From: Mobula hypostoma
Taxonomy: Eukaryota
NCBI RefSeq assembly: GCF_963921235.1
Contig: NC_086108.1
Coordinates: 66,714,001-66,778,000, forward strand
DNA length: 64,000 nt
Direction of reading: 5' to 3'
Shown one piece after another: positions 1-64,000 of the stretch. Each line of letters begins with the position of its first letter. Position 1 is the first letter of the stretch. A model generated the notes under the pieces. It ran no database searches. It worked only from the letters and a program-made list of their open reading frames with translations, and was not told the origin of the DNA. Both the position numbers and the translations under genes were made by a program.

Positions 1-630
1 TCTGCAGGGTATGAGCTATGAAGAAAGATTGAAAGAATTAAATCTTTTTATCCTATGTAGAAGTAGAATAAGAGGAGACATGTTAGAAGTTTTCAAGACT
101 ATTAAGGGTATAAGTAAAATGCATGCCAGCTGCTACTTCAAAATTAATCCATCAACAAGGACACGGGGCCACAGGTGGAGACCGGTTAAGGGGACATTTC
201 AGATGAACATCAGGAACCCTTTCATGACACAGAGTTGTTGACACATGGAACAAACTAACTAGTTGTGTAGTTGAGAGTAGTATCTTAGAGACTTTCAAAT
301 CTAAACTTGAAAGAATATAGAACATAGAAATCTACAACATATTACAGGCCCTTCTGCCCACAATGTTGTGCCAACCATGTAACCTACTCTAGAAACTGTC
401 TAGAATTTCCCAGCCACATAGCCCTCTGTTTTTCTAAGCTCCATGCCCCTATCTAAGAGTCTCTTAAAAGACCCTATTGTATCCACCTCTACCACTATCA
501 CTGGCAGTGCATTCCATGCACCCACCACTCTTGTGAAGATATTTCAACACTCTATGTGAATAGAAATTTAGCAAGCTTTGTTGGGCCGAATGGCCGGTTC
601 TTGTCAAAAACTTTCTAATGTTCTAATATG
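1..630 (+). mobile_element. CR1 LINE 3' end (ORF2 C-terminus and 3' UTR), interrupted at about 311-530 by another CR1
   Basis: ORF 11-241 SYEERLKELNLF..RGDMLEVFK..TRGH matches the CR1 ORF2 C-terminus; 3' UTR gggccgaatggcc and a ttctaatg tail at about 583-630. Confidence 0.85.
311..530 (-). mobile_element. CR1 3' fragment nested in the preceding CR1
   Basis: Begins with the inverted tail gaatatagaacatagaa; similar to the CR1 3' end at 49980-50380. Confidence 0.8.
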
Positions 631-631
631 A

Positions 632-820
632 TTACATTCCCGTTAGCTCCCCCAGATTCTATCACTCCCTTACACATAAGGGACAATTTACAGTGGCCAG
701 TGAATCCATCAACTTTCATATCTTTGGAATGCTAAAGCATCAAGAGGAAACCCATACAGTCATAGGAGAAAACGCAAACTCCACAGAGAGGACCAAAGAT
801 CAAGACTGAACCCAAGTCAA
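632..820 (-). mobile_element. V-SINE/HE1-like SINE fragment
   Basis: gggacaatttacagtggcc..gaggaaacccatacagtcataggagaaaacgcaaactccaca is the reverse complement of the V-domain-type motif tgtggagtttgc..gggtttcctc. Confidence 0.6.
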
Positions 821-1947
821 CAATGCAGTTTCACTATATCTCAAAATAGTAAAAAGATTTGAAAAGGAGGAGGAAAGTACTTTAATTCCCAAAAGCTATT
901 GAGCGATTCCTGATAAAGAAAACATGCAACTCTGTATGAGAAACAAGTAGTTTTGGACATAATTATGAATTACACAGGTAGCAATATTACTGTAAAGGAT
1001 GTATTCACTTGTTGAACTAATCCATAGAATGTTAAAATTGGTTATCATCCCTATGATCTTAGGCTGACCCTTCAGTACAGCACTACACTGAAAGACTGCA
1101 AAATTAAAGCCCAATAGTAAACCCAGCTCCTCCTTCAGGTTCAAATGAATGCACCAATTCTTATGACTCCGTCCAAGAAAAATAGAGGTTGCACCTGGTT
1201 TCCTAGCCAGCATTCTATGCCAACAGATAATATCTCAAGACAAATCATTCAACTGTTGTAAATTGATTGATTTGTTTGACCACAAACAACAATGCTTATA
1301 TCTGAAAAGTTAGTTTGATATGAATGGCTTCATTGAAGTGTAGGATGTAGTAGGCCATAATGTGGATGCAAGTTAGTTCATTTCCAAATTTGAGTGAAAT
1401 GACTGAAGAAATCCTATGTTTGGGATTAAATGAAAAAGCAGACTGTTTTGTTATTCTGCATTTTTCTCATCAATCAAGCACCATTCATATCTGAAAAGAA
1501 TGATTTTGAATCTTAAAGGGATGTTACCACCAACATGTACAAATATTTAGAATCCTATTGAAAGATTTTATGGAATCAGACACCAGACCTCTTACTTATG
1601 CATGCTATGACAAGAACAATGTTTTGCCTTTCAAGTGTCTATTCATGTTGGCCTGTACATCAAAAAAATGCTTGAAAATAAAAGTTTAAAGGAGGCTTTT
1701 TGCTGTCAGTGGAAGAAAAATGCTAGATTTAATCTAATATTTGAATAGAAATTTAACTTGTATAAGCCTTTAATGATCTGACCAACTCTTAGTGAAATGC
1801 CTCAAAGTCTGTTGCATATAATCTTGGGTCATTTCAATTAGCAACAACATATTATCTTTGACAATTTTGTTGCACTGAAGAAGGTATCAAACTTAACAGA
1901 ATTTGAAAATAGAATTAATGGTCTTTAATTGAAACATTTGTATATAA

Positions 1948-2180
1948 GCACAAGAAATTCTGCTGGTGCTGGAAATCCTGAGCAACACACTCAAAATACT
2001 AGAGAAACTGAGCAAGCCAGTTAGCATCTATGGAGGGGAATAAACAGTCATTTCAGGTCAAGGCCTTTCATTAGGACTGAGTGATGGTCCTGACGAAGGG
2101 TCTTGGCCCAAAATATTGACTGCTTATTCCCTTCCATAGCTGCCACCGGACTTGCTGAGTTCCTCTGGAACTTTGGGTGC
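1948..2180. mobile_element. Fold-back (inverted pair) of Penelope pseudo-LTR ends with degenerate hammerhead motifs
   Basis: Left arm is the reverse complement of the right arm, centre about 2080; ctgacgaagggtcttggccc at 2090. Confidence 0.7.
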
Positions 2181-3949
2181 AATACATTATATAAAGATGT
2201 ATTTCATTTGTTTGCATTTATTTCAAATCAATCCCCATGTATAGATTATTAAAAGCTCTGCTCTTTCTATTCCATAGATTTCTCACTAAGCATGTGAGGT
2301 TTTAGTTCACTATTTACAAAGATTTGGTTCCATTATATTGGAATAATGTTAACTGCTATTTTACAAGTACCTATTTGTACCTCCTTGCCTTTAAAATCTC
2401 CTGACGAGTAATCTTTTCTGGTGTATGCTTAGCTCCTGAAGTACTTGCTCAGATCTGCATTGTGGACTCCTTTCATTTTGCCGTCATGCACGTGCTTGGA
2501 AAGTTTTTCCACAACCTGCTCCTGAATCATGAGAGGGAACCCTTGGAATCCTTACTTAAAGACAAATGTTCCTCTGATTTACAACTCACCCCTTGAACTC
2601 ACTCTTTTACCTGGTGAATGTGCAAGTTAACTGCTTCTTCCCAAGTGGATGCCTCTGGGTCGATATAGGCAGGGTGACTGGTCAGCCACCTAAGGTAATA
2701 TCTGAGCAACAGGAGTATTAGTTTAGATGTGCACACCTTTCTTTCCTCTGTTCACACAACTTCAAGAGGGTGGAGGGGTCCTGGATTTACCAAAATTGTT
2801 TCATTGGCATGGACTCCTCTAAGGATGCTTGCAGGCATATTACAACTATTTCAATCAGCTTGGTAGGCTGACACATTTATGGTGAACCTAGCCTAGCCTA
2901 CATCAACCTTCAATTCCTGATTTGCCACTGTGGATAGCTTTCCAAATACTGTAGTAAAGAGATGATGAGAAAGATCCTTTACATTAATTGTACATTGACT
3001 ACAACAAAAGTAATCTGTATTTCCAAAGGGAAATTGGGTCCAACTTTCTAAGAGTTTAAATAAAAGATGCAGACTCTCCTAATGAACTATCTGGGAATAA
3101 GTATTATAAATCTTACATAAACCTAACAACAAATATTTTTAAACAAATATCATACAAGCTGAAAGGATTGAAATAATTATAAAGTTGTGAAATATCATAG
3201 CATTAGCATTTTATCAAATTATGTATTTAGTCTTTTCTAATCAGTATTCTTAGTTGTTTATTAAGCTATCCAGTGTCAAATTTGAAAGTCCAAGGCTAGT
3301 CTATCAATTACTGTGCTATTAACAGCATTGATCAATTTGATTGCAATATTTGATCTTCCCTCTCAATACCTGATCTCGTGAGAAGGAAATCCCGACTGCA
3401 AAAAGGGGATTTCTGCTGCTACTTGTCTGAGAAACATGGTTTGTGGAGCCAAAAAGAGCTCGCTAGTATAACACCGGCTTTGTATACTTATCTCTTTTGA
3501 TCTACCCATGGGATTAGGAGAAAATGAAAGTGAGGAAATGTATGCAAATATTTTCATGTCCAGGAAAAGGAAACACCATTGGACTTCCCTGAGTAGTGCC
3601 TCGGGATTTGATGCTAGTGGGAGAGGTAAACAGGTCAATTTCCAGATGCCTCCTGTTCTTGAAAATGCCTTGTAAATTTCAACCGATTGAATCTTTCACT
3701 TGAAAATCAGTATAGCTGCTATCTTGTCCATCCTCTCTGCATTCTGGGCTAAGATGATAATCCCTCCTGGTAGGATTCTGTACTCACAAGTAAAGCAGAA
3801 TGTTTCAGTTTATTTCTCTATCTATTGAGTTTTTGCCCAATTCTTCTCATCCCATTCACACATTGTCAAGTAGGTGGATGGACTCTGGGGTTACCACATT
3901 TGCTTCGTTTGCATGGGTTGCTCTAAAGCCCATCTATTACAAGTTTTTT

Positions 3950-4617
3950 TTTAGATTATGAGGACACTAAGTCCTCGTTTATTGTCATTTAGAAATGCAT
4001 GCTTTAAAAAATGATACAATGTTCCTCCGGTATGGTATCACAGAAACACAAGACAGACCAAGACTAAAACTGACAAAAACCACATAATTATAACATATAG
4101 TTACAACAGTACAAAGCAATACCGTAATTTCATAAGAGCAGACCATGGGCACCGTAAAAAAAAGTCTCAAAGTCCTGACAGCCCCAACATCTCATGTAGA
4201 TGATGGAAGGAAGAAACTTTCCCTGCCATGAGCTTCCAGCACCGCAAACTTGCTGATGCAGCATCCTGGAAGCACCCGACCACAGTCCGACTCTGAGTCC
4301 GTCCGAAAACTTCGAGCCTCCGGCCAGCCCTCCGACACCGAGCATTGAGCACCATCTCTGCCGAGCGCTTCGACCCCGGCTCCGGCAACAGGCAAAGCCG
4401 AGGATTTGGGGCCTTCCCCTCCGGAGATTTCGGATCACACAGTAGCAGCGGCAGCGAAGTGGGCATTTCAGAAGTTTCACCAGATGTTCCTCCGTGCTCT
4501 CACGTCTGTCTCCATCAAATCAGAATTGTGCACGGCCTCCTACTTGACAGATTACAGATATTCATCACCGGAGAGGCCGCGCGCGCTGCGTCGCGCTGCC
4601 ATCTTCTGCTCCTCTTC
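3950..4617 (-). mobile_element. Non-autonomous retroposon (CpG-rich 5' part plus LINE-type 3' tail), copy 1
   Basis: Collinear with 60479-61100; minus-strand tail aaatgacaataaa..taatctaa followed by poly(A) (T run at about 3944-3952); no coding homology recognised. Confidence 0.7.
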
Positions 4618-5559
4618 CAATGTCCTTTCAATAAGAACTGTCTATTGTCAAATTTAATACAACTACCAATCAAATGGGATGTCATTGCGTGAAACAATAT
4701 TTCATCCTGGCTCAATCCCAGTACAAATACGGGTCCTTAATAGCTAGTATGAAGAGCTGTATGAATGAAGCACAGCATCAGCTGAAAGGATAACATAGAA
4801 ATTTGAATAGTAGAAACTATAAAGATCAGTGCTGCCATTATCCCTAAAATTCAGAAGTAATTCTTACTAATTTACATGTCCCTGGAATATATTAGTCAAG
4901 TCACTGAGTGGAAAAACGGTAACTGGTGTAGACTCTCCAAATATCCTAATGTAGTTCCAAAATTTAATGACATCATGAATATTTATTGGGTGTAACTCTA
5001 TATGTAGTATCTTCTTCTGCCTTTTGTTTAAAAAAACTCACTGATATAAAACTAATAATTGTCTTTGCATTAATTACTGTTCTCTGACTTCACTTGGGTT
5101 GTCCATTAGCTTGATATATTTACATGTCAGTGTAATCTATTGAAACCATTCACGCTACTTAGAATGTGGTCTGCTTTATGACATTGGCAAGCATTGGCAT
5201 GTGTCTTTCTACCCTTCACCCAGGTTATTTATGAATCTGGTGAATATCTAAGTCCCAGTAGATTCTTCAGGGAATTATTATTACACCATTACATCTTGGC
5301 CGAATCTTCATCTCTTGCTACTGGAAATGTCAAATTAAAATATAAGATGCTTGAAACACTCAGCAAGAGTCATACAACTTGAACTTTCACCTCTTTCCTT
5401 TCCAGCATCCAGGATTTCTTCAGGTGAAGCAGCAGTTCATTTTACTTTTTTCAATCTAGACTATGGCCAAAACAGTCTATCACCACCATTGAGAATGCTT
5501 ACCATGTTGTCCCACACCATACCTAGATATACTTCCACTCTCAAAATATAGACAGAGTT

Positions 5560-6620
5560 CGAAGAACACAGCACCAGAGGCGAGGACTCTGAAGGTATGG
5601 TCAAGGGAGGCAGAGGAGTGTTTACAGGACTGCTTTGGGTTGGTCAAATGGATTCATCCTTGGATCGTAATAAATATGCCATGGCCATCACTGATTTTAG
5701 CAAGACCTGTATGGTGAGTGTGTGCCTTTGAGAACATACTCCCTAATGAGTGAAAAAGTCTTTTATGACTTTCACACTTCCAAACAATAATGCAACACCT
5801 GTGCAAATTTGCGCAGCATCTGGTAACACTGTGATCTCCGTCTCAGAACCAATATCAGAACACCCTTTGAAAGGGTAAACCTCAGAAAAGCATCAGGTCC
5901 CGATGGTGTACCTGGCAAGGTACTGAAAAGCTGTGCTGATTAACTGACTAGTGTTCAAGGACATCTTCAATCTCTTACTGCTGCAGTCTGAGGTTCCCAC
6001 ATACTTCAAAAGAGTGGCAATCATACCAGTATCTAAGAAGAACAAGGTAAGTTGCTTCAACTACTGTCGACCAGTAGCTTCAAGTTCCAGGGTGTCAACA
6101 TTGCAGAAGATCTGTCCGGGGCCCAACATTTTGACATAATCACAACCAAGGCACACCAGCAACAGAGACTTCTTTAGCAAATTGCTATAGATGTAAGATG
6201 GAGACCATTTTAACTAGTTACATCATAGGAGGGTTCCAATGCACAGGATTGAAAGAGACTGCAAGGGGCTGAGCCAGTTCCACATTGGGCACAACCGTCC
6301 CTACCATCAAGGACATCTTCAAGAGATGGTACCTCAAGAAAGCAACATCCATCATGAAGGACCCTTGCCACACAGGACATGCCCTCTTATTTTTACAACT
6401 ATTAGGGAGAAGGTACAGAAGCTTGAAGACCCCTATGCAGTAATTTAGGAACAGCTTCTTTCCTTCCGTTATCAGATTTCTGGGACCCCATGAACACTAA
6501 TTATTTTTTTTTTGCACTTCTGATTTATTTTGCAATTTTGTATCTTTGTCTTGTACTGCTGCTGCAAAATAACAAATTTCATGTCATATAAAAGACAGGC
6601 TAAACCTGATTCTGATTTTG
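5560..6620 (+). mobile_element. Rex1/Babar LINE, internally deleted and decayed
   Basis: RKASGPDGVPGKVLK and FKDIFNL..IIPVSKKNKVSCFNYCRPVA RT N-terminal motifs; 3' tail taaacctgattctga. Confidence 0.75.
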
Positions 6621-6802
6621 CATTTTTTATTTGCAATACGGTCTCCTGCAGAAACTAATTGCTGTTTAACTAAATAAAGATGCTCACAACTGAACACAAA
6701 GTTTTAAAGCTAGCATATCCAAAGTTTTCACTCATTTCCATTAATTTTACCCAATGACAGCATAATATGATTAAAGCTTTAAACTTCACTGTATGAGTAA
6801 TA

Positions 6803-7245
6803 TACAGTGGCCACTTTATTAGGTACCTATGTGCACTTGTTCATAAATGCAAATATTTAATCATCCAATCATACTGGCACCAACTCAATGCATAAAAGCT
6901 TGCAGACATGGTTAAGAGATTCAGTTGTTGTTCAGCCAGAACATCAGAATGGGGAAATTATGTGACGTTGACTGAGTTGGTGCCTGACAGGATGGTTTGA
7001 GTATTTCAGAAACTTTACAGAGAATGGTGTGAAAAACAAACAACATCCAGTGAGTGCCAGTTTTTTGAGTCAAAACACCCTGTTAATGGGAAAGGTCAGA
7101 GGAGAATCATCAGACTCATTCAAGCTAAAAGGACTTTAAAACTCAAATAACCAAATGTTACATCAGTGGTGTGTAGAAGAGCATCTCTGAATGCACAAAA
7201 CATTGAACCTTTAAGTGGATGGATTACAGCAGCAGACTATGATCC
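6803..7245 (+). mobile_element. Tc1-like DNA transposon derivative
   Basis: Left end cagtggccactttattaggtac after TA; decayed transposase N-terminus GLSISET..REWCEKQTTSSECQF..GQRR; right terminal inverted repeat (TIR) not seen. Confidence 0.65.
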
Positions 7246-9744
7246 AAATGCACTTTCAGTTACATCTGCTGACAAAGAAAACTATGTGATAACAATGGAA
7301 TAAGGTCAATGATATAGTTTCCACCTTGTGCAAATTTATATTTCATTAACTCTTAGATAACAAAGATTATATTGTCCCAGAGTAACTGAAAGAAATGACT
7401 GGAAGATATGCGACTGATACAATTCTATAGCATTGGTCTGTGATCCTGATTCACATGAGTATCCTTCCAGGATGTTTCCTTGTTCACAGTCTATTTTGGT
7501 CAGTTTTCAAATTGGTCACACGTTATCAACTTTTCAATATGCTTCATGTCCTGAAATACTCCAAAGTTTCATTATTGTTATCAAAAATAAACTGCTGGAA
7601 GGACCCAATGGATCAAGCAGCATCTGAAGAGGCAAAGGGATGGTCAACATTTCAAGTCTAAACTCGACATCTTATGAGAACTCATGAGGAATATACTTGA
7701 GATATCCTGTCACATGACATAAATGGCTTAACCATACTTCAGTTACTTGCTGCTCCTCCAAGGGCGTCATTGTAATTTTGAGTCAGAAAGGTTTTGTTTT
7801 AAAGGCTGTATTGAAACTTCCCTGCATCTCACCATTTTGCTGATTCACATTGACCTAACACTAATCATTACCAGTGAAAGCAATGATCTACACAGTCCTT
7901 GTGATGGATATTCACTGCCCAGTGTCCGGGGGACGGAGGGAATTTTTGCCAAGCTTTGCTTTCTAACAAAGCAGCTGACTCTTCCATGGGTCAAAGAGTT
8001 GTTTTTAAGCCAAACTCCCCACTAGTATTCTTTGTTCAGCTTCTTGTCGTAAACAAGAACTAGACTTTAGTTCTTAATGTAAATTGCAAGCAATAATCAG
8101 TCTGAAGTTAAAAGGACAGCTTTGCAAACAAACAGCACTGTTTATATAGCACAGGCTGCTGGCGCATAGCACAGTGCCAGCTGCTCAAGACACGTGGTAT
8201 AAATCAATGGGTTTATGTTAATTGTGACTGCGTCGAACCAGATAATACTGTCTAAGTTATTTAGTTCAAGGAAGCTTGCAAACCAGACTGATGCTATCAC
8301 TTTGCACATCAAATAGTTGATCTATCAATTTGTTGGGAGATCGGCATACTCAGAGAGTCAGCCCTCACAGCATTATTTTTGGGTGTCTGGGATTTCTATC
8401 CTTAGGAGCTTTTAGACCATTTGTTTTGAGTTTCCCAGAAAAGGAACCTGGAAAATATCGCATGTGTGTGAAGTCATCAGATAGCAAAAAAGAGCAGAAG
8501 TGTAAGAGAGCGGTCAGGCTGGTTAAGAATGGTTAATAAACAATAAGAAGAATGACAGAAAGTTGGAGTAACTAGATTCCTCTGCCTTTGATTTCTGTGA
8601 CAGGCGATTTGTTTGAATACAACTCATTGGTATGTCTTTTTCTAGCTTCTAGGAACTGTACTTGTGTTTTGGAAATTCTTTGTGTTTTAGAAAATGTTTG
8701 AAATTTGGAAATCTTTTATAAGATAGAAATCCTCTGAGCTTTAAATGTCTTTTAAGAATTTTATCTAAATTTAAATGTGTATCACTAAAAATAAATGAAC
8801 TGTGTTTAGAACTGCTTAATTAGCTGGAAGTACCTCCCCCTTGGTAGGGAGGGGAGACCCACTGCTTAAAGAGTAGGCATTGGCAGTTAAGCTCTCAGTG
8901 GAGAGTAAACAGGGAAATGATGTAACCTATGAAGTGTAGGTGGCTATGATATAACCGCACTTTAGTGAGGGCGTAGCTATCTATGATCGGATGGGGGGGG
9001 GGAGGGTGCCTAAGCTCTTCGTTTGAGTTCAGAACTTCATGGACAGCAAATCCAGCACCATCAAGTGCTAAAGCAGATTTCTCTCAATTCCATGCGCAGG
9101 CATAAATCATTTCCCAGTGGTGTAAAGACAAAGAATCTCTCTGCATGCTTGTTAAGTTTAAAGGTACAACAAACCTCACCACGGCATAGTGCTCTTTAGA
9201 AAGATTTCTTATTGTGATACTCCATGACTTTGCAACTGACCACACATTACCCTTTCCCTCCTTCCCCTACCCTACTTCTTATTATGGCTTCTGCTATGCT
9301 TCTTTCCAGTCCCGATAAAGGTTTTCAGTCAGGAAACTGAACTGTTTATTCCCCTGACCTGACTTGCTGCAGTCCTCCAAGATTTTGTTGGTGTTTCTTC
9401 CAAATACTTGCAAACTTTCTGAGTTTCAGATTTGAGAATGCCTCCCTCACTCTTATATAACAGCTTTCCGCAATCTCCCATTGAAACACTTCACAACTTT
9501 TTAAGCATTTCCTAACAAAGTGGATAATTTCTAATTGCACATTTTATTCGGTTGCAGAAGTGAACGGAACCAGTTAGATATGTGGAGGAGGTCAAAAGGA
9601 GACACAATTGAGGTTCAGCTGAAAGTTATTGAGTTATGGAATTCACAGATCACCACTCAAAAATTTGAGATACAGAATAAAAATTGCTCTTACTAAATTT
9701 ATATAGAGGAAAAGTAAATAAACATTCCTATCCGGAATGTTTAC

Positions 9745-10545
9745 TCTCCCTCCTGGCACTTATCCTTGCAAGCGGAACAAATGCTATACCTGACTCTGAA
9801 CCTCCTCCCTCACTAAAATTCAGGGCCCCAAACAGTCCTACCCGGTGAGGCAACACTTCACTTTGAGTCTATTGGGATCATATACCGTGTTCGGTGCACC
9901 CAGTGCTCCCAGTGTGGCCTCTTGTATATTGGTGAGCCCCAACGTAGATTGGGAGACTGCTTCACTGAGCACCTACTCTCCGTCTGCCAGAAGAAAAGGG
10001 ATCTCCCCATGGCCATCCATTTTAATTCCACTTCCCATTCCAATATGTCAATCCACAGCCTCCTCTACTGTCGCGATGAGGCCACACTCCATCTGAGTAG
10101 CCTCCAACCTGATGGTATGAGCACCGATTTCTCAAACTTCCAGTAATTGCCCCCGCTCCACTTCACCGTTCCTTTTTCCCTCCCTCTCCTTATCTCCTTG
10201 CTTGTCCATCGCCTCCATTTGGTGCTTTTCCCCCAATTTATTTCTTCCATGGTCTTCTGTCCTCTCCTATTAGATTCCCCCTTCTCCAGCCCTGTATCTC
10301 TTTCACCAATCAACTCCCCGGCTCTTTACTTCACCTCCTGGTTTCACCTATCACCTTGTGTTTCTCCCTCCCCTCCCCCTGCTTTTTAAATCTTCTCCAA
10401 ATCTTTTTTTCTCCAGTCCTGCTGAAAGGTCTCGGCCCGAAACATCAACTGAACTCTTTCATAGATGCTGCGTGGCCTGCTGTGCTCCTCCAGCATTTTG
10501 TGTGTGTTGCTTGGATTTCCAGCATCTGCAGATTTTCTCCTGCTT
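9745..10545 (+). mobile_element. Penelope-like element 3' part: GIY-YIG endonuclease remnant plus pseudo-LTR
   Basis: CSQCGLLYIGEPQRRLGDCFTEHLLSV..HFNSTSHS..LQPDGM; pyrimidine-rich pseudo-LTR with a hammerhead-like motif at about 10415-10450. Confidence 0.85.
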
Positions 10546-10619
10546 ATGTTTCTGTTTCTGTTTCTTGACACATGGGAAGTTGATGCACCTCCTCATGATT
10601 GAAAATCACAATATGGACC

Positions 10620-11015
10620 GTTTCCTGGGAGCAATAAACTGGGAGTCATCTGTTTATAAAATGATAAATGGTACAGTCAGGGTAGACAGCTGAAAACTTT
10701 TCCGCATATTAGAGTAAGTGAAACTTGGAGGACTCCGATTTAGAGTAAGAGGTAAGCAACTTGGAGGGAATATAAAGGGGTCCCTAATTCACCCAGAGTG
10801 AGACAAGTATTTGGGATACACCACCTGACAGAATGGCTGAAGCTGCATCACTGACATCATTTGAGAAGTGTCTAGATGATCACATCTACTGCTTAGGCAT
10901 AGAAGGCTACGGGCAAAGTACTGGGAGATGGGATTAATATAGAAAAATGTCATTGTAGATGAGTTGGGCTGAGAGGTCTGCCTCCATACTGAGATATTCA
11001 AAGACTCTATGACTG
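10620..11015 (+). mobile_element. Old CR1 3' fragment
   Basis: VYKMINGTVRVD matches the CR1 ORF2 C-terminus; tail actctatgac. Confidence 0.6.
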
Positions 11016-11149
11016 CATATTTTATCAGTTTTTACCCCCTTAACCTATCTATGCATATCTCTTGAAAACCCTTTTCCCCACTAAATTTATGCCTTTAGCA
11101 TACTTGGCTGCCATATACTCAGACACTTCATCGGTCATTAATAACAACT

Positions 11150-12003
11150 GCCCACAGCACAACGGCACTCGCTGGGTATAGTCCAACACACTGAGCACTG
11201 ATGCTCCCCAGGGTTGTGTGCTCAGACTGCTGCTCACTCATGACTGACTGCATTGCCGGTTTCAGCTCAAACCACATCATCAAGCTCACTGATGGCTTGG
11301 CCTCAGCAGTAACAATGACAACTCAACAAACAGAGAGGAGATAGAGAGACTCATCAAGTGGTGTGGGAACAACAACGTGGACAAGACAAAAGAGATGATT
11401 GTGCACCTCAGGAAGGCACAGGTCCTTTGCCTGCAAGGTGTACAAGGCTCCCTGCACCCATTCTAACACGTTTCTATAGGTGAACCATCGAAAGTGTCCT
11501 GTCAGGCTGCATCATTGTGTGATACAAAAGTTGCAATTCATTGGACTGCAACTCCACAGAGGACAGTAAAAACTGCTGAGTGGATCATCGGGGTCTCCCT
11601 AACCCCTGTTTGTGACATTTACCGGGAGTGTTGCAGACGAAGGACCCAAAACATCGTTGAGTACCACCCATCCCAACATCTCTTTGAGCCACTATCACCA
11701 GGAAGGAGGTACAGGTGCACCAGGACTAGGACTGCTGGACTGGGTAACACTTCCCTCCTCAGGCTGTGAGACTCAGGCCTTGCCACCACCACGGTCTCGT
11801 CACTAGGACAGTGAGCTGTTTACCGTTTACCAGTGCTGCACTTCACTACATCCATTTTGAATTATGTTTTAGTACTTATTTATGGCACAATATTTTGGTT
11901 TTTTGTTGTGTGACAGATATGTTGTGTGGGTGCACTGTGGTCTGGGGAAAAGTTGCTTCATTTGGTTGTATATATGTATAATCAAATGACAATCAATTTG
12001 AAC
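11150..12003 (+). mobile_element. Rex1/Babar LINE 3' fragment
   Basis: PQGCVL, NNNVDKTKEMIV, QRTVKTAEWIIG, PGRRYR motifs; tail aatgacaatcaatttgaac. Confidence 0.75.
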
Positions 12004-12379
12004 AACCTGAAAATGACCCATTTTCACTGACTGCTTTTGATTAGTTAACCAATTTTCTATCCATACCATTACCCGATGCGAGGAGCATTTATGTACATTA
12101 CAATTTAATCACAATGGAATGCTATTTAAAAAAAAATCAAAATACACCAGTTACTAGTTTCCCTGTAATCATCTAATCAGTCATTTCCTCAAAAAATTCT
12201 CTTAAATTTGTATTTACTGTTTCCCATTTATCAAACTAGTTAACTCTGCTTGAGTGCTTTATGATTTTGTAAATGTCTTTTCACTGTGTTGTTATTAATG
12301 GATTTGAGCATTTTCCCAATGAACAAATGTGCTAATAGTTTACTTTCATGTTTACTGTCCTAATTCTTTCTCAAAGAGG

Positions 12380-13070
12380 GGGAGGTGGGGCATTAGCGGA
12401 AGTTAAGTGTACCTCTTCCTAGAGATGCTGCCTGGTACATCAACTGTACCTCTTCCTAGAGGTGCTGCCTGGCCTGCTGCGTTCACCAGCAACTTTTATG
12501 TGTGTTGCTTGAAATCCCAGCATCTGCAGATTTCCTCGTGTTTGCACCTGTACCAGTTCAGGGTTTTGTAACTCTGATCTCACCTAGCCTCCAACCTGAT
12601 GGCATGAACATTGACTTCTCTAACTTCCACTAATGCCCCACCTCCCCCTCGTACCCCATCTGTTATTTATTCATATACACACATTCTTTCTCCCTCTCTC
12701 CTTTTTCTCCCTCTGTCCCTCTGACTATACCCCTTGCCCATCCTCTGGGTTTTTCCCCCCCTCCCCCTTTTCCTTCTCCCTGGGCCTCCTGTCCCATGAT
12801 CCTCTCATATCCCTTTTGCCAATCATCTTTTCAGCTCTTGGCTCCATCCCTCCCCCTCCTGTCTTCTCCTATCATTTTGGATTTCCCCTCCCCCTCCCAC
12901 TTTCAAAATCTCTTACTAGCTCTTCTTTCAGTTAGTCCTGACGAAGGGTCTCAGCCTGAAACGTCGACTGTACTTCTTCCTAGAGATGCTGCCTGGCCTG
13001 CTGCGTTCACCAGCAACTTTTATGTGTGTTGTTTGAATTTTCAGCATCTGCAGAATTCCTCGTGTTCGCG
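12380..13070 (+). mobile_element. Young composite Penelope insertion with 15-bp target site duplication (TSD)
   Basis: tctttctcaaagagg at 12365-12379 and 13071-13085; ORF end LQPDGMNIDFSNFH*; pseudo-LTR highly similar to 18490-18880. Confidence 0.85.
12934..12969 (+). ncRNA. Minimal type I hammerhead ribozyme (intact core)
   Basis: AGTC-CTGACGA-AGG(gtctcag)CCT-GAAA-C-GTC-GACT: stem I AGTC/GACT, CUGANGA core, stem II AGG/CCT, GAAA, GUC cleavage triplet. Confidence 0.75.
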
Positions 13071-13721
13071 TCTTTCTCAAAGAGGCGTTTTACATTTTTA
13101 GTTTCTAGGATCTTGGAGCTTTTGGAAAAGCAGTTTGCAATCATTTGTTTAAGACAAGGCATCCTGTGAAGGCATCAACTTTTACTCCCATTAGGTTATG
13201 GCCCATTATTTCCGGAAAAGGTTCCACATGTACAGTATGACCTACATCTTCAGAAGAAACATAGGAAATGACTGTGCTAATGACTTTTGCTGCACCTCTG
13301 AAAACAAGCAGCAGCTCTGTGCAAACTCAGATCTTGTGACAACATTTAAGATATCATTGTTTAGATAAATGAACAGAAAATGGTAATAGGAGTGAGTTGT
13401 TCTAGTACCTTAGTTTTCAACAAGCAAATGACCGTCGTTAGGAAGAGGAACTAAATGAAAAGAATAAGATAAATTGTTTTCTATTGATATGAAGCACCAG
13501 CTGGATTGACTTCAGATCCGGACTGTAAATCCTCACTGTCAATGATCCGATGTTTTGCATGTCTTCTACATCTGAATTCTCTCTCCTTCACTTAGCACAA
13601 AGTCATTCTCCACTACAGGGTTGGATTCACATTCACATTCCATCAGGCCCCTCTGCTTCACACCAGCTAAGCAGTAACCCATTCATTGGGATACAGTCAC
13701 AAACTTCATTAAACAAGTAGT

Positions 13722-14480
13722 TCAGGATCAGTGTTTTGTTTAATTTTCTTCACTTCACTGGTTAGGATTTTACTGCTAATGTGTAGGGTAGTTCACTTAA
13801 TGGTGTTCTGTGAGAGCAGTGTATTCTGCTGGTAGTGTTTGGGTTATCGATTCAGCCAATTAGGATGGTGAAATTGGGAGAAAGTTCCAGAGAAAGCTGG
13901 GTGAAAAGGTTTTGGATGGACACTGAGGTGGGCAGAGGTCTTTTTCGGCAGGAGATGGATTTGATCCAACTGGATCCAGCCGTAGGATTTGATCCAACTG
14001 GAATGCGCAATTCAACCGAGTCCAAGATGGGAAGTTCTACCGGTGACCGCTGAATAGGAGTTGGCACCGTGAGGAAAACTGCCACATCCAGCTTTTGGAA
14101 GATCTGAGCTCCAACCTTGTGCACACTTGATTGTTTTAATTATAATGGGCCCCTTTGTATTTTTTCTTTCTTCTTTAACAACAGTTTGGTTAAGTTGACA
14201 TTCATAAATATACTTCCTTTATAATTGTATGCAGTCTATGATCTATTATTTCTTGCTGACGGTTAATTGCATGGGGGTAGTATTTACACAGTATTTGCAC
14301 AGATCAGGGTTTGGGTTGTCGAGATATCCTACTTCCTAGTTTTGGTGGGACCCAAGTCATACCAACCCTAGATGTAAGGACTCTGAGAAAGATGGTTTTC
14401 TCACCGCTGAGTCACGTGAGTGTTAGCGAGGGGCTAACAAGCCACATCTCTAGAAACGCCCGGTAAAAAGGAGTTTCACA
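13722..14480. mobile_element. Probable solo LTR
   Basis: Ends ..tttcaca; TAGT on both flanks (13718-13721, 14481-14484); canonical 5' TG is missing. Confidence 0.4.
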
Positions 14481-14544
14481 TAGTTAAATGTCCAAAATGC
14501 ATTGCCTCATACTTATTCAAATCAAAAACCATTTACCAATCCTT

Positions 14545-15250
14545 ACAACACACACAAAATGCTGGTGGAACGCAGCAGGCCAGGCAGCATCTATAGGAAG
14601 TACAGTCAATGTTTCAGGTCAAGACCCTTCGTCAGGACTAACGGAAAAAAGAGATAGTAAGAGATTTGTAAGTGGAAGGGGGAGGTGGAGAGCCGAAATG
14701 ATAGGAGAAGACAGGAGGGGGAGGGATGGAGCCAAGAGCTGGGAAGATGATTGGCAAAAGGGAAACAAGACTAGAGAAAGGGGAATATCATGGGACAGGT
14801 GGCCTTGGAAGAAAGAAAGGGGGAGGGGAGCACCAGAGGAAGATGGAGAACAGGCAAGGAGTTACGGTGAGAGGAATTTATTTATTTATTATTTATTTAT
14901 TCCCTCTCTCTTTCCCTCTCACCATAACTCTTTGCCTGTTCTCCATCTTCCTCTGGTGCTCCCCTCCCCCTTTCTTTCTTCCAAGGCCTTCCGTCCCATG
15001 ATACTCTCCCTTCTTCAGCATTGTTTCCCTTTTGCCAATCAACTGTCCAGCTCTTAGCTCCATACCTCCCCCTCCTATATTCACCTATCATTTCAGGTCT
15101 CCCCCCTCCCCCTCCTACTTTCAAATCTCTTACTAGCTCTTCTTTCAGTTAGTCTTGACGAAGGGTCTCGACCCGAAACGTTGACTTTACTTCTTCCTAT
15201 AGATGCTACCTGGCCTGGTGTGTTCCACCAGCATTTTGTGTGTGTTGCTT
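14545..15250. mobile_element. About 700-bp fold-back of two inverted Penelope pseudo-LTRs
   Basis: 14545-14875 is the reverse complement of about 14893-15250, with an (ATTT)n spacer; hammerhead variants at about 14603-14640 (-) and 15150-15186 (+). Confidence 0.8.
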
Positions 15251-15254
15251 GAAT

Positions 15255-15789
15255 CAATCGGTGTCAGGCCACTCTTTTGCAGAATCTTGCACAGTTCAGC
15301 CAGTTCATCAAAGACATCACTTAAAACCTGTAAAGCTACTTCAAAGTGTTGTTCATCAAAGACATCACTTAAAACCTATAAAGTTCTTTTGTGCTCCACG
15401 CCCTTCGCTTCTTTTGAATTCAACATAGTGCGTCAATATTTTTTTCAATAGGAAATTAGTAAGCTAACTACAGGATTTGAAACAGGTCTTTGTAAACTTT
15501 ACGATATGAACTCTGTCCGCCAAAGATGGCTGCCACCATGATGCAACTGTACAAACTGGAACAGGAAAGGTGAGGTGACGTAAATTAGTGACGTGCATTG
15601 TGGTATTTGAAAACCCAACTAACTAGTTAACAGAAACATTTAGCTAAATGATTATTTTCAATAAGTATAATTATTAATTACTACATTATTTTAGGTAAAT
15701 AACCTTTTCTGCGCACATTAATTTCCTTTGTGCGCTGGTTGAAAAACGTGTGTGCACGCGCACATGCGCACAGTTTAGAGGGAACATAG
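15255..15789. mobile_element. Probable hAT-like DNA transposon right end
   Basis: Terminal tagagggaaca resembles the hAT TIR cagtgttccctcta; subterminal gcgcac repeats; left end not found. Confidence 0.4.
15303..15383. repeat. Direct duplication with 48-bp period
   Basis: gttcatcaaagacatcacttaaaacctRtaaag occurs twice. Confidence 0.8.
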
Positions 15790-16114
15790 TCCATGATAAT
15801 CTCCTCAGTAAACATGAGCACGAATAGACATTAAGTTTTACAAGCCTTTAAACGTCTGATGTGACATGACAATGTAATGAATGACAGCTGTGGATTGAAT
15901 TAGAAGTTGCTGATCTTTGTTGAGAGTGTTGATGATCTGGAGGTGCACTTTATCTAAATGCAGGCTTTCAATTGTAGCATTTGGCTGCAGATTTGACTGT
16001 GTCCGTGCATTATGGTTGTCCAGTCATGTGTTTACTCTGATACCCTCTCAGTTTCCAGCAGGGATCATTGTATAGTGATGAAGAACAGAAAACCTGACTA
16101 CTTTTTGTTTGACG

Positions 16115-17120
16115 TTCAAAGTCCAAAGTAAATGTATTAACAAGGTATACACATTTATCCATATAGAACCCTGAAATTTGTTTTCTTGTGGGCATACTAG
16201 GTCAAAGAGCCATAATAATATCCATGGAAGACTGCATCAACTAGGTGATCAGTGTGCAAAAGATAGAAAATTGTGCAAATACAAAAAGAAATTAATATTA
16301 ATAATAAGAATAATAAATAAATAAGCAATACATATCGAGAACGTGAGATGAAGAGTCCTGAGACATGAGTCCATAGGTTGTGGGAACAACTCATTGATGG
16401 GGCAAGTGAAGTTCTGTGAAGTTATCCCCTTTGGTTCAAGAACCTGGTAGTTGAGGGGTATTAACTGGTGGTGTGAGTCTCGAGGCTCCTGTACCTTCTT
16501 CCTGATGGCAGCAATGAAAAGAGAGCATGAGCTGGGTGGTGGGGGTCCCTGATGATGGATGCTGCTTTCCTGTGACTGCTCTCCATGTATTTGTGTTCAA
16601 TGGTGTGGAGGGTTTTACCCATGATAGACTGGGCCGTATCTCCCACTTTTTGTAGAATTTTCTGTTCGGGGCATTGGTGTTTCCATACCAGCCTGCAACC
16701 AGTCAATATGCTCTCCACCACACAGCTATAGAAGTTTGTCAAAAGTTTTCGATGTCATGCCGAATCGATGGAAACTCCTAAGGAAGTAGAGGCACTGCTA
16801 TCCTTTCTTTGTAACTCTACTTAGAGCTGGGCCCAGTACAGGTTCAACAAAACGATAACACAGAGGAATTTAGAATTGCTGACCCTCTCCAACTCGGATC
16901 CTCCAATGACGGTTGGCTCATGGTTTCCTCCTCCTGAGGTCAATAACCAGCTGACATTGAGTAAGATGTTGTGACACCACTCAGCGAAACTCAGCAGATT
17001 TTCAATCTCCCTCCAATACGCTGATTCATTACCTCCTTTGATGTGGTGTCGTCAGCATAATTGAAGGCAGCATTGGAGCTGTGCTTAGTCGCACAGTCAT
17101 AAGTGTAAAGCGAGCAGAGC
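16115..17120 (-). mobile_element. Rex1/Babar LINE 3' fragment
   Basis: TNFYSCVVESILTGC..AASIIRDPHHPAHALFSLLPSGRRYRSL. Confidence 0.85.
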
Positions 17121-18014
17121 TCAGGATAATGCCTGAATTGCACCTTGAACAGTTGGTGCTCTATGTCACCCAGTAGGATAGTGAGTAATGCACCGAGTCA
17201 TTTACCCACCAGAGTTGTTGGCCAAGAATTATTGCTTTCTGGAATCATTACCATTTGAAAAGAATTAAGATTTTAAATCATTTAGCACCATCTGGTAAAC
17301 ATTTCTTTTACAACTTCCTGAAAGGGATACAGTTGTTTGAATAACATAAACTGGAAAAGATTGAGCCAGACTTGCATGTTGTCTTGAATACTTATTGTAC
17401 TATCTAAATGTAATCACAGACAACCAGGAGATTTAATTTGGAGACACTGAAATCACTGTCTTGAAAAATGTCACTTGCCCAAAATTTATTAAAGTTTGTT
17501 TGTAGAATGTCAAAGATCTATTAATCTTGTAAGAAAAACAATGAACTGTAAAATCACCTTTACCAGACAACAATGTAAATGTTTGAAGGAGAACAATATG
17601 GACTAACATTGATATAGGCCTGAGCTGTCTTCTTTGCTAGGAAACAACATAACATGGGAATACACTGCATATCACTATGAAATAAACCATCAATGCATTG
17701 ATCCCAAATTACAATTTACATACAGGCTAAAATAATAATTTCTCAGACAGACTAGCGTATTTTCTGGAAATGCTATTGTAATGAATGTGCTTCCAGATTA
17801 GTAATTCACAGAAAATTATTATATTTGTCAGCAGGGTGGTTTAAAAATCTCAAACCAGTTTACAATTAAATATGAAAATAAAGCACCATTATTAGAAGGT
17901 AATTATTAGACTGCAGTCTCACACCAATGTTGGTTGACAATTAACAGTTCTAACCTGTCTAGCAATTCACTCAGGACTGAAAAAGGCGCAGCACCTTTTT
18001 GGGTAAGGATGGGA

Positions 18015-18180
18015 GGGCAGATGCTGCAAATCCAGAGCAACCCATACAAAATGCTGGAGGAACTTAGCAGGTTAGGCAGCATCTATCAAAATGACATTTC
18101 AACCTGAGACCTATCGTCAGGACTGGAAAGGAATGGGGGAAATGACCAGGATAAAAAGCGGGGGGGAGGGGAAAGAAAAC
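18015..18180 (-). mobile_element. Older Penelope pseudo-LTR fragment (target of the next insertion)
   Basis: aaaatgctggaggaacttagcagg..cctatcgtcaggactgg, diverged from the young copies. Confidence 0.6.
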
Positions 18181-18290
18181 GTTAGAAGGTGTAAACAACA
18201 GGAATTCTGCAGATGCTGGAAATTCAAGCAAAACACATCAAAGTTGCTGGTGAACGCAGCAGGTCAGGCAGCATCTCTAGGAAGAGGTAC

Positions 18291-18326
18291 AGTCGACGTT
18301 TCAGGCCGAGACCCTTCATCAGGCCT
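18291..18326 (-). ncRNA. Minimal hammerhead ribozyme (antisense arm, one stem I mismatch)
   Basis: Minus strand reads AGGC-CTGATGA-AGG(gtctcgg)CCT-GAAA-C-GTC-GACT. Confidence 0.65.
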
Positions 18327-18783
18327 AACTGAAAGAAGAGCTAGTAAGAGATTTGAAAGTGGGAGGGGGAGGGGGAGATCCGAAATGATAGGAGAAGACA
18401 CACTCAGGTTGGAGGAACAACACCTTATATTCCGTCTGGGTAGCCTCCAACCTGATGGCATGAACATCGACTTCTCTAACTTCCACTAATGCCCCAGCTC
18501 CCCCTCGTACCCCATCCATTATTTATTTTTATACACGCATTCTTTCTCTCACTCTCCCTTTTCTCCCTCTGTCCCTCTGACTATACCCCTTGCCCATCCT
18601 CTGGGTTCCCCCCCACCTTGTTTTTCTCCCCAGACCTCCTGTCCCATGATCCTCTCATATCCCCTTTGCCAATCACTTGTCCAGCTCTTGGCTCCATCCC
18701 TCCCCCTCCTGTCTTCTCCTATCATTTTGGATCTCCCCCTCTCCCTCCAACTTTCAAATCCCTTACTCACTCTTCCTTCAGTT

Positions 18784-18819
18784 AGTCCTGACGAAGGGTC
18801 TCGGCCTGAAACGTCGACT
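18784..18819 (+). ncRNA. Minimal type I hammerhead ribozyme (intact core)
   Basis: AGTC-CTGACGA-AGG(gtctcgg)CCT-GAAA-C-GTC-GACT; predicted cleavage after C18815. Confidence 0.78.
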
Positions 18820-19864
18820 GTACCTCTTCCTAGAGATGCTGCCTGGCCTGCTGCGTTCACCAGCAACTTTGATGTGTGTTGTTAGAAGGTGTATGTTGAT
18901 AACGTAGAAGATGTAGGTCTGTATCGATGTCCCTAGACCTTTTTCTAACATAACTGGAAATTAAAAACTGCTACTCTTGTTCTGAAAGCTTTTAAACCAA
19001 TCACAGCTGGAAAAGTCTATCAAGAATACAGTAAATACTCAGTATAAAAATCATGCTGATTCTAAAGAGGGTGAATATTATACTTTGACAGAAAATCCTT
19101 CTTAATGCAGAGCCACTTTAGAATTCAATTAGTAGCATTTGTCCTGGTTCACAGGCAAAGAACTTCAAGAAACAAAATCCTTTTATCAAGGCCAATTAGC
19201 TTGAAGCCAGTGCATTTTGTATGTGAATAAATTTTTCTTAAACTAAAAACACTATTTCATTAAAACAGGGAGGCGTGACGAGAGTCGGCTAAAGGCTGAG
19301 AGATGAAAGGCTCTCTTGGAATATGTTTAAGTCAAGTCGAATGCTCAATGAGCTGAGAGTCTGAAGCATCAATTGTGGTATTAAGTCCGCTCCCTGATCA
19401 AACAGAAGAAGCATGCAGTGCCACACCCTCCCCATATATTCCTGGCATTCTCTGTCCACCAGGCTCTTCAGCTTTCTTTCACCACTAAATAGTGGAAAAA
19501 TTACATTGATTTACACTTCACAGGGTAGGCGACAAGAGAAGGAGTTAAAGATGAAACACATTCCAAAACCACACTGCTTTGAAACCAGTTGTTTGCCGAT
19601 ATACTACTTTCCTTCCAAGAAACCTTTCTTTGAAAAATGTCTCTATGTTCTCTGTGCTACTTAGAACATATATCTGCTCTTAAGAGACAAGGCTCTTGGC
19701 AGTATTTGGGAAAACACTTAGGAGGTTTATCAAAAGCTTCCCTAAAACAAGTAATAACAAAGCACTATCAGTAGGCTAGACAGATTAAACTTTTATAGGA
19801 GCTGGAAGCTGCTTTTAATTTCAATTGACTCATGAAAGTAGCTGCACAATGAATTTGTCAGGAG

Positions 19865-20313
19865 TCCCACGGCTATCTTTTGACTGTACCTCTTCCCACC
19901 CTGAATCCTGTAAAAATGCTATTCGTTTTTCTCAGTTCCTTCGCCCCATCTGTTCCCAGGATGAGGCTTTCCTTTCCACGACATCAGAGATGTTCTCCTT
20001 CTTCAAAGAATGTGGTCTCCCTCCTTCCAAGCTCACCTGCATCTCCTTCATTCCCTGGACACCAATACTCATCTCATGTTTCCGCCACCTTAGCAGGGAT
20101 ACAGTTCCTCTCGTCCTCACCTATCATCACATGACCCTCTGCATTCAACACATTATTCTCCATAACTTCTGCCATCTTCAATGGGATCCTATTATCAACA
20201 CATTTTACCTCCCCCGCTCTCCATTTTCTGCAGGGATCGCTCCCTCTGTGATTCCCTTGTCCATTCTCCTCCTCTCCTCCCAATCTCTCTTGTGGCACAT
20301 ATCCCTGCAAGCA
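19865..20313 (+). mobile_element. Penelope ORF fragment (RT C-terminal region), left half of a split element
   Basis: DCTSSHPESCKNAIRFSQFLR.ICSQDEAF..VPLVLTYH..IILHNFCHLQ; ends at tatccctgcaagcag. Confidence 0.8.
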
Positions 20314-20580
20314 GCATGGTTAGTATAGCAGTTAACAGTGCAACTCTATAACAGCCTGGGGCATTGCAGAGTTCAGAGTTCAATTCCAGGGCCGCTGTCT
20401 GTACATCTTCCCTGTGAAAGGTTTGGATTTTCCCTGGGTGCTCTAGTTTCCTACTATGGTCTTTGGTTAGGTTATTGAGTCATTGTAAAGTGCCCTGTCA
20501 TTAGGTTAGGGTTAAATGGAGTTGTGGGATTGCTGGAGCAGCATGTTTTGAAGACCCAGAAGTGCTTACTCCATGCTGTA
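20314..20580 (+). mobile_element. tRNA-derived SINE; its tail continues at 22982-23005 after the Tigger insertion
   Basis: A-box-like tggttagtatagcagt, B-box-like gttcaattcc, V-domain-like tttccctgggtgctctagtttcct; tail ccatgctgTA|ttgctaaattaaa. Confidence 0.65.
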
Positions 20581-20738
20581 CAGGTTTCCCCCTCTATCAG
20601 AAGGCAGCGCATTCCTATGAAATGGTTCATAAGCCGGAATGTCGTAAAGTGAATAAGCAATTGCCATTCATTAAGGTGTGAAAAATATTTGAGCGTTCCC
20701 AGACCCAAAAAATAACCTACAAAATTATAGAAGCATAG

Positions 20739-21457
20739 TGTACGGGGTCTCTTTTTTTTGGTATGTTAAATTTAAAATGGCTTCTTTGTTATGTTAAATG
20801 CTAAGAAAGTCTCCAGCTAGACATTTGCTTGGGTTAACACAGATAGCAGGGAGCTATTAGCCAACGGGTATTCATGTTATTGTTCTTCGGGTGATAATGC
20901 TGTCTCATATGACTGTGGACGGGGTTTTTGGCGGGGAGTCGCAGGAAAGACGGAGAGGACGACAGACGTGCGAAAAGGCTCCGGTCCATCACTCTGGGTG
21001 GTCCCCAGCCGCGAGTCGACGGGGACCGGGTGGTCCCGAGCCGCGAGTCAACGGGGTCCGGGTGGTCCCCAACCGTGAGTCGACGGGGTCCGGGTGGTCC
21101 CGAGCCGCGAGTCGACGGGGTCCGGGTGGTCCCCAGCCGCGTGTCGATGGGGTCCGGGTGGTCGTCAGGAATTTCTGAGCTCCAACTGGTGCACGAAGGA
21201 CTTGGACTTTGATAAGTCTGGCACTTTTTTTTCCCCATTACTTCCTTTTCTGTATCGAATTTATATTAATTTCATAGACGTAGTAATATCTATAAAGTGT
21301 ACCTGGTAAAAGGTACTGTGGGTGCTGGCTGATGATTGACATTTGGGATTGATTTGGGTGGCTGTGGTACAGCAACTGACCCAGCGGGAAGCGTTCAGGC
21401 CGGTGCCGTGCGGGATTTCCCCTAGACATATACCAGCCAATATAGCTGAGCGTTACA
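20739..21457. mobile_element. Solo LTR, 719 bp, 4-bp TSD ATAG
   Basis: tgta..taca termini; ATAG at 20735-20738 and 21458-21461; sits inside a CR1 (catagaa)n tail. Confidence 0.8.
20996..21163. repeat. 32-bp GC/CpG-rich tandem repeat, about 5.25 copies
   Basis: Unit gggtggtcccSagccgcgagtcgacggggWcc starts at 20996, 21028, 21060, 21092, 21124 and 21156. Confidence 0.95.
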
Positions 21458-21860
21458 ATAGAAACATAGAAAATAGGTGCAGGAGTAGGCCATTCGGCCC
21501 TTCGAGCCTGCACCGCCATTCAGTATGATCATGGCTGATTATCCAACTCAGAACCCTGTGCCTGCCTTCTCTCCATACCCCCTGATCCCTTTAGCCACAA
21601 GGGCCATATCTAACTCCCTCTTAAATATAGCCAATGAACTGGCCTCAACTGTTTCCTGTGGCAGAGAATTCCACAGATTCACCACTCTCTGTGTGAAGAA
21701 GTTTTTCCTCATCTTGGTCCTAAAACGCTTCCCCTTTATCCTCAAACTGTGACCCCTCGTTCTGGACTTCCCCAACGTCAGGAACAATCTTCCTGCATCT
21801 AGCCTGTCCAATCCCTTCAGGATTTTATACGTTTCAATAAGATCCTCCCCTCAATCTTCT
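21458..21860 (-). mobile_element. Young CR1 3' fragment (tail begins at about 20727)
   Basis: ORF 21548-21811 SRTRGHSLRIKG..FFTQRVVNLWNSLP..FKRELD. Confidence 0.9.
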
Positions 21861-22138
21861 AAATCATGCCAAATATCACATAAAACCTAAAATAACAGTA
21901 ACATATAGTAAAAGCAGGAATGATATGATAAATACACAGCCTATATAAAGTAGAAATACTTTTCTGTAGCACTGTCTAGCGCAGCGAAAATCTCATGGCA
22001 GCACTCTTGATGGAAGTGCTCTCGGCAGAAACACTCTCTCCAGTAATCTTTAAACTATGAAGCTGCCAAATCATACCAAATAACACATAAAAATACACAG
22101 CCTATATAAAGTAGAAATAATGTATGTACAGTGTAGTT

Positions 22139-22813
22139 TCACTCACTGGAATCAGGAAGACTCCAGTAAATTGCAGTTTCGTCACAGTTAAACACTTGCT
22201 TATATGAATAACCACCTTCTGTAATTATTTTCTTCAGTTCTGCTGGGAACCTTTTGGCAGCCTCAGTATCAGCCAAAGCACTCCCTCCGGTAAACGTTAA
22301 ACTATGAAGCTGCCCTCGCCTCAGAAACCGATCAAACCACCCATGACTACCTTTAAATTCCACTTTCGCAACACTTTCATCACCATCGTCCAGTGCTTTC
22401 TGTTTCAGCTTATTAAAAAGACTAACTGATTTCTCCGTAAGTACAAGAAAACTTAACGGAACACCACGTTTTGTACACCCATCAATCCACTCAAGCAATA
22501 GACTTTCCATTTTATCCATTATTGGATGCCGACTAAGAGAGACCACTTTGCTGCGAGCAGAACCAACAGTAACATCGGCAGCTTTCAAAATTCTTTCTCT
22601 CTGCGTATAAATAGTGCGAATGGTGGACGCAGGCAAGTTCAACGCGCGGACAATGTCCTTACTTCGTTCACCACAATCGAAACGTTTAATTATCTCTAGT
22701 TTTACGCTAAGTGTAACACCCTTATGAACTCTTTTAGGCTTTTCCAATGCCTTAGAACTCACCTTGCTAATGGATGCACAAAATAAATTGAGATAAAGCA
22801 CGTGTTTAAGCAA
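22139..22813 (-). pseudogene. Truncated pogo/Tigger transposase (two HTH domains and the first catalytic motif)
   Basis: TLSVKLEIIKRFD..LNLPASTIRTI (psq-type HTH), MESLLLEWI..FKGSHGWFDRF (CENP-B-type HTH), QVFNCDETAIYW, then stop. Confidence 0.85.
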
Positions 22814-23002
22814 TGGCAGCTAGAATGCAGTTCCAGGGGAGGAACCTGGCTGTTCGGGTGCACGCTGCCTTTTTTCGTAACAGTGAAAACACCTTCGGTT
22901 AGTGAAAACAGGTAACTAATGTAGGTCTTTCGTAACAGTGAGGTGTCGTAAAGCGAACGTTCGGAAAACCGGGGCCACCTGTATTGCTAAATTAAAGAAA
23001 AT

Positions 23003-23232
23003 AAATAAATGTGACACCTGCCCACTCATCTCCTCCCTCACCTCTATTCAGGGTCCCAAACAATCCTTCCAGGTGAGGCAACACTACACCTGTGAATCTG
23101 TCGTCTACTGTACCTGGTGCTCCCAATGTGGTCTCCACTACATTGGTGAGATGTAAACTATGATCTGTTTTGTTGAACACATCCGCTCCATCCACCATGA
23201 GCGAAATTTTTCTGTGGCCAACCATTTAATCT
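23003..23232 (+). mobile_element. Penelope GIY-YIG fragment, right half of the element split at 20313
   Basis: KCDTCPLISSLTSIQGPKQSFQVRQHYTCESVVYCTWCSQCGLHYIGE; follows tgcaagc in the uninterrupted copy at about 9768. Confidence 0.8.
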
Positions 23233-23753
23233 GTAGCCATTTAATTATACCCTTGCTGTCTTAAAGTCCTTACACTCTCTGGGCTGTTTTGTTGCAGATT
23301 CTAATTGTTGAGCTATGCTTTGTTCAAAAGTGCAGTGAAGAGCAGAATCTGTGTACCTGCTTATCAATACACTAATCTTCAGAATGACAATGGCGACTGG
23401 AAAGGAGAGAAAACTGTGTTCACCAGCAATTTTTATGTGTGTTGCTTGAAATTCCAGCATCTGCAGATTTCCTCGTGTTTGAATTGTCAAAGTCTCTCTC
23501 TGTCTTGACAATCAGCATCAAACTAAATGAAACCCAGTTAAAGAGTCTCTCTTTCACTTTATCAACACTTGCTATAAGACCCATTTGAACCATTTTTGGC
23601 TGTAAATGGCCACAATTAAATTAGATGGAAATTAATGCTGTATGTGGTAATTTACAAAAATGGCAGCCAATATTTTATTTAGAAAGTCCAATCTATTTCT
23701 TACTCTTGTCAATAACTACATATTGTTTCTCAGCTTTTCCATCTTTATTGCAG

Positions 23754-23980
23754 AATGAATCCCTCATTAGTGTTACGTGATCCAGTTGGCAGTTGCCTTT
23801 CAGACGAGGAGGAAAATGCTGAGGAGGATGATAAAAAAGATCATATGCACAAAATAATATCCAGCATCAGCTCAGAGAAAGAAGAAATCAGAGGTGACAA
23901 CATCAAAATTCACAAAGCAGTAAAGCTTTTTAGTTGTCTGAACTTCCACCAAGCATTCAATGTGAGACAGACTTTGTGAA
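23754..23980 (+). other. Candidate exon of an unidentified + strand transcript (acidic ORF)
   Basis: Acceptor cttttccatctttattgcag; ORF MNPSLVLRDPVGSCLSDEEENAEEDDKKD..; possible donors at 23894, 23920 or 23981; not repeat-like. Confidence 0.3.
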
Positions 23981-25029
23981 GTGAGCTGAACACAACAGAT
24001 ATTTGTAGGTTGCGTATCCTATAATTCTTACTGGCTCAAGGAAGAAAATGGCTCTTTTAAAATTTATTTCATGTTACTAATGTGAAGATCAAAGCTTGAA
24101 CTTTATATCTGTACTCAGAAATCAGTTTAAAATGTTTCCACTTGAAATATGTATTAATTCATGAACTTCAGAAATTTGGCAGCATTTGCAGTGTCTATAT
24201 GCGTTTGAGTGTCTCTGGCCAGTGTATCTTCGGATGCTTGAGTTTTCTGAACTCCATATTTACTGCTTTGTATCAGTTTGAATCTCAAAAAGAATGATTA
24301 ATAGAAGAGTGGAAATTAGTTTAATTCACCACTTTCCTAGCCAAATATTAGAAAATCAACTGCACCCCTGAAAAAAATGGCAATAATATGAATAGTAAAG
24401 ATTTAAAAAATGAATTACAATTTTGATCGCTGACACTGAAGGGATATTGCAGGGAATTACACCACAGTATGTCCAAAACCCCAGAGAAGCAAAACATCCA
24501 AACAGATAGGGCATTTCTATCAGAAAATTTAGTGCACAAAGGTAATCACTGATTTTCTCAATGGAGAAACCATTAATATTTCAACCAAGTACAAAAAAAT
24601 TCAAAACCTCACTGAATTAGTGAGTGTCCAAAACCGAGGCATATCTGAGTGCATATAACAGACTGCCTTCATACAAAGCTTCCAGTGCTGGCACAATTCA
24701 AATCTTCATTTCATTGTAACATTCAAGATGATTGTTGATACCTTCAAGCTCTTTGTCGTTCCTAACTTGTTGAAGTAGTGAAATAGTTTCATTTCTACTC
24801 CCGGCCATTTCTGGCATCTCCAAGCCTGAATGCTTGAAACCGCAGTGAGCAAAACAGTTCTGAATTGTTTGACTGCTTATTTCTTACCAACTATCAGTGA
24901 CAAAAATCGCTGCTTATTTGAACACAAACACATGCAATTGACGCTATTGATTTTTTTAAATTGAGGAACAGCGCGGAATAAGCTCTTCTAGCCCTTTGAT
25001 GGATATGCTTCGGCCCATCAGTCCCCCGA

Positions 25030-25295
25030 TTTAATAACAGGACAATTTACAATGACCAATTAACCTACCAAATGGCATGTCATTGGACAGTGTGAGGAAA
25101 CCCAAGCACCCAGAGGAAACCCACGTAGTCATGTACAAACTCCTTACAGGCAGTGGCGGGAATTGACCCTGAGTTGTCTGTACTGTAAAGTGTTGTGCTA
25201 ACCGTTACATTACTGTTACATTACCGCTACAATTCCCGCCACTGCCTGTAAGAAGTTTGTACATGACTACGTGGGTTTCCTCCCACTGCTGCTAC
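25030..25295 (-). mobile_element. SINE fragment with a local 53-bp inverted duplication
   Basis: ggacaatttacaatgaccaattaacctac..gaggaaacccacg; arms at 25113-25165 and 25230-25282. Confidence 0.7.
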
Positions 25296-26329
25296 ACGGT
25301 TTAAAAACGGTTCACTCTAAGCATGGTATAGCACCTAATGGTCACTCAAGTGCATGCGACTGACACTAGTTAGAAACTGTTCAGCGACATTCTCCTGTCC
25401 CAAATAGGCAGCCTAGTGTCCTGAATAAATGAAGGGAATCCTGGCTATTTTTTCAGTGTTTTTGTTCTTTAAGAATTGTCCCAAACAAGTGGCTAACCCG
25501 ATTAACTGATGCCACAATTTACCAGAATCAACTGTACTTTCTCCACTCACATCATTGCTTCATGCCAACCAAGGCAGTCTGAGAAATTTTGGATTCTGTG
25601 AATTCCTTTATGAAACGAGACCCCCCCCCCCGCAAAAAAAAATCATATGAGATACCCAATTAGAAATGTTGACATCAGGATGGATGTATATGAATTGTGA
25701 TGGGATACCAATGAATGGCAGTTACTTTTAGGGGTAATTTTATACTGCCTGTTACTTTACATAACTGCAGAATGTAGCCAGTGTCAATCAAGCTGTTGAG
25801 TGGTTATGCACCTCAGAGTGGAGCCCAGGGAAGGCAGCACAAACCAGTGTCGTAAGATGTTAGATCTACTTATAGGCCATCCATACTTCTTAATGGAGCG
25901 GTGCTCAGAGCTCATTCCAACATGGAATTGATTAGGAATTGTACAAACTAGCAGAGGGTACATCCAGACATTTGCAAGCGAGCAGATGGAGTTGGGGGAA
26001 AATGTGCTGTTTCAGTGAAGTGGGGGAGGGAAACTTTACTGTTAGATGAATACCAGCAGCCAGGCACTGAGGACCTGTGTGCTGTATCTGATGAGGTTCA
26101 ATAGCATCTGTAGTCAAATTTGGAGAAGGCATCACAAAAGCCATCTCATGAACTACAGCAAAAGCTTTGGGATCTCCTCTATGCATCACAACCTGTTCTC
26201 AGCCACCATTAATCCTTATTATTCAGGGCTCACAGCTAAATTTCATAGATTATATTTGAGAGATGAAACATCACTGACTGCTGCCAGGACAATGCCAGTT
26301 GGCATTGACCGGTCTGCCAGCGGCTGCCC

Positions 26330-26520
26330 ACCAGCTCAATGTCCAGGTCAAGGAACATCTCTTCTACCTCAACGGCCCCAAATGTCCAGGCTATGCTCTC
26401 TTCTCACCGATGCCATTGGGGAAGGAGGTACAGGAAGCTTAGGTTCCACACCAGCTGTTTCAGGAACAGTTATTACTCCTCAACCAGCAGATTCCTGTGC
26501 TGGCGTGGATAACTTCATAT
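26330..26520 (+). mobile_element. Rex1/Babar 3' fragment
   Basis: ccaggctatgctctcttctcaccgatgccattggggaaggaggtacaggaagc..caggaacagttattac, as in other Rex1 3' ends in the window. Confidence 0.6.
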
Positions 26521-27331
26521 ACTGGCATGGATGCAGTGCTCTCAAAGTAATGTACGTGTTGTCATCAGCATCTGCAGCAAGGGAAACCTGCTGAGCTTAC
26601 AAAGCCACCAGCATAATATACCTGACACACTCCAGCAGGAGAGAACAAAATGTAATCACAATGCTCTATATCGACAGCAACAATGACTTCCCTAATTCAA
26701 ACATGATGGCTAAGTACAAGTTGTTGCAAGTACCTTTACCTCCAGCCTGGAAGGAGCCCAATACTAATTTGGAACCAAAGAGCACCCGAAACAACATCTA
26801 CTGTGAGCCAGACTCAATCACCATTGAATAATATTTTGTGTTGGAATAGATGAAACAAACAATCTCAGACAAGCAGACACCATCAAAATGTTGATGTGGA
26901 TCTCAATGTCTGGTAAAAGCTAAAATGGACTTGTGCCCATAATTTAAGATATTTAAGCTGAGAACACAGATGTGTGCAAACCATTGTAAAACAAATAGTG
27001 ACATCTATGGGATTCAGAAAAGTCAACCGATAAAATGAAACTATGATACACTAGACAAACACCAATGTAAAGAAACTAACATTACTAATGTCTCAGTACT
27101 TCTATGATATCTTATATTCTGCACAACATCAGAAAATGTTCTCTGAATGATGGGCCTATGAGTATATTATGCCCATCTTTCTGATAATGTGAAAACAAAC
27201 AATGCTGTCAGTGGTAACTTGGAAAATTAACACATCCATATTAAAAAATATTCCTTTTGATGAATGTTTCTAATCCATGGTCCTTTGCAGATGAATTCCC
27301 TCATCCTGGGAGATTAATCGCGGAATGTATG

Positions 27332-27727
27332 TGTCATGGTCTCTTCTGGCAGTCCCCCACCTTACCATTTACCTCAGGAATTGGGCCTCAATCCCCTCAT
27401 TTAATTTCCAATCATTCCCAGGGTCCACTAACTACACACACCTGCCTTCCATCAGAAAATGCAGGATGAAGACCCTGTGATCACAACAAGGAGCTGCCAG
27501 TTCGTTGGTCGACTCTGGTGTGAGTAACCTCGTTTCACGGTTCTTAGAATTGTTAGTTCTAAGTCTAGCATCGCTCTTGGATTCTCTCCAAACCCAAGAC
27601 TTTGGGTAAAGACTCTCCTGGAAACTGATTCCATACCGCTATGGCAATAATGCCTCCTGACTCTACCCCCCCCCCCCCGTGCCCGTGTTCTGCACTTGGG
27701 TTCATCCACCGCCATGCTTGTGTAACA
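27332..27727 (+). repeat. 5' LTR of the Sushi-like element
   Basis: tgtcat..gtaaca; roughly 90% identical by eye to 32061-32450. Confidence 0.92.
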
Positions 27728-27743
27728 GAACGAACTGGCCATA

Positions 27744-28761
27744 ATGCACCCAGCGGACATGGATCCCGTACAACAGGCCCTCGCCAGCCAGGGCTACCTA
27801 CTGGGTGCCTACGACCAACTACTTAGGGAGGTCATGGAAAATCCTCGGATGCTATCCACGAATGTTCAGAAGGTCAGTGAGCTTCCGCTTCCCTTTCTCC
27901 TCCCCTCCAAGAACCCTGACTGCCCAAACTGCACCGCTCGGGATGACATCGTCCCTGGGATCAGCAACACAGTCCCCTTGACAGTCATATGTACCCGAGC
28001 CCGAACCCTACGCTGGGGACCTAGGGAGGTGCCAGGCCTTCCTGCTACAATGCTCTCTGGTCTTTGAGCTACAGCCACGTACCTACACTTCAGATAAATC
28101 CAAGATTGCGTACATCATGGGGCTTTTACGAGGGGATGCCTTGGCTTGGGCAACCGTGAAATGGGATAACCAACCAGAGGTTTGTTCCTCCTTCCCCTCC
28201 TTTGTTGCCGAAATGAGGAAGGTCTTTGAACAACCCATGTGTGGTAATGACACCACTAAATGCTTGCTGACTCTTTGCCAGGGTTTGTGAAGCATAGCAA
28301 GGTATTCCATCGAGTTCCGGACCTTAGCCGTAGACTCAGGGTGGAATGACGAGGCCCTACGGGAGGTGTTTCGACAGGGTCTCTTGGACAAGATAAAGGA
28401 TGAACTGGCAGCGAGGGACAACCTGGAATGTCTGGACTGTCTGATCTCACTAGGCACTAGATTAGATAATTGACCTCAAGAGCGGCTGAGAAAAAGAGCC
28501 AGTTGCCCCGCTCCTCGGAGAAGCCCACGGTCCACCTTATCAGTCTCAGCCAGCCTCCCTTCCCCAGCCGCTCCAAGTGTAGCTCCTGCTCCGACCGTCC
28601 CCACCACCCTGGGGGAGGAACCGATGCAGCTGGGACGGAACCGTCTCTCCCCGGCCGAACGACTTGGGAGGTGGAGAGCTGGGGATTGTTACTATTGTGG
28701 CCAGCCAGGTCATTTCTGGGATACCTGCCCTCAGCGGCCAAAAGGGGGGGCTCACCAGTGA
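27744..28761 (+). pseudogene. gag: gag (frameshifted, with stops)
   Basis: PEPYAGDLGRCQAFLLQCSLVFELQP..KIAYIMGLLRGDALAWA; EEPMQLG; CCHC knuckle CYYCGQPGHFWDTC at about 28687-28728. Confidence 0.88.
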
Positions 28762-31700
28762 AAAGGGGGTCCCTGGTGAGCTGGACGATTCTCCCTTCAG
28801 CCCCTCAGACTCCGACACAGATCCCGGCTACCGTGAATTACCAATGACAGTCCCTGTCCCTATCCAATTTGGTGGATTCCGGTGCTGAGGGAAGTCTGCT
28901 GGACAAAGACATAGCCTCCCAGGCTGGAATACCTCGCAAGACGCTAACTGCTCCCCTGGAGGCCCGGGCCCTGGACAGAAAACTGCTGGCTCGGGTGACC
29001 CTGACCTTAATCCTATCCGGCAACCATTGGGAGGAGGTACGATTCAGTCTCATTCATTCACCTCAAGCCCCGGTAGTTCTAGGGTATCTATGTCTGACCC
29101 ACCACAATCCCCATATCGACTGGTCTACCGGGAGGATAGCCAAATGGAGCCCATCTTGCCATGCCAACTGTCTGTGGTCAGCCACATCTCCCAGGGGAGC
29201 TACCGCGACCTTGCCTGTCCCGGAACCCCTTGCTTTGTCCTGAGTCCCCACAGAATACCATGACCTGGGACAGGTATTCAGTAAACAACGGGACCTTTCC
29301 CTGCCTCCGCACCGCCCATATGATTGTGCCATTGACCTTCTCCCCGGGGCCTCACTACCCACCAGTCACCTTCTTAACCTATCCTGACCAGAGAGAGGCC
29401 ATGGAGAAGTACATTAGCAAGTCCCTCGCGGCAGGTGTTATCAGACCTTCATCCTCCCCGGTAGGCACTGGTTTCTTTTTTGTAGAAAAGAAGGACTTGT
29501 ATTGATTACAGAGGCCCAAGCAGTATAACAGTTAAGAGTAGGTACCCTGTATCCCTCATTAGTTTGGCTTTTGAACCACTGCATGGAGGCACCATCTTCT
29601 CAAAGCTGGACCTTCGTAATGCCTACCATCTAGTCAGGATGAGGGAGGGGGATGAGTGGAAGACGGCCTTTAATACACCTCTGGGCCACTTCAAATATTT
29701 GGTCATGCCATTTGGCCTCACCAATGCTCCTGCTGTTTTTCAAGCCTTAATCAATGACGCACTGAAGGATTTTATTAATCGGTTCGTATTCGTTTACCTC
29801 GATGATATCCTGATATTTTCTAGCACCCCCCCAAGAACACGTTCACCATGTCTGTCAAGTCCTCCAGAGACTGTGGGAAAACCAGTGATTTGTGAAGGCG
29901 GAGAAATGCGAGTATCCCGTTCCTTCGGTCAGCTTCCTGGGTTATATCATTGAGAGCCGGCAGGTGAGAGCAGACCCCCAGAAGATCCGGGCAGTGGAAG
30001 AATGGCCTAGGCCCACGACCCACAAACAACTTCAATGATTCCTGGGGTTTGCAAACTTCTACCGCCGATTTATCAGAGCCTACAGTCGAGTGGCAGCCCC
30101 CCTTACCCGGCTTACCTTGCCTACTACCCCTTTCTGTTGAGACTCTGAAGCTGACTCGGCATTCACCAACCTGAAGAGGCGTTTCACCACCACTCCCATC
30201 CTGGTCCATCCGGACCCAGCCCATCAATTCATTGTTGAGGTGGACACCTCTGACTCCGGAATAGAAGCAGTCCTGTCCCAACAATCAAGTCTGGATGAAA
30301 AGCTTCACCCCGCGCCTTCTATTCTCGCTGACTGTCCCCCGCCGAGTGGAATTACGACATGGGGAATCGGGAACTCCTGGTGGTCAAACTAGCATTGGAA
30401 GAATGGAGGCACTGGCTGGAAGGGGCAGAACAATCGTTTGTGGTGTGGACTGATAATAAAAACCTGGGGTATATTCAGACCGCCAAATGTTTGAACTCTC
30501 GTCAGGCCCGTTGGGCGTTACTGTTTGGACGGTTCCAGTTTTCCCTCACATACCGTCCAGGGTCCAAGAACGGGAAGCTGGATGCGCTTTCCTGCCAATA
30601 CGTCTCCAAGGAGGACACTTCCAGCCCAGGGACTATCCTCCCACCATTCTACGTGGTTGCCACCCTCACTTGGAAGATCGAGTCCAAAGTAAAAGAAGCC
30701 CAATGGGATGACCCCGACCACGGCAATGGACCCGGCGATCGCCTGCATGTGCCCGTTTCCGTCAGGTCTCAGGTTCTGCAATGGGGGCACACATCTCGAT
30801 TCGCCTGCCACGCCAGGAGTGATTGGACTCGAGCGCTCCTGAAAAAACACTTTTGGTGGCTGTTCATAGAGGCGAATACCCATTCCTATGCCTCGGCATG
30901 TTCAATCTGTGCCCTGGGAAAAGCCTCTCATCGGCCACCTGTGGGTTTACTTTGTCCTCTACCTGTCCCTAGTCGCACATTGCCCCAGACTTTATCACCA
31001 GTCTACCCCCTTCACAGGAAAACACCACCGTACTCACTGTGGTAGACTAGTTCTCCAAGGCAGTGTACTTTGTAGCCCTCCCTAAAATCCTTTCCTCTCA
31101 AGAAACCGCAGATCTTCTCATTCACCATGCCTTCTGCCTCCACGGAATCCCCGCGGACATCATCTCTAATCGAGGTCCCCAGTTCGTCTCGCAGGTATGG
31201 AAGGCATTCTATCAAGCCTTAGGTGCATTGGTCAGCCTGTCATCTGGCTTCCACCCCCAGACGAACGGCCAGACGGAACAGGTCAATCAAGGCCTGGAGG
31301 CGATGCGACGTTGTGTAATGGCAAACAATCCGTCGACCTGAAGCGACCATCTCCTGTGGGTTGAGTACGCCCACAACCTTCTGGTGAGCTCTGCCATTGG
31401 AAGGTCTCCATTCGAATGCTCCCTGGGGTACCAACCCCCGCTGTTCCCCGCGCAAGAATAGGAGATTGCAGTACCATTGGTTCAGGACCATGTCGATCGG
31501 TGCCTTAAGTTCGGGAGGAGACATGCACGGTCCTTCTCAGATCAGCAAATCGCAATAAAAAGACGGCCGACCGACACCGGAGTCTGGCACTTGAGTACCA
31601 GCCGGAGCAGATGGTGTGGCTTTCATCCAAGGACATCCTGCTTAAGCACGAGCAGAGGAAACTCGACCCCTCGCTTCCTGGGACCATTCAAGGTCGAAAG

Positions 31701-32049
31701 TGTTATCAATCCCGCAGCGGTCCGCCTAAAACTGCCAAGATCTATGCGCATCCACCTGACTTTTCACGTTTCCCAGTTAAAGCCAGTTTCCGTCAGCCCC
31801 TTGTGTCTCCTGACTGAGACTCCCCCACCTACCCGTATCATCGACAACCATCCAGCATACACCGTCCGATGACTACTGGATGTGTGCCTTCGGGGCAGGG
31901 GTTTCCAATACCTGGTAGACTGGGAAGGGTACGGTCCAGAAGAGCGTTCCTGGGTCCCCCGCTCCTTCATCCTAGACCCTCCCCTCATCCAAGACTTTAA
32001 TCGGGACCATCCAGACAGGCCTGGAGTATCGCCTGGAGGCTCCCGTTGA
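28762..32049 (+). pseudogene. pol: pol (protease, RT, RNase H, integrase, chromodomain), multiply disrupted
   Basis: [91 protein letters not shown]. Confidence 0.93.
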
Positions 32050-32060
32050 GGGATGGGTAC

Positions 32061-32450
32061 TGTCATTCTTCCCTTCTGGCAATCCCCCACCTTACTATTT
32101 ACCTCAGGAATTGGGCCTCAATCCCTTCGTTTAATTTCCAATCATTCCCAGGGTCCACTAACTACATACACCTGCTTTCCATCAGGAAATGCAGGATAAA
32201 GATCCTGTGATCACAACAAAGAGCTGCCAGTTCGTTGGTTGACTCTGGTGTGAGTAATCTCGTTTCATGGTTCTTAGGACTGTTAGTTCTAAGACCAGCA
32301 TCACTCCTGGATTCTCTCCAAACCCAAGACTTCAGGTAAAGACTCTCCCGGAAACCGATTCCATGCTCACTACGGCAGTAATGCCTCCTGACTCTGCTCC
32401 CACACCCGTGTTCCGCACTTGGGTTCGTCCACTGCCACGCTTATTTAACA
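32061..32450 (+). repeat. 3' LTR of the Sushi-like element
   Basis: tgtcat..ttaaca directly after the PPT. Confidence 0.92.
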
Positions 32451-33949
32451 ATATGCTTGTGTTCAATTCTGTTTGGTTTCAACATTTCATTGTACTTGTC
32501 TGTAGGAATTCTGAATAGCAATTCAAACCCTAACCAATAACTAATATTTTTTCCAGTGCATGTGCTTAAAAGCAATTGGAGCATCCTGATAATACTGAAG
32601 TTACCAATCCAAACAGAGAACAGGAATTGGATCTGCTACCACTAATACTGATTAACTGTTTTATCAAAAGAACAAGTGATGGAGTTCTAGAAAAGAACTG
32701 TAATGTCACATACAAAGGAAGGTTTCTATTGTAACCTTTGGTTTATAACATATGTAAACCTTCTGCAACTCAACTTGGCATTTGCAAAAGACAAAATAGA
32801 TAAACAGATGCACTATTGATAACCTTTCCCAAACTGTTCCAACTTTCATTAACGGCATTGCTGACAATTTTCTGCTGTGTAGACATGCATTTGCTAGTCT
32901 AGCCAATGAGAAGTGCTCATTTGCAACATAATACAGTCAAATTTAATTAATCAACTTAAATGACAAATCTGTTGATGTAGTCCAGTCCATTTTTCGAACT
33001 GTTGTTTTTACAACAGCTTTGCAGTGACAAGACTCTGTTAGATAGTTTGCCGTATCTGCTTAATTTAAAAAAAAAAAATTAATTCATTTTTCAGGATTTG
33101 ATTGTGAATGATAAACCAGATATTTATTGTACATTCCAAACTATCCTTAACAAAATGGACCTGAGCCTCCTTGTTGAACTCCAGTCATCTTTCTGGTAAG
33201 GATGACAACAGTGCTGTTGGGGAGGGGGTTCCGGGACATGGATCCAGTCAGAATGGCATGCAACCTGGAGGGGGAAATTGCAGGTGCTGATGGTCCCATG
33301 TACTTGCTGCACTTGACCTTGATGGTGGCATTCAAAGATCTGGGAGATGCTGTTTAAGTAACCTAGATGCGCAACTGCGATGCATTTGACCTTGATGGTA
33401 CAGACTGCACTGATACTGAAGAGAATGAAAGTTTTGCACAGTGAACGGAATAACAATCAAGCAGGCCATTTTGTCTTTTTTGGTAATGAGCTCCTTCACC
33501 ATTATTGGAGGTGTACTCATCCAGGCAGTAATAAATATTCCATCACACTCCCAACTTTCATCTTCTAGAAGGGAGAAAGAATTTGGGATATCAGGAGCTG
33601 AGACACTCACTGCAGATCACTCAGCCAGGGTATCAAAGGAAAAGTGATTTCTATTACTATTGCATATGCAATAAAGTTAAAATTAATCCCAAATGAACCA
33701 ATAAGAATATTATGAAGAAATCAAATCTATTTGAATCGAAGCTCATCATGCACTTGATACTCTCAATTGCAGTGAGCCAAGTTTTGGTAGCTGTGGCCAA
33801 CAGTTCCAAATGAAATCAACAGTGTTCAGCCATTTTGAAATGAAGGAAATGCCATATTTGCACTATGAATCTATGCTGTGTGGCATATTCAGGCTGGGAA
33901 TGGGATTGGGTGGGGTTGAATCAAAAAAATGTCAAATTGCTTACCCACA

Positions 33950-35070
33950 TGGCATGCAATCAAGGATGCATGCTTAGCCCACTGCTCTTTACTTATGACT
34001 ATGTCACTAAGCTTGGCTCAGATGTCACCACAGTGGTTGGTAACATCTCAGATGGCAATGAGGAGGCATACAGGAGTGAGTGAGATAGATTAGATGGATG
34101 AGTGGTGCAACAACAAAAAACATACACTCAACATCAGCAAGACCAAGGAATTGGTTGTGGACTTATGAATGGGAAGTCAGAAGAACTCGGACAAGTCCTC
34201 ATTGAGAGGTCAGTGGTGGAAAGGGTGAGCTGCTTTAAGTTTCCTGACGTTAACAACTCTGAGGATTTATCCCGAGCCCAACACATTTGGCATGTTATCA
34301 AAAACTCTTGAAATTTTTATAGATGTATGACAGAGACCATTCTGACTGGTTGCATCACTACCTAGCATGGAAGCTCTTAAGCTCAGGATCACAAGAAACT
34401 GCAAAGCATTGCTGACACAGCCAGCTCTACCACTGGCACAACCCTCCCTACCATAAGACCATATGACATGGGGCAGAATTAGGCCATTGATTCTACGTCA
34501 GCATCATGGCTGATTTATTATCCCTCTCAATCCCATTCTCCTGCCTTCTCTGCGTACCCTATGACACCCTTACCTACCAAGAGCCTATCACCTTCCTTCT
34601 GTGGCAATGAATTTCACAGCTTCACCACTCTTTGGCTAAAGAAATCCCTCCTCATCTCTGTACTAAAGGGACGTTCCTCTGTTCTGACACTGTGCCCTCT
34701 GGTCCCACTATTAAAAAATATCCTCTCCACATCGATATGGACACTATCTAGACCTTTCAATATTCTAAGACATCCTCAAGAGGAGGTGTCTTAAGAAGGC
34801 AGCATCCATCATTAAGGACCTTCAGTATCCAGGACATGCTCTCTTCTCAATGCTACCATCAGGGAGGAGATGCGGAGTCTGAAGAGGCACACTCAATGAT
34901 TCAGAAACTACTACTTCTCCTCTGCCATCAGATTTAAGAACAATCATGATCACTATTGATCTATTATTTTCATTTAATTTGTAATTTATAGTAATATTAT
35001 ATCTTTGCACTGTATCATTGCCACAAAAATTTCACATCATATGATACTGTGATAAAAATCCTGATTCTGA
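33950..35070 (+). mobile_element. Rex1/Babar 3' fragment with a nested CR1 tail (about 34455-34765, -)
   Basis: QGCMLSPLLF, VERVSCFKF motifs; tail aaaatcctgattctga; inner ccataagaccatatgac..ggcaatgaatttcacagcttcaccactc. Confidence 0.7.
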
Positions 35071-36200
35071 TCTTTTTCCTCTTTTAGTTACTAGGTTTCC
35101 TTTAAGCTCACTCTTATTTGTGATATCTAATGGGATAAAATGCCTCTTGAAAGTGGGTTCATTGTCCAGAATCCTTATACCTACCATTCATGCAGCCTTT
35201 ATCAAGAAGGAAGTGGGTGGGTATTGCCTCTACAGGTTATGGCTGACTTTCAGATTCTTAAGAATTGTAACACCCACAATAGCCAGTCAAAATGTTTTTC
35301 TTATTATAATTACCAATATATGCTGTCGCCAGGTAATAGGCTCCAGTTTTAGAAATGCCCATTATCTATTCTATTTATAAGTCACAAAATATATAAAAGT
35401 CTCTTGATATAGATAGATACTTTATTGATCCCAAAGGAAATTGCAGTGTCACAGTAGTGTACAGATATAAATATTACAAGAAAAGAGAAGTAGAAAGAAT
35501 AATAAATACGTCATCACAAACAGTCTAACAAAGGGGTTATCACTTCCCCGGTTGACTCATTATAGAGCCTAATGGCCAAGGGTAAAAATGACCTCATATA
35601 GAGCTTTTTGGAGCAGAACAGCTGTCTTGGTCTATTACTAAAAGTGCTCCTCTGTTCAGCCGTATGGTAAACATACCTCCACAGCATTGTAATGAATGGC
35701 ATCAAAAGCTCATCAGAACAATTACTAAAGGTGAATGGAGAGAGGAAACTAGTTTTGGTGTTCATAGGTAGAGGTGTCTATAAGTCAAGTGTTCATAACC
35801 CTGGAATGGCATGCATTAATCTTTGATAATTATTATTAACATTTTGTATAAATCTGAAGGATTGCCGTGGGTAATTACTATTCCTAGGCAAACTATCCTA
35901 TAGTAAGGCATTGAATTATGGAGCAATATTGGAAGACAATACTACAAGTTATCCAGATTCTTAACTATTCACTCAGTTCAATGATAATTGAGGATGGATG
36001 ACAAGTACTAGAATTCCACTAATGTCTAGATCCTATGAGCAAACAAAATACTAAATAAAATCTGCTTTGTAAATATGCTAAAAGTAACTTTTTCTCAACA
36101 TACCAGTGAATTTATTTTTAAAAATTATTTCATTTAACCATGGATTTAACAGTACATTGAACTGCATATGCATATTAATAATATATCATACTCTTCTCAG

Positions 36201-36397
36201 ATTGGAAGTCTTCAACGTAGAACACATTGCCTTAGATATTACTGCTGGTGGCCCACTGGCCATTCTTTTTGCCTGTGGTCACCATTCACCTGAGCTTCCT
36301 CAGTTCAATTCAGAAGACAATCCTGTGTGCTTCACGTTTCTGGGTAAAAAAGACCCTGAGAAGTAAAGGGGTCTCAAACAACATGATGATATTGGAG
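36201..36397 (+). other. Candidate (probably non-coding) exon
   Basis: Acceptor ctcttctcag and strong donor GAG|GTAAGG; no frame is open over the whole 197 bp. Confidence 0.3.
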
Positions 36398-36614
36398 GTA
36401 AGGACGAATACCACTTGGTATACTATCTGAAAAGCCTGTGTAAAGCTATGGCTGTTGTCAATATTTTCAAAATGGATAAATGAAATTAAAATTGAATAAA
36501 GATTTTAAAAAAGTTATTAAAATTAAACATCAAGACAGCATAAAACATTAATATAAAATAATAATTATGGAAAAAGCTGACCTTATTTTACCCCATCTTC
36601 ACTGGGTACACTAG

Positions 36615-36790
36615 ATGGCTGGTGGTGTAGTGGCATCAGCACTGGACCTTGGGGCAAATGATCCCAAGTTTGAATCTGGCCAGTTCCTTGCACCCTTTCC
36701 ATCTGTGCTGGGTTGAGAATTGAGCTAACAACTTGGCCTCGTAAGAAAACAGTCAAATGTACCTCAAGGCGTGAAAAGGAACAATGATCA
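36615..36790 (+). mobile_element. Decayed tRNA-derived SINE
   Basis: A box tggtgtagtgg and B-box-like gtttgaatct. Confidence 0.5.
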
Positions 36791-37544
36791 CTTAGTACAC
36801 ATTGAAACTAGTGAACTTGGAGCAGATTTTGTAGCATAAGTGCTGGGGAATCTCAGCAAGACAAATTTCCACTACTGGGTTTCGTGAGGAGTCTAGTAAT
36901 GCTGTTTCACTTCAAAGTGGTTGACTGAGATCACTTAATAAGTTTTAGATATCCACAATTATGCTGCAAAATGGCAGTAGTACCATGCAGAACTTTGTAG
37001 GGCATTGGGTCCCAAAATCCAGGCTGATATATACATTTTTTAAAAGTCTTAATGATCTTGAGAGTAGATAATCCAATTAAACGAGGTATTAATTTTCCAG
37101 AGATCCCACCTCAGTTTTCTCCCACGACTGAAGAATGCTACAGAAATCAAAAAGTGTTGCTGCCATAAGTTTCGTCCAGGAGAGATAGATAGCTAGTGCC
37201 CATATGCTTCAAAAATCCAGCTATTCTGAAAGCATTGGACTGTATTTTGCACATGAGTATTGAGCACATGATATTGCATGTTTAGGGCTACAGACCAGTG
37301 CTTTAAACAGACAGCACAAATAATGATCCAGGTTTTACAGTAAAAATAACACTGAGGTTGCCTGTTACTAAGGAGAACAATTTCTGGCACCTGCATTCTC
37401 GTGGTTCAAGCACATAATTAGTACGTTGCACAGCTTCTCCAGGAGCTGTTACAAAAATATTAAGCAGGCACCAAAATATATGAAGGATACAAAACTGAAG
37501 CATTTAACCTCGCTTGGGAAGCCACTGAGCAATTCGGAAGAAGT

Positions 37545-38680
37545 TCAAGTACAAATTCAAGTTTATTGTCATCTGCCTGTACATATATACAACTAAATAA
37601 AACAATGTTCCTCCAGATGATGGTGCACCTACAAAACATATAGTATGTCACACATAGCAGTAAAATAAAAGTTATTACTGCAAATAATTTAATAAAATAT
37701 AATTCAATATTATGTGGTACACAGCACAGGTAAACAGCAAACAGCTTGCTGTCCCACTGATAAGACCATGGTGGACAGCAGGGCATTCATTAGTCTCACA
37801 GTCTCAAGAGAAAGCTGTTACTCAGTCTGGCAATCCTAGTCCTGATGCCCCTGATGCTCCTGTACCTCCTTCCTGACAGTAGTGGGTCAAAGAGATTCTG
37901 TGATGTGTGGTAGGGATCTTCAACAATGCTTCATTCCCTTTGTATACACTACTCCCAGTAAATGTCACAAATAGGGCAGAGGAAGACCACAGTGATTCTC
38001 TTGGTTGTTTTTACTATCCCCTGTAAGGTCTTATGGCCTGATGCCTTGTAGCTTACATTACATAGAAAGTTGTTAGAATAGGAGCAGGCAGCCTTGCACG
38101 CCTCGATCTCCTCAGAAAGTGTAGACTCTGCTGTGCCTTCTTGACTATTGAGGAGGTGTAGTGGTCCAGGTTAGATCGTCCGCTATGGACAATCCAAGAA
38201 ACTTTGTGCTCTTCACATCCTCCACAGCAGAGCCATTTCTTTGCAATGGAGAGTGGTCAACCTATGCTTGTCTGAAATCCACAATAATCTCTTTTGTCTT
38301 GACAACATTGACACCCAGGTCGCTGTTCTCACAGCATTTGACAAGCCTCTACACCCCCCCTCTCTGTATGTCAACTCATCATTGCTGCTGATGAGGGCAA
38401 ATACCATTGTATCATCAGTGAATTTGATGATGCTGTTTGCGCTTCATCAGGCAGTGAGTTAGCAGGTGAACAGCAGCGGGCAGAACACACAACCCTGAGG
38501 GGCACCAGAGCTCAGCATGATGGAGCTTGAGATCTTGAGGCCAACCAGACTAACTGGGGTCTTTCCGTCAACAAGTCCAAGATCCAGTTCCAGAGAGGGG
38601 TGTTGAGTCCCAACAAGGCCAGTTTACCCACCAGTCTCTGAGGAATGATCATGTTAAATGTCAAGCTGAACAACATCCTG
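37545..38680 (-). mobile_element. Rex1/Babar LINE 3' fragment
   Basis: [33 protein letters not shown]; tail gacaataaacttgaa on the minus strand. Confidence 0.8.
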
Positions 38681-40062
38681 GCTAATGCTGGGGAGGCACT
38701 GCAGGAAGCTGGGTTGTCTATTTCATTTGCAAAGTAATATTTTATAAATGCCAATGTAATTTATTGTGAACAACCTGACACTGAAAATCAACTTCAGAAA
38801 TGATGAATATCATTCCGTCAGATTTTCATTTCTGTAATTTTAAATAGAAAACTGAAGAAACACACCAGTCCTCAGATCCCAATGGATAAGGTCATCAGAA
38901 ATCTGTAGGCAAGAGGAAGTAAAAGCTGAGCCATTATTTCCAACAATAAACAAGGTTGAAATAGAAATACGACTGATATTACTGTTCGATGCAGGCATTC
39001 CATTTTTATATGAAAGCATTGATGCTGTGCAGAAATGCTTCTGTTGACCCTGCAAGGTTAAATAACTCTATTAGTCTCCCATTGAGTTGATGTTAGCACA
39101 AGAATATCATACATTGAACATCTACTATGAGAACCATTTGAGCTGCTGGATATAATTATATGTACAATTTCTGCAAGATATTCAATATTCATAATCAATT
39201 GGTGCCAATTCCTTTCTTCTGAAATAGTTGACTATTTAAAAAAAACAGCTCTGATTCTGCAGCAGGATCTAAACTTTGTTTTCATTTTCTTTCCTAAATA
39301 AATACCAAATATTTCTGGTATGACATTCAAAATTTAAAAAAAACGGAAGCATTAAATAAACTTACTTTCCCAGGATGACCTAGTGTACTTTATAAATAAT
39401 TAAATAACTTTGAAGTTGGTCATTGAAGAAAATTCATTAGCCAGTTTTGAGATAGTATGGCCCCACAAATGATGGTTAGACTACAACTAGATAGTTTGCT
39501 TTAGGGATGTTGATTGAGATATAAATATAGAGAACTCTCTTATATAGTATATTTTCACATTTTCTATAGGATCATTTATATTTACCTGAGAGGGCAGAAG
39601 TTTGGGATCTCATTCCTTGGCCTGCATTACAGTTGCACAACCAGCATTGGGATTTTACCTTCTGACTCATGCTAGAATACTACCTGAGCCAAGGCATTTA
39701 CCCTGCTGAGCTCTACCTCTTCAGATATTTCTTTTTAATGCATCTCAGCCAACCTGGCTGAAATTCATACATCTCCTTGGGACATGGGCACTAGAAGAAA
39801 CGCAAGGCATAAATGTAAACGGGTTACTTCTTCAGTGCAATATTCTAACTGCAGCTTCACAATCACCTGAACTTAGTGGAGACATTATTCTGTTGCATTA
39901 AATTAAAAGTACAAGTTTTAATCATGTAAATGCAACATCTGGTATCAACATAACAAAGAGGAAGAATTGTCTTGGTTTAAGATCATCATCCAATGACTTT
40001 GATCAGCAGAATCATAGATTTTGTACTACATGGAGACCACTGAGCTCATTGTACTGGGAAAA

Positions 40063-40590
40063 TCAGAATTGGAATCAGGCTTATTATCACCGGTATGGGA
40101 CATAAAATTTGTTAACTTAGCAGCAGCAGTTCAATGCAGTAATAAATAAATAAATTACAATATTTGTATATTGAATAGATTAAAAATGTGCAAAAACAGA
40201 AGCAATGTATATTAAAAAGAAGTGAGGTAGTGTTCATGGGTTCAATGTCCATTTTGGAATCGGATGGCAGAGGGGAAGAAGCTGTTCCTGAATCACTGAG
40301 TGTGTGCCTTCAGGCCTCTGTACCTCCTACCTGATGGTAACAGTGAGAAAAGGGCATGCCCTGGGTGCTGGAGATCCTTAATCATGGACGCTGCCTTTTT
40401 GAGAAACCGCTTCTTGAAGATGTCCGGGGTACTTTGTAGGCGAGTACCCAAGATGGAGCTGACTAGATTTACAACCCTCTGCAGCTTCTTTCAGTCCTGT
40501 GCAGTAGGTCCCCCCATACCAGACAGTGATGCAGCCTGTCAGAATTCTCTCCATAGTATATCTATAGAAGATTTTGAGTGTTTTTGTTGG
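40063..40590 (-). mobile_element. Rex1/Babar LINE 3' fragment
   Basis: TKTLKIFYRYTMERILTGCITVWYG; inverted tail atcagaattggaatcaggcttattatc. Confidence 0.8.
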
Positions 40591-42774
40591 AAAACAAAAT
40601 ATGGAAAAGATCCATATATCAACCATTTTCTCTGACCATTATATTCTATTGCTTTTTCAAATATTTTTCATGTTACTGAATTTTTCGTCTACCATTTTTT
40701 ACCTCCCAATGTCTATCTACATAAGGAATATCTCCCGACCTCCTCCTATATTTTGATGATCATTTGAAACTTGTATCCTCCAGTTGCTAACTCACAGGTT
40801 ACTTGTAATATTCCCTTTTGCCAACCTAATGGAGCTGAAAATTTAATGCTATCTATCATTCAAGTTTGATTTTGAGCCTGAAGATGATCAGCTTGTTGGG
40901 TAAACAAAGTAAACACTCCAAGAACTTATGCTGATATGTAGAACCATGGTAACTTTCCAGAATGATACCATTAACTCAGCCCAGAATAGAAAAAAATGCT
41001 CATTTTCAGTAATGACTTCCTGAGTTTTCCAGCAAAGACACTGTTCCATAACAAGAGGGTACAGCAATGTGGCATTAATATATCAGAAAACGTGCTTTCC
41101 ACGTTTAAAGGAAAACATACTTTGAAATGCATTGCCTACAGAAAGTTAATTGTAATATTTTAATGGTATCTTAAAACCATCACAACCAATAAAAAAAAAC
41201 ACACTGGAGTCGTTCATTTTCATACTGATCTGATAGCAATAAATTGCCAACAAATGGCCAGATCAGAGCGAATTGCCTTTTCCGTTGTGTGCCTTTGAGT
41301 ATGGTTACAATTTTGGAATGCAATTGTTTATCATTCATGCTCTAGAAAAGTATTATTTTAATTCATTTTCTTTTACACCTCCTACAATTATTTTTCATCC
41401 TGTTTTTATTTTTCTTCAGGAATAACATCAGAGGCTGTTCAAATGGGCTGCTAGACTTCTTCGTATATTTCATTACCTACGGACACAGGGGGTAGAACAT
41501 AGAATACTACAGCACAGGGACATGCACTTTGGCCCACAATGCTGTGCCAATCCTGCGTTGGTATGGAGTTTGTTGACCACAAAGTTTTAAACTCAGACAA
41601 AAACTCAAGCCCTATCCGGTATAAATAGCCATGAGTATCCTCATTAAAGGGAGGTTATACTGTAATTATCCAATCTTCAAAGACTAATTTCTTTCCTTGT
41701 TTACTCTTCACGGTGAGTTTAGCTGCCAATACCCATTATTTGTGCGGTGAGTCCTCCCCCACCCCCCACCAAGGAGAGATACTTCCAGCTAACAAAGTAG
41801 ATTAAACACAGTTCATTTACTTTCTGAGATACACCTTTAAATCAAGATAACATTCTTATAAAAATGGTTTGGAGGTTAGAAATCTATTATAAGATACAGA
41901 TCCTCTGTGAGAGGTAAATTTGTTTTTAAGAATGTTGTTTGTATCTCGTAGAGGATTTGTATCTTATAATGGACTTCCAACTTACAAACCATTTTTAACT
42001 TACAAACCATTTTTGGGAACACTAAGGGTTCCCAAAACACAGGTACAATGCCTACAAGTTAAAAAGACATATAGTCATCTATTGCAGAATTCAAAGGCAG
42101 AGGAATGGACTCTAGTTCATCCCATATTTCTTTCACACCAGTTGATGTTCCTTAACCCATCCCCAATAAGCCTGAATTGTTCTCTTCATTTATACAGTTT
42201 TCCTGCACTTGGGTGAGTTCACACACGTGATATTCTTTCAGATAACTTCTAACACAACGATATATAAGCTTCTTGAAGACAGAGATTCCAGGTACCCATA
42301 AATAATGCTGTGAAGCTAACTTTGCAGAGTACATAAATCTTCTAATTTATTAATAGATTAGTCCTTTAATATGTTAAGTGATATCTTCCATCTGGTCTGC
42401 AAGCTTCCTTCAACTGAGTAACTTAGCCAAAGTTGGCTGTTTGGAAAAAGCCAAATTAAATAACTTATTTTCATATACTGCACCTCTTGAACAACAATAA
42501 GCCAGATTCTATGAACTATCATCCTGCTTTCTGTGGACAATGCATCTGCTGGAAAGCTTCTAGCTTTTAACTGACTATTGCTTGCCAGTCAGAATAAAAA
42601 CTGCAGACTGGCTCCCATTTACAAGCAGAAGATAAACAAAGAATATTATTTGGATGTTTATCATATTCAAATAAGCAACCCTTTGATCTCTAGAAGTGTC
42701 AACTACTGTGTTTAGAAAGCTGAGCTTGGAAAAAAAAGCAAGAAACCCTGGCCCAATTAAATTAGTAATCAACT

Positions 42775-43290
42775 AAACTAATCCATCTACCTACACAATG
42801 TCCATATCCTTCCATTTTCTTCACATTCATATTTCTATCTTAACGTCTCTTAAAAGTCTCTAATGTCTTTGCCTTAAGCAACACCCAGGCAGAACATGCA
42901 CAACTCTTTGTGTAAAAAAAACACACACGGCACATCTCCTTTGAAATTAACCCCTCTCACCTTAAATGCATGCCCTCTAGTATTGGACATTTCAATCTTG
43001 GGAAAAAGATACCATCTTTCTAATCAATCTTTGGCCTCTCACAATCTTATAAACCTCTATGAGATCTCCTCTCAGCCCACCATTCCAGAGAAAAAGTTAT
43101 CCAACCTCTCATTATAGCGCAGGCCCTCTAATCCAGGCAGCATCCTGACAAACATCTTTTGCACTTTCTCCAAAGCCTGAGCTACAATGGGGCAACCAGA
43201 ACTCAATGCAGTACTCTAGATGCAGCCTAACTAGAGTTTTATAAAGCTGCAACATAATTTCCTGATTTTATAAAGCTGAAACATAACATC
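42775..43290 (-). mobile_element. CR1 3' fragment
   Basis: Similar to 52500-52945 (ccctctaatccaggcagcatcctg..agagttttataaagctgc); short terminal duplication at about 43237-43292. Confidence 0.75.
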
Positions 43291-43527
43291 CTGGGTAATT
43301 TAAAAGCACCATGGTGTAAAACACATTTTAATCTTTTCATCAAGCTAGTTCTTGCACATGTAAATAGAAGGTCAAGCAATATTGTGGAAAGTGGAAATAC
43401 TTCAAGCATTTCAGGATGACTACATCAAATCTGAACAAAAAACAGAAATCAATCACATCTTATGTTGCAGAGACAGGAAAAAGGTTGGAGAGAATAAAGT
43501 AAATGTCTGTGAAAGGGTGGAGACAAA

Positions 43528-44042
43528 AGGCTGATTTATACTTGTGTGTCAAATCAACGCCATAGGTATAGTGTAGCTGCAAACTCTACGCAGTGCCGAC
43601 ATGGATCTCTATGTCGTAGCCTGACGCGCACCTCTCCCAAACTGTAACCACACGTCGTGGCAACGCAGACCGCAACAACTGTGATTGGTCCGCTTGGTAG
43701 CATCGCATTTCCTCCTGCGCTGCAATAGCTTCCCATTGGGTGACTGAAGGGCAGGGAAGGAACTCTGGCTGCAATGCTTTCCATAAAGCTTTACAGACCT
43801 CCGAAATTATGGAGGACACATTTCGCATTTACGAAAAAGGATGCTCGCTTTAAACTTGTTTACCCCAAGAAAGACTACCATGACCATGAAGCCTTGCATA
43901 GGCAGGTGTGTGTGCATGCGTGACGTGCACAAATTGCAGAGCAACGCAGATGCACCAACGCACAAGTATAAATGCTCACAACGGTGTAGTCCACTTGCGT
44001 AGGTTACAGCACAAGCTAGTGCGCACAAGTATCAATCAGCCG
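43528..44042 (-). mobile_element. Non-autonomous PIF/Harbinger element, copy 1
   Basis: TIR aggctgatttatacttgtg; 3' flank TAA; transposase remnant [25 protein letters not shown]. Confidence 0.8.
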
Positions 44043-44686
44043 TAAGGGAGACTGAAAGATGCAGTAGTGGTGTTGCAAGCTGAGAGGCTGATGAAGGGTC
44101 ATTGATCACAATTAAATCCATTTGAAGGGATTATAGATGGAAAAAGTTGATTGTGGGGCAATAAAATCAATGCCCAGACTGTGAGAACCACAGCATTACT
44201 ATTGTTGGAGATCTGATATGAAAGGGTATTCTGAAAATACTCAGCAGGTTAGGCTGTGTCTGAGAAAAGAAAAAAAAACAGATAGCTAACATCACAGGTT
44301 GATGACCATCTAAAACAGATTAATCAGATATAAAATCAAATGATCTGATATGGCTTGATGTCCAGTGACAGAGTTTAAATCAAGAGGGAGGTGTGAGGAA
44401 GTGTCAAGGAACTGTAGACTGGCGGTTAGTTTGCTATGCTACAACATCACCCACCTTGTCAACAAGTCGGCTGGAAATGCCGGGGTTGGTCAAGTGAGCA
44501 GAGGAACACAAGTTCAGAAAGAGGTAGGTTAGAGGGAATAAGGCTAACCGAAAAATTGAAATGGTCAGTGTTACGTCAGCAGTTAGAAATGAATAGACCT
44601 CATACTTCGGATAATTTGCTGCTTCAGATCTGCAAGTAATCTGATCCCATTAATCCAGGAACATTCCTCAGCCAGGACAGATTTCC

Positions 44687-44764
44687 ATAAAGCAACTATT
44701 TATGAACCAGATACATCCCTTTACTATAAAGCAACTATTTATGAACCAGATACATCCCTTTACT
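44687..44764. repeat. Perfect 39-bp tandem duplication
   Basis: ataaagcaactatttatgaaccagatacatccctttact occurs twice in tandem. Confidence 0.95.
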
Positions 44765-45329
44765 AGATATCTCTTGTAAACTCTGAATACTTTGAATCTG
44801 CATTAGCTTTGAAACAAGATGATTGGTCTGTAATAGTTCCAATTATTCTGGTTATACTTCACTATTGTTAGAAGTAACACCATCTGTCTGTCTCAACCTA
44901 TTTCAAGTAATAGAATTAAGCTGCACAGGTTTCTCCCTGTGAAACGAAGAAGGAAAGAGCTCTTTATTAGTGACTGATGATATAACCATCTGCCATGTGA
45001 ATTACATTATATACTAACAAGCAGAATTACAGCCTTCTGCTTAGCTATAATGGTCCACGGTCTCATGCTGCGGCTATTATTAATCTAAATGGAATAAAAA
45101 TAAAAATTTGCTACCAGGGACTTACTACTCTTACGTAGCAGAAACATAAAAAGATAAGATTTCCACCATGGCAAGTTGAGCTAAACTTCTACTTTCTCTT
45201 TACTTCATGTCAATTCCCAGCAATGGGAATATGAAACATTTGGAGTTGGTGATATGTACTGTTTGTAATAGTATTTATTGCTCTCAGTTCACCCTGAGAT
45301 TGGTTTTGCACTCCTTGTAAAAGTGTATC

Positions 45330-46075
45330 CCCTTATCTGAGATTTCAAAATCCAAAAGCCTCCGAAACCTGAAATTTTTTGAGCGCTGACGTGACATCAC
45401 AAAAATTAAATTCCACAATGTGCTGGGAAGGCACCCAGGTGATGTGCAGCTCTCTGCACACCCCAGACAATTCTAAGATGTGACCTCACATATGTAATGA
45501 ACAACAAAAACAACACTGCATAAAGCGAGAAATGAAGATCTCGATCGTATATTGAAAGAGTGGATTTGTCAGCAGAGTCAACATACGCCACTTAACGCTA
45601 TGCTGATCATGAAACAAGCGAAGATCTATCATGACGAACTGAAATTTGAAGTAAATTGTGACTTCAACAGGCTGGTTGCAGATATTTAAGAAATAGCACG
45701 GTATTAAGATTTTTAAAATTTTAAAGATAAAGTGAATGCTGATCACAAAGCAGCAAAGAACTTCATTGATAAGTTTGTGTAGATCGTAACTGATGAAAAT
45801 CTAATACCAGAACAAGTCTACAATGTTGATTACTTTTATACCTACACAAAACCCCCAAAAAAACAAATAAAGTGTACTGTAATCTTTTAATCAAAACATG
45901 ATATCGTAGGTGGAGACTGAAGGCTTGCCATTGTTTGTTCACAGCTGATTCAGGTATTCTCCCGATGCTGCTGTGCTGATTTTGTTACCCTGCACACATT
46001 ATATTTTCATTGTAATAATGTTTACTGTTAAGTATGTGTGTGTGATGAACAAGTGTAAGACAAAGACTGCTTATA
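45330..46075 (+). mobile_element. Decayed Tigger/Jerky-like pogo derivative
   Basis: KTLHKARNEDLDRILKEWICQ..LIMKQAKIYHDEL..ADHKAAKNFIDKF..DENLIPEQVYNVD at about 45510-45830. Confidence 0.7.
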
Positions 46076-46127
46076 AATTCAGAGATTCCTAAATTATCTC
46101 ATCATATACTCCATGATCTGAAAAATA

Positions 46128-47425
46128 TTCAAAGTAAATTGTCAAAGTACATATATGTTACCATATACAACCCTGAGATTTGTTTTCTTGCAGGCATACT
46201 CATTAAATCCAGGAACCTTAATAGAATCAATGAAAAAACGCACCAAAGACAACAAACTGTGCAAATAAAAATGAGAAGAAAAGTAAGCAAAAAATACCAA
46301 GAGTGTGAGATAAAGAATCCTTGAAAGTGAGTCCAAAGGTTGTGGGAACAATTCAATGATGAGGCAAGCAGAGTTGAATTAAATCATGCCCACTGGTCCA
46401 AGAGACTGATGGTTCAGGGGTAATAACTGTTCCTGAACCTGGTAGTGTGAGTTCTGAAGCTCCTGTACCTTCTTCATGATGGCAGTAGTGGGTAGAAAGC
46501 ATTATCTGAATGGTGGGGGTCCTTGATGATGGATGCTGCTTTCCTGCGACAGTTCTCCATGTGGATGTGCTCAATGGAGGGGCTGTATCCACTACTTTTT
46601 GTAGGATTTTCAGTACAAGGGCATTAGTGATTCCATACCAAGCTGTGATACAACCAGTGAATATACTCTCCACCACACATCTCTAGCAGTTTGTCAAAGT
46701 ATTAGATGCCCAATCTTCGCAAACTTCTTAAGGAAAAAGTGCTGCCATGCTTTCTTTGTAATTGCTGGGCCCAGGCCAGGTCCTCTGAAACGGTAACACC
46801 AATGATTTTATAAGTTGCTTTCACTCTCCATCTCTGATCCCCTGATGAGGACTGGATCATGGACCTCCAGTTTCCTCCTGATGAAGTCAATAATTAGTTC
46901 CTTGGTCTTGATGTCTGAGTGAGAGATTGTCATTTCGGTACCACTTAGTCAGATTTTCAATCTCCCTCCTACATGTTGATTTGTCACCACCTTTTGTTCA
47001 GCCAATGACAGTGGTGTCATTGTTAAAAATATGTCATTGGAGCTGTGCTTAGTCACACAGTCAAAAGCGTAAAGAGAGTGGGGAAGGAGACTATGCACAC
47101 AGCCTTATGGTGTACCTGTGCTGACGGAGATTGAGACGGGGATGTTATCGCCAATCCGAACTGATTGAAGAAATCAAGGATACAATTGCACAAGGAGATA
47201 TTGAAGCCAGTCTTGAAGCTTATTGATTAGTTTTGAGGGAATGACAGTATTGAGTGCCAAGCTATAGTTGATAAAGAACATCTTGATTTCTGCACCTTTG
47301 CTGTCCAGATGTTCCCAGGTTGAGTGAAAAGCCAACAAAATGGCATCTGCTGCGGACCCATTGTGCTGCTAGACAAATTGGAGTGGATCCAAATTGCTTC
47401 TCAGGGAAAGTTGATTTGTTTCATC
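46128..47425 (-). mobile_element. Rex1/Babar LINE fragment
   Basis: LDPLQF..MFFINYS..NTVIPSKLINKLQD; VESIFTGCITAWYG. Confidence 0.8.
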
Positions 47426-47429
47426 ATTC

Positions 47430-47915
47430 ACTATAGGAAACATCCTCTCCACGTCAAATCCATCTAGGCCTTCGAATATGCGATAGGTTTTGATCCCCCC
47501 TTACATGTCTAAACTCCAGCGAGTACAGGCTCAAAGCCATCAAATGCTCCTCATGCATTCACCCTTTCATTCCCAGGATCATTCCTGTGAACTTCCTTTG
47601 GACCCTTTCCAATGCCAGCACATCCTTTCTTGGATGAGGGAACCAAACCGCTCACAATACTCCAAGGATGGTCTGTCTCATGCATTATAAAGCCTCAGAA
47701 TTACTGTCCATTCTTGCTTTTATATTGTAGTCCTCTCAAAATGAATGCCAGCATTGCATTTGCCTTCCTTACCACCAATTCAACCTACAAATTAATCTTG
47801 AGAGAATTCTGCACAAGGACCCCCAAGTCCCTTTGCACCTCACATTTCGGAATTTGCTCCCTGTTTAGAAAATAGTGTATGCCTTTATTCCTTCTACCAA
47901 AGTGCATATGACCAA
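47430..47915 (-). mobile_element. CR1 RT fragment
   Basis: Minus strand encodes VQRDLGVLV..VVRKANAMLAFILRGLQYKS..CERFGS. Confidence 0.7.
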
Positions 47916-47919
47916 TACT

Positions 47920-48995
47920 ATTATTCCAAGCAAACTCCGGACCCTGGAGTTAATACCTCCCTTTGCAACTGGATCTTTGACTTTCTGACTAACAGACAAC
48001 ATAAGGTTAGGCAGCAACATCTGTGTCACGGTTATTCTAAACAATGGAGCTCCACAAAAGTTGCGTCTGCAGCCCCTACTCTGATCCCTGTACACTCATG
48101 ACTGTGTGGTCAGATTCTGCTCTAACCCCAGCTACAAATCTGCAGGTGATACCACTGATGTGGGCTGCATCTCAAGTAACTATGAGTCAGAGTACAGGAA
48201 GAAGTCAGAGAGCTTACTGATATGGTATCATGATAACAATCTTTCAACGTCAACCAAACAGTTGGTCATTAGCTTTGAAAGTGGGCGGTAGGGGCAGGGG
48301 TCATTACACATGCTCTAGTTTAGATCAACAGTGTCAAGGTTGAGAGCTTCAGGTCCTTCCTATGTGTGAGCATCACCAAAAGCATGCCCTGGTCCAACCA
48401 TGGTTGATGTCACAGCCAGGAAAACTCACCAATGCCTCTACTTTGTCAGAAGGCAAAAGAAATTCAGCATGTCCCAGTTGACTCTCACCAATGTTTATCA
48501 ATGCACCATAGAAAGCATTCTGTCTGGAAGCATAATGGCTTGGTACAGCTACTGCTCTGCACTGCACGTGGCTTCAAGTAACTACAAAGATCTGTGGTCA
48601 CAAGGACTGCCTCCCCTCTGTGGACTCTGTGTATATTTCCCACTACCTCAGTGAAGCCGCCTGCATAATCAAAGACCCCACCCACCCCGGATTTTATTTC
48701 TTCTCCCCTCTCCCATTGTAAAAGCCTGAATGCATTTACCACCAAATTTAAGGGCATATTATCAGACCCTTGAACAATAAGATCAGAGCCTTGTATAATA
48801 AGATGGACTCTTGGCCTCACAGTCTACCTTGTTATGATCTTGCACTTACTGTTTTCCTGCACTGCTGTATTCAGTATCTTTTACACTTCATTGTTCATTG
48901 ATATAATGTTACTTTATTCTAGTTCATCGCACCGTAATGACTTGATCTGTATAAACATTATGCATCTTGATATATGTGACAATAAAAAAGCAAGA
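47920..48995 (+). mobile_element. Rex1/Babar LINE 3' fragment
   Basis: CNWIFDFLTNRQ..GAPQ; TNVYQCTIESILSGSIMAWY; tail gtgacaataaa. Confidence 0.8.
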
Positions 48996-49537
48996 CCAAT
49001 ACTGTACTAATTTGATCATTATCACCTTGATGAATTGGGGAGCTTACCTTTCTTGAAAGGGCTGCTAAATTTCTGCAGTACAGCAATAACAATACATCAA
49101 AACTACAAAGTGGCTTGGAGAAAACTTGAGATGATGAAAGGTATTAAATAAACATTTTTTACTTTGTTTTACTGGTTAATGTCAGATTCCATTATATCTA
49201 ATATTACTTTAAAAGATCAACAACACCTGCTGTATAAGATACTTATTGTAAGAAGTTAAACAAGATACACAAAGTAAGTGCTATTGGTGAGATACTCAGT
49301 AGAACATCAGTCTTATTGGAAATAAGCCAGCTATCAAAATTTAATCAAAACAAACTAGTAAGACAAGTTCCTATTGAATTATTCTTGCAATACCTGAAAT
49401 AAAAAAGCATTGCTCCAGCAAAAGCAGAGTATAGTTTCAATCTGAATTATTCACTTAGTTTTTGTTCTCAATCTCTATAAACATTGGCTAAAGAAAAAGT
49501 TTCCACCCCACACAAAAGAAAATACCCCTTGATAATA

Positions 49538-49638
49538 GCAACACACACAAGATGCTGGAGGGACTCAGCAGGCCAGGCAGCATCCATGGAAAAGAGTAAA
49601 TAGTCGACGTTTCAGACAGAGACCCTTCTTCAGGGCTG
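49538..49638 (-). mobile_element. Short Penelope pseudo-LTR fragment with a hammerhead core
   Basis: Minus strand CTGAAGA-agggtctctgtct-GAAAC-GTC-GACT; flanked by cccttgataat direct repeats (about 49526-49536 and 49639-49649). Confidence 0.7.
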
Positions 49639-49979
49639 CCCTTGATAATGGTTCAAATAATGATGCGTGCAACTCCTCAGCTGGAGAACAAACCTGCATT
49701 TGTCAAGCATGACACAAGTTATTTCTGCCTGATAGCACATTCTCTGGGGATAATTAATATATGCTAAATCAACATATGGCTCACAATGGAGCTTTCTTTC
49801 CAGATTACACTAAACTCTCTCTTAATGACAAATAATCAACTTATTCTCAGTAACCTAATAACTGGATTCAAGTTGCTCTGTAAAACAAAAGCATATTTAC
49901 ATATATTGCACACATTGGTAGTCCAATATGTACATTTTAAGTTTTCTGTATTTTAACTATACAAGCAATCAATTAATAC

Positions 49980-50380
49980 ACATAGAAACTTAGAAAACCT
50001 ACAGCACAATACAGCCGCTTCGGCCCACAAAGCTGTGCCAAACATGTCCCTACCTTAGAAATTACCTAGGGTTACCCATAGCCCTCTATTTTTCTAAGCT
50101 CCATGTAGCTATCCAGGAGTCTCTTAAAAAACCCTATTGTATCCGCCTCCGCCACCGTCACTAGCAGCCCATTCCACACTCTCACCACTCGCTGCGTAAA
50201 AAACTTACCCTTGACATCTCTGTACCTACTTCCAAGCACCTTAAAACTGTGCTCTCTCGTGCTAGCCATCTCAGCCCTGGGAAAAAGCCTCTGACTATCC
50301 ACACAATTAATGCCTCTCATCATCTTATACACCTCTATCAGGTCACTCCATCGCTCCACGGAGAAAAGGCCATGTTCACT
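49980..50380 (-). mobile_element. CR1 3' fragment
   Basis: DLIEVYKMMRG..FFTQRVVRVWN..FKRLLD. Confidence 0.88.
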
Positions 50381-52889
50381 AATGAATATCCATTACTAAT
50401 TTAATACTTATGGTAAAACTTTCATACTCTTTCTATTTCAAGGCATATTTTGTTCAGCTTTTATTTTGCCTCGATTTAATTTCCTTCTTCCTTTCAATTT
50501 CTGTTTACACAGGGTTTGCTCCCTGTACCTAAATAAGATTTAAATAAAACAGACATGTTCTTGTTCTGCCAGTTCCTGGTAACTCTTCCCGTGGAACTTC
50601 TCTGTTATCTTAAAGGAGATGAAACATTGCAGTGCTGGGATCCACATTTATTCAATACCCATTCGTACTGAATTATCTGAATCAGTTTTGTCAACCCTTC
50701 ATAATCTTGAAGGGAATGAGTGATCACACTAACAGATTGCTAATAAGCCAAATGTTAATGGTAACATAGGAAAAACAGTGGCCACTTAACTCCTCAAGTC
50801 TATTCTGCGATTCAATGAAATCATGGCTGATTAATGACCAATTCTACACAACTGTCCTTGCACCACTTCTTGTGTTAAGTTTGGCTATTTAAAAAAATTT
50901 ATTAAATTTCAGATTCATAGAATCGACCCCATGACTCTCTTCAGGACAGCATCCTCTTTCTTACATTGAAATATTACATGTAATATGGCATTCCAGCTGA
51001 TCAAAGACTCTCAGAGTAACTGTAAATTCAATTCCAAATTTACGTCACCTATAATGAAAGCCACCTGAAGTTTTACTTTTGCAGAGCATTAGGCAGATGA
51101 GTAATCATCAAGATACAAGAGAAAAGTCAACAAGACAATATATTTGATTCTAAGAGTGTAATTCAGTCAGTCACAGGCTTAATATGACCAATGTTAAAAC
51201 AAGATGGTTTAATTGCAAGTAGGGTCATTGTGTCATCAACTTAAAATCAAATATAAACAAACAAATGTAAAACCATCATTCCTCAACCAGTAGATTATGG
51301 CATCAAGATCTTCTCCAGAGAGTCAAATCAGTGAGCACATCACAGCAGTACTGAAGCCCTGCACTTTGGTGATGTAGTCCTTCATTGAAAGTATCCACAG
51401 TTGGTCACGTGGCCTCAAATCAGAGAACTATTTAAAACATCAGGTTAACATGGAGTAGTGCAACCTCTGTTGTAAGACCTTACTGAAATCTGTGATCTTA
51501 TGTGACCCCAAGTACAACATCAGATACTTGCTTTAACTGCTTTGAAGATGGAGTTCAGAGTCAAAGTAATCCTCAGTTTTCTCCTTCAGGGAAGTTGCCC
51601 ATATTCCATGCTTCTCCAAGGTGCCAGCATTCCAGAGGGCAGCCTGACAACACCCTGCCAGGAACACTTGGCTATCCCCTTGCAATGTCTTCATAGCTTT
51701 CTCGCACAAAGAATAAGCCTACGCCTGGAACTGATTCCCCAGCAGCTTGCCCCTCTTGCTCTGAATCCTTGGCAGCACACTTCCTCCCCTCTCCCATTGT
51801 TACTGCATCCATTCCATTCAGTAGCAAAACACACCTACTGTTGCAAAAGTGTTGCTGGTACTGTATTGTGCTCTAAGCCTGTAAGAATTGCATGCAAAGA
51901 TCAAAGGTGCCATGAACTGGAGAACTTGCAACATATAGAGCATGACGTAACGCAGGGAGCTTCAACAGCAGTCCTCCAAAGACCCCACAGTGATCCATAA
52001 TGTTCTTCATAATGTCAGCAGCCCATAAAACCGTTTCCATGCCAAAAAATAGTGAAACAATTTCTGGACTGTTATTTCAAACCAATACCTAATGTGTTCT
52101 CTTGCTTAACTATAAATAACCCCTTTTCAAAAAACAGTGAAAAAAAGATCATCCCTGGTCAGTATTTGGTTCTCAATCAGCATGTCAGAAAAGCAAGACT
52201 ATCTGGTCATTATCAAGAGTACTGTTTGTGAGAGTTTGCTGTGTGCAAATAGACTGTTGCATTTCCTATATCACAATGATGAGTGCACTTCAAAAGGAGG
52301 TCAATGGATTTAGATATCCTGAGTTACATTCATGCAAGTTTCTCTTACTTTTAGATCAAGGGTTCCCATCCTGGGGTCTATGGATTCATAGAACATAGAA
52401 TAGTACAGCACAGTACAGGCCCTTCGGCCCACAATGTTGTGCCGACCCTCAAACCCTGCCTCCCATATAAGCCCCCAACTTAAATTCCTCCATATACCTG
52501 TCCAGTAGTCTCTTAAACTTCACTAGTGTATTTGCCTCCACCACTGACTCGGGCAGTGCATTCCACACACCAACCACTCTCTGAGTAAAAAACCTTCCTC
52601 TAATATCCCCCTTGAACTTCCCACCTCTTACCTTAAAGCCATGTCCTGTTGTATTGAGCAGTGGTGCCCTGGGGAAGAAGCGCTGGCTATCCACTCAATC
52701 TATTCCTCTTATTATCTTGTACACCTCTATCATGTCTCCTCTCATCCTCCTTCTCCCCAAAGAGTAAAGCCCTAGCTCCCTTAATCTCTGATCATAATGC
52801 ATACTCTCTAAACCAGGCAGCATCCTGGTAAATCTCCTCTGTACCCTTTCCAACGCTTCCACATCCTTCCTATAGTGAGGCGACCAGAA

Positions 52890-54470
52890 CTAGACACAGT
52901 GCTCCAAGTGTGGCCTAACCAGAGTTTTATAGAGCTGCATCATTACGTCGCGACTCTTAAATTCTATCCCTCGACTTATGAAAGCTAACACCCCATAAGC
53001 TTTCTTAACTACCCTATCCACCTGTGAGGCAACTTTCAGGGATCTGTGGACATGTACCCCCAGATCTCCCTGCACCTCCGCACAACCAAGTATCCTACCA
53101 TTTACTTTGTACTCTGCCTTGGAATTTGTCCTTCCAAAGTGTACCACCTCACACTTCTCCGGGTCGAACTCCATCTGCCACTTCTCAGCCCACTTCTGCA
53201 TCTTATCAATGTCTCTCTGCAATCTTTGACAATCCTCGACACTATCCACAACACCATCAACCTTTGTGTCATCTGCAAACTTGCCAACCCAGCCTTCTAC
53301 CCCCACATCCAGGTTGTTAATAAAAATCACGAAAAGTAGAGGTCCCAGAACAGATTCTTGTGGGACACCACTAGTCACAATCCTCCAATCTGAATGTACT
53401 CCCTCCACCACCACCCTCTGCCTTCTGCAGGCAAGCCAATTCTGAATCCACCTGGCCAAACTTCCCTGGATCCCATGCCCTCTGACTTTCTGAATAAGCC
53501 TACCATGTGGAACCTTGTCAAATGCCTTACTAAAATCCCTATAGATCACAACCTCTGCACTACCCCCACCTATATGCCTGTTCACCTCCTCAAAGAACTC
53601 TATCAGGCTTGTTAGACATGATCTGCCCTTCACAAAGCCATGCTGACTGTCCCTGAGCAGACCATAATTCTCTAAATGCCCAGAGATCCTATCTCTAAGA
53701 ACCTTTTCCAACAGCTTTTCCACCACAGACGTAAGGCTCACTGGTCTATAATTACCCGGACTATCCCTACTACCTTTTTTGAACAAGGGGACAACATTCG
53801 TCTCCCTCCAATCCTCCGGTACCATTCCCGTGGACAACGAGGACATAAAGATCCTAGCCAGAGGCTCAGCAATCTCTTCCCTTGCCTCGTGGAGCAGCCT
53901 GGGGAACATTCCGTCAGGCCCCGGGGACTTATCCGTCCTAGAGTATTTTAACAACTCCAACACCTCCTCTCCCTTAATATCAACATGCTCCAGAACATCA
54001 GCCTCACTCATATTGTCCTCACCATCATCAAGTTCCCTCTCATTGGTGAATACCGAAGAGAAGTATTCACTGAGGACCTTGCTCACTTCCACAGCATCCA
54101 GGCACATCTTCCCACCTTTATCTCTAATCGATCCTACCTTCACTCCTGTCATCCCTTTTTTAGTGACAGAATTGAAGAATGCCTTGGGGTTTTCCTTTAC
54201 CCTACTCGCCAAGGCCTTCTCATGCCCCCTTCTTGCTCTTCTCAGCCCCTTCTTAAGCTCCTTTCTTGCTTCCCTATATTCCTCAATAGACCCATCTTGC
54301 TTCCTAAACCTCATGTATGCTGCCTTCTTCCACCTGACTAGATTTTCCACCTCACTTGTCACCCATGGTTCCTTCACCCTACCATTCTTTATCTTCCTCA
54401 CCGGGACAAATTTATCCCTAACATCCTGCAAGAGAGCTCTAAACATCGACCACATCATACCATAGTACAT
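52890..54470 (-). pseudogene. CR1 ORF2 reverse transcriptase segment (526 codons open)
   Basis: KSPGPDG, NYRPVSLTSVV, QHGFVKGRSCLTSL, DFSKAFDKVPH, GVPQESVLGP, KFADDTK; premature stop at 52890, frameshift at about 54460. Confidence 0.92.
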
Positions 54471-55000
54471 TTTCGTGCAAGAACATCATCCCAATTCACA
54501 GCCACAAGTTCTAGCCTTATAGCCTCATAATTTGCCCTTCCCCAATTAAAAATTCTCCTGTCCTCTCTGATTCTATCCTTTTCCACGATAATGCTAAAGA
54601 CCAGGGAGCAGTAGTCACTGTCCCCCAGATGCTCACCCACCGAGAGATCTGTGACCTGACCCGGTTTATTACCTTGTACTAGATATAGTATGGCATTCCC
54701 CCTAGTCGGCCTGTCCACATACTGTGACAGGAAACCGTCCTGGACACACTTAACAAACTCTGCCGCATCTAAACCCTTGGAACTAATCAGGTGCCAATCA
54801 ATATTAGGGAAGTTAAAGTCACCCATGATAACAACCCTGTTATTTTTGCACCTTTCCAAAATCTGCCTCCCAATCTGCTCCTCTGTATCTCTGCTGCTAC
54901 CAGGGGGCCTATAGAATACCCCCAATAGAGTAACTGCTCCCTTCCTGTTCCTGACTTCCACCCATATTGACTCAAAAGAGGATCCTGCTACATTACCCAC
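54455..55000 (-). pseudogene. CR1 ORF2 AP-like endonuclease segment
   Basis: GVFYRPPG, IMGDFNFPNIDW, PTRGNAIL, LGDSDY (catalytic SDH changed to SDY). Confidence 0.9.
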
Positions 55001-55178
55001 CCTTTCTTTAGCTGTAATAGTATCCCTGACCAGATCCCTGATTCCTTGCTTAATTGTATCGGTATGGCATAAAAAAGATTGGGAACCCCTGTTTGAGATA
55101 GAATAATCTGGAATCAGGAGTGCTTATTCTATCATTTGTAACTTTATCCCATTTTATATTGAAGACACTTTATCTGTG

Positions 55179-55415
55179 ACACACACAAAATGCTGGAGGA
55201 ACTCAGCAGGCCAGGCAACATCTATGGAAAAGAGAACAGGCAACATTTCGGTGCAAGACCCTTAGGCAGGCCAGAAAGGTCCTGAGTCCTGCTGGGGGGT
55301 CTCATCCTAAAACATCGACTGTACTCTCTTCCATCGATGCTGCCTGGACTGCTGAGTTCCTCCAGCATTATGTGTGTGTTGCTTGGATTTCCAGCACCTG
55401 CAGATTTTCTCACGT
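55179..55415. mobile_element. Fold-back of Penelope pseudo-LTR ends
   Basis: acacacaaaatgctggaggaactcagcagg.. versus ..ctgctgagttcctccagcattatgtgtgtgt; centre about 55280. Confidence 0.75.
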
Positions 55416-55727
55416 TTGTTGTCGTTTGTTTATGTGTGACACTGCTTACATCATTAATATGCTCAATGCAACCCACTTATTCTCAACTACACAAATGATG
55501 TAGATACAAAAAAAAAACTGCTAGAGGAACTCATTGGGTCAAGCAGCATCTGTAGTGGTAAGTCAACAGTTGATGGTTTGTGTTGAGAACCCGTGTCAGA
55601 ACTGAGAGCGATTATTCTCAATAGTTATGCTCATCACAACTGAACTTCATCATCTGGATGACGTGCTACAGTAGTGTGCCTACAATTATTGCCAATGTAG
55701 TGTATTTAATATTTCAGTAATATTTGT

Positions 55728-56043
55728 GTTGGCATGTGGCCAAGTGGTTAAGGTGTTCATCTAGTAATATGAAGGTTGCTAGTTCAAGCCTTGGTTGAGA
55801 CAGCGTGTGTGTCCTTGAGCAAGGCAATTAACCACACATTGCTCTGAGACAACACCGGTGCCAAGCTGTATTGGTCCTAATGTCCTTCCCTTGGACGACA
55901 TCGGTGTCGTGGAGAGGGGAGACTTGCAGCATGGGCAACTGCTAGTCTTCCATACAACCTTGCCCAGGCCTGCGCCCTGGAAACTTTCCAAGGCGCAAAT
56001 CCATGCTTTCATGAGACTAACGGATGCCAATATAAAAAAAAAA
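55728..56043 (+). mobile_element. tRNA-derived CORE-like SINE
   Basis: A box tggccaagtgg, B box gttcaagcc, core-like gtgtccttgagcaaggcaattaacc, poly(A) tail. Confidence 0.75.
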
Positions 56044-56048
56044 TTGAG

Positions 56049-56246
56049 TGTTGTGTATGTGGCCTGTTTACACAACTATGTTATTAATAAAAATGCTGGA
56101 ATTGGGAACTAAGTTTCATAATTCTTTACTGGTAGAGTCTGAACTTGACACACACGTACAGATCAATATGCGCCTAATAGCACATGCAACGATGTGTTAC
56201 TAAAACATAAAGTAGTCCCTTATTATAATGTAGGCTATACGGTACA
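56049..56246 (-). repeat. 3' LTR (about 198 bp) of the second Gypsy
   Basis: Minus strand: PPT aaaaggggagcaa (56259-56247), then tgtacc..cacaaca. Confidence 0.7.
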
Positions 56247-59200
56247 TTGCTCCCCTTTTATTTTAATAGTGTATCAACTGTTTTTTTTACTGGGGCACTA
56301 TGCTAAACAAATATGTTTACCCTTAACATACAAATGCCTACCATTTATTTACAAATTATAACAAAGTAACTTAATAATATCAAATTATAACAAGCCTTTT
56401 AGTTTACCTTTTTTTACTTTCGGTCTAAGACCCATTTAGAACTCAAGTCTCTGGGGTGGTCTTCCCCGGTATCGTCTATTCTGAAACTTTTGCTTTCACA
56501 GGTACATCAGGAGTGTTTGCTTCTATGTCATGGGAGTCCAGGCAAGGTGTTGTTGTGTTTTTCACCTGAGAATCCAGGATTTGGTCCACATGAGCTCTCC
56601 ATATGTCTCTCCCACCTCCACTGTATACATTAGTGGCCCATCTATGGCAGAAATTGTACCTGGCTGCCACTTTTCAGTCCGGTAATCCCGTGCAAGAACT
56701 GACTGTCCCACATTGAAGTTCCGTGTTGACTTAGAATTCAAGTGTTTGATCTGTCTGTTCTCTACATCACACCATTCATCTGGTTTGAGAAGATTCATGT
56801 GGGACCTCAGATTCCTGTTCGGAAACATCATCGCTGGGGTCTGATTAGTGGTTGCATGTACTGTATTACAATAGGCAAGGAGGAAGTTGTCTATCTTGTG
56901 TTGCAGTGGTCGATTTTCACTGTCCATTGCCTTGATGGGTTTCTTGAATGTCTGCACAAATCGTTCTGCCAAGCCAGTTGTGGATAGATGGTAAGGGGCA
57001 GATGTAAAGTGCTTGATTCCATTGTTTTTCACAAAACTTTGGAATTCTTCAGAGACAAATTGTCATCCATTGTCTGTGCAGATTTGTTCTGGTATGACAT
57101 TCCTGGCGAACATGGCCCTTAGAACTGTAATGGTCTTTTCCAATGTGGTTGTCTTCATTTTGATGACCTCTGGCCATTTGGAATGTGCATCAACGGCGAT
57201 TAAAGAGTCCATGAATAGTCCAGCAAAGTCGATGTGCACTCATTGCCATGGTGATAAGGGCCACTCCCACGGATGGAGACGGGGTTTGTGGTGGTGTGTT
57301 CTGGATCTTTTGACATCCAGAGCTGTTCTTGTCAAGTCCTCAATTTGCTTATTGATTCCTCGCCACCGCACATAGGCACGGGCAAGACTTTTCATCTTCA
57401 CGGTACCCAGGTGCCCCTCCTGCAGTTTCTCCAGCACTCTGGTGCGTAATTTGGGAGGAATCACAACTTAAGAACCGCACATTAGAGTTCCCCGACACAC
57501 TGACAACTGCTCCTTCCTTGCTGAGAAGGCTGGAAACAGTGTGTTACCCCGCGCTGGCCATCCCTTTACCGTGATGACACTTTTGACAACATAGGGTCAT
57601 TACATGTTTCCCTTTCAATAAAGCTGTTTGTCACTGGTAATTGTTCAATTATTGTTGTGTGAAAGATCTCTGCTGAATCCGTTTGTGTAGTTACCTTGGA
57701 AGTGGGCAGTGGTAAACGTGACAAACCATCTGCATTGCTGTGTTGCTTGGTTCCCTTGTGTTTGATGTCATACCTGTGAGCTCCTAAAAGGGACCATCGC
57801 TGAAGCCTTTGTGCTGTCATCACTGGAACGCCTTTTCTTGGATTGAAGATTGACACGAGAGGCTGATAGTCAGTCAACAGGGTAAACTTTTGACCATACC
57901 AATAGTGACTGAATTTCTTGACTCCCAACACGAGGCTTAGGGCCTCTCTGTCAATCTATGCGTAGTTGCGATCAGCTGAAGTTAGCGTTCTTGAGGCAAA
58001 GGCTATTGGTCTTTCGGAGTCATCTGGAAACTTGTGCGATAACACAGCTCCTATCCCATGGGGTGAGGCATCACAAGTCAGTCAGATTGGTAAGGAGGGG
58101 TCAAAGTGCACGAGTACCCGTTCCGAAGTTATGAGTCTTTTAGTTTCTTGAAATGCTTTCTCATAGCTCTCAGTCCACTTCCATTTTGTCCCTGTCTGTA
58201 ATGGTGCATTTAGTGTGGACTGTGGATAGGTTAGGCAAGAACTTGTGGTAATAGTTCACAAGTCCAAGACATGCTCTCAGCTGAGACATATTTTCAGGTG
58301 GTGGTGCCTTAAGCACCGCTTCTATCTTGTCTTGAGACATGTGTAAGCCATCCTTGCTGATCACATGCCCACAGTATGAGACTTCCTTTTTGAAAAACTC
58401 ACATTTCTGTCAATTAGCTCTGAGCCCATATTCTCGTAACCTGGTAAGCAGTTGTTCGAGGTTAGAAAGATGTTTATCGTCATCTTTGCTGGTGACAATG
58501 ACGTCATCCAGGTAACACTGAGCCCCTGGAATCCCCTGCAGGAACTGGTCCATTGCCCTTTGCCAGATTGTAGGAGCTGATGCTATCCCAAACACCAACC
58601 TCTTGTACTGATAAAGTCCTTTGTGTGTATTTATTGTCAGGTATTTATTGGATGCTTCATGAACTTCTATTAGGAGATAAGCCTCGGCCAAATCGATTTT
58701 TGTGAAATGTTCCCCTCCTGACGGGGAAGCAAAGATGTCCTCAATATGAGGTAGAGGATACTGTACTGTGTGGAGAACTGGGTTAACAGTCACTTTAAAA
58801 TTCTCCACATATGCGCACCTTGCTTGGTTTTCCTGGTTTTGTGCTGGAGGTTTTCTTCATCACTGGAACAATAGGCATGGCCTATTCACTCCAATCCACT
58901 TTGGACAGGACCCCAGTCTGCTCCAGATTTTTCAGCTCTGCCTCTATTGTTGAATGGATTGCATATGGCACTGGTCTGGCTTTGTGAAATTTTGGACATG
59001 CATTTTCCACAATCTCAATCTTTGCCTTCATGCCCTGAAGTGTTCCTATTCCTTTCATGAACACTCCCTCAGAGTCAGCAAGTATTTGTGACAGTCTCTC
59101 AGATGTAGCCTTGCTGCCCTCCTTTGCTGACACATCTAGTGCCTTGATGGTGTGCCAATCCAACTGAATTTTCCTGAGTCATTCATGTCCCAGCAACAGT

Positions 59201-59525
59201 GCTCCTCCATTTTCCAGTACATAGAAGTTCAACTGCTGTGTTTTGTCCCTGTAGGTCACTGTCACTTTAATTTTACCTTTGGGATGCACTCTCTGTCTTG
59301 TGTAAGTCTTTAGCAGTAGTTTAATTTGTTTCAGAGGTATGTGAGAAAACAGTCGTTTGTAGTCATGTACAGAGATGACTGTTAAAGCTGAGCCTGTGTC
59401 CAACTCCATTCTCAGTCTCACACCTGCCACTTGTGGAGTGATCCATGTTACTCTTCAAACATTTGTCTCTTTCACGCTGTGAAGTTGCAGACAAGACAAT
59501 TCACTTTTGTCTGAGTCATTTACAA
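56049..59525 (-). mobile_element. Gypsy LTR retrotransposon lacking gag and the 5' LTR
   Basis: MELDTGSA protease; FTKIDLAEAY..LVFGIASAP..YLDDVIV RT; FTLLTDYQPL..HSNADGLSRLP RNase H; GHLGTVKMKSLAR and SAPYH..GLAERFVQTFK integrase. Confidence 0.92.
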
Positions 59526-59539
59526 ACTGAGTCCACAAC

Positions 59540-59925
59540 CAGAAGTCAGTGTCTTGGACCTCCAGAAAGTGGTCCACAGCAGGGGTGATTGATAACTTTG
59601 TGGTCTAAGGTAGAAGGACAGGAGTTATTAACTTCAAACTTTCTGCCTAATCACTCAAAGAATTGAACTGCACGTGCATGTAACAAGAGCTGTATAACTC
59701 ATTTCCTTCTACCTTAGGCCACAAACTTATCAACCACCCTTGCAGTGGACTACTTTCTGGAGGTCCAAGACACCAACTTCTACAAAGAAGGGATCCGTAT
59801 GCTTCACGACCGCTGAACTAAGTGTGTAAATGTAGGAGGGGACTATGTTGAAAAATAAATGTGCTAGGTTTTCTAAAATTGACTCCTTCTACCTTAGGCC
59901 ACGAACGTATCAATCACCCCTCATA
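59540..59925. mobile_element. Mariner-derived fold-back MITE, left arm truncated
   Basis: Three copies of TIR aggggtgattgataa..taaggtagaagga (about 59581, 59706-59740, 59885-59923); transposase C-terminus FYKEGIRMLHDR*TKCVNVGGDYVEK*. Confidence 0.8.
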
Positions 59926-60478
59926 TACAAGGAGCTTTTCTACAGGACTAATTAACAGAGAGAAAATTGCACAAAGACTGGGCAAGGGTAGTATTAGCTA
60001 AGATCCAAATTGCAAAGAAGCTTTTGAAAATGAGAAAATAGAGATTAGAAAATAAATTCCATATTGTGAAGATGTTACGGGCAGAAGGCAGGAGAATGAG
60101 TTTGTGAGGGAAATGGATCGGCATATTGAAATGGTGGAGCAGACTCAATGGGCCAAATGGCCCAATTCTTTTCCTATGTCTTATGGTATTAAGGTAGATT
60201 GAACAAGAGAATATAGTCAGAAAAAATGAATGATAAATTCAGAAACATGGCACAAGAGAAATTTAAAGTGAATTTACTGGGATAAAGGGGAAAGCAGTGA
60301 ACCTTAGTAAGGGTTGGAGAGTGGACCTGGTACAGTCACATCAGAGTTCTGGAGTTGTTAATTGAGGTCGTAGCTAAGACTTAGTTGTTTATCAGGTTCA
60401 TAGGGATACTTTTGAGGGGCAGAGGAGGGAGTTATTGGACGGATTAAGTTTTAGGGACAGGGATGAGGGGAGTTAGAG

Positions 60479-61100
60479 TTAGATTATGAAGACACACAGT
60501 TCTCTTTTATTGGCATTTAGTAATGCATGCATTAAGAAATGAAACAATATTTCCTCCGGTGTGATATTGCAAAACACAGGGCAGACCAAGACTGAAAAAA
60601 CTAACAGAACCACATAATTATAACATATAGTTACAGCAGTGCAACAATACCATAACTTGATGAAGAAGTCCATGAGCACAGTAAAAAGTTCAAAGCCTCT
60701 CAAATGTCCCACATCTCACGCGGACGGGAGAAGGAAGAAGAACTCTCCCTGTCATGCCGACCACAGGCCGACCCTGAGTCATCCGACAAACTTTGAGCCT
60801 CTGATTCAGCTCTCCAACACTGAGTACTGAGCACCTTCTCTGTCCAAACGATTCAACCTCAATCTCGGTTGCCAACAGCAGGTAAAGCCAGGGATTTTGA
60901 GGCCTTCCCTCCGGAAGATTCCTGACCGCGCAGTAACAACAGCAGCGAACTGGCGTTTCAGAAATTTCTCCAGATGTTCCTCTGTACTTTCACGTGCGTC
61001 TCCATCAAATCAGAATTGTCCACGGCCCCTATTTAACGGATACGATATCATTTTTCACCGGAGGGCTGCACACGCGCAGTACACTGCTCTCTCTCCTCCC
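60479..61100 (-). mobile_element. Non-autonomous retroposon, copy 2 (family of 3950-4617)
   Basis: Shared blocks accacataattataacatatagttaca and tctccatcaaatcagaattgt. Confidence 0.7.
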
Positions 61101-61249
61101 GACTATTTAAGGGGCAGTAAATGAAGAGGCCAGGCAGGAGCCTCAGAGTGCTCCTTGAGAGAATGCCAGTGAATCTCGTGGATGGATGACTGGTTGATAC
61201 TGAGACATAAACCAGCAATCCCCATGGTCAATAATTGACATCAGCAGGC

Positions 61250-61718
61250 CTTGCTAAAAAGGGCAGGTGGCCCTCCCAGGATGGTGAGTATCTGCAGGTT
61301 GGCGAGTCCTGTGACTGGAAGCCTGAAGATGAAAGAGTTAAGTCACTGAGTCTGAAAGTCGATGCCCATGTCAGTGTGTTTGGCATTCAGAGGCCCAGTG
61401 TCCGCGAGTCTTCAAGTCTGGGCCAGGGACTAGAAGCTGGAAGCCTGGAGGTAGCCTGTCCTAAGGCTGGGGGCCAGAAGGTGTGTGTGACTGGGTGGGT
61501 GGGAGGGAGAAAAGGGGCTTACTTTGCTATTGTTGTTTCATTTTGTTGCTGCTGTTGCTTGTGTTGTTCTGCTGAAAATTATAGGCATGCTATGTTGGCA
61601 CGAAAATGCGAGCCTGCCCCCGGCACATCCATAAGAGTGTGTTGGCTGTCAAGATAAATGACGCATGCCACTGTATGTTTTGACGTACATGTGATAAATA
61701 AATTAATCTGAATCTGAG
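61250..61718 (+). mobile_element. Probable second non-autonomous retroposon with a Rex1-type tail
   Basis: Ends gtacatgtgataaataaattaatctgaatctga; 5' boundary uncertain. Confidence 0.45.
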
Positions 61719-62572
61719 ATCGTTCAAGTTATTTTATGAAAAGCCATCAAGGAGTGCAATGGGTGGGAACAATACCCAGAATGGCAAATGCAGAGCTGAG
61801 GGTTGCAGTAGCCATGGGGAAGGAAGCCCATAGGATAGAAAGTGCTGAAGAATTCTCATTAAATTAAGACAGTAGGGCAAGGGAGGAAGTTAAAATGAGC
61901 GAAATGTAAACTCCAGTTCTTCAAAGTTTAAAGAATAATCAGAATAAGAAATATACTTCAAGATGTAGGCAAAAGGCAAAATAAATCTGGAATCATTCAA
62001 GTATTGGTTAACCACTGTTGTTTTATCTTTGGATAGTTGACCTAGAGATGGGAAATGGATTTCCTCATGCATATCCATGTGGTAAGCTCACTACAACACA
62101 ATTATATGCAAGTCATTCTGAGCTGGACCAACTTGGCTCTGAATTAACACAAATAGAGGTCGACATTTAACCAGAAACAACTTAGGAATGGTCTTGTTCA
62201 TTTGTTGCTTTCTCCTGCTGGCTGTAATTCAAATAAATGGTGAGATTTCACTTGAAGGCCTGAAATCTGTCATCTGAACAGTATGGACAAGAGTAATCTA
62301 GGTATCCATGTCTAAGCTCTTTCCGCTAGTCACTGGACTGGAACAGTAGTGGGAAGTGTTTGCTCCCTTCAGATAGACTAGGATGCTGACACTCACTAAT
62401 ACTCCCTAACAACCACCCTTTCCAGATCACTTGACTCAGGAAGATTTCATAATGAATATATACTCTGTAGCTCAGAAAATGCATCTCTTCAGAGCAATGC
62501 ACGAGTCCTGTTGTCAATTCAACATATACTGTTGTGTTGCAGTACTTGTTTTCACTTATGGTACAGGCCTAA

Positions 62573-63328
62573 AGGCTGATTTATACTTGTGTGTCAAATG
62601 TACGCCGTGGGTATGGCATAGCAGTGTACTCTATGCTGTACTCTATGCTGAACCCTACGCCGCAGCCTAACGCGCACCTCTCCCAAAATGTAACTATGCG
62701 TCGCGGTGATGCAGACCGAAACAACTGCGATTGGTCCGCTTGGTAGCATCGCATTTCCTCCTACGCTGCAATAGCTTCCCACTGGCCGACTGAAGGGCAG
62801 GGAAGGAACTCTGGCTGCAATGCTTTCCATAAAGCATTACAGTCCTCTGAAATTATGGAGGACCCTGTTGCTTGACGCCAGTTTGTAGCTAGCTGCTACA
62901 GCCTGTTGACTTCCACCTGAAGCTAAAACTCGAATGGTGATTGCCGGTCTCTGAGTATACTGTGTGTACACTGATGCGAAATAAATGGTTGGAGACGATG
63001 AACCAAATCGTCAAATCTACCTGCCGACATCCGAAAATATTTGAAATGCATTTCGTCATCTCTGTCTCTCAGTGGCCGGACAAGCACAGAAAATTCACCC
63101 TCCTTCAGTTTCAGTCGCCATTGTTTGAAATTTGAGTTTCTTCATGTTGAGTTTCAACACGAGGAAACTCAACACAGTGACATAGGAACATCACCACCAA
63201 CTAGCATTCTGGCGGTGAATTGCAGAGCGACGCAGATACACCAACGCACAAGTATAAATGCTCACAACGGCGTAGCCCACTTGCGTAGGCTGCGGCATAA
63301 GCTAGCACGCACAAGTATAAATCAGCCT
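62573..63328 (-). mobile_element. Non-autonomous PIF/Harbinger element, copy 2
   Basis: Perfect 19-bp TIR aggctgatttatacttgtg, flanks TAA/TGA; transposase remnant [44 protein letters not shown]. Confidence 0.85.
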
Positions 63329-64000
63329 TGAGTCAGTTGACATTAAAAGCAGAGGAACTCTGCAGCAAACATATTCTATTAATACAACACTGTTTGAGGT
63401 TCTGGGCTTTATAAGAGTACACTGAGTAACTGATCTTCAAGTATGGTTTAAATTATTTTGATCAAAACAATATCCTGCATTTTTAGCCACAAATTTCCGA
63501 TGTCATTTATATATTTGTGTCACAGTTCAGTAATTGTTGGTTTTATTTCAGTAACCACAGCTAGTTCTAAATCCACCGTAAATTGGAAACATAAAGTAAA
63601 CCCTGAAGGAACTTGATACACTTATTTCTAAGATAATCAAAATATATCTTCATACAATACTCTTAATGAATTGGCTGTATCATGAGCTAAAACATAAAGA
63701 ACTGTCACAAGTTCCAGTACTTGCACTACAAGTTGCACATCTGTAATTCCAAGAAATTGTCTCACTTGTTATCATGCATGGAGCCCAAATGTGACAAGAT
63801 TACATCAACACAAGAACCCATCATAAACAAACTTTAGAGCTAAAATTAAGAAATCTTGTGTAAATCTCTCTTATAAATAAAAAAATGGAGCACACAGAAA
63901 CAAACAGCACAGAGTCAATATATGGAATGTAGAGGAACCAAATTCTGCTAACTTCTTAGAAATTTGGGTATGAAGAATTAAATTTGTTTGACATGACAGA

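What the first reader, a model, noticed from the sequence alone, without database searches (positions are those of the whole stretch)
18784..18819. Intact minimal hammerhead ribozyme in Penelope pseudo-LTRs, about ten copies in 64 kb
Seen: AGTC-CTGACGA-AGG(7 nt)CCT-GAAA-C-GTC-GACT here and at 12934-12969. Variants lie at about 2090, 9310, 10419, 14603-14640 (-), 15150-15186, 18095-18125 (-), 18291-18326 (-), 49602-49636 (-) and 55285-55320. Established: CUGANGA..GAAA..NUH is the hammerhead core, and PLEs carry minimal type I hammerheads. Stem III has no loop but is the palindrome ACGT, as in minimal hammerheads that cleave as dimers. Inference: this is a dense, possibly still active ribozyme family that could cut any transcript crossing the region.
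Basis: partly seen in the sequence, partly recalled or inferred. Interest (0 to 1): 0.75.

Follow-up and report, generated by a model that had tools for sequence, protein, structure and literature searches.

The report
Penelope-element minimal hammerhead, fossil copies
The flagged 36 bases are a real copy of the small self-cutting RNA motif already known from the ends of Penelope-like jumping genes, here in shortened, decaying insertions in a ray-like fish genome, where it is probably silent.

Summary
Confirmed: 18784-18819 is a minimal type I hammerhead (core, no-loop ACGU stem III, site after C18815). The window holds 14 recognisable copies, but only 2 of 14 pass a strict descriptor (0 in 100 shuffles). 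All look like 3' ends of a Neptune-type Penelope-like element: GIY-YIG stop codon, pseudo-LTR, motif, 66/101-nt tail, target-site duplications. This arrangement was published in 2014 (PMC4209133), and this scan noted it before, in this genome and others. The claim that it cuts any crossing transcript is not supported: the monomer folds into a core-sequestering rod, the double hammerhead is about 10 kcal/mol worse than two rods, and the flagged copy pairs with its own inverted arm in read-through RNA. Young copies show no significant excess conservation of the motif (3/108 vs 21/408, p=0.44); 33 of 39 CpG-site changes are deaminations. Every copy spans the cleavage site, so the templates were uncut. 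One lead: 6 of 14 copies begin just upstream of helix I, possibly marking the element RNA's 5' end. No cleavage assay was possible.

The parts
18784..18819 (+). Minimal type I hammerhead motif (flagged): helix I 18784-87/18816-19; CUGACGA 18788-94; unpaired A 18795; stem II 18796-99/18804-07; GAAA 18808-11; palindrome ACGU 18811-14; predicted cleavage after C18815
18401..18880 (+). 5'-truncated PLE 3' end: last codons of the GIY-YIG ORF (stop at 18487-89), pyrimidine-rich pseudo-LTR, hammerhead, ending about 65 nt past the cleavage site (no tail)
   Evidence: (26 of 28 residues identical to ray protein P0002, which has a weak Pfam GIY-YIG hit)
18194..18400 (-). Inverted 5' arm of the same insertion, with hammerhead copy 18291-18326 (core intact, one helix I mismatch) and the roughly 35-nt tail; 93% complementary to 18710-18887
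   Evidence: (I3)
18181..18193 (+). 13-bp target-site duplication, left copy
18881..18893 (+). 13-bp target-site duplication, right copy
12380..13070 (+). Second young composite insertion: short inverted and repeated pieces at 12380-12549, then GIY-YIG end, pseudo-LTR, intact hammerhead 12934-12969 (site after C12965) and tail; flanked by a direct repeat at about 12365-81 and 13071-87
9730..10550 (+). Older copy with broken ORF end: C-x4-C-x2-C linker, GIY-YIG domain (frameshifts, stops), pseudo-LTR, decayed hammerhead 10415-10450, tail
14538..15254 (.). Inverted pair of pseudo-LTR arms with decayed hammerheads 14604-14639 (-, palindrome broken) and 15151-15186 (+, C3 changed to U)
1944..2179 (.). 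Short inverted pair; both arms start within a 7-nt spacer at helix I; decayed hammerheads 2043-2078 (-) and 2086-2121 (+)
55179..55428 (.). Short inverted pair; arms start within an 11-nt spacer at helix I; decayed hammerheads 55238-55273 (-) and 55285-55320 (+)
49539..49638 (-). 100-bp solo copy starting 1 nt before helix I, flanked by an 11-13 bp direct repeat; hammerhead 49602-49637 (core intact, helix I mismatch)
18017..18150 (-). Older short copy with decayed hammerhead 18089-18124
9290..9400 (+). Old copy with heavily decayed hammerhead 9308-9343 (boundaries approximate)
55487..55611 (-). Old short copy with heavily decayed hammerhead 55568-55603; possible 10-bp target-site duplication
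23414..23488 (+). Tail-only fragment starting 36 nt past the cleavage site (no hammerhead)
19819..20328 (+). Internal PLE ORF fragment, region between RT and linker (58% identical to P0002 over 112 aa); no pseudo-LTR attached
22998..23228 (+). Broken PLE linker/GIY-YIG fragment

Best explanation
The motif is the minimal type I hammerhead of the pseudo-LTR of a very abundant Neptune-type Penelope-like retroelement (PLE) of rays. The window's copies are dead, 5'-truncated insertions. SHOWN: the motif follows the GIY-YIG stop codon by about 295 nt; copies end about 66 or about 101 nt past the cleavage site in AT-rich flanks; several have target-site duplications; 8 of 14 lie in divergent inverted pairs; they carry CpG-type decay. 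INFERRED, from published PLE work: in a tandem master the motif is off as a monomer. It cleaves after GUC only when two copies swap strands into a double hammerhead joined by the ACGU palindrome, probably with help from the element's own protein. Reverse transcription starts at two internal sites downstream of the motif on uncut RNA, so each new copy carries a whole motif. Selection keeps the core in the masters. After insertion the copies decay neutrally. At this locus the flagged copy is probably silent: it has no free same-strand partner close by and is masked by its antisense arm.
For: PLE identity: the GIY-YIG fragment 9817-10143 matches ray proteins P0002-P0005 (E 5e-31 to 3e-8) and a 947-aa RT + GIY-YIG protein P0006; the CKRNKCYT linker is; TSDs. 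Tail: loose ends at 13031 (X1, X17, X15) and 13066 (X15) with AT-rich flanks, like the two RT start sites and AT-rich targets in PMC11167929. Selection in masters: loose ends at 12934 and 12971 bracket the hammerhead, with divergent subfamily sequence outside; across 14 copies non-CpG core columns differ 10/125 against 147/835 downstream (p=0.006, biased by how copies were chosen). Neutral decay after insertion: 3/108 against 21/408, p=0.44, in the three youngest copies; 33 of 39 changes at 8 CpG columns are deamination-type. Silence: monomer rod with GACG paired to CGUC at p=0.98; double hammerhead -11.5 against -22.0 kcal/mol for two rods and -30.3 for the best dimer; 34/36 and 35/36 motif nt paired to the inverted arm on either strand.
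Against: No cleavage assay and no raw RNA reads. Nearest-neighbour energies ignore core and tertiary contacts and protein help. The neutral-decay test has three copies and little power, and its trend (2.8% against 5.1%) leans towards conservation; the flank count is inflated by one misaligned indel. No covariation above shuffles among the 14 copies (225 of 500 shuffles as well paired), so the fold rests on the match to the known consensus. The window's own GIY-YIG fragment has no Pfam hit; only its homologues do, below the curated cut-off. No PLE RT is in the window, so the clade is called from the linker alone. Two intact same-strand motifs lie 5.85 kb apart, so a cis dimer in a + strand transcript is not impossible. 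In two runs guessed to be RNA, depth just past the site is 1.8-2.0 times that over the motif, against 1.3 in the DNA run; this could be cleavage or subfamily mix.
Confidence: 0.85

Rival explanations
1. One reading: intact dispersed copies (12934 and 18784, or partners in trans among many genomic copies) form double hammerheads in host pre-mRNA and cut transcripts crossing the region.
For: Two complete motifs on the + strand 5.85 kb apart. The family is very abundant (141,055 contigs laid on 551 bp in one DNA run) and appears in runs guessed to be RNA. Dimers of PLE hammerheads do cleave in vitro (PMC4209133; PMC6765202 passages); 1 of 9 Xenopus dimer elements cleaved strongly (bioRxiv 10.64898/2026.07.22.740005).
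Against: 18784 is masked by an antisense arm transcribed before it, and 12934 has antisense arms 1.6 and 5.1 kb downstream (duplexes -290 and -373.5 kcal/mol). The double hammerhead is disfavoured against monomer rods. 8 of 9 Xenopus dimers did not cleave. No host exon was found among 238 ORFs of >=50 aa scanned with Pfam, so no crossing transcript is identified.
Confidence: 0.06
2. The short (100-135 nt) hammerhead-headed copies are a separate non-autonomous family (SINE-like or retrozyme-like) copied from their own masters by the PLE enzyme, not incidental truncations.
For: 6 of 14 copies start within about 11 nt upstream of helix I, one with a clear TSD. Depth over motif plus tail is about three times that of the upstream pseudo-LTR. 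One contig in run X15 joins tail to GIY-YIG end head-to-tail.
Against: No tandem array of such units appeared in the window. The short copies resemble the long 10415 copy (79-85% identity). Four of the six are arms of inverted pairs, a typical PLE insertion product (PMC8557442, PMC3846280 passages). The depth step is also explained by subfamilies with divergent upstream sequence (loose-end consensus at 12934 is pseudo-LTR-like).
Confidence: 0.15
3. The motif is kept mainly as a non-cleaving RNA element (protein-binding, splice-acceptor or promoter-overlapping structure), and catalysis is vestigial even in masters.
For: All 14 motif-bearing copies span the site uncut. Ribozyme mutants do not affect insertion in vitro, and no RNA-seq ends were seen at the site, in PMC11167929. 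U at position 11.1 is the majority (C in 39%, 32%, 22% of depth in X1, X17, X15). A pyrimidine tract plus AG sits at the start of helix I, where an intron ends in Drosophila virilis Penelope.
Against: The catalytic bases and the palindrome are kept across divergent subfamilies. The Anolis motif cleaves, with C3/G8 rescue, when protein is present. No GT..AG joint among the 15 joints shown of 99.
Confidence: 0.12
4. Chance resemblance to a hammerhead.
For: No Rfam hammerhead family among the 19 matches at E<=1; folding z-score -0.37; no covariation above shuffles.
Against: Strict descriptor 2 hits against 0 in 100 shuffles. Position in the pseudo-LTR, the extra base after A9 and the palindrome at 15.2-16.2 all match the published consensus.
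Confidence: 0.01

Closest known systems
Minimal hammerheads (min-HHR) in pLTRs of metazoan Penelope-like elements (Cervera and De la Pena 2014, PMC4209133)
   Same: Type I topology, 4-5 bp helix I, unpaired base between positions 9 and 10.1, palindromic 15.2-16.2 with no loop 3, location in the pLTR, mostly solo truncated copies, pairs on opposite strands 100-700 bp apart; reported in fish Xena, Poseidon and Neptune elements.
   Different: Stem II is short (4 bp plus tetraloop, against 7-8 bp in Schistosoma). Position 11.1 is U in the flagged subfamily. A shark or ray family was not named in the parts I read (parts 1-2 of 4) or in the supplement files searched (file 1 could not be searched).
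Neptune (or Nematis) clade EN+ PLEs (Craig et al. 2021, PMC8557442)
   Same: C-terminal GIY-YIG preceded by a CX2-5CxxC linker, 5' truncation, inverted 5' arm, optional 30-40 bp tail, hammerhead in the pLTR.
   Different: No full-length element or RT in this window, so no RT tree. Insertions here are in AT-rich sites with 10-15 bp TSDs, not evidently in (TA)n.
Poseidon element of Anolis carolinensis, PAc (Frangieh et al. 2024, PMC11167929)
   Same: Two 3' end points downstream of the hammerhead that define a tail; AT-rich targets; uncut RNA as template.
   Different: Different clade (no Cys linker in Penelope/Poseidon). In PAc the ORF starts in stem II; the ORF start here was not determined. 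Protein-assisted cleavage was shown for PAc and is only inferred here.
Non-LTR retrozymes of animals (bioRxiv 10.64898/2026.07.22.740005)
   Same: pLTR-derived type I hammerheads in non-coding repeats; found in the one chondrichthyan sampled.
   Different: Retrozymes are head-to-tail tandem arrays with at least two complete motifs. The window's copies are solo or inverted.

Membership tests
PLE minimal type I hammerhead (min-HHR) | Catalytic core CUGAnGA ... GAAA ... NUH | tested here: met
   11 of 11 core bases in 18784 and 12934; 6 of 14 copies overall
PLE minimal type I hammerhead (min-HHR) | Type I topology with a 4-5 bp helix I | tested here: met
   AGUC/GACU plus a U.G or C-G pair; 86% of cells paired across 14 copies
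PLE minimal type I hammerhead (min-HHR) | No or minimal helix III, palindromic 15.2-16.2 | tested here: met
   ACGU in 5 of 14 copies; most others are CpG-decayed forms
PLE minimal type I hammerhead (min-HHR) | Unpaired base between positions 9 and 10.1 | tested here: met
   A at 18795; register favoured 0.87-0.97 against 0.02
PLE minimal type I hammerhead (min-HHR) | G10.1-C11.1 pair (described as highly conserved, not part of the search descriptor) | tested here: inconclusive
   G.U wobble in the flagged copy; G-C in 4 of 14 copies, G.U in 6; C in 22-39% of laid depth
PLE minimal type I hammerhead (min-HHR) | Located in the pLTR of a PLE | tested here: met
   About 295 nt after the GIY-YIG stop codon in 18401-18880; same order in 12585-13070 and 9730-10550
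PLE minimal type I hammerhead (min-HHR) | Compensatory changes in stems | tested here: inconclusive
   No excess over shuffles in 14 related, decayed copies; no distant families available to align
PLE minimal type I hammerhead (min-HHR) | Self-cleavage as a dimer or with protein | not testable with these tools
   Needs an in vitro assay; the laid runs were contigs, which cannot show RNA ends
Rfam hammerhead families | Covariance-model match | tested here: not met
   No hammerhead family among 19 matches at E<=1; expected for a motif with no stem III loop (inference)
Neptune/Nematis-type EN+ PLE | C-terminal GIY-YIG endonuclease | tested here: met
   59-63% identity to ray proteins P0002-P0004; P0002 and P0003 have Pfam GIY-YIG hits at E 5e-4 and 2e-3, below the curated cut-off; the window fragment itself has no Pfam hit
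Neptune/Nematis-type EN+ PLE | CX2-5CxxC linker before the endonuclease | tested here: met
   CKRNKCYT in 9731 frame, last Cys lost by decay; complete in P0002 and P0003
Neptune/Nematis-type EN+ PLE | Telomerase-like RT and RT phylogeny | not tested
   No PLE RT core in the window; no genome held; no tree was built
Neptune/Nematis-type EN+ PLE | 5' truncation, inverted 5' arm, 30-40 bp tail, TSD | tested here: met
Non-LTR retrozyme | Head-to-tail tandem units with two or more complete hammerheads | tested here: not met
   No such tandem among the window's copies; one head-to-tail contig joint elsewhere in run X15

The most novel reading that the evidence does not exclude
The short copies are 'strong-stop' cDNAs. 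RT starts at its internal site near the 5' end of the element RNA and runs off that end. The cluster of 5' ends 1-11 nt upstream of helix I (6 of 14 copies, 4 insertion events, none at the cleavage site) would then map the RNA's 5' end to the base of an uncut hammerhead. Genomic fossils in a very high-copy ray family would thus show that the transposing RNA begins with an intact, switched-off hammerhead. Cleavage would act against retrotransposition, removing the first 35-40 nt, rather than creating the template end. This bears on the open question of what PLE hammerheads are for.
Probability: 0.3. Interest if true: 0.45.

Novelty: new member of a known kind. Interest (0 to 1): 0.15.

Why it matters
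As a kind it adds nothing new: minimal hammerheads in PLE pseudo-LTRs are published for fishes, including Neptune elements. The value is as material. A family this abundant in rays gives the numbers to map where reverse transcription starts and stops relative to the ribozyme, and to test whether intact motifs are depleted on the sense strand of introns, which would measure any real cost to host transcripts.

Tried and rejected
Rfam scan of the whole window: no hammerhead; the miRNA/snoRNA-like hits at 14742-15011 are below gathering scores and reflect the inverted pLTR hairpin. No whole genome is held, so no genome-wide count. Covariation test on 14 copies: nothing above shuffles. Splicing to the AG at helix I: no GT..AG joint among the 15 joints shown of 99; contigs of mixed copies are a weak test, so this is open. 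RNA ends at the cleavage site: none listed, but the three informative runs are contigs and cannot show ends; the raw-read run X21 laid only 15 low-complexity reads. Host gene: 238 ORFs of >=50 aa (of 791 ORFs of >=40 aa; those over 30% self-repeat, those under 50 aa and two retroelement regions were left out) gave only transposon-type Pfam hits; short exons would be missed. Pattern scans for more copies: 0 in metagenome contigs, 0 in viral contigs, 1 with a shorter pattern, not read. Lunse et al. on dimer cleavage is not held; seen only as a citation in PMC6765202. Five literature searches listed no paper devoted to this ray family. Rejected: chance motif; retrozyme tandem in this window; the AGG(7)CCT stem II register as the preferred one.

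Full report
Observation. The sequence at 18784-18819 is as described. A strict minimal-hammerhead descriptor matches only 12934 and 18784, and nothing in 100 dinucleotide shuffles. Six of 14 keep all 11 core bases. The others have lost core bases, the ACGU palindrome or helix pairs. Rfam gives no hammerhead match.

Anatomy of the motif. Helix I is AGUC/GACU, extendable by one pair. The core is CUGACGA at 18788-94 and GAAA at 18808-11, and the predicted cut is after C18815. This matches the published consensus, which has an extra base between positions 9 and 10.1 (PMC4209133; parts 1-2 of 4 of the text read; supplement searched except file 1). In this register position 11.1 is U in the flagged copy, where the paper reports a highly conserved G-C pair. 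Four of 14 window copies have G-C, and C makes up 39%, 32% and 22% of summed depth in runs X1, X17 and X15. No covariation above shuffles was found among the 14 copies.

The carrier. Upstream of the flagged motif the + strand reads TLRLEEQHLIFRLGSLQPDGMNIDFSNFH then stop, 26 of 28 residues identical to P0002, named by its source as a Mobula hypostoma protein. The older copy at 9730-10550 keeps a broken C-x4-C-x2-C linker and GIY-YIG domain. That domain finds four ray proteins and one 947-aa RT + GIY-YIG protein among 49 candidates. The Cys linker marks Neptune/Nematis-type elements and is absent from Penelope/Poseidon (PMC8557442, passages). The host is therefore inferred to be a ray or close relative. 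The flagged copy belongs to one insertion, 18194-18880, bounded by a 13-bp target-site duplication: an inverted arm with tail, then a direct arm without. The same design is described for other PLEs (PMC3846280, passages). Further duplications flank 12380-13070 and 49539-49638.

Family-wide data. Four runs were laid on 12560-13110 at 80% likeness. One DNA run gave 141,055 contigs, so the family is very abundant; the tool warns that depth is no copy number. Two runs guessed to be RNA gave 7,468 and 10,228 contigs, which does not prove transcription. The raw-read run gave only 15 low-complexity reads. Among the 20 loose ends shown (1,309 not shown), those at 12934 and 12971 bracket the hammerhead, with other subfamilies' sequence outside. 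The motif is thus the conserved block across subfamilies. Loose ends at 13031 and 13066, 66 and 101 nt past C12965, have AT-rich, low-agreement flanks. They match the two internal RT start sites that define the PLE tail in the Anolis element (PMC11167929, parts 1-2 of 4 read).

Is it active here? Four lines say probably not. First, decay: the two arms of the flagged insertion differ at 11 of 172 columns, and in the three youngest copies the motif has 3 changes in 108 positions against 21 in 408 in the flanks (p=0.44; low power, trend towards conservation). Across all 14 copies, 33 of 39 changes at CpG columns are deaminations, and the palindrome's CpG differs in 11 of 28 cells. Non-CpG core columns are better kept than downstream sequence (10/125 against 147/835, p=0.006). 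This fits selection on masters, but copies were chosen by likeness to the motif. Second, folding: the monomer forms a rod in which GACG of the core pairs with CGUC at the cleavage site (p=0.98). The double hammerhead scores -11.5 kcal/mol against -22.0 for two rods and -30.3 for the best dimer. These energies ignore tertiary contacts and protein. Third, masking: in a divergent inverted pair the antisense arm is transcribed before the motif on either strand. For 18150-18950, 34 and 35 of 36 motif bases pair with the other arm (-393 and -412 kcal/mol); four other cases tested gave 34, 34, 30 and 23. Eight of 14 copies lie in such pairs. 12934 has antisense arms 1.6 and 5.1 kb downstream. Fourth, precedent: no monomer and low dimer cleavage for a Schistosoma min-HHR; no cleavage without protein, and no need of cleavage for insertion, in Anolis; 1 of 9 Xenopus dimers active (bioRxiv 10.64898/2026.07.22.740005, parts 1 and 3 of 5 and passages; supplements closed). 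Against this reading: two intact motifs share the + strand 5.85 kb apart, and depth just past the site is relatively higher in the RNA-guess runs (1.8-2.0 against 1.3; computed from table 2). No host exon was found in 238 ORFs, so no crossing transcript is identified.

Mechanism. Shown: position in the pseudo-LTR, tail end points, TSDs, inverted arms, decay, and that all 14 motif-bearing copies span the site, so their templates were uncut (or re-ligated). Inferred: in tandem masters the motif is off as a monomer and cleaves as a strand-swapped dimer through ACGU, probably protein-assisted. Dimer cleavage is summarised in PMC6765202 (passages); the Lunse et al. paper itself was not available. 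PMC6155905 (passages) describes the same motif class in PLEs.

A lead beyond the finding. Six of 14 copies, from four insertion events, begin 1-11 nt upstream of helix I. Of three fragments that start further downstream, one starts 4 nt past the site, one 36 nt past it and one inside the core. If RT also starts at the internal site near the RNA's 5' end, these short copies would mark that end at the base of an uncut hammerhead. The sample is small, selection for whole motifs biases it, and the read data cannot separate truncation from divergent subfamilies, so I give it 0.3.

Comparison and verdict. It works like, and on the testable features is a member of, the PLE minimal hammerheads described in 2014 for fish Xena, Poseidon and Neptune elements. 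It is not a retrozyme array in this window. Five searches listed no paper on this ray family, though most subscription journals and Repbase are not covered. Earlier notes of this scan report the same motif in this genome and in sharks; they are unchecked and not counted as support. Verdict: correct catch, known kind, probably silent at this locus; interest 0.15.

Noticed in passing
18765-18785 and the same place in 12934, 15151, 10415, 18089, 9308 copies: A pyrimidine tract followed by AG sits exactly at the 5' strand of helix I, like the intron end in Drosophila virilis Penelope; a possible 3' splice site that would change helix I. No spliced joint was seen among the joints shown.
   Followed up: partly
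12380-13070: One TSD-bounded insertion made of several template jumps: a 26-30 nt inverted piece of the ORF end, a piece starting 4 nt past the cleavage site (12408-12435), a piece starting inside the core with tail (about 12436-12549), then the main copy.
   Followed up: partly
run X15 laid on 12560-13110: One contig (depth 274) joins 13008 through tail-like and GIY-YIG-like letters back to 12585: a head-to-tail pseudo-LTR tandem elsewhere, possibly retrozyme-like.
   Followed up: no
27340-32364: Ty3/gypsy-type LTR retrotransposon with 295-nt LTRs 92% identical and broken capsid, RT, RNase H and integrase frames.
   Followed up: no
56500-59450 (-): Second broken Ty3/gypsy-type element: protease, RT, RNase H, integrase fragments.
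   Followed up: no
52890-55123 (-): LINE with an endonuclease frame (222 aa) and an open 531-aa RT frame; CR1-like by my recall.
   Followed up: no
22139-22819 (-) and 45501-45686 (+): Tigger/pogo-like transposase fragments with CENP-B/Tc5 DNA-binding domains.
   Followed up: no
20993-21195: GC-rich tandem repeat with a 32-nt unit, about five copies.
   Followed up: no
14742-15011: Long hairpin from inverted pseudo-LTR arms gives many sub-threshold Rfam miRNA hits; an artefact.
   Followed up: yes
38056-38256 (-) and 48370-48651 (+): Pfam ALKBH8_N hits; most likely C-terminal pieces of LINE ORFs rather than host exons (my recall, not tested).
   Followed up: no
whole window: Cumulative GC skew falls steadily to about -2.1, which could reflect a long intron of a minus-strand gene; no exon was identified.
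   Followed up: partly
L001:14-38: One metagenome contig holds the central part of the motif pattern; not read.
   Followed up: no
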